Shown here: positions 1 to 64,000 of the stretch, piece by piece | Numbering within the stretch: position 1 is the stretch's first letter | Layout: each line of letters starts with the position of its first letter | NCBI GenBank assembly: GCA_050084515.1 | Contig: CM114271.1 | Coordinates: forward strand, 21,390,001 to 21,454,000 | Direction of reading: 5' to 3' | DNA: 64,000 bases | Origin: Blasia pusilla | Lineage: Eukaryota | Translations under genes and position numbers: made by a program | The notes under the pieces: model-generated | What the model saw: only the letters and a program-made list of their open reading frames with translations | Database searches by the model: none | Told to the model about the DNA's origin: nothing

Positions 1-1489
1 GAATCAAATATGTTTCCAGAGCCCTTTTACAGGCCCAAACTGGGATTGGGAGCATTCTTCTGCTGAGAGCTGATTGGAGAGCTAACTGGGGAATTTTAAT
101 TGAATTTGTCTCAAGCAAGTGTTAGGTAAAGTAGCTAACTACTTTGAGGAAGGGTAACTCTTGAGGCGTTTAATGCTCATTGGAATTCCTGGAGTTGAGT
201 GTGCTAAGCAGTGTCACGTGAGGAAAAAAATCAAGGGTTTAGAGAGGTGCGGGGAGCAAGTGAACTGATCAGTAACTTGGGAAAGCAAAGCTGGAAGGTT
301 TCCGCAGGAATGTACGCAGAAGCTTTAGGAAAGAGGGGTCTCCGGAATGGTTAGCAGTGGCATGGCAATTTGTTAAGAGTGTTTCTCTTATGGATTAAAT
401 TGGTGGGCCCTTTCCATGTCGCCTTGTTATCTTATTCCACTTTGAATGATGAGTCTATGTTGTTGTGTGAATCCCTTCGAGTTTGGGGGGGATTCTCCCC
501 TCATGCTTTGGTTTGTGAAAGGAAATCCTCGAGCAAGAAGTAGAGAGAGATTATTAGCTGCATTCTGATTAGTTGTGTAGGATTGCTCTTGCTTTTAAAT
601 GAGAAACCTGAATGCAAGATGGAGATAGGCATTCAAGGTGTTGGATGTCATTGCTATCACTATGGGAACATTGAATATTGAACTTCCAGTTTTTTTATCT
701 GCAAACCTCTCATCTTTATGTGCAAACCTCTGTGATTGGCATACGCAGATACCCTTTCATTTGTTTGTTTCGTAAAAAATGAAAGGAAGTCTATTTGTGA
801 GATCTCCATTGTGAGTAGCATGTAGCTCTCGAGACACTAAATGTGGAAAGTGATCAAACGTGTCTCTAACTACTTGCGCCACACACTTACAAGGCCATTG
901 CAATTCTCAAGAACCACAAAACTAGTTTATGTCGCCACCATATGGCTATGGGGAGTTATTAAAACTATGGTGTGGATATGCGAGATGCTACAAATTAACA
1001 CAACACTTCATAGTGTGATGGGAGTGTCAAAACTCATGAGACTAAAAAAGGGACTTACAAGGCAAAAATTGCACTCAATTTTTTACTCTATAACTTTTGG
1101 AGATGAGTAGCCACTCTTTTATAGAATACCATTTTGTGATGCCCGTTGTCAATTGTTGTGCCATGCCACTTGAGGCCCTACCACCTTGTGTTGTTGTGAA
1201 GTCGCACCATGTTGTTGAGTAATGTGTGGTCATAGCTGTAGCCGCCTTGTATTACTTGTGACCACATCACGTCATTGAGAGAAATTGTATTGTGTCAATA
1301 TTGGGGAGTATGATTGATTGGTGAGTGGAGAAGTTTGGTCAGTTGTATCAGTTGGCTCCTGCCTAGAAGCGACATCGACATTGTGTTTCAGGTTATCCAT
1401 CCTAGGCCCTAGGCCTTTTTGGAGGAAAAGTCTGGTACCGCATCATCTAGAGCATTGAGTGGTTCCAAGTTGTGGGCATACGAGATGGA

Positions 1490-1970
1490 TAATCTAGTCG
1501 TAAGACCTCAAAGGTTTTCAAGGGCCGTGGGGACCATTGAGTTGGACCACTTCCTTGCAGAGTTTTGAAGGTGATGTGACTTCCAGAGGGCAAGGAACTC
1601 CCAAGAGTAAACCCCTTTATAGATTGGAACGACATGTTTCAACATTTGGAGGGGTGGCCTATGGACAACTATCACAAGTTCTTGGCCTCGTTTCAACGGT
1701 AATCAAGGCTTGGAGACATTATTACAATCCACACTGTGTATCGTGGGCAAAGTCGTTCGCAGATGATGAGGAGGAGATGGGAAAGGCTACCTCATGTACT
1801 ACTAGTGAGATCCAAGGAGGGGTAGCCCACTTTGGAACAATTGCATCATCTTGTCAAGTTTGTTTGAGGTTCAACCCCTCGGTTAAGTTCTTCTTCGAGC
1901 CAAAGAGGAACTACGAGGCTCGGGGACTTTACTCTTCATTGGATTACTTGCCCCTGTGCGAGCAAAGATA
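1490..1970 (+). pseudogene. Decayed retrotransposon gag N-terminal fragment (family B, copy 1)
   Basis: Reads LVVRPQRFSRAVGTIELDHFLAEF*...FNPSVKFFFEPKRNYE across stops and frameshifts. The last motif aligns with FNLVVEFFAELQKNYQG at ~43228, which leads into a zinc knuckle and a protease. Confidence 0.55.
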
Positions 1971-3957
1971 GGGGCACTTTTATTAAAAAATGGCCAAATT
2001 TTGGAAGTACTGACCACTAAGATAGGGTTTTTTTTTTGCCAATTCCGCGTTGGTACGTAAGCAAGGGGTGACACAATCCAAAATCTAAGTAGAAAAAAAG
2101 CAAGGGGTACAAGTGACTTAACACAGAAAAATATTACATTTTAGATATACATTTAATAAATAAATAAATAATATAATCCCAAAGGAAACAAAAATCTTCC
2201 TTAAACAATTAAATAAAATAAATATTTCCTTGGTTGAATATGTTAAAGTGCATATCTTGGTGAAATATATCAAGTACATAAAGCTATATTTCTAGAGATG
2301 CTTTGGGCAAGGCTTAGGGTCATGTATCGGTGAGGTCATGTAGACACAACCTCATCAAAATACCTCCAAAAAACCTGAAACTTTGTTACGGCATGTATCT
2401 CTGTATCCTTATGATGTTAGATGTTTTTCAGAGCCAAATGATGTTCCAAAACAAAGTTAAAATTCCAAACCATAAAAAACAAAGGAAGATTTTGGAGGCT
2501 TCTTATAAGCCAAATTTCATGATCTAAACCATTCAAATCCTCCTTGGTTTCATGACACATCTCCCCCAAAATTCCCATCTAGATCCAATGGTCCAATTGT
2601 ATGTTACATTCCATCCAACATGGTACATGCGTGTTCATGAGCCGGAGAGCACATCTTTCTCTTAGCTCATATTCTAGTGATGACACTTGGCATGTGCATG
2701 TGTTGAAGCATTTGAAAGAAATCTAGAAAGTTTCATATGTTTTGGACTTGGGGATAGGGAATTAAAAACCAAAGATAATATGTCTTTTGGGATTTTTATT
2801 TTGAAATTGCAACATGAAAATGAAGATCTGAACCGTCTTGCTCATGAGGAACAAGATGGATGTCCAAAATTAAAAAACTTGGGAAGATCCAATGGTGAAA
2901 ATGAAATGAGTTCATAGCAAATTGAGAAATTGTCTCAAGGGAAGAGAGTGGGTTGCTTTTACATGTAGAAGGGCTCTTATATATCTCCAACCCCCCCTTG
3001 GTTTTGGAATTTTCAGGACCATTGGATCAGAATTATCCAAGGTTTGTGAGCCCTAGGATGGACCTGATTTGATCATGGCCTTTAGATCTAGCCAAGCCCT
3101 AGGATCACTCCCTCCCAGGGACTTTCAGCCACTCGATCAAGCAGGGCTGATCAAGGCCCTTGATTTTGAACGGGGGGGGGCAAAGGGGTAGTCGGACCCC
3201 AATGCCATTCTCTCCCTCATTTTTCGAGTTGGAGAGTTGGAAGAGGTGAGAGTTCTCTTTGAAGGCAAAGCCCTGGCCCTTTGGAAAAATCTCCTCCTTT
3301 CTGTTGCTAGTGCTTGTGATTGCGAGAACACTCTCCCCCCTTCAGGTCTGTTGGAGCTCAAGGAGATCTCAAGCACTTGGTTCTCTCCGAGGTTCCTTCA
3401 CATTTTTCTGCAGGTTCTAAGCTCACACTTTGGGGGCTGCTGCTGGTGGGAACTCTCGGATGGGTGCTGCATAGTCCAAACTCATTCTGCCTCTGCTATT
3501 GCTATTGCTCTTTTCCCGACTCTTATTGCTGCTGTTGTTGCTAAAGCTCCTGCTGCAAAACAAGTTTTGTCCTCACTCCCTACTGTATCCTAGGCAACCT
3601 CGGACTTGCTCACTCTTGCTAATCCTCCAATTGCTGCATTTCCACTTCTGCAATGGCTCTTACTCACTCCTACTATTGTTTTTGCAATAGCTTTTGCAGG
3701 TTCTATCCTCGTACTCCTCTTCAGCTGCTGCAAGTTCCATCCGCGGACCAGACTTTAGTTGTTGCATTGTCACCTCCTGCAACTCTTGGTCATTGTAGTA
3801 TTATTGTTGTTGTTGGTGCTGCTCCAAGATCAAGTAGGGGTGGTGGTTGCTGTAGAGGCTTCTTCAACCTTGGACTCACAAAGCTGCTGCTGCCATTTCT
3901 CCAGGTAGGGTATTCTCTCTCTCCTCTCCCTCTCCCCCTTGATTATATTTGAAGGGG

Positions 3958-4987
3958 CTTTTGTCATAAGACAGAAACCTCCAGGGAGATCCCCCCCTTG
4001 CTTCTCATATTTCTGTCATAAGATAGAAACCTCATGTGGGATCCCCCTTCTCCCCCTACTTCTCAAGTTTTTGTCATAAGACAGAAACCTGAGGGGGATC
4101 CTCCCCCCACCCCTCTCTCCCTCAAATTCTCCCCCCGTGCTTCTCAGGTTGCTGTCACAACACAGAAACCTAAGAGAGGTTCCTGTCTTATGATAGAAAC
4201 CTCAGGTGGGATCCCCCCTCTCCCCCTCTCTCCCTCAAATTCTCCCCCCTGCTTCTCAAGTTTCTGTCATAAGACAGAAACCTGAGGGGGGATCCCTCCC
4301 CTCTCTTCCTCAAATTCTCCCCCCTGCTTTTCTGGTTTCTGTCTTATGATAGAAACCTAAGGTGGGTCCCCTCTCCCCCTCTCTCCCTCAAATTCTCCCC
4401 TATGCTTCTCAGGTTTCTGTCATAAGATAGAAACCTGAGGGGGGATCCCCCCACTCCCCCTTCCCCTCTCTCCCTCAAATTCTTCCCCCCTTGCTTCTTA
4501 GGTTTCTGTCATAAGACAGAAACCTCAGGTGGGATCCCCCCTCTCCCCCTCTCTCCCTCAAATTCTCCCCTCTACTTCTCAGGTTTTTGTCATAAGACAG
4601 AAACCCCCCCTCTCTCCCTCAAATTCTCGCCCCGCTTCTCAGGTTTCTATCATAAGACAGAAACATGAGGGGGGATCCCCCCTTGCTTCTCTGGTTTATG
4701 TCTTATGACAGAAACCTTAGGGGGGATCCCCCTCCACCCCCCTCTCCCAGGTTTCTGTCATAAGATAGAAAACTGGGGGGGGGGGGGGTGTCCCAGTTTA
4801 TGTTTGTCTCTTATTGCTCTCTCCTTGAATTGGATCCCCCCTTCCCCCCTATTCCTGGTTTCTATCATAAGACAGAAACCAGGAACTGAGGAGAGAGGGC
4901 AAATCACTACCTCTCCCTCACTCTCTCCCTAAAATATTTCCACCCTTTTCCCCTCTCTCAGGTTTCTGTCATAAGACAGAAACCTGA
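3958..4987. repeat. Tandem array of ~15 hairpin palindromes (CAGGTTTCTGTC-ATAA-GACAGAAACCTG) with C/T-rich linkers and GGGGGATCCCCC palindromes
   Basis: Directly visible. Copies at about 3960, 4010, 4067, 4145, 4178, 4258, 4333, 4410, 4500, 4580, 4640, 4693, 4748, 4856 and 4959, with variable 30-110 bp spacing. Confidence 0.95.
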
Positions 4988-5061
4988 CTTGTCCTAGGTT
5001 GTGGCAGTGTTATGAATTGCATATGAATGTGAATTCATTTGCGTTGATCTTTTACTCAGAC

Positions 5062-5659
5062 ATGGTAAGACACACTGATAGCAGCTCCTACAAGACCCGA
5101 TCCCCTTTAGATGCTTTCTATTTCCAAGCAACGCTTCAAGCCTTGCCCTTTGAAGTGAAGAAGGCGATCTTCATCAAAGTCCAGCCGATCTCCTTCTTTG
5201 AGCGCATAGCTGCATTGCCACTTCTGTGTCAATTGAAGATTTTTAGTTATGCATGTGGCCATGCACTATTGGGAATGGGACCTTGCGCAGAGGACTGCAT
5301 GCTGGAGGTTTCATGAACAAATTTGTTAGCTATATATGAAGATGGCTGATTTGTGTTGTTGCACAAGGATCGGTACTCCATTTTGGCGTGGTTGATGTTG
5401 GGAGTGGCAGATTGGATTACAATCCATATTTTCCATGACCAGAATGGGTTTTTGGTTGGTGAGGACAACTCTCCTCACATGAGGAAAGATGTAGCTATGA
5501 TCCACCAGGCCATTACCTTCTCTGGTCGTATTGTGTGCCTCCGATTTGAGTATTGCTACATGCCAGAGGGATTGCTGCCACCTGCAAGAAAATTGCTTGG
5601 CTAGACGGTATCTTAGGCAGCGGTTGAGAGGATGTTTTTTCCCATGTTGTAGCCGGGTG
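5062..5659 (+). pseudogene. Decayed ORF of unknown function with two weak F-box-like motifs, truncated by the LTR insertion
   Basis: ATG at 5062 follows an acceptor-like ttttactcag. ORFs 4999-5316 and 5353-5604 are in the same frame, separated by stops. Motifs LPFEVKKAIF and LPLLCQLKIF. Confidence 0.3.
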
Positions 5660-6690
5660 TGTCGCGACCCTCATAACCAAACAACACCAAATAGGCGCAA
5701 AGCAAAACATCAGAACTCAAAGGAACTCACGCTGCGAGGTTTGCGCTTTGGAGAGGCGTTTGGAAAAGTCTCTTGGAAAAGTCTAAGAGACGAAACGCGG
5801 AACAAAGTTGTGCGTTTCATACGTTAGTGGTCGCGACCAGGAAACCTAGACCAAATACGAGCCAAGACTTGAGATGAGTTGAGTCTTGGGAGGTTGGTTG
5901 CCAAAGAGGTGAGAACCAGTTTGGAACACGACTAGCGTTTGGGAGAATCTGACTGTATTTAGGACCATAACGTTGAGCTCCAATATGCGTTCGGGACAAG
6001 TAAGGGCGCGTTGGAAAGATTATCTTAAGACGCTTCCGATGCACTAAAGATCTTAGAAAACGCATAAGTACAAGCTGAGATATTGGCCGAAAACGATTGA
6101 GAGAGCAATCGGGTTGAGGGCCAATTGGAGAGGCCCGGGTGTCTTTCCCTAAATGTAGGGGGCCCCCGGAGATCCCCAGAAGTACTAGTAAGGGAGGACT
6201 CTCTCCGAGATGTCTCGGGAAATGAATCCCCACTTTGGGCGCCAAACGGTGTTTCAGAGGCACGGGATGGAACGGGAGTTTGGCACGGGAACTTGAAACC
6301 CAAACCTGATCCAAGGGAGTGGACTTTGTACGCCACACTTGGATTCCAACCCGAGATTCACTTCGTGCGAGTCTTGGTGAGGAACTCATTGGATGTCCAT
6401 CGGACAGTTGGAACCGCTAGTCGCGAAATGCCGTTTCAGGTTCCTTAACCGACCAGAAAGTCTGTCCCAAGTCTTTCGAGATTTGTCCGTGTTGTAAACC
6501 GCGAAACTAGGAAGGTTGAGCTTGATGAGAGTCCGAGACGAGAACTCGGAAAGTAACCCCGCTGGTTGATCCAAGACCCGACTAACCACAGTGCGTGTTT
6601 GGATGCAGATCAGCATTGAGAGCGTGACCTACTGAACGCACCCTTCCACAACAAACAAGATTAATGTTCAAGGAGAGTAGGCGCACGACA
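5660..6690 (+). mobile_element. 5' LTR of Ty3/gypsy element (family A)
   Basis: Termini TGTCGCG...CACGACA (inverted, TG...CA), followed by a PBS. Both ends are matched by the solo LTR at 43645-44646. Confidence 0.93.
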
Positions 6691-6692
6691 CG

Positions 6693-6704
6693 TGGTATCA
6701 GAGC
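6693..6704 (+). promoter_or_regulatory. Primer binding site complementary to tRNA-iMet 3' end
   Basis: TGGTATCAGAGC, 2 nt after the LTR end. Confidence 0.92.
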
Positions 6705-6840
6705 TTATCCTTGATGAGCGTGAACTTGGGGTCGTTGAAGATTTGGACGTTTGGGGAGAACTCAAGGTAGCCGGAAGACCGCGACGCCGAGGAGGAACGC
6801 AAGAGGCGAGGAGGAGATCTGAGAAAGCGAAGACTCGCAA

Positions 6841-9800
6841 ATGGCGACCAAAGGCGAAGAACCAAGGAAACCGCGAGTCAAAGCAAAACATCCGAGAGAC
6901 GAATCAATGACGGACCGAGAGCCAAAGGTGGAATTTGCGACTCCCAAAGTGCCGAGTCCCAGACATGAGGATGTTCCAACCGAAAATCTTTCCGCGGGAC
7001 CTTTGGGTCCAAACTTAAACGATCCGACCTTTTATATCCAAATGATGGGATTGATGAAGGTGATGGCGGACCAGATGGCCGAACAGAGCAAGGTGATATC
7101 GGAATTCAAGTCAAATGGAGCCTCTAGTTCCGGCAAGAAGCTTTGTAAGACTAATTTTCCTACGCCATTCACAGGAATGGGGCGTTCTCGGAAAGTGAGC
7201 GAGTTTCTAACGGAACTCAAACTTTATTTCGAAGCGCAAAAAGCGGATTTAACAAGACAAAGTGATCAGAGCGGTCACGTTTCTGAAGGATCACGCTCTC
7301 CATTGGTGGACAGCTCACCGTAAAGAACATGTAGGTCGTGGGAAAACGTTGAGTTGGGAAGATTTCAAGGAGTTGATTGGGAACCGATTCACTCCGGAAT
7401 ATCAGGAGTATCGCGATTGCATGGAGGTGGTGAGGTTGCGCCAGAGTGGATCCCTTGGCGCTTATGTGCGAGTGTTTAGTGCACTCAAGAGTGCACTTTC
7501 CACGGATGAACATACAAAAAATGTGATCTTCCTAAGTGGACTCAAACCGAGTGCCGAAAAGGCCCTCTTTTGTATGCCTCACATCCCAGAGACGTGCGCG
7601 GATCTTCTGAGACTAGCAGAGTGGATTGGGGACGATGAAGTCCAACACCCGAAACCCTTTGAGCCAAAAAGTTTTTCTAAGTTACCGAAAAACTAAGGGA
7701 CATCCAAGAGGGTTTGGAATGGGGGTGAGCGCGACCACGTAGGGTCTCTTGCCCCAGCAGCGAAACGAGTGGAACTCAACGCAAAGCCAAAAGGGCCGCC
7801 GTTTACGAAGTCAACGAATGCCAAAGTGATTTGCTACAACTGTGGCGAACCCGGACATATGGCTAAGGAATGTGTTAGGCCCAAGGTTAGTAAACCGAGT
7901 ATGATTGCGTTTGCCGCTTTGCATTTATCCGAGGGAGATCTAGATACATCTCTACAAGTCACCAAGAGAACGCTCAATTTGGTTTACCTAGGATCCAGGA
8001 TCGCTAATCGCGATGTGATGTTGCTCGTTGATACAGGTGCTTCGCACTCATTCTTGAGACCGAGAATCGTGAAAACGTTGGCATTACCAACCACCAAGGC
8101 GGATGAACCCATTAGGGTAGGATTCGCGGGAGGCAAGTCCCACCAGACTTCAGATCTGGTTTTAGGGCTAGTTGTGAGATGCGGAGTATTTGAGTTGAAG
8201 GAGAATTTGAGTTGAGTGGTATCGACGGAGTCTTGGGGAACACGTTCTTGGATGCGTATGAGGTGGAACTGAGGTGAAGACCTTTGAGGTTGAGCGTCTT
8301 GGTTAACGGCAAACGGACGGACGTCAGATTGGTTCGCGAGGTGCCTAGGAAGACGGAGTTGGTGAACGCCATCATGAGGACGAGTTTGGCCGAGTTAGAG
8401 GAAGGATTTCTTTGCTTGATGAGACAAGTATAGGATGATGCAAGCGCGAGATGCAGAGATCAGAACTCAGCTTCAAGGAGAATCCCTGAAACACTCAAAA
8501 GAGTTGTGAAAGAATTTGGAGATGTGTTGACTAAGGAGCTTCCGACTGAGTTGCCACCACATAGGGCGGTTGATCATAAGATTGAGGTGATACCAGGATC
8601 TCAACCACCTTCAAAAGCACCATATAGGTTGAATCAAGAGGAACTTGCTGAGTTGAAGAAACAGTCGGGTGAACTCCTAGAGAGGGGTTACATCCGAACA
8701 AGCAAGTCACCTTATGGGGCGCCCGTCCTCTTTGTAAAGGAGAAGGATGGGAAGTTGAGACTCTGTGTTGATTATCGGGTGCTGAATAAAGTGACGGTAA
8801 GGAACAACTATCCTCTACCAAGGATGGATGACCTCTTTGATCGATTTTCGGGTGCCAAGTATTTCAGACGGATTGATCTGAAATCAGGATATTATCAGAT
8901 TCGGATTGCCGAAGCGGATGTAGAGAAGACTGCGTGTAGAACGAGATACGGTTTGTTCGAGTTTGTGGTAATGCCTTTCAGTCTTTGTAATGCGCCTCCA
9001 ACGTTTACCACTTTGATGAACTCCATCTTTCATAAGGAGACGGATGAGTTTGTGATCATCTATATTGATGACATACTCATCTATTCGAAAACACTAGAGG
9101 AGCACGCTCGACATTTGAAGACGGTGTTTGAGAAACTTAGGGCGAACAAGCTGTATGCGAATGCGGATAAGAGTGAGTTCGTTTTGACGAAGATCAAGTT
9201 CTTGGGGCATGTGGTTAGTGCGGATGGAGTGAGTCCAGACATGGAGAAGGTAAGCGCAATTGCCGAATGGGAACCGCCTTCCACGGTGAAGGGGATGAGA
9301 AGGTTCATCGGAGCAGTCCAGTTTTACCGGACATACGTGAAGAACTTTTCGGGAATAGTGAAACCTCTCACGGATTGGACCGCAAAGTTTGCCAATACTA
9401 CATGGACCGAGGAAGTGGATAAAGCGTTCAATCGAGTCAAAGAGATCCCCTCGCAGGAACGAATCTGAAACTTCCGGAGTTTGACCAACCGTTCGAGGTG
9501 CACACGGACGCTAGTGATTTCGCGATTGTGGGAATGTTAGTGCAAAAAGGGAGACCGGTAGCATACGAGAGCAAGAAGCTTAGCGACACCGAAAGGAGAT
9601 GGCCGACTCATGAGAAAGAGTTGTTTGCGGTGGTTCACTGCTTGAGGAAGTGGCGTCACTATCTAGGACTTCACAGGACTCGAGTATTCACCGATAACAT
9701 ATCGCTCAAGTATTTTGAGACCCTGGATCACGTAACGCCAAAGCAACTTTGGTGGCATGATACCTTGGCGTTGATGAATGTGGAGCTAATCCACAAGACG

Positions 9801-10243
9801 GGGAAAGACAATGTCATTCCAGATGTGTTAAGTCGCACGGATGAGCACATGCCATCGACGACACAAGTGTTGAGAGCAATGTTCCCTAATGAAACAGACC
9901 TGGAAAGAAGGATTGTGAAGGATACATAGAGGATGCGCAACCAAGGGAGTACCTTGGGAAGTTAAAGCGGGGCGAGAAGGTGGCCAATCTGATTTTGAGA
10001 CACGGCTTGCTAAGGTTCAAGCAGAGGAGGATCTATGAAGGCCAAGGCAAGCTACGGACCAAGGTATTTGTGGAATGTCATGATGGACCTTTGGCGGGAC
10101 ACAAAGGGGAGAAATCCACTCTTGCTGTTTTGACCAAAAGGTTCTTCTGGCCCAACATGAAGGAAGATGTTGCTCAATATGTGAAAACATGCCTGACCTG
10201 TCAGGTGAACCGCATTTCTTATGCGAAGAAACAAGGCTTACTT
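6841..10243 (+). pseudogene. Ty3/gypsy gag-pol (gag, CCHC knuckle, protease, RT, RNase H, integrase zinc finger), frameshifted and 3'-truncated
   Basis: Gag ALHWW..SWEDFK; knuckle CYNCGEPGHMAKEC; protease LLVDTGASHSF; RT KLRLCVDYR...MPFSLCNAP...YIDDILIYS; RNase H HTDASD...EKELFAVVHCL; integrase H..GH...CLTC. Order PR-RT-RH-IN. Homology stops near 10243 and no 3' LTR follows. Confidence 0.95.
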
Positions 10244-10428
10244 CATGTGTGGTGGAGGATGGGTTGGCACCATGATGTGATTCATAGATGAGTAGGGTTT
10301 TTCCAATGGCTATTATGAGGCCTCTAATTTTGTGGGGAATGACTGACTTTTGCACTCGAGGACACTAATTTTAGGTTTTTGGCAGAGAAGGTGATTGAAG
10401 CGGAGTATGTGTGGGGTGATCATTTGTA

Positions 10429-13400
10429 TTGCTCACAATGTCACACAAAATTAAGCTCCTTTATTTACTATTGATCGGGGTTGAAAAAACAGAACCACTA
10501 TTGAGATATGCCTATAAGGATGAGGAAACCTTAGAGAACATGAGGGATAAACTTAACAAATCAAAGAAGTGGAGAGATGTTGAGTTTAGTTTTTGGGATA
10601 AGAGAATACCTGGAATTGTAGATAAGGACATGGAAGATTGTAATATGCTAGAGGATATTGGAGAGGAAGTTTATTTGATAGATAGTAGGATTGACAAGGG
10701 TACATTTTATGAAAAGGAGGAGGGAGGGAAAAACAGTAGGGAACTGACCTATCGGTAGAGGCCAGTTCCATGGGATCTAACACTACTCCATCCCCATGTG
10801 GGCCCAATCCCAATTCGGGAGAAGGAGGGGATAATTTGATCTCTGATTTGGTAGGTGGGAGCTCACGTCAATCCCTTGATATTGATGATGTGAGGGGTAC
10901 ATGGGGCTCAGCGTTGATGAAACCCTTGTACACGTCATATTGGAAAAGTAAGACCAAGGGATTAGATAGGTTGATGAAGGACCTGAAATTAGACCACCAT
11001 AGATGGTCTGTGCGAACCTTTGATAAACATGGGGAACCTCAGGGTACATTTTTCTGCGAGGAGTGTGTTGAAGAGTACGGCACCGCAGATGGCTCCGAGG
11101 ACAAGAACTGCATAGATAATACATTCAATAATTGGAGAAAGCATATTCTAACAATTCAGCATGAGAGGCGGTGGTCAGAGAGAAATAACTTACTTGTCAC
11201 AAAGAGAACCAAGTTTGAAATGCGCAGGCCTCAACCTGTGGATCCAAGACTTGCAGTGGAGGAAGGGCTTAGAATCATGGAGGAGGTGAACTCGGCCTCG
11301 GGTTTAGAGAAATCACCTTATATCCATTGGAGTGGAGACCTTGTTGTGGAGCCAATTGTGGCTTTCAAGTTTAAAGCTCATTGTGTATATTGTAAAGAGA
11401 CCATCCACTTAGCCCCTGCGCATAAGAACTTGAAGAAAAACCTAGAGCAGCATTTGACAAGCAAGTTCCATCTCAGAGGTGTGGAACTGAGTAGAGCAAA
11501 TGCTTATGCACCTCTAAGGACGGGAAAGGCAAGCAGACCTGCAAAGCCTTACGATAGAGACACTAAGCCCAACAATGCCCTTGAGAGGTGGCTGGTGAAG
11601 TGTTTTCGGCGTGGGGGATCTCAACATGGCAGAGGTTTTGAAGGTGAGGCTTCACATATTGAAAACCTTGCCGACTTTCTGTTATCTCAATTGTGTTGGG
11701 GTTATTGGAGAGACACTATGGAGGTCTCTGGCATTCAAAAAAGAAGTAAATGCAATATTGCATGATGAGAAGGGAGGAAAAACATGGGAATGAGATGCCA
11801 GAGTTAGGAAGAGGGTGTTCAACCCCATATCTGAGTGTTGGGTGGACATAAGGGGTTTGTTCAGATCAATTAATTGTCTGCATGTTAGTAGATTGGGAGG
11901 TGGTTTTAAGCACTTCACTTGTGATGAGTGCTTCAAGATGACTAACGAGGGGGATTTTAGGACGAGAGTTGACAGAGAAGACAAGACTGGGACTCGGCGA
12001 GGGACAAGATCGACCTTGATGCGCATAAGATTGGACTATCTCACTAAGCCTGTGCTACGGTTGCAGTACTTATGCTCGTGAGAGGAGAACATTGCACTTG
12101 ATCAATTTTGGCTTGAGAAAGAGGGTATGTGCACTCCAGACAAAGAAACATAAACTAGACTTCGTGTTAGATCGGGCAGCCAATAGGAAATATTTGCTTT
12201 CTTTCCTTCGAAACATTATAGTAGCGCATAGGAGTGGATACTTTGGAGGACAAGAAGCCCTTTGGGACTATCTCCAAGATCTAGGAAAAAATATGAATAG
12301 GAAAGAGAAGGGGCACAGATTTTCAAAAAGGACAAATGCCATTGCTCAGGCACTTTTGCAATTTGGCGGTCGACCTGTAGCAAGATGCCTACCGTTGAAC
12401 CTTATGGGCCCAAGTTTAAGTACATTAAAAAGAGAAATAAGAAATTTTGTTCCCTTTCAATGCGGCATTAGATCAGAGGTGTTTAAAGAAGTGGGACGGA
12501 TACTGACTGCAGCAAAGGAGAGAAATGGCATCACTGGGGATGTCCCTGTGGTGTTTGCTCAAGACGAAACCAGGGTGAAAGGTCGTGTGAGGTATTTTCT
12601 TAAAGACATGCTCCTTTACATTGAACTATTTGATGTCTTGAATGGTAGAGCATACCTTGTTTTTGAAGTTGCTTTGTATTGCCTTTTGAGGATAATCTTA
12701 GGTTTCTTTTTCTCCTTGTGGTATGTGGGAATCAAAGTGGGATGCTCTGTTGGGTTTTTGTGGTCTCTCTAAAAACCATCAATGTAGTTTAGGCTTGGAA
12801 ATTGTGGTTGGAGAGGGAGATGAGGGATATGAGAAAATCATGTCCACATTTGAGAGTCATATAATCGGTGTTTATGCTCGTATAATTGTTGTAAACCCTC
12901 TACATGAGAAACTTCCCAAACTAGTTATTTGTGCCACCTGCACATGTAATGGGTTTACAGCAGATTGGGTAAGGGCTCAGTGGGAGGTTACGAAAACAGA
13001 TGCACTTCGATAAAAACGTGTGATGGAAAACCCATCGGAAGTACAAAAGAGGGGGACTCAAAGAGTCAAAACCTGAAGGCCACAACAAGACTAGAAAAGG
13101 AAGAAGGGGGCATTCCCCCCCTAACGACGAAACTCACCAACAGCAGAGACAATATCAGCAACAACAAGAGAGCTATGACTACTACTAAGTGGGCCTCTAG
13201 CGCCGGCGTCTCCACGACTGAGCCGCCGCAAAAGCCCATTAGCCTGGGCACGCTGCAATGCTATGGAGACCTGCTACCTACAATAGAGAATCGCAGTAGC
13301 TAAGGAAAACCCATTTCTCGAGTGGAGATGATGGGCGCAGTCCGTAAGGAACGAGTCAAACCTCTCCCCCATAACCCCATACATCTCTATGGCCAGGGGG

Positions 13401-15830
13401 ATGAAGATGTGTCCCTCGCGAAGTTGACTGTAGATATGTGTCTTCTTCACCGCCGCCGCCGCCGCTCCTTGTAGCATTCGCCCTTAGGCCACCACTTGGG
13501 CTCGCAATGCCTCCCGCGTAGGATCTGTAACTACCACATCCGCCACCACCACCTCAGCCTCTCGTGTCATGTAAAGATCAGCTCGAATAAGGGAATCCCG
13601 CATGGAGTAGTGCCTCTCTCTCTGCACATAGAAGCCACTCTCCCAAGCAATACTGAAACCATGTGGGATGCATATAGTAGGGAATCGGTAGGCCCTGTTA
13701 TTGGGAATGCTTCTGATGGTGATGCACGAAGGCGTAAGCTTATGCTTGAAGATTATATGGGTAGAGGAACATATGGGGACCATCCTCGTAATGGTCTTAA
13801 TTGGGCAGGGTGGGGATTCACAGTACATGAATATCCTAAAGGGGATTATGGAGGGTTTGGTGATCAAAATCCTCCTCATGGTGGGAAGAAATTTTTGAAC
13901 CCATTAGATAGAGCAAACCATCCAATTATGTTAGGTCCTTACATATCGTCTTTAGAACACGTACAACTGGTGTACAACCTTTATCCTAAAAAGCAACATC
14001 ATCTAACATTTGATTATACAAGAAGAAGGGACAGATAGAATTAGGCCTCTGCAAAGACAGTTGCAAGTAGAGGAGTGCAAGCTTGTCGTCATGACTTGCA
14101 AACACGTGATAATGCTTTGTAGGAGAGAACTTTGGGTACAGAGATATACCTATCAATCTATGCTGATTACATTGATGTTTTTTTTCCCATGATTGTGTGA
14201 AACATGATTTGTGGACTCGAATCATGCTCTATTCAAAAATCACATCATTCCTACGACTATGGAGGTTGTGGTTGAAGTTACGTAGTGATACATATTCTGA
14301 AAAGAACATGATTAGTCTGCAAGTATTTCATGATGTGAATATGTCATGTCACTATGCTGTGCAACTAATTTGCCTCTTTAGAGATAAATATCCCTCGCTT
14401 CTTGTTCCTCTTCATCTAACATGATCAAATTGTTGTGAAATCTAAAGTTGGAGGGATGGCGGGTCATGAGCGGAATTATGATCTTGGAGTTCTGATGGAT
14501 TCAGTCTCGTTCTTAAACAAAATTTTTGCATTAGAGTATGGTGTAGAAGGGTTGAAATTGGGAAGGAATTACAAGAAAATGGAGCATATTTGGCATGACT
14601 TACATCCTCTCCTTCTATGCCAGTTACCAATGATTTTGGAGGATTACAATAGTATTTCCACAGATGAACTTGTTGTGGATGCCTTAAAGCGGGGTTTGTG
14701 GGAGGCTCAAAATCTTTGCATAAGATTAGAGATGAATCCACATACATCAGAGATTGATACAAGGTGGTGGAATACACCTTGGGTGATAGAAACCCAAATT
14801 TGGAAGAAAGATATCATTTCCATCTAGAACATGGAAATTGATCCTGATGAAGAGGCGGAACTAGAAGACGAAGTTACACCTCTTCAGGATTCAGACCTTG
14901 GGAGATCAAGCTTTCCTCCTCCGACTCAAGTGGAAATGGAGATGACTTGGATCTCGTTGATAATGCATTGTGGAACACAAGTGATACTAGTCCTACTTTA
15001 CATGGAGATGATGATATGCTAGATGATGGATTGAATGATATAGATGTTGTTGGGAATGAAGTTGGTCATGCTTTTGAGGAATTCATGTCTTCAGAACTTC
15101 ATGGTAGGCAGGAGAGAATAAAAAAAGTAACTCCTATAGTTAGATTTGAGGGGAGTCACATATAAAAGTCTAGTCTTATTAGCCTACTTGTGGGAAATCC
15201 TTCTCTTTCAAAAGATAGATTGAAAAGGGTCCAGCATATAGGGAAGGTGAGGGAATCTATTCATTGGAATAGTTTCATGGAGAATAGATATGATAAAAGT
15301 GAGAAGATTATTCTCACTAGTGGTTCTGATATTGTTGTTGTATTTGCATCAGGTCCAAGTGTTCTTCAACCATGCATGTCCACTCAAGCATCATTGGCTG
15401 CAAACAAAGGGAGAGGAAAAGGAAAAGGAAAAGGGAAGACATCAAGGCCTAGAGACATTAACAAGGCATCTATTTTGAGTGGATATGATCAAATCATTTG
15501 GATAGAAGAGTTTAGAAAATTAGGAGGAAATATGGAGCCAAGTTTGCTCGATCTAGACATGAAGTGGATTTGTTAGATAGACCTATCCCTCTGAATGAAG
15601 GTGGCCAATCTGTACAAGTCATGTGTAATTGGTTTAAGCCAGTAGGCAATAGCAAGAACAAGTTTAAATATAATGAGGTAGATACTAGATGGATTGATAT
15701 TGAGATGGTAGTGAGCTTGGTGACCATGCGAGTTACAAGGGGGGGTCTGGTAAGACATGGACTTTAGATGAGAATGATAGAAAGGCCCTTGATAGATTTT
15801 TAGAGAAGAACCATACCTTGAGAACATGAT
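10429..15830 (+). pseudogene. Decayed DNA-transposon gene: two C2H2-type zinc fingers plus P-element/THAP9-like DDE transposase
   Basis: Fingers CEEC...HILTIQH and CVYC...HLTSKFH. Then GPSLSTL, FAQDET, ASDGD, DQNPPHGGKK (D/N-x2-H-x2-K), LRLWRLWL and a SNCCE-like motif, ending in an acidic tail. Probable intron about 12592-12726. Many stops. Confidence 0.7.
12992..13650 (-). mobile_element. 5'-truncated CRE-like (restriction-like endonuclease) non-LTR retrotransposon fragment inserted in the transposase gene
   Basis: Minus strand reads IAWESGFYVQRE..IRADL..VVADVVVTDPTR..AAAVKKTHIY..FIPLAIEMYG, an RLE-type C-terminus. Removing it restores the host frame QWEVTETMWDAY. Confidence 0.8.
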
Positions 15831-16109
15831 GTCTACCATGTTCATTCTTTGCAGATTATTATTCTATTGTGATTCAATTTTCAGACATGTGATCATGTTA
15901 TGAATTGAGGCAGATGAAATTTTAATATGCAATCTTCACTGTAGGCAAATTTTTTTGGATTACTTAAGTTTTTTTTTTGGCAAGGGGCTGAATATTCAAA
16001 GGTCACTTCTAAGAAAGGGCCTTTAATATCATGCTGCATATGTAAGAAGGGGCTTTAATTTTAGGGGGGGGGTAGGGGTGGATTAATAGGGTATCGCTTG
16101 CACATGATA

Positions 16110-17230
16110 TAGAGTATATATGTATAGTGAAGTCCTCGAGCTATGAGGAAGTACAGAAGTCGAAGTTGAAGAGCATCTACGACTTGTGTGAGGCATTCAT
16201 CTACTTACGATGGTTGATTAATGTCACCCAAGGAGTGATAGAGGCCCATGCTGTCCAAGCATCGTATGGAGAAGTGGAGCGTGACCTACGGAGACTGATC
16301 ATAGATAACACTTTGTTCTATCATAATTTACCTATCTTGAGAGATGTTTTTGAGTTGGTTGAGTGCAATAAGGCAGAGGAGAGTAGAACAACCTTCATTA
16401 AGCTATGCAAGAGAGGAGTGACCACTCCATAAGTGTAGTAACATCCAATAAGAGAGCGTAGTGATCTAGGATGCTAGGAGATGAACATGAGCACATGCAG
16501 CTCAAGCCTATAGCATCATATGCAGGCCAAAAATAGCCAAGCGTGATTTTTTGGGTGTGTGGTGGGACCTGTCATCAAGAAGATTGCATGCGCCAAGGGA
16601 GCAAACCAGATGGATCCCCGCCTAGCATATTCCATTGTGACCATTGTCAAAATTTTGGCCACATGTGTGATAGATGCTTTGCTTTGCATTCCAAGTTACA
16701 ACCAAATAGGAAACTAGAGAGGGTATTGGATAAAGTTGGAGGACAAGGTGTAACTAGAGAGCGTGGAGTGGGTGGAATTGTAGATGGTCCTATGGGAAGG
16801 CAAGGTGGTAGGCATGCTCGTGGACTTGGTCAAGGTCCACCATCCAAAGAAGTCAATGAAGGTCCTACTTGTGAGGCTGGGATGGCCGTCCACATTGAGC
16901 AACTTCAATAGTAGATTGTAGCAATGGCATTGAGGTTACCAGCTGCCAGATCAATGGCATTAACCTCTTACGAAAAATTTAAGGATGAAGAGATGGATGT
17001 GCGAGGATGTACAAATGAAGGCAGCTACCGTGGGTACATGTGGAGCAGTGATGCAGCTCAATCCATAGAGAGGTGAAGTTTGGAAGCAAACGAGGCTCCC
17101 TTAATTGTTCACTTTGTTTGAAGCGATGAGGATCCTCTCAATGGGTCTTGATCAGAGTTTTCGGGGGTTCGATGGTGGTGTTGGAGTGTCCCTATCACAA
17201 GTGAATGAGTTCAAGCACGCCTATTGTTGA
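16110..17230 (+). pseudogene. Decayed gag with zinc knuckle (family B, copy 2)
   Basis: LCEAFIYLRWLINVTQGV..LRDVFE and CDHCQNFGHMCDRC. Colinear with 43300-45480. Confidence 0.7.
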
Positions 17231-18958
17231 TGCTCAAGAGGAACCCATGTCAAGTTAAAACTAAGGGGCAACCATAACATTCTACCGGTTAGCTTTATTG
17301 AAGTGCATAGAATATAAGACAAGATGGAGATTGTTGCCTATGTGTCTAATTCTATCAATTATAAGAGTGACAACATGAAGGTCCTTGAAAGGCGAGCTTG
17401 ATCGCCGTCTATGACCGCCTTGGTGTGGGGGCGAGGCATTTAGGGTACAATATATACACATACTAGTTTCATGGCTATTTAGCTAAGGCCATGTTAGGGT
17501 TCTCGGGTTATTCCACGCTCGCGGCTTTAGGCTGGAGAGTCAGTCTTGGAGAGCTTGCGATGTATAATGTGTGCACATTTCAAAAAAGCAACTTGAGAGT
17601 TTTTTATCATGGATGTAGCTTCTACATGGGAAGTGAACCATGTACATCTTGTGCAATTCATATGAGTGATTGTCCAATTTCTTCCAACAAATATGTCCCC
17701 CTTAACCATTTCCCCATCTAGAAAATATGCCTAAACATCACTAGTCAAAATTTAGTGTCATACCCATGGCCCAACACCCGATGGGACCCTCCCCTTGGAG
17801 AGTGTTCCCAATTAGAACTAATTGAAAATTACGAAGACAAATATAAGAAAGCCAAGGGTTAACAATGAGATAACTCCTTAGTGTAAAATCTCACTATTAC
17901 ATCCATAGAGCGACGCGTTTTGAACATCTTTATTATAAATATCTGATAATCTTTCCTATTCATATTTTTATTTGTGTTAGAGTTCTCAGGTTAAGAAATG
18001 AAAAATGCCTCAACGTTGCCGTGTGTCCATTTTTTTATTGCTATACTACCTATATGATTGGGCTATGTAGTTCCAATTTTCAAACTTGTTAGGGTAAGAT
18101 TATTAATGATAAATTCTATGGCTTAGAATGCAGCATGGGGGTTGGTGGGAGATTGGACTAATCCATTTCTTGTTTCCCGTATTGGGCTCAACCCCGCCCT
18201 CATGCAAGTGCACCGCCCATGTTAGCACTTTTCCATATAGCTATAGGCACAAATTCTTGCACAGGCAAGTTTGTCCATCGGGTAGACATAAGTCCACAGA
18301 TTTGGATTATATATCCATATGTAACCTTGGTGAATCCCTATGTTATTTTTTACCAAAATAAATTTATGTTACATATATTTCATAATTTTGACACATGTTT
18401 TCCCTTGATGTCAACTTTTTCTCATTCTTTCCAAAATTGTAATGAAAAATTTTAATATAAAAATTTAAATCAGGTGAAATTTCTTTGGGGATATTCTAGT
18501 AAAATTTAATTTTAGCCTCTAAAGCTTCTACATTTGATTTTTTGGAAAAATTCATGTGAAAATATTTATAATTATGAATTTTTTTCAATGCGAATATTAG
18601 TAAGAATTGCTTTAAGGAATGGATGTGTTTATTTTTAATGATTTCAAATAATTTATTTTTTTCTTACTTTAAAATCATTAAATTATTCTTTCTTAGGAAT
18701 CAAAATGCTATTACACAAAAATCTACACTTTTTATGATCTTTAGGGTAGGAAATGTAGAACTCTTAAGGAAGGTTATGTGTAGTTAAGAATTTCAAATTT
18801 AGTTCTTGGATTTTGTTATAAAAGATGTATTTAAGTATTATGGTTACCACTTGATACCTATTAGGTACTAACCAAATCACAACTAGGGGAAAAATTTAGC
18901 AGAGAGATAAAAAAATTTAAACAAAGCAGTATATTGAAAGTAGATTTTTTTTGAAGAG

Positions 18959-19401
18959 CAAGGTTGCAAAAAAACGGACTTGTCCTTCCGTGGGACAGAC
19001 ATACCCAATGGATTCTCTGCCCGGGTTTTTTGGTACCCCTGTGGCCCACGCAAGCTCAAGACGCAAGAACGAGCGTGAGCTTGGATCAAGGGAGGTAGGC
19101 AGGGATCGAATGGATGTGCGGCCTATGAGCCCTTTCCTGGCTTGCATCGAGCGTGCACTAGCCCACCCTAAGCCCGCTCTCGCCCGCTGCTAGGCAAGCT
19201 CAATGCGGTCCTCTAGGAGTGAGGGCGGGCTACAAACGGGTGACAAGAACGGGTAACGGGTTGTTGGACTGGGTGCGGGCTGGCCAAGCCTGGATTTGTA
19301 TTGCGGGTGGGACGGGCCCGAGTACCGGCCGCGGGAAACCAAGCCTGCACAGACATGTTTGTCCTAGGGACGGACACGGACATTTTCCGTGTGCAACCTT
19401 G
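18959..19401. mobile_element. Non-autonomous hAT-type MITE
   Basis: TIRs CAAGGTTGCA...TGCAACCTTG and a perfect 8-bp TSD TTGAAGAG (18951-18958 and 19402-19409). Confidence 0.93.
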
Positions 19402-22400
19402 TTGAAGAGTGAAAGAAAAGGGAGAATGGATTAAAACTTTTAGCAAAGGAGGGTTTGATAAGAAATTTTCTTAAGAGTGATTAATAGTGGCCTCTACATA
19501 CAACTCCTCTTTTGTTTCCCTCTTCATCTAGTTTATCCTTGTGGATTCTATTATCAATTCATCCTTCATGCATGAATTTCTTCTTTCATAAAAGGCTCGT
19601 ACATGGGTTTTAGAGAGCTTGAAGAAGTCCGTCACTCTAGGCAATGCCATATGGATACAAACAAATGGACCCTTTGGTGAGAATGAAGGAAGGCCCATCT
19701 ATCCTTACCCACTTGCAAAGAAGGAGAGAGGAAAAAGAGGATATAATGTTCTTTTCCTCCTTAGCCTGCATGGAAATCTATACTATTATTGTCAACCCAA
19801 TATGCATAGTAAGACAAAATAATAACAAGGGTACTTCTTTATCCTTTAATTGAGGTTTGAAACTTTTTGTAAATGAATTTTAATTTTGGGAGACGAGAAA
19901 CGGTTTAATTAATAAATAATAGATATTATTTTTAGGAAAGAGTGGGATATTATTTCAATTGTTTTTGTAGAGTACAATACACGCACTAGTTTTGTGACTA
20001 TTTAGCTAAAACTATGTTATATTTCAACATTTATTAAGGAGTGGGATATTACTTCAATCTGCATATTAATTGAGGAATGGGATAGTTTAAAGGAGTTACA
20101 TGTTACTATTTCTTTAAGAAAATAAAATAAGGGGTTTGAGAATAAAGAATGGGTTTGAGAATGGAAGAAATTATTACTAGAATGTGGAAATTACTACTAA
20201 TATTTTGCCCATGCATGCACTAAGTTGGGTCAATTGGAAATGAAAATACTTCACAAATGAAGCCATTACATTAAATTCTTATCTTTTCCCTTTACTAATG
20301 TAGAAAGAAAGTTATCCTTATTTTTCCAACCCCCATCTCTAAATTAGAAAACAAAATCACTCATTTTGATCCAAAGTTTGTCTTATAATATTCTTTAGAA
20401 ATCTCTCAAAATTAAATCTTGAAAATAATAATAATCATTTTCATTTTTTAAGAACAATAAATTTTCTAATATTATCTTTTTTTCATTTTTTCTAAAGTAA
20501 CGTGTAATTTCCCTTCCAAAATTAACTTGAAATCAAAAGTTTTTTTTGTTTCTTAAATATTGAAATAATAAATTTAATTTTGAAAATGAGAAAATAAAAT
20601 GATCATGAAAAAAAATCACAATATTTTCATAAAAATTTTTTTTCAAATGATATAATTATTGAAACCAAATTTCTATTAAGTTTTGATTTAGTATATACAA
20701 AATGAAATAAAACTTGAAAAACTGATTCACACAAGCATCTCAACAAGGGTTAACACCCTTAATAGTATCATCATTTAAAAGAATCACCTTTCACGCATGC
20801 TAACCAATGAAAACCCTCTCAAACTCTAAACCCTCTCAATATAGAAATAATCTATATTATTATTTGAGAAGGGGTTTATTCTAAGACTCTATGTCCCTTT
20901 TAAATGCGGGGCAACCAAGACATATTCAAAGGGGCGTATACAAGAGGACCGCACGATTTGCAAGAAAAAAAAGCTCATTAGTCCCTTCCCTTCCCATCAC
21001 GAGCTAAGCACTATAAACTCTTCAAACACTTTTTTCCCATGCATGAATTATTGTTGAAATGAGTAAGATTGAATTGATTGTCTCCTTAAGGAGTGTAGCC
21101 TAGGGTAGGGCGAGACAAAAGCATCATAGAGGCAAGGACTCCAACCCTTGGGACGAGCATTCTTCTAAATGAATGAGGTAGTCGTCGTCATGGTTCGTCA
21201 TGGGATTATGCTGACGATGATCAACTCAGGCTTCTCAGCTTCCTAAGTCAGGCAGCTTGGGATGCGTGATTGTGGCGCGCATCGGGCGAGCGATGGCGTC
21301 CGTTACGTTGGAAATGTGGCGTAGGTATTGAAAGATTCAATTTGTATAGAGCGGTGCGTGACCAGAGTTTCACATCAGAATTAGCATTCGATCTCTAACG
21401 GAAATGAGTCCCGATCACTTTCCATATCTTGGCGATGCATCTGAGTCGTACGCGTTTGTGGAGGTTGTTTTCATGCACTTTCAGAGAAACTCGCTTTCGA
21501 ATTCACTTGCATTCTTCTCATGCAATCTTGGCTACACGGCATTGTATCTGATTTTCACGTCAAGATGTGCGTCGAAGAGGTAACCACAGATTTCATGGCC
21601 TTCATTCCCCACTTGCACGCCTAAATGTTTGCATTTCACTCCTGACGCATTTGCAGATGTGATGGGGTCCACGATTTGTTCTGTCCCGCCTTGGATGGAT
21701 AAGTCCGCCATGGGACTCCTGAAGGAGGATAGTGCTCTCGCTTTCAAACCTTTTCCAGGTTTTGCAGGTCGAACTGGAAACTGTTGAAAATTATATCTCA
21801 TCCTGGAATGCTGAGGGGAGAAATCCGCTGAGGATGAAGACGTGCTCTCAAGAATGAAGTGAAGTACGTTGTTTGGTGACGGAAATTTGCCGCTTGAGTC
21901 TGTCCTAGCCCGATCCGGCAGTCGTTGTGATAGAATATTGCCAAGCTCTCAGTATGGAACACTCTAAGACGTGAAATCCATGGCCATCATGGAGAAATTG
22001 CTCGGATCTCGCTGTTGCAGTCCTTCCCTGGACAATTTTTGGACAGCATCAGTTGGTGGACGTTTGAGCCAAGTCGATGTAGCAGATAGGACCATCCTGG
22101 ACTTTGATGTGATCAACCTCAAGTGGAAAATTGCAAATGTCTGGTCGCACGAAAATTGAATGAGGGTACGTCCTTCCCGATGCGCATATCCGCTCTTGCA
22201 CCGGATCCAGAAACATACGGACGGAGCTCACAGTGTGCACTGAATGGGGCTGGAGTGTCGCACCAGTGCTTCATGCAGTAGATGTCGGACAACTCAAGCC
22301 TCCAACTTTATGGTGCGTCGACCGTACAGGTCCATAGACAGGCCAGAGGTAAAGTTCTTTCCAGTTCCAGTACGTCATAGAAACAGCGGAGGTTAACGTT

Positions 22401-23683
22401 CAAATCTGGAATACCGCACTACTTCAACTGTTGGGGATGGTGACTTCTAAATTACAGCAATTTAGAGATTGACATGGAGTAATGACGTGAGGAGATCATG
22501 CATTTGCGAATTGAAGTCTCTACGTATTGTCGAGCAAGCGAGGGAAACATGCAGTAAAACGGACGTCACGTCACGTCCTCTACATGCTCTTTTTTCAAAA
22601 CAAATAGTCATGAACAGCACCAAGCACGCACTACAAAGAGCAAGAGGATGCTGACTTGATGCTCCCTCCCTTTAAGCAACGCTCGTGCATGCCCTCCCGC
22701 TTTCCAACTAAAACTCGCTAGCCACCATGGAGTCATGGACTCATAGAGTTGTTGGTTGCCACACATCCTCGCTAGCTGGCAATGAGTCCACGCAATCCGA
22801 CATCAGAGCGACTGGTTCAGATGTCAACGTTCGCGCCTTCTGAACGGATCCCATCGCCGAACCAAACGTGTCCACGCTCTACATTGGCACAGCAGGTACT
22901 GCAAGTGACGATTTCAAAATCCAATTGCACGCTTGTAGCTCGTACATGTAGAGAAGATTACCGGACACTCGAGTATTAGCTCGTAGTTGCACATCATCCA
23001 AATCGGACTACAACCTCTAGAGATCATATGGCCAACAGAGTTGAGACCCTACCAACCCAGGGCCGACTCTACATGTTATTAGGGTTTCTGCATTCCCTCA
23101 AAGTCGATGGTCTAACCTAGCCTCATGTCACGACTCACGCTTGAGTATTATGCAGCAGCAACGCAGTATCGCTGCCACATCGATTGAACAGCAGTCTCCT
23201 TCGGTCGCATGTAGAGGAACCGCAACATGCACCGCTGCCTCAATCGAGCTTATCTGCGCAGTAGATAGACTCGATTGAAGCATCCTCTAGGAAATCCCGC
23301 CACTACATCCGTTCTCTGTGTGGGATATCATCAGCACCAAAAATTCGATGTTTAGGGTTTAGCCTTTGCAGTTTCTCATGCGAAACTGCAAAGGCTAAAT
23401 TGGCACACTCGTCCATTTTTTGACAATATAAAAACTAGTAAGGCTAAATTGGCACACTCGTTCCAATTTCCACTCGTCCATTTTTTGACAATATAAAAAC
23501 TAGTGAGAAAGAAAAAGTGTTTGGAATTTTTTGTTAATGTATAATTTGTGAAGGGAAGGGTTTAATGATGCAACACAAATTCAAATCTTTCTTATCGCTC
23601 CTTGCATAAGGACATATATTTTCTTGCCGCCTAGTTGCCAAGTGAGGTGTTTACAAATCAAGAAGGCATTCTCCCATAATAAT

Positions 23684-24634
23684 ATAGATGTTGCCCGTGC
23701 ATGGCATGCCTAATATAGTTTCTTCAATAGAATGGCTTATAAACCGGTGTTGATGATATTTTTATAAATAATATTTAAATTTTTAAAATATATTTAGTTT
23801 AAAATTTTAGGTGTAATTTCCATTCTTATAAATCTTAAAAGAAGAAGAAAATCACCTTTAGATACTATCCATCTCCCCTAAATAATTACATTCCTCCCTA
23901 AAAGTTCTAACAAAAATTATTGTTCCCTTTCCATTCTTCTTACCAAAATCATATTCACTAAAAAAATTATTATTTAATTATTATTTAATTAAATGATTTT
24001 CCTTTTCCATTAAAATTTATTTTCCTTTCCCAAAATATCACATACGATATTTTTAAATTAATACGATTAATTTAAAAATAATCAAATCATTAATTTAAAT
24101 TTTTTAACATAATTATTATTTTCTAAAATCTTAGAAAAATAATAAAATTTCACTCTTTTAAGTAATTAAAATATTCCATTCAAATTTAAATGATATCCCA
24201 ATGCTCTAAATAATTTTAACCTTCCATAAAATTTGATTTATTCCTTATCCATTAAAATTCTCCCTTTCCATCACATGTGAATTAAGACACAAATTCTAAA
24301 TTTTTTTTAATCCAAATTATTCCATTTTATTAATATTTATAATCCCCCATTATAATATTTAATAAAATATTACTATTTAATAAAATATTTTTATATTTTA
24401 TTCAAATCCTTATGATTTTTTCTACTTGAAATATCTCTACCCATCTAGTGTTGTTTAAATAATAAAATTCAAACATGTTCATTACTTGAATGCCCCCTCC
24501 TACCCTAAACCCTAAAGCCTCACTACTTGGGTCTTAGCCTTATGACACGTGTCGTAAGGCTAAGACCTCAAAACGCATACGTGTCATTAACTGAGGACGG
24601 GTTCTCAAACCCCGTCCTCTTTTAATAATATAGA
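23684..24634 (-). mobile_element. AT-rich non-autonomous Helitron-like element
   Basis: Minus strand starts A|TCTATATTATTAAAA with palindromes near the 5' end, and ends with a degenerate GC hairpin (gcatgccatgcacggg) followed by CTAT rather than CTAG. Confidence 0.6.
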
Positions 24635-26126
24635 TACAGGGCCAACGTAATGATGGAGTGAAAAGAAGCGCCTTAGTCCAACTCACAAAGCTGGTTGAAT
24701 GGGAATGTAGTCAAAGCTAAATACACAATGATGCGTGGTGACGAGAATCTAGGATGTGGAGAGTTAGGAGGTGGGTAAATTATGGGAGGAGGTAGAAACC
24801 CATTATCTAATACATTAAATTATAGTGGTGTTTCTTATTCTACTACAAAGCTCTGAAGACTTAGCACATTGCAATTTTAATAGAGCACCATGCGATTGAT
24901 ATAGCACCGCATTAATGCCCCTTTATTTCTTAACACCTCTCTTGGACAAATGGCCATCTCATCCAATAGAATTGTTCTCCTTCTCAACACTTAAGATCAA
25001 TGGAAGTATTCACAGTTCATCTAGGAGTGTTGAGGGTTAGATAAGTCATTAACCATTAAACTACCCCATGCATGGCATTGCCTCCACTAGTATTTTTAGT
25101 GAGAGATTGTACAAGTCTAAGTGGCAAGTTAGAGATCTAGAGCTACGAGGAGAGGATCGAGATGGATATATATGTTTGCATAGAAGAATGTAGCAAGTGT
25201 GGCAACTTGAAGAGCATGGGTTGTCTAAAGGGGCTATGAGTTGAGTTGGATTATGGTGTGGGAAAGTTGTAGACATTGCCATGCTTTCCATTTATTCAAA
25301 TCATCAATCTTAGAGGCATAGGTCCTCAAAGATAGTATGAAATCAACCTTTCTAGAGTTCAACTAAAGCAATGTGAGAGTGTACCATAAACCTTTACACA
25401 AGATAACATATATTCCAAGAAATGTTGTCTTAGCATATGTTTTCGATTAGCTTCATTCTTGAGTAATTTTGGGGAGTTCGAGGTGTTCCCTAAGGATTTT
25501 CACTTTAGTATGTGAGAGCTATTTAATTCTTTGCAAAAAATTACTTTAAATTTATTATTTAAAATTTTCATAGATTAGAATTCTATTTTATAATTTTAAT
25601 TAGGACCACCAAAATTCACTGTATTATGAAAGAAAAACCTTAAAAGAGGACAAAGAAAGGCAATGATACCACAAGCATGGAAAGAGGGACTACATTCAAA
25701 AAGAAAGTGACAATAAGCCAACAAAGAAACCAACACTATGAGCTACACAATTAATAGCTTGAAACAAATGTGATGTAAATAGTGCTAAACACTAGTATTT
25801 GGTCAAATGTGAGTGGACAAGGAGATGAATGGTCCGCAACCACTTTAGCTCAACTTATCACACCAACACTTATGCTTGTTGTAATGCCATCAAGCTACAT
25901 TGCCCAAACTAAGTAGTGACAACATAGAGAGATTCAGAGAAGGACTACGAGAAGGGGCAAGTTGATGATTCACGAGGGAGTAGTGAACACATATTTTCAG
26001 GAAAATATCAAAAGACACATGTAAATGCATAAAAACTTCCACAAAAAAAGATTAGATCCATCGGTCGCATGTCTCACCATGTAACTTAACTCCTTGATTC
26101 TTGCTATAGTAGTCCGACGTACCAAG

Positions 26127-27202
26127 CAAGGTTGCACACAGACAAATTCTGTGACTGCGGACTTACGTGTGTCCCTAATACATACATTTCTATGCGGGCC
26201 TAGATACCCGCAGCCTGCCGTGCCCACAACATAGACCTAGGCTTGGTGAGCCTGCATCCAATCTATGAATCGTCTCCCCTTCTTGCCACCTATTTTGTAG
26301 CCTACATCAAGCATTCATGGCCCGCACAAGCCCGTTGTGGCCTACAACAAGCCCGTATAGGCAACTTGTGCGGACCCTGAGCCCGCTTTGTGGGTCATAT
26401 GAAGGCCTAGCTATGAGCCATGATAGCCCTATGGGGGTCTTGAGCCGCTCAATGCAATCCCAACCCGCCCTATGGGACTGGTCGGCAAGGTTGCACACAA
26501 ACGGACAATTCCGTCCATGGGACGGACATTCTCGGCCCGCACCCGAGCCCGCCCAGAGCCTGCCATGTAGACCCGAGCTGACGAAGCCCGTATCCGTTGT
26601 GTGGCTTGCCATGGCCCGGGGCAGGCGTGCAGGGGGGACTTGATCCCCATTGGACAGGCTCAGGCCTGCGTAGGGCCCGCCCAAATCCCGCATGGCGGGC
26701 TCAAGGTCCGCGGGATTTGGTCTGCCCTACGACCCTTGAGCTCGCCATGTGCGGGCCTAGTTTAATTGCAGGCTTGCCGCAAACTGTGGCAGGCCACGCA
26801 ATGGGTGCAGGCTCCCTCAGCCCGGGTCTACGCGGCAGGCTTGGGTGTGGGCTCGTGTCAAGGCCGTAGGTACTCGGGTCCGCATGGACATGTCCATCCA
26901 TAAGACGAACATAAGTCCACGGACTTTATCCCTTTGCAACCTTGCTGGTCAGGGGCCCAGTGTGAGCTTAGGGCATCCTGGTGAGGACTAGATGGGGACC
27001 ACGCAGGGGATTCATACTAACCAGGAAAAGACTCATAGCCAACACACCTATTCAATCCTTGCCCGTCTCCCTTAATCTGAGCCTGCACGTGTTGCAAGGT
27101 CTAAACCTTGCGTGTGCTATTGGGATATCCAAAAAACTTGGGCAAGGACTCATTGGGCATGTCCATCCCATGGACAGACATGTCAATTTCCATACAACCT
27201 TG
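26127..27202. mobile_element. hAT-type MITE (outer)
   Basis: TIRs CAAGGTTGCA...TACAACCTTG; degenerate TSD GTACCAAG/CTACGAAG. Confidence 0.8.
26486..26944. mobile_element. hAT-type MITE nested in the outer MITE
   Basis: TIRs CAAGGTTGCA...TGCAACCTTG; TSD CTGGTCGG/CTGGTCAG (7/8). Confidence 0.88.
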
Positions 27203-28229
27203 CTACGAAGTCAGAGCGAATTGGATAAATAACCACCACATCGTCTTCTCGGATGAGAGATTACTTGTGTGATAGAAGGTAGGACATGTAAAAAATTACC
27301 TTTGTGTGATAGGTGGTGTCAACCATGTCTTTCCTTCCTCACTTGGCACCACCAAATTTTCTGTTGTATTCTCCAAATACAGGTTTACATTTTATCTGCC
27401 GTCTTTATTTCTTGGCATGCGTACTTACTAATATACAATGCATTAATTTTTATTTTGGAACTGATAAGAAAAAATAGATTTTACGACCATTAAAATAGGA
27501 AATGATAACCGGGAAAGAAAGCATTTGATTAGGTAACTTCGTTATATAGTAAGAAATTGACCTCAAGGTTTAAACCCTTGGGAAGTCTAGTTAATCTAGC
27601 ATTCACAGTGTCAAGACGCACCTGTTATGCTAATATGCTCAACTGTGCGTATGGAATCTTCATCGGAAAGATCAAAAAGATGTATACCTGGAAAGAGAAT
27701 CTCCTCTCCTTTAAGTCCGTCACTAGTCAACGATTCTGTGAGGTTGGTAACTGCATGGAGACGGGAGTTACAGAACCGTAAGATGCGGTCAGATCTTTGA
27801 GCGAACTTAGAAGATGCCGTCAGACCCCAAGGCGACGAAGTTGGCTAAATCGTGTCCAACCCTTGGCTAACTCTTTCCGTCCAACCCAAGTTAGCCAACC
27901 CGCCCACCACTTGTCAGCTCAGGTGCGAGCGCGTAAGAAGAACGAACAGGTTTCGGCAGACGTCCAGGTGCTCTGAATCCGTCGGGGACGTGAAGCTGTG
28001 CCGGCCGTGTATGACTACAGTCACTGAATGTACAAGGTGTTCGTGAATCCCAACGAATACTTACGGGATGCCGGAAGAGAATATTATGCAATCGCAATGC
28101 AAATATTGACTAGTTTTTTCCCTTGGGAAAAAGGCCTCTTGATTGCCCCCTAAATTTTTCAGTTAATTATGTCCAACACCAATGATTCATTTCAGATTCT
28201 TTTATTCACCCTAAACCCTAATTCTACAA

Positions 28230-28444
28230 TCTATACTATTATCGGAGGAGCGATTTTCAAGTGGCGACACGGGATAATCCACCACGTGTCCTTTGACATG
28301 TGGTGGACTATCCCGTGTCATGGCATGGGCATTCGGATAGGGAGGGCATTCAAGAAGCATTCAAAGTTAAGGACCGGGACGTTTAGGGTTAGGGACTGTG
28401 GAGTGGACCATGCATTGCACGGTCTCCCCACGGGTCCTAACTAG
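28230..28444 (+). mobile_element. Complete 215-bp mini-Helitron
   Basis: A|TCTATACTATT...CCATGCATTGCACGG hairpin...CTAG|T, inserted in an AT dinucleotide with no TSD. Confidence 0.85.
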
Positions 28445-28599
28445 TGTCGGAAAACAGGAGGAATCAAGGTTGGGCCATAGACATAGTACAAGTGGTAAGT
28501 GTAAAGCTCACTTTGCATTCATGTTAGCATACACCTTCCAATTTTGGGGCACGCCTCAAACTATCCAACTATTACCCTTTAAAAAGAAATACTAGACAT

Positions 28600-29050
28600 G
28601 AATATAAACATGAATAAAAGTATATGGGGAAGCACATAGGAAGTACAAGGAGGGAAGGGGGGTGGACTCAAAAAGTTTGGGCACAGCAAGACCACATCCA
28701 TGGGGGAGAAAAAAAGGGGAACCCTCTAAACAATTGCCCTTTAGTGGCGTGAAATGATGATAAATGTGTCCATATTGTGGTGGGTTTGACGCAACTTGCG
28801 CAATGCAAGGGAGGCATCCCAAGGGGCTTGAAGGGAGGCCAACCTATAAGAGATTTTGGCCGTAACCCTTGTCCTTTCTTTTCCCATATACTTTAGAGGT
28901 TTACCGTATGCCAAGGTAATCCTTGTCACAATGAACTCCGAATATGGCATTTCACCTTCACATTCAACATATATGGAGACTTGGAGAGGCAAGGAGAGGG
29001 TGTAAGGTGCAAAATGGAAAAGGGTGTGGATTAATGCCTTTCTTTTGAAC
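28600..29050 (-). pseudogene. LTR-retrotransposon integrase relic
   Basis: Frameshifted RITLAY..GKER..WD/GCLPCI..GSPFFLPHG, resembling the end of a gypsy integrase core. Confidence 0.45.
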
Positions 29051-29324
29051 AATGCGGGTTCGTTAACTATACAACATATATGTTTCCAATAGGCCACTTA
29101 AGGAAATGCAAAAAATGATTGGAGTCTACAATTCTAAAAAGCTCAAAGATTCCAAACCATGAAACCTTGCTCATATTTGCAAAGAAAATGCTTTGCATGT
29201 TGCCTATGACCTCATGTTAAGAGTATTTGAGATGTCTTTTGCAAATAAGCCTCCTTCACAATGGCCATATATTGAGTCTTTTTTAAATCAAGCATGCGAT
29301 ATGCTCTTGGGACTGGAACAACCC

Positions 29325-29351
29325 CTTCTTCTTCTTCTTCTTCTTCTTCTT
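29325..29351. repeat. (CTT)9 microsatellite
   Basis: Directly visible. Confidence 0.9.
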
Positions 29352-32300
29352 GAAGCTAAACGTACGATAGTCAATCAAGGATCACTTTCTAGAAATATAA
29401 AGTAAACTCCATAATAATATGAAAATTTCCATAAATAGTAAGTTCATCAAACAGGCTCCAAATAGGCCTATATTGTTGCATGTTACCCTACACTTCAACA
29501 ATTCATCTATGGACTACTTGGTTCAATCGCAGACCTCTCCCAAAGTGCCGTGCGGATAATCTTACTCACGCTACCAAAGATGTAACAATTAGAAGGACAA
29601 TTTAGTACATGTAGTAGAGGAATACTTAGTTGTTTTGGACCAAAGGCAAACACAACTGATATGTGAAAGAGAATATATTTCTTCCTAATTAGGGCTTAGT
29701 ATGATGAATTGCTCAAGGGTATGGGAAGAGGTATTGGCTAAGATCTCATCCATGCAAAAATTAGGACCTAAGAATTCAAAAATCATGAAGAATTTATTCA
29801 ATCACTCGACCTCGTATCTCATTAAACGATAGGGATAAAGGCTCTACTTTGGCGAAGACATTGGTGGCTATACTAGATTTGAAATAGCTTTTACAACTAT
29901 CTCCATAAAGTGTAGACTTGTTTGTTTCAACTTTTCTTTTTATAAGAAATTGAATCTGGAGTATGTACAAGATTAATGCATATTTTTTCAATCTCAATGT
30001 AGGGAATAAATATAATGTTTAAAAAAATTTCTTCGCGAAGATCTTTCATCTTTAGATTATAGTGGATCGGGCCTTTCGAGGATGAAAAAGAAGCCGTCAA
30101 TATAACATGTTGTCGTTTGACTTTGGTTGAGATGAAAATTTTCGTGCGCATACACATCGTTTTCACCAAAGACACACTCGATCCTATGCTAACTAATGGC
30201 ATTGAAACATTAAAACATTAAGTACCAAAATATCTCCAATTTAAATCAAAGTTCACTCTCACAAATCTCTCTCTCTCTCTCAAACCAAACCCACTCTCCT
30301 AATGAAAGGCTTGGACTACAAACACAAGGCAAGGAGGACCATAGCTCCGCCGCCTCATGCCAAGAGGTTCAACAAAAACAGAACGAGTTCCAAAGCTCTC
30401 TCTCTTTGGGTAAACCCCCTTCCTTCTCCCAAGTTCTCTCTCTATGATAACCTATGCTTGTAGGTCATCTCCTTGGCTCTTGACTTGCTGTAGGGGGTCA
30501 AGGGTCACTTCCCAAAGTAGAAATTAAACTATATTCAAAATGATATCTTACGTGAAATAGTAAGTTTCTCTATATGGCTCCAAATGAGCCGCAACAAAGG
30601 GGAAATGTGATCTCTCATGTTACCCGTGGCCTCAATAGGTCATTTTTGACCTCTTGAGGTTGTCCTCCATTATCCTAGAAGGGCGCTCTACTAGATCTTG
30701 TCGATCTATTTTAAAAGAGGTGACAAAACTTTAACCGTAGAGAGAGGACATTTGGCTGCCATCTTAAAGTTATAGAGAAAATAACCTAAAATCACTAAAG
30801 TAGATCAAATACCAAAATTGAGCTCTACTACAAGACGATTTCACAACTTAACTTCATTTTGGGGTTAAGTTGTGAAATTAGTCATTGAGACTGGAGAGTC
30901 ACACATTGTCTTCTCCACAATCAACTTCTCAGGGATATATTAAACTTCTAGTAGTATCTTGGGAGGTATCCATTTGATAACAAAGTACATCAAGGTTATT
31001 TGGAAGAAGATCAATGTTGGCTTTGATTTGATCTGAGCTTCTTAATTTTCATGCCTTCAAGCTTTATCAGGGAAGTAACAAGTACCCCACACAAGTCATG
31101 CCTTCTACTATAGCTTAGAAAATTATCTCTTGGATGGCTTGTGCCTTACTAATTTTTGTATGAAACTTTTACCACTATATGCCATTAGCCCTTATTTCCA
31201 TAATTCACCGCAAGTAGAAGAGCTTTCCACAACAGGATCAAGTTTCTAGTTGCCTTATGAGCAACACTTTCTCGAGGTCCATGCTTGTGCTCCACAAGGA
31301 ACATCTATACATCACCTAAATGTAACTCTACATGAGATATTTGCTTCTCAATGCTCTTGAATCTTGATCTCAAACTCATATGTGGACAAGCCCATAAATT
31401 TATCTCCACCTTGCCATAAAATGTATTTGTGGAGGTTCATAGGCATGGAATCATCAACATCAACGTTGAATTTAGATGCAAAAAAAACCCTCCACTTTGT
31501 AAGCGAATTTTTTTCGCCACGTATGAGATCATTTCCTCCTTTCATGCACCCTCAAGGCTCTATTTTCTTGTTGAAAATTCAGAGCAAATTCTATTTGCTC
31601 TGAATTTGCAAGCAAGATAAGGGTATCAACATATGTACTTCGTTGGAAAGTACTTGCATGACCATCGCCTTTATCCAAGTGGGAGGGAATTCCAAATTTT
31701 TTCCCCGCTTCATCGCCAACTCAATTCACTTGGATATAGGGATTTGTCCAACCCTTGGCAACATTTCTTCAAATTTCGGCTCTTGCCCACAAAAATTTCA
31801 CCAAGATGGCACAACAAAAGCAACTCTCGTTTAATTTTAACCGCTTGTACAATGTTAATGTTTTAGCCACCGATCCCTTCTTGACATCCTTATAACCTTT
31901 CCCGGAAGTTTTCGACATTCTACCATTGCATTATTCACTCCCTCTAGTCAATATTTTGTACTCTGCCCATAATCAGCTTCCTAGAACTTACAACATGTAA
32001 ACCCCATTTCACCAACACCCTAAACATGCTAACACAATGGGGGGGGCTAATGAGGCACGATTAGTTCCCATGGGACCCACGGGGCTACTTGAGCAATAAT
32101 TTTATAGTTTCAAGGGCAACATCCAAGCTCTCAAAATTGAGGCGAAAATCAAGTGATTTTAGACATGTGGGGGTATCTTTTTGCGCCTTTTCCAAACTTT
32201 GCGGCTTTTCCAGACTCGAGAAGGATTGAATTGAAACTTTAATATTTATCGGAAGAGATCCTTTATAGATCCCTTTTAATACCTTTCCGTGGGAATGTCA

Positions 32301-33844
32301 AATGAAATTTTGGGCCTCAGATAGTCCTTCACCGTAAATGCACAAAGTGCAAGAAGCGAAGGAATGTGCGCTCTCATTGGCCATTTATTCCACGTGTGTG
32401 GCGGAAAAGAGCGACCTTTGAGAATATGACGAAATATGCTCTCAACGAGAACATAAACCGGCCGTTTCTAACGATCTCGTTGAACAGCTATCGCTATTTT
32501 CGCCGGTCACAGGGTACTTATTCGAGAATATTCTGTCGCGAAACCAGGCGTCTCCCGGGCCAACCCGGTGACGCCGGTTGGCGAAACAAAAAGAAACGCG
32601 AAGTATCTTTTTTCCTATTCTACGGATACGACGGGAACGTGACTCATCCATCCATGAACAGATTCCACACCGGGATGGAGTAGGTTGGAGTCCGTTCAAC
32701 TCCGTTGGACTCCAATCACCCTGCCTTCCCGACAGTTTGCAGGAAACACGTGAAAGTGCCGATGTCGGAATCTGTGTCCGTCATCACGCGGCCGACATGC
32801 TACCGTCGGAGTCTGTCGCGCTTTTTGTGGATACGGATTACGAATATACGGCGACAAGAACATAAAATAAAATCAGGCCTATGGATTTACAGCTAATATT
32901 AATCCATTGGTTTTTCTCGCCAAATCCCAGTGGGAGAGTATTTTTATTTTATTCATAATATCCTCTGTTCGGAGTTTGAATTTCCGAGATAGGTGACATA
33001 CGCACACAGCGAATCATCTCCTTGCGACTGAGGCTATTATCCGGAAGTGAAGATTCATTCGGCTGCTTATTATCCAGCTGCGTTGGACAAAAACCACTTC
33101 CCTACTCCTCATCTTTATTTCTCCTTACCACTGGAAAAAATAATATTCTATTTTTTATTATCTCTATGTCATACTATGATGTGAAGAGGGGAATTTTTTT
33201 ACGCTCCTAAGAAGTGAACCCCTTCCTGAAACGGTGGGCTCCTTCTAAAATATGAACTTTTTGTTTAGTGAACACTCGTTACCACAAAAGTGGACCATAC
33301 GGACTCTAGTGACAATACGATTGGACCTCTTTTACCATCCTCACACATTTCTCCTACCAATTGGGCTTGCTATCAAATTCACCCTCTCATAAAATTGAAC
33401 AATAGGTGTAGAGGAGCCACATTTAGTGACATCGGAGCCTCCATGAGATATGCCATAGCTATGTCAAGAGGAATATTTGGCTAAGCTACTATCAAGAGGA
33501 ATAATTGATTGCGAGGTAAAATTGAGGTGACTAAAAAATAGCCTTGTTTTATTTTTTTTGCATTGTACTTCAATTTTTCCTTGATACATTGTATGTCTCT
33601 ATCAATTTGTAGCTTGGTAGAGTTTGCCCCTGGATATCATTGTTAGTTAAGCATTTGCTCTATCTTTGCGGGTGAAAATTGAAGGGAGAGAGAGGTGAAG
33701 GTTCTAGTTTGTTCACATCATTGCTTAAGCCTAATGAAAAAATTAGTTTCGAAGTCTTCCATCACAAGAGACTCTTTTGGAATTTTAGCATTTGCAAACT
33801 TTCTATTTTCTCTTGATCCTCCTCTTCTTCTCTTCGTTCTTGAC

Positions 33845-34687
33845 ATATCTGCGACTCGAGAAACCTGGGCCAAATAGAAACCAAGAGTTGAGTTGAGTCG
33901 AGTCTAGAAGAGTGGGTTGCCAAAAACAATGAGAACCAAAATTGGAACTTGACTAACTTTTGGTGTTTCACTGTGTTTTAGGTCATAATGGCCAGAATCG
34001 AGATGCATTTGGGACAAATAAGGTGGCGTTGGAAATCTTATGCAACGTCGATTCCAACGTAGCACAGATCTAGACAAATATATATTAAGAAAAGATCAAG
34101 AAACTGCCCAAAAATTGTCCGAAGGATAGTTGGGTTCAGGGCCAAAAGGAGGGGCCTGATAGTACTTTCCCAAAAGTACGGGGAGATCAGAGAACCCCAT
34201 AATTATATAGAAAGGGAGTCTCCAAGGGTTCTTGGGACCTGAAATCCACTTCGAAGAGCACGGGGCGAACCAAGGGCAGGGAATGGATTGGGAGGTTGGC
34301 GTTGGGGTATGAATACCAAGCCAAGTCTAAGGGAGTGAATTTTGGAGGTCATCCTTGGATTCTAACCTGTGACTCTATTCTTGGGTCTCGATTAGGGACT
34401 CATGCAAGATCCATTGGATATTGGAGACCTCTACACATGCGAGCGCCGTTTTAGACTATCCATAAAGTATATCCCACGTTTAGGAAGACTTGCCCGTGTT
34501 GGGAAGTGAGAAGTTAGGACCTACTGAGCTTGATGTATGGCCATGTTGAGAGCTCGATGAGTTGGAAGGCTGGTGGACTTGAACCAAGACTATTAAGAGT
34601 GTGTTTGGGTGCAGATTAGCAAAGTGGGTGTGACCTAGTAAATGTACACTTCAAAGATTGATGTTCAAGAGGAGTAGGTGTACGACA
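33845..34687 (+). mobile_element. Diverged, 5'-truncated LTR of family A
   Basis: Colinear with 5830-6690 and ends GTTCAAGAGGAGTAGGTGTACGACA. No PBS follows. Confidence 0.8.
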
Positions 34688-37600
34688 AGTTTACTCACAA
34701 GGCAAGGAGCACCATAGCTCCACCCTATCATGCAAAGGAGGTCCAAAAAAGAGGAAATGAGCTTCCAAACTCTCTCTCTTTGAGGTATACGCTCTTAAGC
34801 TCTCCCCAAGCCCTCTTCTTATTGTCTTGCATATGCAAATCACCTTCTTGATCCTAAACTAGCCACAAAGAGAGAGAGAGTCAACTCTCTAATACTTGGG
34901 AACTAACTTCTTAAAATGGGTCCAAATGAAATGGGAAACCTACTCTTACGAGTTACTCTATTCCTTAGGCCTCCTCAAACACATGCCACGGATTGCAAAC
35001 ATGGAAGCAAGTAGTTAATAGTTACCAAAATATTTCCAATCTCCCCCCTAGTTGGAGATTAGATCCTTCTAAATAACTCCAAATAGTCACGGGCCTCGGC
35101 GGGCTAAGAGATCCTTTACTAAAATTCATATTTATAGCCTCTATAAATAACACCCTTTTTCTTCCTCTTTATGTAATCTATCCACATGGATTCTATCATT
35201 TTCTCACCTGTTTAACTTGTTTTTTCCTCTTCCTCCTTACTCGTTGTGGTTTGGAATTTATTGGTTCTTTGAATTTTCTTTTCCTGTTGAGGCGAATTCT
35301 CCAACGTCTTTTCTCACCAGTATAATTTTTTTTGTTACAGGTGGAGAATAGTAGAATACTAAGCTCCGGATACGGATAAGAGATTTAAGCGTATACATCC
35401 GATAGCACGGACGTGGAAAGCACCGTGCAATAGACTTAGAGTCCGTAGGCCTCATTGTCGCGGAGCAGTTGAAATCTGGGAATTTTCATTCGCTGGAAAT
35501 TAATAATATTATTACGATCCGCTGTATCTACGCCTCTGCATTTCCCATTGGGTAGATCGGTGGGACTTGGACGTCTGATTGGTCGCGGTACCTCTCTTTG
35601 GACTGCCGAAACCAAGGGCACCACGTGCACACTGCACACACAGCAGAAAATCTGGAACCAGCCAGGACAAGCCTATGGTGTGTCCACTGACTCGACTATG
35701 TCCCGTCCCGAGCCAACAGTAGTAAAGCACAGCACAGCGGACGACGGGTTTGCGCGATCAGTCCGCAGTTTATCCCGTTTGCTTCCCAGGAGATGGACTA
35801 CATGCGGTACTACGTGGAATGGGTCCCCGTGCTCGTCACCACTTAACACGTCGGAAAATCCCCGCATGGCTAATCCTGCAGCGATTAGGCGATACAGTCA
35901 CAGCGCGCTTATCACTACAGTTGACGTCCACCTTCGCAACCCCACTGCTACTTCCACCTGTCCCAGCGGCGAGCACCAAACCTGTAGTATTCCCTGGCCA
36001 GTCCACCATCACGAGGCCTTTCACCTCACCCGGAGAGGCCTGGTAGTAGTAACATGTGGCAAGGGATTCGTCCATTCTCCGCTCCGCCTCATCGGAAATC
36101 GTGACCGTCCACCCGAGAGATCTAACGCTCAGTATTCTCTTGCTCTGGATCTCTCGAACGAATCACATGCAATCCAGCTTTAAATTAATCTTATTTCGGA
36201 AAGAACAAACCGAGATTTCCAGCGTTCCGGAGACCTGCCAACGTTCAAGAGCAACGCAAAGATGCTCGTGAAACTTCCGAGCCTGCCCAGGGAAAATTCA
36301 CCGGTCCGAGATGGCCCCATGAAGTATATCCGTCGGTATTTGGACTGAAGATGTGGTGGGGCCAGATGGACTCGGTGTAGTGATTCTTGTTCTTGTCTTA
36401 CGCCACGGTGGTATGGCGGTGGGGCGAGCACATGACAGCATGGAACCTAAGATAAGGAAGCGATCGGCGGAGGTTCGCCGCGGTAGGTGAAGTACTTTGC
36501 CACCTTTTACGGTGGAGAATGTCGGACGGCTATCTGCACTGCTCACGGAGTCGTCGCTGTGTAAAGCGGCGTTGGATCTCGTGGAGAGACGTGGCCACTG
36601 CGTGCACCGAAGTTTAACGACGACCCGGAGGGCGAGGGCACCGCTCTGAGAGCCACCGATTAGAAGTCAAGATCCACGCTCCTGTGGAAGGATTTCCTAC
36701 ACCGAAAGAAACTCGGTCACTTGATTCGGGGATGGTCGATCTATGGTCCTCTCTGCGTCGTTGTAGTCAGTGCTCGGGGAGTTTTCCGTGTGTCCAATCG
36801 AAGCCATCCCGATTTAACAATACAAAGAAGTTACACAAATCCATCAAGTTTTTTAAGAAGTCCTCAATTTTAAGCCCTTACTTAAGTTACTACTTGTAAA
36901 CCCCGGTCTCCCCCAACATTGGTTGTAGTTCTTTCTTAGTTTGGGAAAAATATATAAAATAAATTCAAGAATTGGAAAATGGAAAATTTGAAACAATATT
37001 TCAATTTAAATTTAGAAAGGGGTAATTATGCTTATAATTTTTTTTAAGAAAATGAAGTTTTCTCAAAAAACGAATTTTAGGAGAATTACTTTCCAAGTGT
37101 ATTTCCTCCCTATCTCTATTGTCTGTCAGGATACAAGCTACTCACTTTCTAGAAGTTAGAAAGTGATACAAAATTCTGGATTCCATAATGGTCACTTAGC
37201 GATGTATTTTAGTCGAAGGAGCTTGATCCAAGTAATTGAGAGAAAACAAGGAGCTAGGAGGAGCCCCTCTTCGGAATCCGGGTTTCACCCAAATGGAAGC
37301 TCCAAGATGTTGGTCAAACCTCTATGCGGACAATGTATAAAAGGGGTGGTAATTCAATGCATGTAGCTCAAAGTTACTTGACTAATGCCATGGTTTGAAG
37401 TTTGGAACCTAACAATTGTCTTTCTTGGTACCAGTGAATGACCCATGCCATGCACGGGAGTGACGATACTAATCATGCCGCACAAAAGTTCAAAATTTTC
37501 TTTGTTGCATGTAATATGAGAAACACTTTCTTGCTGCCTAGTTCCTATATGTCAAAAAATAGGTGTTTGCACATCAAGAAGACACTCTCCAATAATAACA

Positions 37601-37938
37601 TAGATAATTTGGGAATGCTTCACAAAGTAGAGGGCCAAGATCAAGGTTTCACCGAAACAAAAAGTCCACGGACATGCCGCTTGGATACTCGTGTCTCGCA
37701 TTTGAGCCCGCCCGTGAGCCTCTTGAGCCTTTCGAGCCCGTCGCGCGCCCTTGAGCCCGCAGGCACTGCTAGTCAGGTGCGTAGGGCGGATTGAGGGCGC
37801 GTAGCCTGTGCGCGGGCTTTGCACGAGCCACAAAATGGGTGCGAGCTCGGGTGTATGTGGCGGGCTCAGGTGGGCTCGAGTGCGGGCCGCGGGTACACGG
37901 CCCTGCACGGACATGTCTCTCCCTAGGACAGACATAAG

Positions 37939-40900
37939 CAAGGTTGCACAAAAACAGACAAGTCCTTCCATGGGACCGACATGTCCACATACATGGAAAA
38001 CCGGTCGCGAGCCCCAATTTTTTGGGTGTCCCAATCGATTGTGCGTGCTCCACTTGCGGAAATAGGTTTGGGCTCGGATAAAGGGTGTGGGCTAAAGGGG
38101 GCCCACAGGCGTAACGTGGGATGAGGACCGACCTAACACAGACTGAGGGTGAGCTCCCTCGCGAGCCTAGCGGGTTTGGGGTGGTCTAGGCACGAGCTGA
38201 ATGCGGGCTGGGGGTTGGCCAGGAGCGGGCACCCGCACAGGCTTGAGGGCTAAGGACGGGCCTATCACAAGCTAGGCGGGCTGCGGGTCGGGCAGGCCTG
38301 GCGCGAGTTGGGGGTGGGCCTATCGCAGATTTGGCAGGCTGGGGGCTGGCCAATTGCAATCATGGTGTGGGTTGGGGGGCGGGCCTTGCGGGCTAAGGGC
38401 TAAGGGTGGGCCTATCGTGGGCTTGGCGGGCTGGGGAAGGGCGTGGCACGAGCTCTCATGAGGGATTGCGGGCTTACAGGCAGGATATGGCACGGGCTTT
38501 GCGTGGGCCCAAGAGCCTGTGGGCAGGCTAGATGCAAGTGAATGGTGGGCTGAGGGCGCGCCTCGTAGGCTATTGGCGGGTTGATGGCGAGCAGGCAAGC
38601 ATACCTATTGCGGGCGTGGCGGACTAAATGCGCGCTTGGCGGGCTGAAAAAGAGATAGGTGGGGATGAAGCGCGGTCCTAGTGGGACTTAAACACAATTT
38701 GTGTATGGGGGAGGGTGCTTGAAGGGTAGAGGGGTTGGAGAAAAAAAAAGAAATGAAAGTAGGGTAGTTGTATTAGAGAATAGGTTAGTTTCAACTGAGA
38801 GTAATTGAAGAATAATTGAAGAAATGGGGATAGTATTGGTGGAGAGAGGAAGGAGAATGTTAAAATAGAATTGAAGAGGGTGGTTGAATTGGAAAATAAG
38901 TTAGTTGGAAATAAAATATGGTGAAGAAGTTAGGATAGGTAAAAAAGGAATGGGATAGGAGAACAAAATCAGATTTGCTAAATGGTGATTGGTGGAGATG
39001 GTTTAGGAATAAATTGTAAGTGGGGGTAGATAATTTGGGAAGTTAGAAGGGTTCATTCTATTCCTTCCATCCTCTCCTATATAAACTTGCTAATTTTTTT
39101 TAAACCGCACAATATGATTCCTCCCTTCACGTCTTTCTCTCTCTATTCTTTTGTGGAAGTTTTTTTCTTCATAGATGGTTGAAATTTGATAAGTGAGAAT
39201 ATGTTTTGCCACTGGACAACCCTGATAATTTAAGGTATCTCACTTATCTAGGTTAGCATATTGATCTTTCTTGTTCATAGTGAGTGTTCCAAGTTTGTTA
39301 TTCGAGTATTCACAGACAATATTTTATGTAATTTGCATACATTTTTTTGGTCGATATATCCTACTATTGATATTGTAAAATTATAGCGAATTATCCAAAT
39401 GTTGTTGGGTGGGATTAGTGTCTACCTGTAGTCATGACCAAAGCAAGAGAACTCCAATAGATCGTGAAGGAACATTGGGAAGAAGTACAGATGGAAGCTG
39501 GAACATCAAGCAAATGGTAACGTAAGTATTGTTCCTATTATTTGAAAACCTATCATAGTATGCGAATGGTGGAGCATTTAACATGAGAGAGACAAAAGAA
39601 AAAGGATGGGAATCAAGATATCCATCATACCAAATTATGTGTGAAGATCCCTCCTAGTGTGCAACGGGATCTTCGAAATAGGGTACTTATGGGAAATGGA
39701 CAAAGAAGGAAGGGAGACCCTCGAATGAAGTGGAGGAGACGACGCCATTACAAATAGGTTTGCAAAAGACATGAAATAGTATTAAATTTTATGTTGTATC
39801 AAATGTTGATGGGATTGAAGATATGCCATCGTGTGATAGTTTTGAGGAATTCAGAGGAGTTGTAGGGCTGATTCGAGGGAATAGTAGTACTAGGAAGAAG
39901 CAAGCCGATCTGATGGATTCTTTCAACATCCAAGGAATAAAAGTTGCAAATGAAATGTGGGCGAAGTGTTTCTACGAATATGGAATAACATTCAATGTAG
40001 TACGGCAAGATGCTCAAATAAATAGTGTTGGCAACAACAAAGGTGAAGGGCTACTCAGGTCCTAATTACCATTCGTTGCACACCACCCTACTTGACAAAC
40101 ATATGGGGAAGATGAATGAAAAGTTTGATGGCATATTGGATAATTTGCATTCGGGGGCCACGATCATCACGGATTCTTCGACCAATGTGATGAGTGAGTC
40201 TCTAGTGAACATCATGGTCTCGTGTCCACAAGGTGGGGTCATGATTGAGTCAGTAGACACCAACGGAGAATCCCAAAGAGCGGAATGGTTGGCATGTTAT
40301 ATAGAGAGGACTATCATGCGCATCGGTCCAGAGAATGTGTTGCAACCTATGACAAACAAGGCTATCAATGAGCGAGCAGCTGGGAAACTTCTTCAACAAA
40401 GTTTCCTCATATTCTTTGGGATGATTGTGTGTCACATTCTCTTGATCTAGTACGCAAAGAATGGGATAAATGGCCTTGGGTGGATAGGATTTTTGCACAA
40501 GCTTGTGAGATGGTAGTATTTGTGAAGAATAGAACTTGGATGATGGCCAAATTCATCAAAACCAATCTAGTGAAGACTCCTCCAAACGCATGCTTTGCCA
40601 CAAACTCTCATGTTGGGACGTGTCTTAGAATTGAGGGAGGCGTTCCATGCCATGGTTGCCACAAATTCTTTTAGGGAGTATTTCAATGGGAGGGATGCGA
40701 GGCAAAGGGAGAAGGCACGAGAGATTGAGACTATTGGGGCGAATCACAATTTTTGGATAGAAGGTGAGTTTTTTGTTGTGGCTTTTCCAACCATTATTCT
40801 ATTGAGAGAGTGTGTTGGTCATTAAGCAATGACGGGGCATAGATAATGGCCGTATATTTGAGATAATGGAAGAGACATATTTTTTTTTGTAACAATATCT

Positions 40901-41800
40901 AGAGCTATGGAAATTATTGATGTTATTTCTAGGCGATGGGCACTTATCCACAACAAGTTACATGCAATACGCTACATTCTTGCCCATTACAATCTTCTTG
41001 ATAATGTTCAAGACGTCACTTCAAATGTTGAGTGCATGAGAGATTCCAAAAAATATCTGAAACTTTATGCAAAGGGGATGCATGGCCTTAATGTCACTAA
41101 GGCTAAGTCTTATGTAGGTACTTGTTTGCGAGAGTTGGGAAACATTATGAATTATCAGGAATCATTTGTGGATGAGTTTGGTAGGGAAGTTGTTGATTCA
41201 CTTAGCCCCTCTGATTAGTGGAGCATGTACGGTCAAGGTGCACCAACATTGCGTTTAGTGGCTAAGTCCATATTAGCACAAGTGATTTCTTTCTTTTTAG
41301 CAGAGAGAAATTGGAGTAGTTTTGGTTTTATCCACAACAAGCATAGAAATAAATTGACCAACGAGCGTGCTAAGGATTTGGTGTATATCTACACAAACTC
41401 AAGGTTTGGAGACAAGGGTGTTTCGTGGAAATCAAGACAAATATTGTTGTATGAGCAATAATATTCTAAAAGGGATGGATAAGAACAAGCTAGAAGGGTT
41501 GTAGAAGATGGTAGTGAGTCTAGCTTACATGCAAGAAATCGTGATGATAATCATATAGATAACCTCGACTTGCAAGATGAAGACCTAGAGGATATGGATG
41601 TGCTATGTGAAATTTATGGCACCAAAGGGAGGTAGGATATTCATATTAGCGACACTGAAAAATTTGATTCCGAGGGGCTTGGAGGAGACAAAGATGACGA
41701 TGTAATGGAACACAACCTACGATCCTCAAATTATCACACTAGTAGAAATTCAAATTTACTCCACGGAGTCTAGTGAATCTACAAGGGATTCTCCTCTACA
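37939..41800 (+). mobile_element. Decayed autonomous-type hAT element; left TIR and GC-rich subterminal region present, right end not found
   Basis: Starts CAAGGTTGCACAAAAAC, the same TIR as the MITEs, with another partial TIR copy at 37642. A GGGCT-rich subterminal tract runs to ~38700, then the transposase. Confidence 0.7.
39434..41461 (+). pseudogene. hAT transposase (BED relic, DUF659-like core, hAT dimerisation domain)
   Basis: FYEYGITFNVVR, GATIITDS, LVNIMV, CVSHSLDL and YGQGAPTLR..AERNWSSFGFIHNKHRNKL. Multiple stops and frameshifts. Confidence 0.9.
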
Positions 41801-41939
41801 ATCTTTAAACATTGAAAGAGTGGACTTAGTAGATGAGCCTAATGATAATGATGCTCTCATACATATTATTCCAAACTCTCAACCCATTAATCATGGCATG
41901 GATAGTTCATACATTTCCTTTGATGATGAAACAATGGCA

Positions 41940-43020
41940 ATAGGAGCTACATCCACCTTGAAGATCATGTGTACCAAATTTCAGTTCTAGATAAGATACT
42001 TGGACAAGATGGAAAATAAAAAGATCCCATTTTCATTGAAGGTTTATATAGTGGCCCGAATTCAAAAAATGACTTAGCAATTTTTGAACTTTTCGTCATA
42101 ACTCCATTTTTTTGGAAACTTATGTTAACAGATTGAAGCTTTGCAAGAGAGCTACATCCATCCTAGGGATCATGTATATCAAAGTTTAGCTCTAGATGAG
42201 ATACTTGGACAAGATGAAAAATGAAAAGATCTTCTTTTTATTGAAGGTTTAATTAATGGTACGGGTCAAAAAATGATATGCAATTTTTGAGTTTTTGGTC
42301 ACAATTCCATTTTGGTTGAAACTTTGCAAGAGAGCTACATACACCCTAGGAATAAAGTATACCAGATTTTAGCTCTAGATGACATATTTGGACATGATGA
42401 AAAATGAAAAGACATTCTTTTAATTCAAGGTTTAATGATGTGGGTCCAAAATGACATAGCAGTTTTTGAGTTTTTTGCCACAACTCCATTTTTCTTGAAA
42501 CTTTGCAAGAGAGCTAAATCTACCTTGGAGATCATGTGTACCAAAGTTAAGCTCTAGATGAGATACTTGGACAGGATGAAAAATGAAAAATGAAAAGGTC
42601 TTCTTTTCATTGAAGGTTTAATTAATGATACGGGTCAAAAAGTGATACACAATTTTTGAGCTTTTGGTCACAATTCTATTTTGGTGGAACCTTTGCAAGA
42701 GAGCTACATGCACCCTAGGAATAAAGTAAAGCAAATTTTAGCTCTAGATGACATATTTGAACATAATGAAAAATGAAAATATATTCTTTTAATTGAAGGT
42801 TTAGTGATGTGGGTCCAAAAATGACTTAGCAATATTTGAGTTATTGGCCACAACTCCATTTTTCTTGAAACTTTGCAAGAGAGCTAAATATACCTTGGGG
42901 ATCATGTGAACCAAATTTCAGCTCTAGATGAGATACTTCGACAAGATGAAAAAGGAAAAGATCTTATTTTCATTGAAAATTTAATGGTACGGGTTCAAAT
43001 AATGAGTTAACAATTTCCCT
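41940..43020. repeat. Tandem array of six ~180-bp units
   Basis: TTTGCAAGAGAGCTA recurs at about 42140, 42323, 42501, 42692 and 42872; (A)GCTCTAGATGA-like motif in each unit. Confidence 0.9.
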
Positions 43021-43199
43021 AGGAACCCTAGTGAGAGGTTGTGTCAGACATGCCATATGCCATCCTTGAGAGTGTGTGAGATTTTTCCTTCTGGTGTTCA
43101 CCTCGTCCGTTTCTTGACAAGGAGTAGGAGTTAGGAGAGGCCATTTCCTCTTCCACTAGTTATGGGTTAATTAGGAGGGGTGAGTCGGACTGGGCAATT

Positions 43200-46090
43200 A
43201 CATTGTCTAGTTGGGTTTGTCTTGGGTTTAACCTTGTGGTTGAATTCTTTGCGGAGTTGCAGAAAAACTACCAAGGGGGAACCCATTGAGAAGTTGTGGA
43301 GCATCCACGACTTCCAGAAGCGTTTGGGTAAGAGTTTGCATGAGGCCTTCACTCGCCTGCGTCGTTTGATTAGTGTCAATCAGGGAGTGACAGAGTCGGG
43401 GGCTATCCAAGCATGGTACGCGATGCTGGACCGAGATCTGTGAAAATGGATGAGGGATGGGGTACTTCTTATGCGCACCTCACCTACGTTGAGAGATGTT
43501 TTTGAGACCGCGGAGTGTAACTAATTTGCTAGGACTCGTAGAACTTCCATAATATAAACCACGAAACAAATGAAGCACAATAAAAAACATACTGGTTGAG
43601 TGCAATATGGCTCAATAGAGTGTAACAGCCATGGGTTCCATGCGTGTCGTGCGCCTACTCTCCTTGAACGTCAATCTTAGTGTTGCGGAAGCGTACGTTC
43701 AGTAGGACACGCTCTCATTGCCCACCTGCACCCAAATGCACTCACATTAGTCTGGCTTTGGGTCAAGCGGCCTTCCAACCCACCGAATTCTCAACTCGGC
43801 ATCTCATCAAGCTCAACCTTCCCTCATTCCTAGCTTCCCAACAGGGCAAGTCCTTCAAGACTTGGAAGAAACTTTTTGGTTAGTCCATGAACCTAAAGCG
43901 GCACTTGCGCATCTAGCGGTCCCAATTGTTCAACGGACCTCACGGGAGTTCCTAACCGCGACCCAAGTAATTGAGTCTTGGGTTGGAATCCAAGAAGGAT
44001 CTCTAAAATTCACCTCAATAGACTTGGTTCAGATGTTCAAGTCCAACCCCAAACTTCTGATCCGTTCCATGCCCTTGAGCCGCCCCGTGGCACTCAAAGT
44101 GGGGTTCGAGTCTGAAGCACCCTTGGAGACCTTCCCCCTTACTAGTACTTATGGGGATCTCCACTAACCCCCCACCTTTGGAAAAGAATGGTCGGGCTCT
44201 TCATTGTGGCCCTCAACCCGACTCTACTTACAGTGGTTTCCGGATTTTTTCTCAGCTGCTACTTGTGTGTTTACAAAGATCTTTAGTGCGTATGAACTGA
44301 CTTTCCATAAGATTTCCAACGCATCCTTACTCATCCCAAACACATCTTGGCACTAAAAGTTATGGCCATAAATACAGTCAAAAACTCTCAAACGCTAGTG
44401 GCGTCCCAAATCCGGATCCCTTCCTTTGGCAACCCACTTCCTAGACTTGACTCCTCTCAAGTCTTGATCCGCGTTTAGTCTAGGTTTCTTAGTGGCGACC
44501 ACAACATATGAAACGTGAAGCCTCGCTTGCATCTCATCTCTTGTCTCTTCTCCGAGACCACTCCAACGCGCAAACCATCTTAGCGTGAGCCCGCTGGTGT
44601 TCCGATGTTCCACTTTGGCGCTCGTTTGGTCATGAGGTTCGCGACAATGCAAGAGCAGCCATAATTTCCTGCACCATTAATGAAGCAATGTGGATTGCGG
44701 GAGAGATCTGTGGCACCAAAAGCTTAGGGAGGATATCAAAAGTCCATGCCATAGAGACCTGCGTCATTATATATGGCACAACAACAACTGCCAGGGATTG
44801 TTTCTTGGGCATGTGATGGAGCCCATCATCAACAAGATTGCACCCATCACGGTATTGGACGCATGCCTCATCATGGAGGAGGAGAAAGGTTTGCACCAAG
44901 AGTTTGCCAGAGTGACCATTCTCAGAGGTATGGTCATACACGTGCCAAGTGTTTTATCTTACACCCCGAATTACATCCAAATCGAGGGCCAGAGAGGGCA
45001 CCAGAGCAAGTTGCCGGTCCGGGTGGGCCTAGAGGTCGTGCACTAGATGGTCCCGGTGGGGACTGAGCAAGGGGACAAGGAGTTGGTTTTGCCTAAGGGG
45101 GATGGTGGAGTTTCCTATGGAGGACGTAGAGTTCTGGCACCTAGACGGGTTGAGGGAAATTTCGGGCGTGAGGCTGGGATATATGGCTGCTCACATACAA
45201 CAGTTGTTGCAAAAGATTGCTACTATGGCATTGAGATTACCCGATGCCAAATTAGTGACATTGACATTCTATGGATCAGCTAGAGACATGGAGGATCTTG
45301 GTTGGATGTGCGCAACTGCAGAGATGGAGGCAATTGTTGTTCTTACTCGTGGAGTAGTCGCAGAGTTTGGTCCATAGAGAGAGCAGGCCAGCAAATAGAC
45401 CAGGCTTCCTCAATCTTCCACGTTATTTGAGGCGATGAGGACCCCATTGATGGGTCCTGACCAGAGTTGCCGGAGAGTTGATGTTGTTGGTGTGCAGGCA
45501 CAGAGGGCGATAGGAGAAGCGAGTGCGACAAATCTTTTTGCTGATGCTAAGGTGGATCCCACGTTGATACGTTGTTGGGGGCGGCCACTGCTATGTGCCG
45601 ATGCCCCATTTTTTCCTGCTTCCGATGTTACAATGTTGGGCGGTACACCCGTCGAGGTTTTCCGGCTGGCCGCTACGCTATGTGAGCGTGGAGTTGGTGT
45701 TCCTGCATCACGTTCAGAGGTGATTGCCAAGAAGGTGATGGACCTACCCTTGGAGCCTATGCTCGGGCCGTCCATCTTAGAGTCATGGGAGGTTATGGCT
45801 GTTAGGATGGCGGAGATGTCCGCTAGACCCCGTGCCATGGTATTAAGTGTTGTAATGCTAGATAATTGGGGAGATGTCTTATAGTTGGTGAGTCTAGGAG
45901 GTAGATCGTTCAGTCCACAGTGCGTCTTGTTAGATTCGGGAGCGCAACCCTTGATGTTGGGGAAGGCGGATTTTACAAGATTGGGCCTAACAAGGGCTAA
46001 TGTGGGGCTTTGCCCATTCAAGATACAAACGTCTTTGGGTGAAGCAAGTATAGTGCAGTTTATCACCCGACATGAGGTTGTGGTGAGGAT
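43200..46090 (+). pseudogene. Decayed gag + zinc knuckle + aspartic protease (family B, copy 3), split by a solo LTR
   Basis: LHEAFTRLRRLISVNQGV; knuckle relic SDHSQRYGHTRAKC; protease VLLDSGAQPLMLG at ~45925. Confidence 0.8.
43645..44646 (-). mobile_element. Solo LTR of family A
   Basis: Reverse complement of both ends of LTR 5660-6690, with 25/25 nt identical at the 3' end. Flanked by ATGCG/ATGCA, a 5-bp TSD with one mismatch. Confidence 0.93.
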
Positions 46091-46096
46091 TCATCT

Positions 46097-46458
46097 AAGT
46101 TGCATCATTCTAGGCCTCACACTTGCTCTTTGTTCATTCCCTCTTAGCCTCGATATTTTCTATTTGAATTCAATTTATGGTGAATGGACGATTTTATACT
46201 CCCAATCTACCACTATTTTGCAAGTATTGCCCACCTCTACTTTTCTCAATTAGCTTGCTATTTTCTATTTGAATTCAATTTATGGTGAATGGACGATTTT
46301 ATACTCCCAATCTACCACCACATAACACCAAATTTCTCACCTTCAACCAAGCTTGCCTCCCCCTTTAAGTTGCATCATACTAGGCCTCACACTTGCTCTT
46401 TGTTCATTCCCTCTTAGCCTCGCTATTTTCTATTTGAATTCAATTTATGGTGAATGGG
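46097..46458. repeat. Local direct duplications (three partial copies of a ~60-115 bp segment)
   Basis: TATTTTCTATTTGAATTCAATTTATGGTGAATGG occurs three times and AGGCCTCACACTTGCTCTTTG twice. Confidence 0.85.
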
Positions 46459-49400
46459 TGTGGAAAAAGAGACAAAATTAAACCTTTGTGGTCATGCTCG
46501 TGGTCATGAAGTGCTATGTCCATGCATTTCAATTTTAGTTTCACTCTTAAAGCTGCTTTCAAATGAATGATTCAGGATTGAAGTACTGGTGGACGATATT
46601 TTATTCCCAATCCCTAACCATGCCGGATATAAAGTCAAATTTTTGTTCTTGTTGCTCGTAGTATGAGAAATATTTTCTTGTTTCCTAGCTACCACGTGTC
46701 AAACAGACAGGCATTTGGATATCAAGAAGACAATCTCCAACAATAATATGGATTAATTAGCCTAAAAACCTAAAACCTCCTCCTCATATGTGCTCCCCAA
46801 TCTAGTGCCCAAAAGTTGCACTTTTGCACTACTAATAAACTTTTATTCATTAACTCACTCATTTTATCTCCAATGGTAGCCATTCCTTGTTTCTTTTGCA
46901 TGCTTGAAGCCTTCCACACATAGTTTATATGTATCTATACCATCTTCAAGTATATGATCTTTCTTTCCCCACCTCTTTTGTAAAGAATTCAACTTTATCT
47001 TGCCTCACAATTTATCTATTTTTTATATCTAACATGTGTCAAGTTGTAACAAAAATAATAATGTAAACTATATTACTACAACCAGTTTTGAAAGACTTAA
47101 AAAAAAGACAAGCCTAATACATAACTTTGATTAATATTCTAGACCTTGGTCAACTGCTCTGTGTAGTGCCTGAAAAAGAATTGCAATATTTTCCTAATAA
47201 ATTATTTTAGAAATTAAAAAATCTTGAGGAAAAATTGCTAGGAAAAGGATGACATATTTATTTTGATATTCAAGAGCACAAAACATAGCATTTATGGACT
47301 TATTTTAAACCTTTATTCGAGTACTCAATGTACTAAAGAAAAGTACATTGTAAAAGTCGAAGCCTGTGCAATGCGCGTAATTTTGAATTATCCATCCTAA
47401 GTGTACAATTAAATTTGAAAGATCCTTTTGGCTAAAATATATATGTATAAAAAAAGAGATAATTTCCAAATGAAGAGGAAATCTTCACTAATAATATAGA
47501 TCCTTAATAGAGAAAATTTTAGAGAAACTACCCTCCTCTTGACACTTATATGTCCCTTGAGGATTCCTCTATTGTTGACCCGTGTAATTTTAGTGGAGAA
47601 GAGAATACAGTGAGACGAGGAGAGGAAGGAAGGGAAGGAAATGAATAGTCCATTTGAACACAAAAGTTTGTGCAAACCCTATGACCAAATTTTCAACTAA
47701 GTAATTTCAAATTTGGATTTTTCTTAATCCACTACTATTAAATTTTAACTAAAATAACAATATAAACTAAAATACCTAGTATTATGGGAGAGCGATATCC
47801 CCAAAGCTTGGAGCACTAATTGCTCCGGGCTTAGGGGCTCCCACTAATTGGGAACCCCCAAGCGCCCTAACCTACCCGTTATCTCCTAACCCACCCGCAA
47901 GTCCCTAACTAATTTCAATCCCCAGGATTACCCCGACGTGCCTTCTCCGGCCCCAATCAGTCGACCTTTCCCTGGGATATTTTCTGGACCAGAACGCCAC
48001 GGATATCCGTCGTAGACATCCCCATGGCATGGGGATGTTCATGAAACTTACATGGGACCATACCATGTACATGATCCTTATGGTAACCCATGAGGCCACA
48101 TGAGAAACATCACTCCCATGAGGCCCCAAAATGACGATGCTCTCCTTGTTATGGGTGTGAAGCGGGAACTTATGAACACTGTGTACCCTGTCCAACCAAT
48201 GGAAATATATGTTGAAGATCCGTGTAAGCAACCAATGATGACCCCCGGATGGAAGTTGAGTACGATTCGACGGCGGAAAATGTATGTTCGTAGAATGGCT
48301 TCTGACATCGTCAAATGACCTCGTTCCTTCCAAAACCCTAAATCCATTTGGGTACATTTTTTTTGAGACTACTCGTGGAATGGTTTTTCGGCGATTGGAA
48401 GTGTCCAAGCTTCCCTCTCACATTGCATCTTCTTCCGTGGATGACCTTCGTTCTCTGCAACGTTACGGCTAGGGTTGGTTGTTTCCTGCATTTATGAGTA
48501 GCTAGCTTCGACTACACACCGGGGGAGGCTGGAGTATTGGGCTCCAAGAATTGCTGCATTTGTTGTCAAATCTCGCTCGGTATCTTATTTGCAAAGGTGA
48601 GTCCAGTTGTTTGGACTCTTTTTTCTTCAAATGCCTTCTATCACACATTGCGGTGATGCACTCTAGAATATGTTCATGAGATGTGTCATCAGATATTGTA
48701 GGTCATTGCTCAACCTCATTGAAGGCCTTGTCGACGTTGCGAAGTAAGGACTTGATTTTTTGAAGGCGACGGGTATGAGATATTGGGTAAGTATGTTCAT
48801 TCCTTCTCCGAATGCGGAACTCACAGAGGCTTGCAAAATTTTAGGGGGAGATGTGTAGGGTGGTAATGCATATACTCTCCATTTTGGAGAAGAGATATTG
48901 ATCCCAAACTTACGACTCCCAGTAGGAGCAGCCTCCGAATATGCAACAACTCGTAGCGTCAAGATTTTGGTGTGATGAGAATGAAGATCCCCACAACGGA
49001 GCGATCATGAATTTCTTTCAAGACTCTGGGAAGGGGATTGGGATTGCTGTTGGGAGAGGTTGTTCTATTGTGTAAGCAGTATGGAGTAGTGATCAGTGCC
49101 TCGCAAATAACTCTGATTAAGAATTTAGGACAGCGGGCAGAGGAATGTGGTGCTACTGCAATATGGTGTAACTACATCCTTACACCATGAACAGCAGAAT
49201 TCATAGAAAAAATCATTTGAGACAACTGTTATGGATGAATGAAGAGGATGGATGATGATGATGCATGACTAGGGTGTAGAACCTCACAACAATAAGCCAA
49301 GGAAAATATCAAGAAATCCCACTTGCTGTATTCATGAAGTTGTGTGTGTCCATGTTGTTTGTGGACCACTCTCCTTGGCCACCAAGTCCTGGAATTCATC

Positions 49401-49859
49401 TTCCTGGCTACTTTTCCAAGTGTTACAAAGTATGCTTCAGTTGCCTTGGTGCTACTGTGTTATTCCGTCGGGCTACTCTGAGTATGTGTTATACCGTCGG
49501 GCTTCTCAAAGCATGAGTAACATTGATAGTAGGAGAATAGATATTTTAGCTATGACCTCTGAATACTTGATTGTGATTATGCTTTTATAACACTCCTGTA
49601 CTTGCAGACTTCATGGGGTAATTTGGATCAGAGAGTGAAGGATTGTTGAGAATACAGACTCAAGGGAAGCAAGGGCAGTTGGGAACTGGTATGTTTCGTC
49701 TATTTCTTTCTCCTTCATAGCATGGATTGGTTATCAGGCCTGATGTTTGAGTACTACTCTATTTTTGAAGTGCTTACGGAAGAACTTATGTGGTGTCAGT
49801 TTGGCAGTTGTAGGTCTCGATAAATCTTCCGTCAGAGTTTGATCGTGGCAACTACCAGT

Positions 49860-50726
49860 ATGAATCGAGTTGTGTGGGGTGTTGCTCTTGGGGAGAACAC
49901 ATATTGGAGATACATAGAGGATGGGGAAAAGTGGATGTGCATGCTTTGTAATCGCGTCCTAAAGGCCAAAAATAAAACCAAATGCAATGAGCACTTGATT
50001 AAAAACCACCCTGACTTGGATGAGTCATTGCTAGTCCCACTAGAAAATCCAAGTAGGCGTGCCAACTACCCAGTGATGGGTTGTAAGAGAGAAGTGACAG
50101 ATGCCCAGAGAGAGACAGAGGTCCTTAGGAAATTCGGGGATGCTCATAGGAGGGAGGCTAAAATCCAGAGGGAGAAACTGTACAGGTTGCGACAATTCCA
50201 CTCGGAGAGGTGCTTGTCTATGCAATGGAGTCCTCATATCCCGATACTAGGGAAGAAGCCATCACTGGTGGTTTTGATGGAGTGTAATTTGGTGAATTCC
50301 TTGCATATTCGAGATTGGGATGGCCTCCTAGACAGGAAACAATATCGTGAGTGCTTGGTGAGAGTTCACGATTGCCAAAATAGTAACTCCATGATGGAGC
50401 ATGTAGTATATGGTTTTTTGGCAGCCATAGATAGAGCAAGTCAACAAGGTTCTAAGGACTTGATAGGGAGGGGTAAGGGTTACTTCACACATCTAGAGAT
50501 GGTTAAGAAGTTGTGGGGAGTAGTTAAAAAAGGCGATGTTGTGTCTCTACAGGAGTTACTTGCCAAGTTTCTTGTCGAAAGAGAGGCACAAGTCAAGCAG
50601 AGTGTTGCGTGGATAGCACGGAAGAAACAAAATCTAATGGGTTGGCTTGAGCGAGATCAAGCCAAGTACTATGAGTTTATGGCCAAGCAACAATATGACG
50701 AAGGTTGGCCACGAGAGATTCCATAA
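49860..50726 (+). CDS. BED zinc-finger protein, probably a transposon accessory ORF
   Basis: Open ~290 codons with YWRY...WMCMLC...HLIKNHP (BED signature). Decayed continuation to ~52044 with Pro-rich repeats. Confidence 0.55.
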   Translation: MNRVVWGVALGENTYWRYIEDGEKWMCMLCNRVLKAKNKTKCNEHLIKNHPDLDESLLVPLENPSRRANYPVMGCKREVTDAQRETEVLRKFGDAHRREAKIQREKLYRLRQFHSERCLSMQWSPHIPILGKKPSLVVLMECNLVNSLHIRDWDGLLDRKQYRECLVRVHDCQNSNSMMEHVVYGFLAAIDRASQQGSKDLIGRGKGYFTHLEMVKKLWGVVKKGDVVSLQELLAKFLVEREAQVKQSVAWIARKKQNLMGWLERDQAKYYEFMAKQQYDEGWPREIP

Positions 50727-51157
50727 AAGCAAAAGATATTTGTGAGGAGAGAGCTAGTGCATCAGTTCTAAGTCAAAGGAAACATGACAAAGATACTTGG
50801 TGTAAGAAGGGAAAACAGGGCTTGAAAGTGAGAGCGGAGGAGAAGGGTGGAGACTTACATAAGTCTTTGGAATCAGATAGCATTGATTTCCAACCCTTGC
50901 CACCTCGGCGTCTTCGCTTAGGCGACGAGGCGGGTAAGGCTGTTAACAGTAAATAGGCGGATAAGGCTTCTAATTGCAAAGTACCACAGCGTTCAACGGG
51001 CCAAAGGAAGGCCAAGACACCAAAATTGAAGGGGAAGAATGTTACAGCAGCAGCCGAGTCTCCCTGTACAAGATCGAAAAGTAAGCAGCAAGACAGTAGG
51101 AGTTCCATGCACGTGGATGCCATTCCATCAGCAGGAGAGATGGATGTTGATGAAGCT

Positions 51158-51410
51158 ATTCCACCAGGTGGGGGGTCTCCAAGGATGGATCCTACTCCAC
51201 CCCCAAGAGAGAGTCAGTTGGTGGAACCCATTCCACCAAGTGGGGAGGCTCCAAGGGTGGATCCCACTCCACCCGCAAGAGAGAGTCAATTGGTGGAACC
51301 CATTCCACCAGGTGGGGAGGCTCCAAGGGTGGATCCCACTTCACCCCCAAGAGAGAGAACCCATTCCACCAGTTGTGGGGAGGTGGAACCCACTTCATCC
51401 CCAAGAGTGG
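51158..51410 (+). repeat. 72-bp coding tandem repeat (~3.5 copies; EPIPPSGEAPRVDPTPPARESQLV)
   Basis: ATTCCACCA at 51158, 51230, 51302 and 51363. Confidence 0.9.
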
Positions 51411-52747
51411 GTTGAGTGGAACCCTCAAGGTGGGCGGATGTCACTCCGCCTCCGAGACTTCAGCCTAATGCGGAACTCATTCCACCAAAGGGGGAGCCGA
51501 AAGTGTGTATGCATAGTGTCAAGGTGATACACATGTGGAACCCATTCCATACACTCCATGTGGTGAGGATGGGGCAACCATCCATCATGAAGGGGTTAGA
51601 GACGATCCACATTTGGTCAAGACAACAGGCTCTGCATTTTGCACCCCTATTCATGAAGACATGTAGATTCCTTGTGCAAATCCGGTGGCATTGGAGGATC
51701 ATGAAGATGTTGATGATGACACCCTTCTGAAGAAAAAACCATCCTCTAGAGAATTGAGAGCTTTGAAGAAAAATTTGGGCAAGACGTTGTTGAATGATAT
51801 CAATGAAAACATTAATAGTGAGGTACCTAAACTTGGCACTCACTCACAAGTGACCAAGGCCAAGAACGTGAAGTCCACACGAACAGGTTTGACACCTACT
51901 GTTGAGGAGTGCAAGGAATTAGGAAAGTCGAAGTTTGAAGTCCTCCAACAAATGATGGCAACCCCCCCAACCAGGAAGGCTAAACGGAAGAACAAGTACG
52001 GCCAGCTCAACCCAGGAGTGGAAAAGAAGAATAAAAAGGTATGAATGTATGTATGAGTATGCACTCTCTATGTGATTTTGTGATGATGTCCTTGTTCTCT
52101 ATCTTCAATTTTTCTCTCTTATTTTACTTTCATAATAGTTTAGCATGGATAGTAATGATATTCCTATCTCTGATTTTTTCTCGTTTTGTCATTGCAGAGA
52201 GCGTAGATGGAGATGTTCCCATATTGGATATGGGAAGCTAGATTCCAGAGTCGTTGCCCGGTGGTTTTTTGGATATTTCTCTCACGAAAGAAGTATACCC
52301 TTGTTAGTTTTTGTCATTAGCGCTGTAGTTTTTGTACTTCTCACACCTTACCTAAAAGTAATTTTGTACAGAGGCTCTTAAAGCATCTACTAGAGGTACA
52401 CAGTTGGTTCTTCAGCTATACTTAAGTGATAGGCCCTATAGTAATAGAGCTAGAAGAGGTTTAGACAAGTTGGACATGCTACCACTTGGAATACCACCAT
52501 CTTGTACGGAAAGTATTTGATTCTAAATTCAAAGTGGTGGGAGTTCACAAATTTCCATGATTCTTTTTCTTACACTACGTACAATTTGGGCAACAAGTTC
52601 CTGAGGTTCGAGAGCAATGTAGCACACAGGTTGGAGGGCAATCCAAATGAGTAAAGTTATTCTAAGAAATTCTTGTACCTTCCCATGCTTAGGAGGAAAT
52701 CATCAAAACTTGGCATAGTATGGATAGTAGACATAGTAACAATAGAA

Positions 52748-52885
52748 AAGCATTCCATATATCAGAGAAACCATTCCAATTCTTAGAGAAGCCATTCCCC
52801 GTTTTATAGAAGCCATTCCACACAACAAAGAAGCCATTCCATGTCAATGCATAGCCATTCCGTATGTCAGTGAAGCCATTCCACT
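52748..52885. repeat. 21-bp period AAGCCATTCC repeat
   Basis: CCATTCC every 21 bp, about 6-7 copies. Confidence 0.85.
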
Positions 52886-53097
52886 GGTAATGGATAGGGG
52901 TAGGATATTTTTGAAAGCAGGAATTCATAATGGGGACCTAATGCAGACTTCTTCATTCACCTAAAAACCGAATACATGCCTTTTGTTCAACCATGTCCAA
53001 CCAGATTAGTAGATGTTTGAATAACACTTTTGACACATGTTCTTTCTCTCTTATTAACATACAGGGAAATATTTATCACAGAATTGGCCTCCCCGAA

Positions 53098-55300
53098 ATG
53101 GCCACATCCGATATGCTTGCAAGTGGTAGCTCTTTAACAAGGAGGATATTATCCATGAACAAGATTTTTGTTCAAAATGATATTCCTCCGGGACTTATCA
53201 CAGCCAACGAGCTTTCTTGGGATGACGATCATGTAGTATACATACCTTGGGAAAGATTACATGATTTCATTCTTGGCGAGAGGCATGGCGATGGAAGAAA
53301 CCCAACAACATTTTGGAAAGGAATGTCAAGATTGGGCAAGGGCTGCTCCAAAGACATGGATGGAGGGGGTCCATTGTACAAAATATACTATTGTGCGTGT
53401 GGCCCAACTGATCCGCGCCAAATGCATCAAGAGATTGTGCATATGTGCCCACTATCTTCTCCTATCCATTCACATATTTCAAACTTTGATTATTCAGGAG
53501 AGTGGATGACCATTAAGTTAGGAATGGTTAAGTGTGTTAATTTCACATCAGCTCCTTTTGTTGTTTTTACAGGTCTGCTGTCCCCAAAAGTGAAAGAGGT
53601 AGTAGGCCGCGAGGAAAAATTATAAGTAGAGGCGATAGTTGCAAATGTGGGTGTCAATGTCATTTTATAGTCCTTGAAATCAACACTTCTCCGCACGTTG
53701 CGAAGATCACCTACAAAAATAGAGCTCACGTGGATAAAGCCAATAAGCCATGCCATGGAAAGGATGACGAAGCATGCATAGATACACTGAAGATGTTTGA
53801 TCCTAGGATTTCAGATGATCTGAAGAATTATGTAAAAGAGAGGCTTTGCTTGGGGTTCAGCCCCACCAGATCCAAGCCGAGCATTTAAAGATGTTGAAAG
53901 AGTACTTGTTGACGGATCCCAACTTTGAGGAGAGTTTGACCCGAGATGACTTCATGCAAATGCATGGCATAAAAAACATAAAAAACAATTCAATCAGGAG
54001 ACATTTCTATATGCTAGGAGCAAGAACGAGTCCTTGAGCTTGTTTGTTGAGTATTCTTATGAGAAGGTGTTCATTTATGAGCCTTATATGGATGAGACAC
54101 GTCCATTCATTTTGGGATTTCAAAGCCAATGGCGGCTAAATGCTCTTGTAAAGTATGGACATGGCATCGCCTTGAGCATGGATAGCACATTTGGCACAAA
54201 TCGCAGTAGGGTACTTGCTCATACTTATTTTGTTGAAGAGATATTTCATGTGAAGTGAGTTTTCTTATTAGTTTCATTCATGTTTTGATGATTCCATATA
54301 AAGATGGTACTAACACTTGTATTGATGTTTTGTAGTTTCCCCTAATATACTTTGCTGGTGTTTGATAATCACCACTCAGAGATACCCGTGGCCTAGGTTC
54401 TCACATCTATTACAAAGGAAGTGTATTTGGGAAAGTGGTTGAAAGCTATCTTGGATAAATGTAGAGTCATCCAACCAAATTGGGAACCAAATGCGATCAT
54501 TGTTGACGACGCTTTGGTAGAGAAGAATGCATTATGGTGAGAATAAATTCCTCTGTATTCATTAATGACAATTGGCATGATGGGTTAACAGTAGATTTGG
54601 ATAGGAAAATCTCCTCACATTTTTTCTCACGGTGGAGGAAACCATTCCACCGTTGTAGAAATCATTTCCACCAACATACGTGCAAATCAAGACACGAATG
54701 TGGCAATTGAGAACTATCATGAAAGCATGAAGGCTATCCTACATGATGATCATAAAACATTATCATAGAGAAGAGGGGACTACCTAGTTTGGAAACTCAT
54801 CAATGACATTGAGGCATGGCATCCACTTGTTGAAAAGGAGAGGATTTGTGACAAATGCGACACATGAAAAATATGTAAACAACGCTATTTTGAGAGTTTC
54901 TGGAAGTTATGTAGATATCATACGCACTAGGGGGGAGGTGAGTATGGCAAGAGTTAGGAGTCAGACATTGGAGAATAAATGGTATGAAGTCTACAACTAC
55001 GATATAGATTGGGGTCATTGTGATTGTCCATGGTCTCTGAAGGGGAACATTTGCAAGCATATTGTAAGGGCCTCTTACATTCTTGTATTCTCATTCTTTT
55101 CAAAGTGAATTGAACATATTACTTTACATATGTACTGAAAATTTTATTATATTATACTGAGTTTTTTTTTTAATACGCTATACAGATTGCTGCCTTATTG
55201 AAGGAAAATTACAATGAAGCAGATTTGGTGAAGATTCTTGGAACAAGGTTAGGAACAAGACAGGGCGGGATGGCTCATCTCAAGCTCATAACACAACAAT
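53098..55300 (+). pseudogene. MULE-type DDE transposase with SWIM zinc finger, intron-containing and decayed
   Basis: YIPWERL, SMDSTFGTN, TLLVFD..IPVA, AIIVDDA, TNVAIENYH and SWIM CDCPWSLKGNICKH. Stops and frameshifts. Confidence 0.85.
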
Positions 55301-55404
55301 CAAATGAGGAATTGGAGAATGATCCATACCAAGCTGAGATATTTGACATGCAAGCAAATGGAGGTAAATAACAATAGTGAACATCGGGTGATGTATACTA
55401 GGTG

Positions 55405-55660
55405 GATCAGGTCATGTCTACTTCTAGGACCACGTTATGTAAACTTCAGGGATCAAGGCATATCTACTTCTAGGACCAGGTCATGTATACGTCAAGGATC
55501 AGGTCATGTATACTTCTATGACCAGGTCATGTATACTTCTATGACCAGGTCATGTATACGTCAAGGATCAGGTCATGTATACTTCTAGGACCAGGTCATG
55601 TATACTTCAAGGATCAGGTCATGTATACTTTTACAAGCAGGTCATGAATACTTCCAAGAT
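55405..55660. repeat. 23-bp minisatellite (CAGGTCATGTATACTTCTAGGAC), ~11 copies
   Basis: CAGGTCATG recurs at 23-bp intervals from 55477 to 55638, with decayed copies upstream. Confidence 0.92.
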
Positions 55661-58600
55661 CATAAAAATGTTCATATTTCAACATGGCATTTGATAGGAG
55701 TGGTGGCTACTTCTAAGCTAATTTTTTTCCATCTTTGGTGTTGGCATCATAGACACCATTCCACCAGGATGTCGATTATCATCGGACTCTGCAAACCCTG
55801 TAACAAACTCCAGTATTGAGGAAATTGACAACTTGTTCTCACGTATATGACTTTTCTGTGTTGAAAATGCTCGGCTTCTTATTTTAATTGCAAGGGCTCT
55901 CAAGGAGCTGAGCGGAAGGATCGAGTCTACAAACATAGCAGCTAAAAATGGGTTGACACCTCAACCAGGTAATCTATTCTCCAGTTTTCAAGACAGATTC
56001 CTGAACAATAATTCCATTACACGAGTTCAATCAAACATTGAACGTTGGTCCCGACGTAGAAGAAGATCTACATGATCCATGATAGACCAGAATGATAGGC
56101 AAAACCCAAACAACTCATTCACGAACCTACCTTTATTCCCTAGAGCAAAGTCCAGAAAGACAAAGTTGGCCCCACAAGCCCAACTTGATAGAGAAGCAGC
56201 CATTGCCTCATCAACATGTACAAATACGTAGTGAAAGTGGAGTAGGCACCAAGAATTTTGAAAATCACATGACTTCCTATCCTTTTAGGAAGTAATGGAT
56301 GAAATTTTGTCGTAGAATTTTCATGTACATTTTGGAGTTGGGACATGATGGAGCTTGGGAATTGTATTTATTATATTATTTTTTGTATTTTGTTCAATAT
56401 GAAGTATGACTTCTTCTAAATTTTTGAAAGTGAACTGCATGTGATGGACACCATTCCCCGATACACTAGAATGTTCTCAATATTTGTTTTTGTTCCTTGC
56501 ATATTTCTGAAGTTATCCATAATAAAATCTCTTATGTGTGAGAACCACATGTGATCTTAATCCAGGATACGATTCTTAGATTACCATTGGATGTGAATGT
56601 CATCTTCCATTTAGAACTATCTCATGGAACTTCACCATTTTTTGTTCCTTCCTTTGTGGATTTTAAGCTACTCTAAAACCACATGTTGTGTGTGGTGAAC
56701 ACGATGCCAAAAATCCTGAAAATCATTCAAAACAATGCACATGGCATGGATTCCAATCCCGAATTACCTTTCGGTAGTGGGCAGTACTCCACTTCTTGAG
56801 GACACCATTCCACTTGATCCTTGAGGGATTACAACAGGGATTCCATATGCAATGAAATTGATTCTCAGGTTACCGATACAAAAAGAAAATGATCCAACCA
56901 CACTGATACAAGTGCAACAACATTTCTATTTATGTATGTTCAATAATAAATGGCGTGAAGTTGTAAAGATAATAAGGTTTTTCGGGCCTTGGAGCCAACT
57001 GCTGCTGCTTCATAAAAGCTACCGACCAATAGGAGCGGAGTAGAGTAGCAACGTTAACAGGAATCATAGGCTGTGGAAAGGACTCTAACCAAGATAAGGA
57101 ATGTGGAATGGTTGTTGTAGGATTAATGTAGAACGCATTCCGCTTGAATGTGAGGCAAACAAAAATCCTGGCCGAAAAGATGAGGACGCAAATAGAAGCG
57201 GATAGTAGGCGCGCTGCGGCGTTGGAAAATCTATACCAAAAAAATCAATGTGGGGGACTGTGGGCGTTTCTATCTCCACATACACTAATTTTCATTCTTG
57301 CTGGACGGTGTCATGCATATGAAGAACCTGCAACAATAAAGGGCTCGTAGATGCAAGGAAGAAATATGGTCAGTACATATTCTTCCATCAGAAGCTAATA
57401 TTCATTATTGTTGAAAAATACGGTACGAAGCATGAAAAATGCTCCTGAAGAACGGGCGTTAAAGCCATAATTGTTGCCCATGTCCGGGGCCTCAAATTTG
57501 GCGTGTGGGGAGGGGATGATACTCTCCACTGCAGCGGGAGACTGAGGTCTGTCGACGCGATGGCGGTTCAATTTGGAATCGATTGAGCTCATCGACATCT
57601 GCATTGGAGAGAATGGATAGGGAGTGCCAGCGTGGGCCATTGCAATCTCTTTTGATTCAAACAGACGACGTGAATCGCCTCCGTGTGGGTTTCGGAGCTG
57701 CAATGCAAATCCGCTGCAAGCAAGGGTGCGGAAGCACATCAAAACATCGGCATCCGCACAAAGGTGCACATCAAGGCAAAAGATCCAATCTGTCCAAAGG
57801 TGCGGAAACACACCGAAACAAAAAAATCTGAGCAGAATCAGAACTACATCACCTGAGCAAACAAGGACAACAGCAGAACCCCAATGGAGCAGCTTTGTAT
57901 GATGGTGAGCTACCAGAATCGAGCAGCGACAGGACAATCATAGCACATAGTGGCGGGGCGGCATGACAAGCAGAAATGAGGTCGCCATGAAATGCCTTGT
58001 CCGAGAACTTTTAAAACCTCCGAAATTTGAATTTTGGCACACATGATGATGGAGGCCAGGGCATGATCCAACCATGGTGGATGCATTCCGTAGTCATGAC
58101 CATGGTAATGACGGAGTTGGGTTCGCTTGGGGATCCCCGTCCGGATATCGGAGGCCGGAGCAAGCGCTTACATTTTTCGTGTAGCCTAAACCCGCTCAAG
58201 CTAACCCAAGCGGGGGCACCCGTCCGTGTAGGGCGACCGGGCTTGCATTCAATGCCACGGGCTTTGGCTCTAACGCCCAGCAGTATTATGACCCATAAGG
58301 ACACATAAAATAAAATTTAGGACAACGGATTTACCAATCGTCAACACGTGAAGGTCCTGCCCGCCGTTCGATTTTCACATGAGAAGACTCGCTCGGAGGT
58401 ACCCGAGGAGCCGGACACGTACGCCTCGATCGAGAACCGAGATTCAATCCGATTCGACCATTTGTCCACCTGATCGCAGACGTAATAGCAATGACCCTAA
58501 CGCCTTCAGCCCAGAATATTCAAACGTGAACGAGGAGACCGACAGAACAGGCCCGCATGACGACAAGTCGTCCGTCCGTCCGTCCGTCCGCCCGCCCTGC

Positions 58601-59649
58601 CCCTCCCTCTTCTTCGCTTTGCATGGGATGGGCAGGCGGCGCCGGCAGCGTCCGCCGTGTGTATACATAGGACGGCCGCCCTCCACCTCCCCCACGCTGG
58701 CGACGGAGAGAAGAGCGCAAGCGGGAGACCGAGGGAGGCCGCCGGGCCGGGACGCGGCTAAATCCGGGATGGCGACACGTGCCTGAGCGAGAAGCGGGAG
58801 AGGCTGCGTTGAGGCGCGGCTAAATCCGGATGAAGACACGCGCCTGATAGAAGAGCACTACAGGACCGAGCACATACGGGGGATTGTGGCTTTGGAAGCC
58901 ACGACGTTCGTCAGAGGCCTGAGGCAGTTGGAGATGGATAGAGAGTGAGACTGTGAGAGAGCGAGGTAGAGGGCAATTGAATTGCTGCTCTCCAGCGATC
59001 ATAACTGCTCCGTTGGCTCTTGTGGTGTCTGTCGATCGAGGATAGTGGGAGGACACACATTCGGCGTTTTGTTTAAGAACGCGGGGGTTCGCGGGGAATC
59101 GAATCCATCGAAGTGCAGCCTGGGAGATTGGTAACCGCGAGCGACGAATCTCGAGTTCGACGGACGGTGTCAAAGCGAGATCTGCTGCTGTTGTAGAGGT
59201 GCTGTGTACGATCGAGGACTCCTGCCGTTTGAGAGAAGACGAGACGGTGTGCGCGGCGGACGGAACTGCAGTCTGTGGCAGAGAAAGTTGCGCCTTCCGT
59301 GTGGGAGAAATATCGGCACCGGCGTTGATTGGAGATTCGGGAGATCGATCCGGAGGAGTATTTGGCCGGCTGAACGCAAGCGGCGGCGCTTCGTTCTCGC
59401 TTTCTGTGAGCGGTTCGTTGCTGCCTCATGATTGATGACCACGACGACTGCTCTACATTTTAAGGAGAAAAGGATGCTTTTGAGATTCGCGTGACATAGA
59501 CACGAGCGGATAGCGGCGTTCACTTCAATTGAGTGATGGCGGACTAGTGCTCAAGGTTGCCTAGAGGGTCGAGACGTTGACATGCATTGAGACATTTGGA
59601 CTCAACGTTTAAATTATTGAGTGAGAGAAAGGTGGAGAGTGTTCATAAG

Positions 59650-62600
59650 ATGAAAGGACCAATGCCGGGGTGCCCGGTCCATGAAGAATGTTTGGAGTGG
59701 GTCCACAAGTACCTCAAAGATTGTGTGTGCAGCTTTCGGGACGAAGTTTCTCTTGTCCTCGGACTCATCAGTGTCTTCAGCTGGGGTGTGGCCGAAGTTC
59801 CCCAAATTCTGACAAATTTCAAGGAGAAGTCTACGGAGGGCGTATCGCTTGCATTTTTAATGACTTGGGTTGTTGGGTGAGTGACCTAAACCAACCGATT
59901 CTCACAGCAGAATCGAGAATTTGCAGTGCTGGAACTTTAAATCTGGTTCTTCTTTCTTAGAGGCGGAGCTGAGTTTATCAGCTTTTAATCTTGGGAACAA
60001 GGACTTGACGCATTCGTTTTGAATTTGTATGTGGTCCCCTGGATTTATGCAAATTCTGTTCATTAGAGAGATCCAGAGCAAGAATCATTGACTGTTGCTA
60101 GAAAATTCGACTACGAGAACTAGTTTTCATCCCTGCGAGAACCATCAAAATCTGTACCCTTCACGATCTGTAATCCGTGCTTTTTGGCTTCGGAAACGGT
60201 TTTATTTATTTATATTTTTTAAATGCAGGGATGTTTTCAATCTTGCCGGTTGCTACCTCGAGCCCGCCACTGTAAGTCACACAAATCACAGTCATCACAT
60301 AAAAATATACGGTGCTGTTTGGAGTCACAGCCCCGGTACTCTTTCAGAAGCATTTTTTGGTTCTTTTATCCAAAATTCGAAATAGAAGCATATGCGGGTT
60401 CTTTGAATTCGAAATTATTAACATATGTGGTTGGTCTTGCAATTTGTGGGCCACAGCTACCAACGCAATTTTACATGGCCGCGGTAATCGTCTCTCCCAA
60501 GATTATGCAGTTTCTGTACACGTACCGCATGCAAATACTTCTGAGAGGGTCAAAATCTTGCTTAAATTCAAATGTCAGATTTTCCTCTGCACGCGAGGGT
60601 TATTTGTGAACCTACCAATATCACACAAGTCTAGGGGTTTGCATCGATGCTTGTGATCAGTTTTGATTTTAACATTAGAATCATCGATGAGTAGGATTTA
60701 GGGCTTGGAGCTCGAATTTGCCAATTAAAACCACAGGTGATTCACCCGTTTCTGAACGTGATTGGTGCAGCTCTACACATTGACCACGGTTATCCTGGTC
60801 CTTCAGACGATATTCTACGATTATATTTACATACGGTATCAACCTGGAGAAGCTGCATACGAGCCCATAGAAGCTATCAAAACGGTACTTGTCGACGCGT
60901 GTACTACGATTCTTAAGATTCGAAATCTTGGATGTAACTCATTGACAGGATTACAGTAGTGATGGGATATGAATATCTGTTGTATACTTGACAGCACGTC
61001 CCATCATCTCGGAATGCCTGAAGTAAAGCATTACGCGAGGTATTCGCAAGTGGACGGAAGCAGTCGATGAAGGACAACGTCTGATCGTTAACATTAGTGA
61101 CAGTCGTTCATCATTAATTTTTAATAACAAAGTCGCTTGCTCTTTACTGTTTTACAGGAAACACCGAAGGTTCATGTACAAGGGCAGAAACGCGCACCGA
61201 CAATTTCAACACCTTTGTTGTCTCCGTCCTCAAGCCCGCCTACCTCCGTCATCAACGTACCCTCCTCTCGCAGAGGATCCAGCAAAGATCTGTACTACAC
61301 GTACGGTTCCGTTCCTGGATCATTGCTTCTACATGCGGGCCATTTAATACCTGTCACATAAGACACATGACTTCTTCGGGTCATTTGTGTGGAATGAAGT
61401 TCCAGTCGTCGATCGTCGACAGCCTTCTAACAAAACTGCAGAAAGTATCACAGTAGGTGGCCTGTGTTTATGGGAAGTACCACTACACCTTCTGCAACTT
61501 TGATTCTCATCTATTGCTGGGATCATTTTCAGGTCTGCGAGGTCGCTTGCTAGCAGTCACACTCCAATGCGTGGCTCTTACCTGGTAGGGTCTCGGGACC
61601 GCGATTCAGGCGGCCATCCATCCAGCTTCTTACGTTCCAGTGAGGCCGGGCACGAATCTACATCTTCCCCCCAGCAGGAAAGTCATAATGGTCGTCTTAG
61701 TCAAGAACCTCATTCTCAAGAAAGTCCAGCCGGATCTCTATTGCGAACGGTGAGCATTCATATACTAGTGCAAATTGTTTCATTGTCATCCCATTCATTC
61801 AGACGTCGAGCGAGGCGATTGTGAAAAATTTACGCATCCATGCGTCTTGGAAATAACCTATCATCCCCTGTTCATATTTCGTCTCAATCTAAATTGGAAG
61901 CGTGCGATCGGCGTTCTTTATCTGCCTGTGAATATTCATCGCTTCCGTTGCACTCGACAGGCTGCTGCCAGTGTTCTACTCGTGGGGTCCGTTGGTTTGA
62001 GTTCTAGTATTCTCGGCGGTAGTAGGACTTCATCGTCTGGATATGTCGGTCGTCATCATTTTCTGCAGACTGGACGGAGGATGCTGCAGGTGAGTAATCA
62101 CAAGTTTATGCTGAAGAAGGTCAGTAAAATATAACCAGCGTTGCCGCATACTAGGTCAAATAATATTCCCTGCAGAGAACGAAATAGCCGGTCTGACAAT
62201 CAATTTATTTAGAGCTTGAAGCTACATTTTCGATGTGCGACGCCAACGTTGGCGTGAATTGAAGTTCATAAGGAATCTATGTAGAAGTCTATACTTAGTG
62301 TCACCCTACGGATACTAGAGTTACCGACGGGTGGAATAAAATAGAATTCTCCCTGTCGGACACGCTGGCAGTTCATGGCAAGGACACAATGTTTCTGAGG
62401 TGGTCTGCGAACCTGTTATCTCACCTTAATATAGACAACAGTGAATATTGGAACATGAGTCAGGCGAATTCTCCCGACGCGATCAAAAACGGGCACTCAC
62501 GAAAAATTTTGATTGATTTTTTGTTCCGGAATCCCGGTAATGTTTATCCAACAGATGAGCGGTTCTGGCAGCTTCCTCCCGATGCCAAGAAGGCCTTTTC

Positions 62601-63979
62601 TTGGAGAAATAGACGCTGAAGGTCCTTGGGGAGAGATATTCGGATGGTGCATGGCCGCCATTTACATGGGCGGAAGGTTTCCACAGATATGGCTAAACGT
62701 GAGAAGTGCATTGAATTTCGTCTTCTCATCAGATGCTTTCAGTCGAGTCTGTTAACAGTCTTACAGTTGTTCTTTGGGACTTGGAAGTGTCATGTATCTG
62801 ATAAGACTCAGATACAGGATAACCTAGATTATTAAATAATAATGAGGCGTACTCTCTTTTTGAAATAAGTACATTAACTTGCCTATGGTGCGTGTTGACG
62901 GGTATCTCTGCAGATTAAGCGAGGAACAGTTGAGGTGAGTAATATCTGAGCGATCCTAATAGTAAAAAACGTAGCAAATTCTACGGAATTTCTAAGTGAT
63001 CGAGAGAGTCTGGACTTCTGTACGTCGATTTTTTTTCTTAAACTATTACTCATAACTATCATTTCCGTAAAAATGGGAGGAAAAATCTTATGAGTTTGAG
63101 AGGTAGTATTTACGTGTAAAGCTCTGTATTTACGTCTAGTCCATCTTCATTCTGAAAAAGAGAATTGAGTGGTACAAGAATTGATTTTGTTCACTACTTA
63201 CGGTCATCAATTTGATCGACGTCGTTACCAATTTTCTGCAGGGTCTGAATCCACTGATGTTTTTCTTTGCACTCGTTGGCAACGCCACTTATGTTGGCAG
63301 GTGAATGTCCGTGCACAGCTCCCATTTTGATGCTAGATTTTGGATTGTAAGCAATGAAGATTACTCGAGGCATGGGTGGCAATACTAAAACCAAAACTCT
63401 AGATGACCTCTTGCTGGATTTGATATTGCAGTATCATCGTCAGGAGCACCGCCTGGACACAAATAAAGCCCAATATGCCTTGGCTGGTGGACGCTGCAGT
63501 GTGTGTCTGTCTGGACTTATTCGTATCCTTCAAAACAAATATTTTTTCCGTTTATGTTTGAAGTATGCTCACCCTTTCCCTGATGAAGTCATGTAGCAGA
63601 GGCAGTTATAAACATATTCATATGGATTATGTTATAATGAATCTCCAATTACGGTTCTTTATTAAGAATGCAGCTCGGCCCACAACCCTTGGATCTAGTC
63701 AGCATTCTCCAGAGTAAAATGATCAGTCTCGTATGCCGTAATAATTTAGTTTCAGTCTTATTAGTCGGGAAGTACTGACAGTTTTGTCGTCCTTCGCATG
63801 GGAGTGAATCAACCTTATTAGGTAATGACAGTGACTGATAGGTTGTGAACTTGAGTATCGACGATCGATGTATATTGTGCTGGCTACTCCTTGACACTCG
63901 GTAGATCTTGTGCCAGTTTGTGTACTATACCAGGAAAGCGTTGCAGGAGGACCAGGAGGAAGAGAAGGCTTTGAAGTAG
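59650..63979 (+). CDS. PQ-loop repeat vacuolar/lysosomal amino-acid transporter (PQLC2/YPQ-like), 12 coding exons, ~429 aa
   Basis: Exons 59650-59876, 60229-60271, 60457-60483, 60771-60884, 61158-61300, 61533-61749, 61961-62089, 62555-62698, 62914-62934, 63242-63300, 63432-63522 and 63905-63979. All introns are GT-AG and the exons sum to 1290 nt in frame. PQ motifs AEVPQILTNF and GRFPQIWLN, plus EGVS/EGLNP and the SARSLASSHTP linker. Confidence 0.95.
63523..63904 (+). other. U12-type (minor spliceosome) GT-AG intron
   Basis: 5' splice site GTATCCTTC; branch sequence TCCTTGAC at 63888-63895 with the branch A 10 nt from the 3' end; no long pyrimidine tract. Confidence 0.9.
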
Positions 63980-64000
63980 AGACGTAGGTCAGAAGATGAT

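Follow-up and report, generated by a model that had tools for sequence, protein, structure and literature searches.

Internal tandem arrays are common in plant transposons (they are treated as such in the available part of a review, PMC10794571), and their function is mostly unknown. VANDAL/VANC is a worked-out case: in the accessible text on VANDAL elements, which are Mutator-like elements of Arabidopsis, the VANC-bound motifs are tandem repeats located in introns and upstream regions (PMC5735166). The LTRs of Sireviruses hold about 7 cis-regulatory palindromes, which preserve their arms better than their centre according to the excerpt available (PMC4728375). Retand/Tat elements of the Ty3/gypsy group also hold internal arrays, and recently active Retand elements are reported only from eudicots and monocots in the available portion of PMC11963269. 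Finally, baculovirus hrs consist of 24-bp imperfect palindromes in 64-bp repeats and act as origin and enhancer, as described in the accessible part of PMC4535591.

Here we describe a palindrome array in 64 kb of land-plant DNA (the whole stretch analyzed, referred to as the window) and compare it with these systems. Like the family-specific, non-coding tandem repeats of VANDAL elements, whose units are gained and lost between copies (available text of PMC5735166), it is a tandem array in the non-coding part of what is probably a dispersed element. However, VANC motifs are 9 bp long, lie in one orientation and are not described as palindromic in that text, whereas the array consists of 24- to 32-bp palindromes with loops pointing both ways. 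Pfam revealed no Mutator transposase or VANC homologue in the frames of the array's host element left of a gypsy cut at 5659. The array and Sireviruses (Ty1/copia) both have a motif with dyad symmetry that recurs many times in what is presumed to be cis-regulatory DNA (excerpts of PMC2829016 and PMC4728375). In contrast to the Sirevirus motifs, which in these excerpts have a CGG-CCG core and CpG islands and sit just upstream of the LTR TATA box, the array consensus lacks such a core, shows a CpG observed/expected ratio of 0.05, and is accompanied by neither an LTR pair nor a copia gene. Retand/Tat elements resemble the locus in having a family-specific internal array beside extra frames of unknown function, but in the portion of PMC11963269 at hand that array lies between pol and the 3' LTR together with an antisense ORF (TRP28), and the host segment is without gag-pol, LTR pair and TRP28. 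In geometry the array matches the hrs, which are arrays of imperfect palindromes of 24 to 28 bp in repeats of about 64 bp (more broadly, 24 to 30 bp in units of about 60 to 80 bp); yet it lies in apparently methylation-decayed plant nuclear DNA, with no viral genes and no match in the viral collection. Membership among baculovirus hr origins, a likeness raised in a preliminary description of this DNA, is not supported, given the plant transposon context and the 0 matches in IMG/VR. In each comparison the array lacks a defining trait: the motif type of VANC targets, the core and position of the Sirevirus motif, the pol and TRP28 of Retand, and the viral context of hrs. We regard it as a further example of a feature type that is already known, in an unclassified element. 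If it works at all, it may resemble VANC-bound repeats or Sirevirus palindromes in its working.

Structure of the palindrome array

A scan of the 64-kb window with the 22-bp core identified 15 palindrome copies between 3952 and 4988 and none elsewhere. Their 32-bp frames start at 3952, 4004, 4062, 4143, 4174, 4255, 4330, and 4408 (copies 1 to 8) and at 4497, 4578, 4638, 4689, 4746, 4853, and 4957 (copies 9 to 15). In addition, a 24-mer gave 23 strand-matches, all at the 15 sites, compared to 0 in 100 shuffles, which confirms the earlier count of about 15 repeated palindromes. A 16th core match at 25610 was dropped, as it had 6 mismatches and was non-palindromic. The coordinates of the array and of its surroundings are collected in Table 1.

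Table 1. Features of the array, its flanks and the adjoining retrotransposon
Feature	Coordinates	Strand	Description
Palindrome array	3952..4988	.	Core arms of 10 bp, extending to 14-15 bp at most; loop of 4 nt; modular units
Copies 4 and 5	4143..4205	.	Adjacent pair with opposite loop orientation; 9-bp linker
Copy 7	4330..4361	.	TTAT inverted loop amid forward-oriented linkers
Copy 12	4689..4720	.	TTAT inverted loop amid forward-oriented linkers
Copy 14	4853..4884	.	3 of 4 outer pairs changed on both sides; arms reach 15 pairs with one mismatch
Q/E-rich decayed stretch	3403..3896	-	ATG at 3896 (56 bp from the left edge of the array); spread over two frames; putative gene
180-codon frame	5062..5604	+	ATG 74 bp right of the array; 2 internal stops; putative gene
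Candidate intron around the whole array	3905..5059	+	Donor-like site at 3905, acceptor-like site ending at 5059, by eye
AT-rich repeated segment	1914..3111	.	TATA-like box at 2977; three GATCCAATGGT boxes
Ty3/gypsy retrotransposon	5659..10290	+	LTR about 5659-6690, gag, protease, RT, RNase H, start of integrase (zinc finger)

The spacing of the palindrome units is irregular, from 31 to 107 bp, and no helical phasing was found in it. Tandem Repeats Finder reported periods of 51 to 89 bp over the array and a two-unit higher-order period of ∼153 to 170 bp in its middle. The linkers between the 22-bp cores measure 9 to 85 bp and draw on three modules. Of the 14 linkers, 11 contain a second palindrome, in agreement with the earlier remark that linkers often carry one, 8 a CT-rich module, and 10 a short module immediately ahead of the stem. 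They vary by the loss of whole modules and by the length of C-runs, whereas none of the 15 stems contains an indel. Because the linkers share modules and differ widely in length, unlike the unique, evenly sized spacers of CRISPR arrays, CRISPR is excluded, as the preliminary description had already held. We found no intact half-site outside the 15 palindromes.

The loop reads ATAA in 11 copies, ACAA in 1 copy, and TTAT, the reverse complement of ATAA, in the copies at 4174, 4330, and 4689. In these 3 of 15 copies, the loop is inverted while the surrounding linkers hold their orientation, a feature missed in the first reading. Copies 4 and 5 probably arose by a local inverted duplication, and the changes of copy 14 are as one event of template switching would give. 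The available text on small plastid inversions describes hairpin-mediated flips, which are a parallel for the inverted loops (PMC6824564).

The 3' end of a Helitron carries a hairpin closely followed by CTRR and a host T. CTAG follows copy 15 only, with G as the next base, and the array was rejected as such an end.

Neither the exact nor a degenerate version of the palindrome had a match in IMG/VR and JGI metagenomes, and blastn searches with the array retrieved 0 matches from phage and plasmid records. Among GTDB genomes, we found one lone, unrelated site: in a Mycobacterium MAG, positions 1501 to 1522 hold one 22-bp palindrome with the same arms and an ATAT loop, outside any array. It is operator-like, has an ABC-transporter-like gene on one side and a divergent gene that resembles a regulator (by eye, of the TetR type) on the other, and most likely reflects chance convergence. 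A word-matching search of open-access papers returned no literature on the array; the available part of a preprint on transposase-driven activation (10.64898/2026.08.24.746577) holds nothing on palindromes or bryophytes.

Flanking frames and the element that carries the array

The array had been placed between two decayed ORFs. Both ATG-started frames were indeed located, but neither is proven as a gene. Their ATGs, in plant-type contexts, point away from the array, and the right-hand frame ends just before the gypsy insertion at 5659. Two stops interrupt the first 179 codons of the 5062 frame, whose openness exceeds chance by a small margin at best (P = 0.09 versus shuffles). It had no hit of similar length in a 5.8-billion set (179 candidates), no homologue among 1.84 billion representatives, and no match in Pfam, PHROGs, or PDB sequences, the last searched with its first open piece only. 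A single-sequence structure model reached a pLDDT of 39, so that the fold search with it, which gave no match at an E value of ≤0.001, is meaningless. Residues ∼24 to 55 look F-box-like by eye, an impression that Pfam did not support at an E value of ≤10. The Q/E-rich stretch matched no Pfam or PHROG family, and no DNA-binding domain was found in either flanking frame. A further frame at 1382 to 1972 had no match among longer proteins, none in the language-model atlas for its open part, and no likeness to the 5062 frame.

The splice-like sites that bracket the array, of which the acceptor-like one ends two bases ahead of the 5062 ATG, suggest that the array may be intronic, a prediction made by eye. 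Besides the TATA-like box at 2977, 1 kb before the array, another occurs at 5330, 340 bp after it. The AT-rich segment at 1914 to 3111 may be the left end of the array's element or hold its promoter. It contains the window's only three GATCCAATGGT boxes (GATCCAAYGG), at 2582, 2886, and 3028 (minus strand), which we take to resemble mitosis-specific activator elements after CpG decay.

We then turned to public sequencing data, namely, three DNA runs (X1, X2, and X3) from one study and at most two samples, which contain 5 to 9% of the words searched. No RNA run was among those listed, which carries no information on expression. Run contigs were aligned to the window at 80% likeness, and the matches listed are 24 of about 26,600 pieces. 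At least four different X1 contigs overlap 5273 to 5401, with 7, 13, 20, and 24 differing letters over 163 to 261 bases. Among the matches listed, contigs ∼7 to 11% diverged span 3447 to 3723, one X3 contig with 21 differences spans 3805 to 3997, from the left flank into copy 1, and another contig passes from 4930 to 4537 through 18 other letters, an arrangement of linkers that the window does not contain. Also among these matches, further contig pieces lie over 1914 to 3111, and in one of them the match breaks off at 1919, leaving 61 letters unmatched, which hints at a left end of the host element. None of the matches listed spans the whole array. X2 is without cover over 3137 to 5376 and the cover of the array is thin in X1 and X3, although such holes prove nothing. 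The summed X1 depth is 0 to 8 over the host compared to about 4000 to 6500 over the gypsy LTR, values that are not a measure of copy number. Together, the diverged contigs of both flanks and the rearranged array piece argue that the host is a dispersed element, probably a family with variable arrays and a low copy number, bearing in mind that polyploidy or a mixed sample could inflate a copy count based on contigs. The paralogue-like contigs on both flanks thus bear out the proposal that the array lies in an unclassified repeated element.

We infer that this host is a transposon. Within the window, its segment showed no transposase, gag-pol, paired terminus, LTR pair, or target-site duplication, and the left segment has no partner terminus. 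Among 43 CA-TGG candidates, no primer site was recognizable by eye in a comparison with tRNA ends. As no terminus, LTR pair, or primer site is found and the right part is severed by the gypsy element, the host is left unclassified.

Divergence among the copies and readings of the array

The preliminary description held that the stems are better conserved than the linkers. This is true of length, all 15 stems being free of indels, but not of the rate per base. The inner 24 bp of the stem deviate from the majority at 22 of 360 sites compared to 8 of 176 in the CT-rich main linker module (Fisher's test, P = 0.55) or 28 of 386 in the three modules pooled (P = 0.56), counts that omit module losses and C-run length and that come from stems and modules both chosen with mismatch limits. 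In the window's copy, then, stems diverge as fast as linkers, the outcome that had been put forward as speaking against a functional array. This comparison has little power, because most of the divergence looks like methylation decay after insertion, which hits all sites alike.

Indeed, 15 of the 21 arm substitutions fall at the 6 CHG-context columns among 20 (P = 1e-4), and 13 of the 21 arm changes are C>T or G>A. The CpG observed/expected ratio is 0.05 to 0.45 in the host segments, the array being at the lower end, compared to 1.0 in the gene region at 57 to 64 kb. The CHG bias and the CpG depletion point to a silenced repeat, and most differences among the copies would result from methylation-driven decay after insertion. 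A single copy that differs mostly in this way cannot reveal selection on the stems in the active element.

In the inner 10 pairs, 21 of 150 arm pairs are changed, every one on a single side, so none of the 21 is compensated; on the plus strand 13 break and 8 become G-U, and on the minus strand the numbers are 14 and 7. The outer four pairs show 6 two-sided changes, a number matched by 10 of 500 shuffles, and 3 of the 6 come from copy 14. A search of Rfam gave 32 matches at an E value of ≤5, all far below their thresholds. The structured-RNA option of the preliminary description finds no support in the uncompensated pairs or in Rfam.

Our preferred reading, to which we give slightly less than an even chance, takes the palindromes as internal cis-regulatory sites, arrayed for a dimeric DNA-binding protein and analogous to the targets of VANC or the palindromes of Sireviruses. 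The two-fold symmetry of the sites, loops that lie either way, and the absence of compensatory change argue for duplex DNA rather than RNA, and inverted loops are expected if the arms are read symmetrically on duplex DNA. The array would be the internal non-coding tandem repeat of a low-copy, now dead land-plant mobile element. In the active element, it would have acted as double-stranded DNA, each 24- to 32-bp palindrome being a two-fold symmetric site for a dimer, and the presumed binder may have been an activator or anti-silencing factor encoded by the element, or a host factor. Fifteen such sites between two divergent frames could have formed a multi-site enhancer or landing pad, from which the bound protein may have driven or protected transcription of the flanking frames. 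Units would have multiplied, and linker modules been lost, by slippage or unequal exchange at C-runs, while occasional hairpin-mediated template switching may have flipped loops and symmetrized arms. After insertion, the copy would have been methylated, have decayed, and then been cut by the gypsy element. Points against this binding-array reading are that per-base conservation of the stems does not exceed that of the linker modules, that the spacing is irregular and without helical phasing, that no mobile-element hallmark was found for the host, that the paralogue-like contigs are short, and that neither flanking frame yielded a homologue or DNA-binding domain in the sets searched. If an element-encoded protein does bind the array, the locus would represent an independent sequence-specific system of anti-silencing or activation outside Arabidopsis; if no such protein binds, it is an ordinary minisatellite in dead repeat DNA. 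A stronger version, which we regard as unlikely, treats the segment as the control region of a mobile element whose class is undescribed, in an under-sampled plant lineage. Of the two divergent orphan genes beside the array, one would encode a dimeric, family-specific activator or anti-silencing factor that binds the array as a 15-site operator; this would imply an independent origin of VANC-like counter-silencing, with long palindromes replacing short direct motifs.

A neutral complex minisatellite within the repeated element is a close rival of the binding-array reading, although we consider it doubtful. In this view, slippage would have multiplied a hairpin-prone unit whose symmetry was maintained by template switching, and the array would serve no function at all. 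The equal per-base divergence of stems and linker modules and the irregular spacing are what such an origin would give, hairpins undergo such loop inversions without any selection (available text of PMC6824564), and about half of Retand elements hold internal tandem arrays of unknown function (accessible part of PMC11963269). Against it, though with little weight, all 15 stems are whole while the linker modules drop out, and the array occupies the interval that separates the two divergent, ATG-started frames. That the hairpins act instead as RNA, in an intronic or 5' leader multi-hairpin that would be a source of small RNAs or a packaging or protein-binding signal, we hold to be highly unlikely. 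The bracketing splice-like sites on the plus strand would suit such a transcript, which folds at -426 kcal/mol (a value without a shuffle control at that length, and any palindrome array folds). Sirevirus palindrome regions give hairpin small RNAs in the excerpt available (PMC4728375), and the outer two-sided changes exceed those of most shuffles. However, half of these changes stem from copy 14 alone, no inner pair is compensated, three copies have inverted loops, and Rfam offers nothing near threshold.

The array could also be a set of replication-origin or recombinase sites (an hr-like origin, HUH nicking hairpins, or loxP-like sites), with the flips as the footprint of strand exchange. The asymmetric spacer occurs in both orientations, as such sites might show, and the geometry is like that of baculovirus hrs in the part of PMC4535591 available. 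This alternative is even less probable: no Rep, helicase, recombinase, or viral gene was found in 162 frames by Pfam or in 5 by PHROGs, matches in IMG/VR, phage, and plasmid records number 0, and template switching accounts for the flips without an enzyme. Moreover, a spacer of 4 nt is short for tyrosine recombinases. Least probable of all is an origin from a duplicated and pseudogenized pair of host genes, or from captured gene fragments, in which the array would be an intronic or promoter minisatellite unrelated to transposition. The missing mobile-element hallmarks of the host, its TATA-like box, splice-like sites and plant-type ATG contexts, and the F-box-like look of the 5062 frame would fit a gene origin. 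Yet the frame has no homologue among the 1.84 billion representatives, Pfam does not support the F-box impression, and the CpG ratio of 0.05 to 0.45 differs from that of the gene region.

Other elements in the window

The window is a mosaic of decayed transposons, and the named relatives of the gypsy RT are plant proteins. The types of element present lead us to guess at a non-seed plant. The gypsy element has a CpG observed/expected ratio of 0.92 to 0.97 compared to 0.05 to 0.45 in the array-host segments; it is a later insertion that severs the array's host and is not part of it. Its integrase is in turn interrupted by an element at 10300 to 17800 that has zinc-finger-like and transposase-like stretches by eye but no Pfam family; within it, 10740 to 11762 gave a weak lead in the language-model atlas (0.86; one cluster is 41% zf-BED). 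On the minus strand, 43647 to 44646 is a solo LTR, 70% like the LTR at 5660 to 6692, whose flanking 5-mers agree in 4 of 5 positions, and a partial relative lies at 33859 to 34687.

A lone 54-bp hairpin with long arms is located at 28266 to 28319, and a weaker one at 31563 to 31620. A decayed hAT transposase at 40022 to 41458 is followed downstream by a tandem array of 183-bp units (41911 to 43016), which are probably its subterminal repeats. A large decayed element at 49824 to 55662 contains a 300-codon frame that has a weak zinc finger of the BED type, 72-bp coding-like repeats (51158 to 51357), an array of 12 units of 23 bp (55383 to 55662), and, near 55.0 kb, a SWIM domain. Lastly, a host gene at 59581 to 62752, in a region without CpG depletion, carries two PQ-loop repeats in separate exons.
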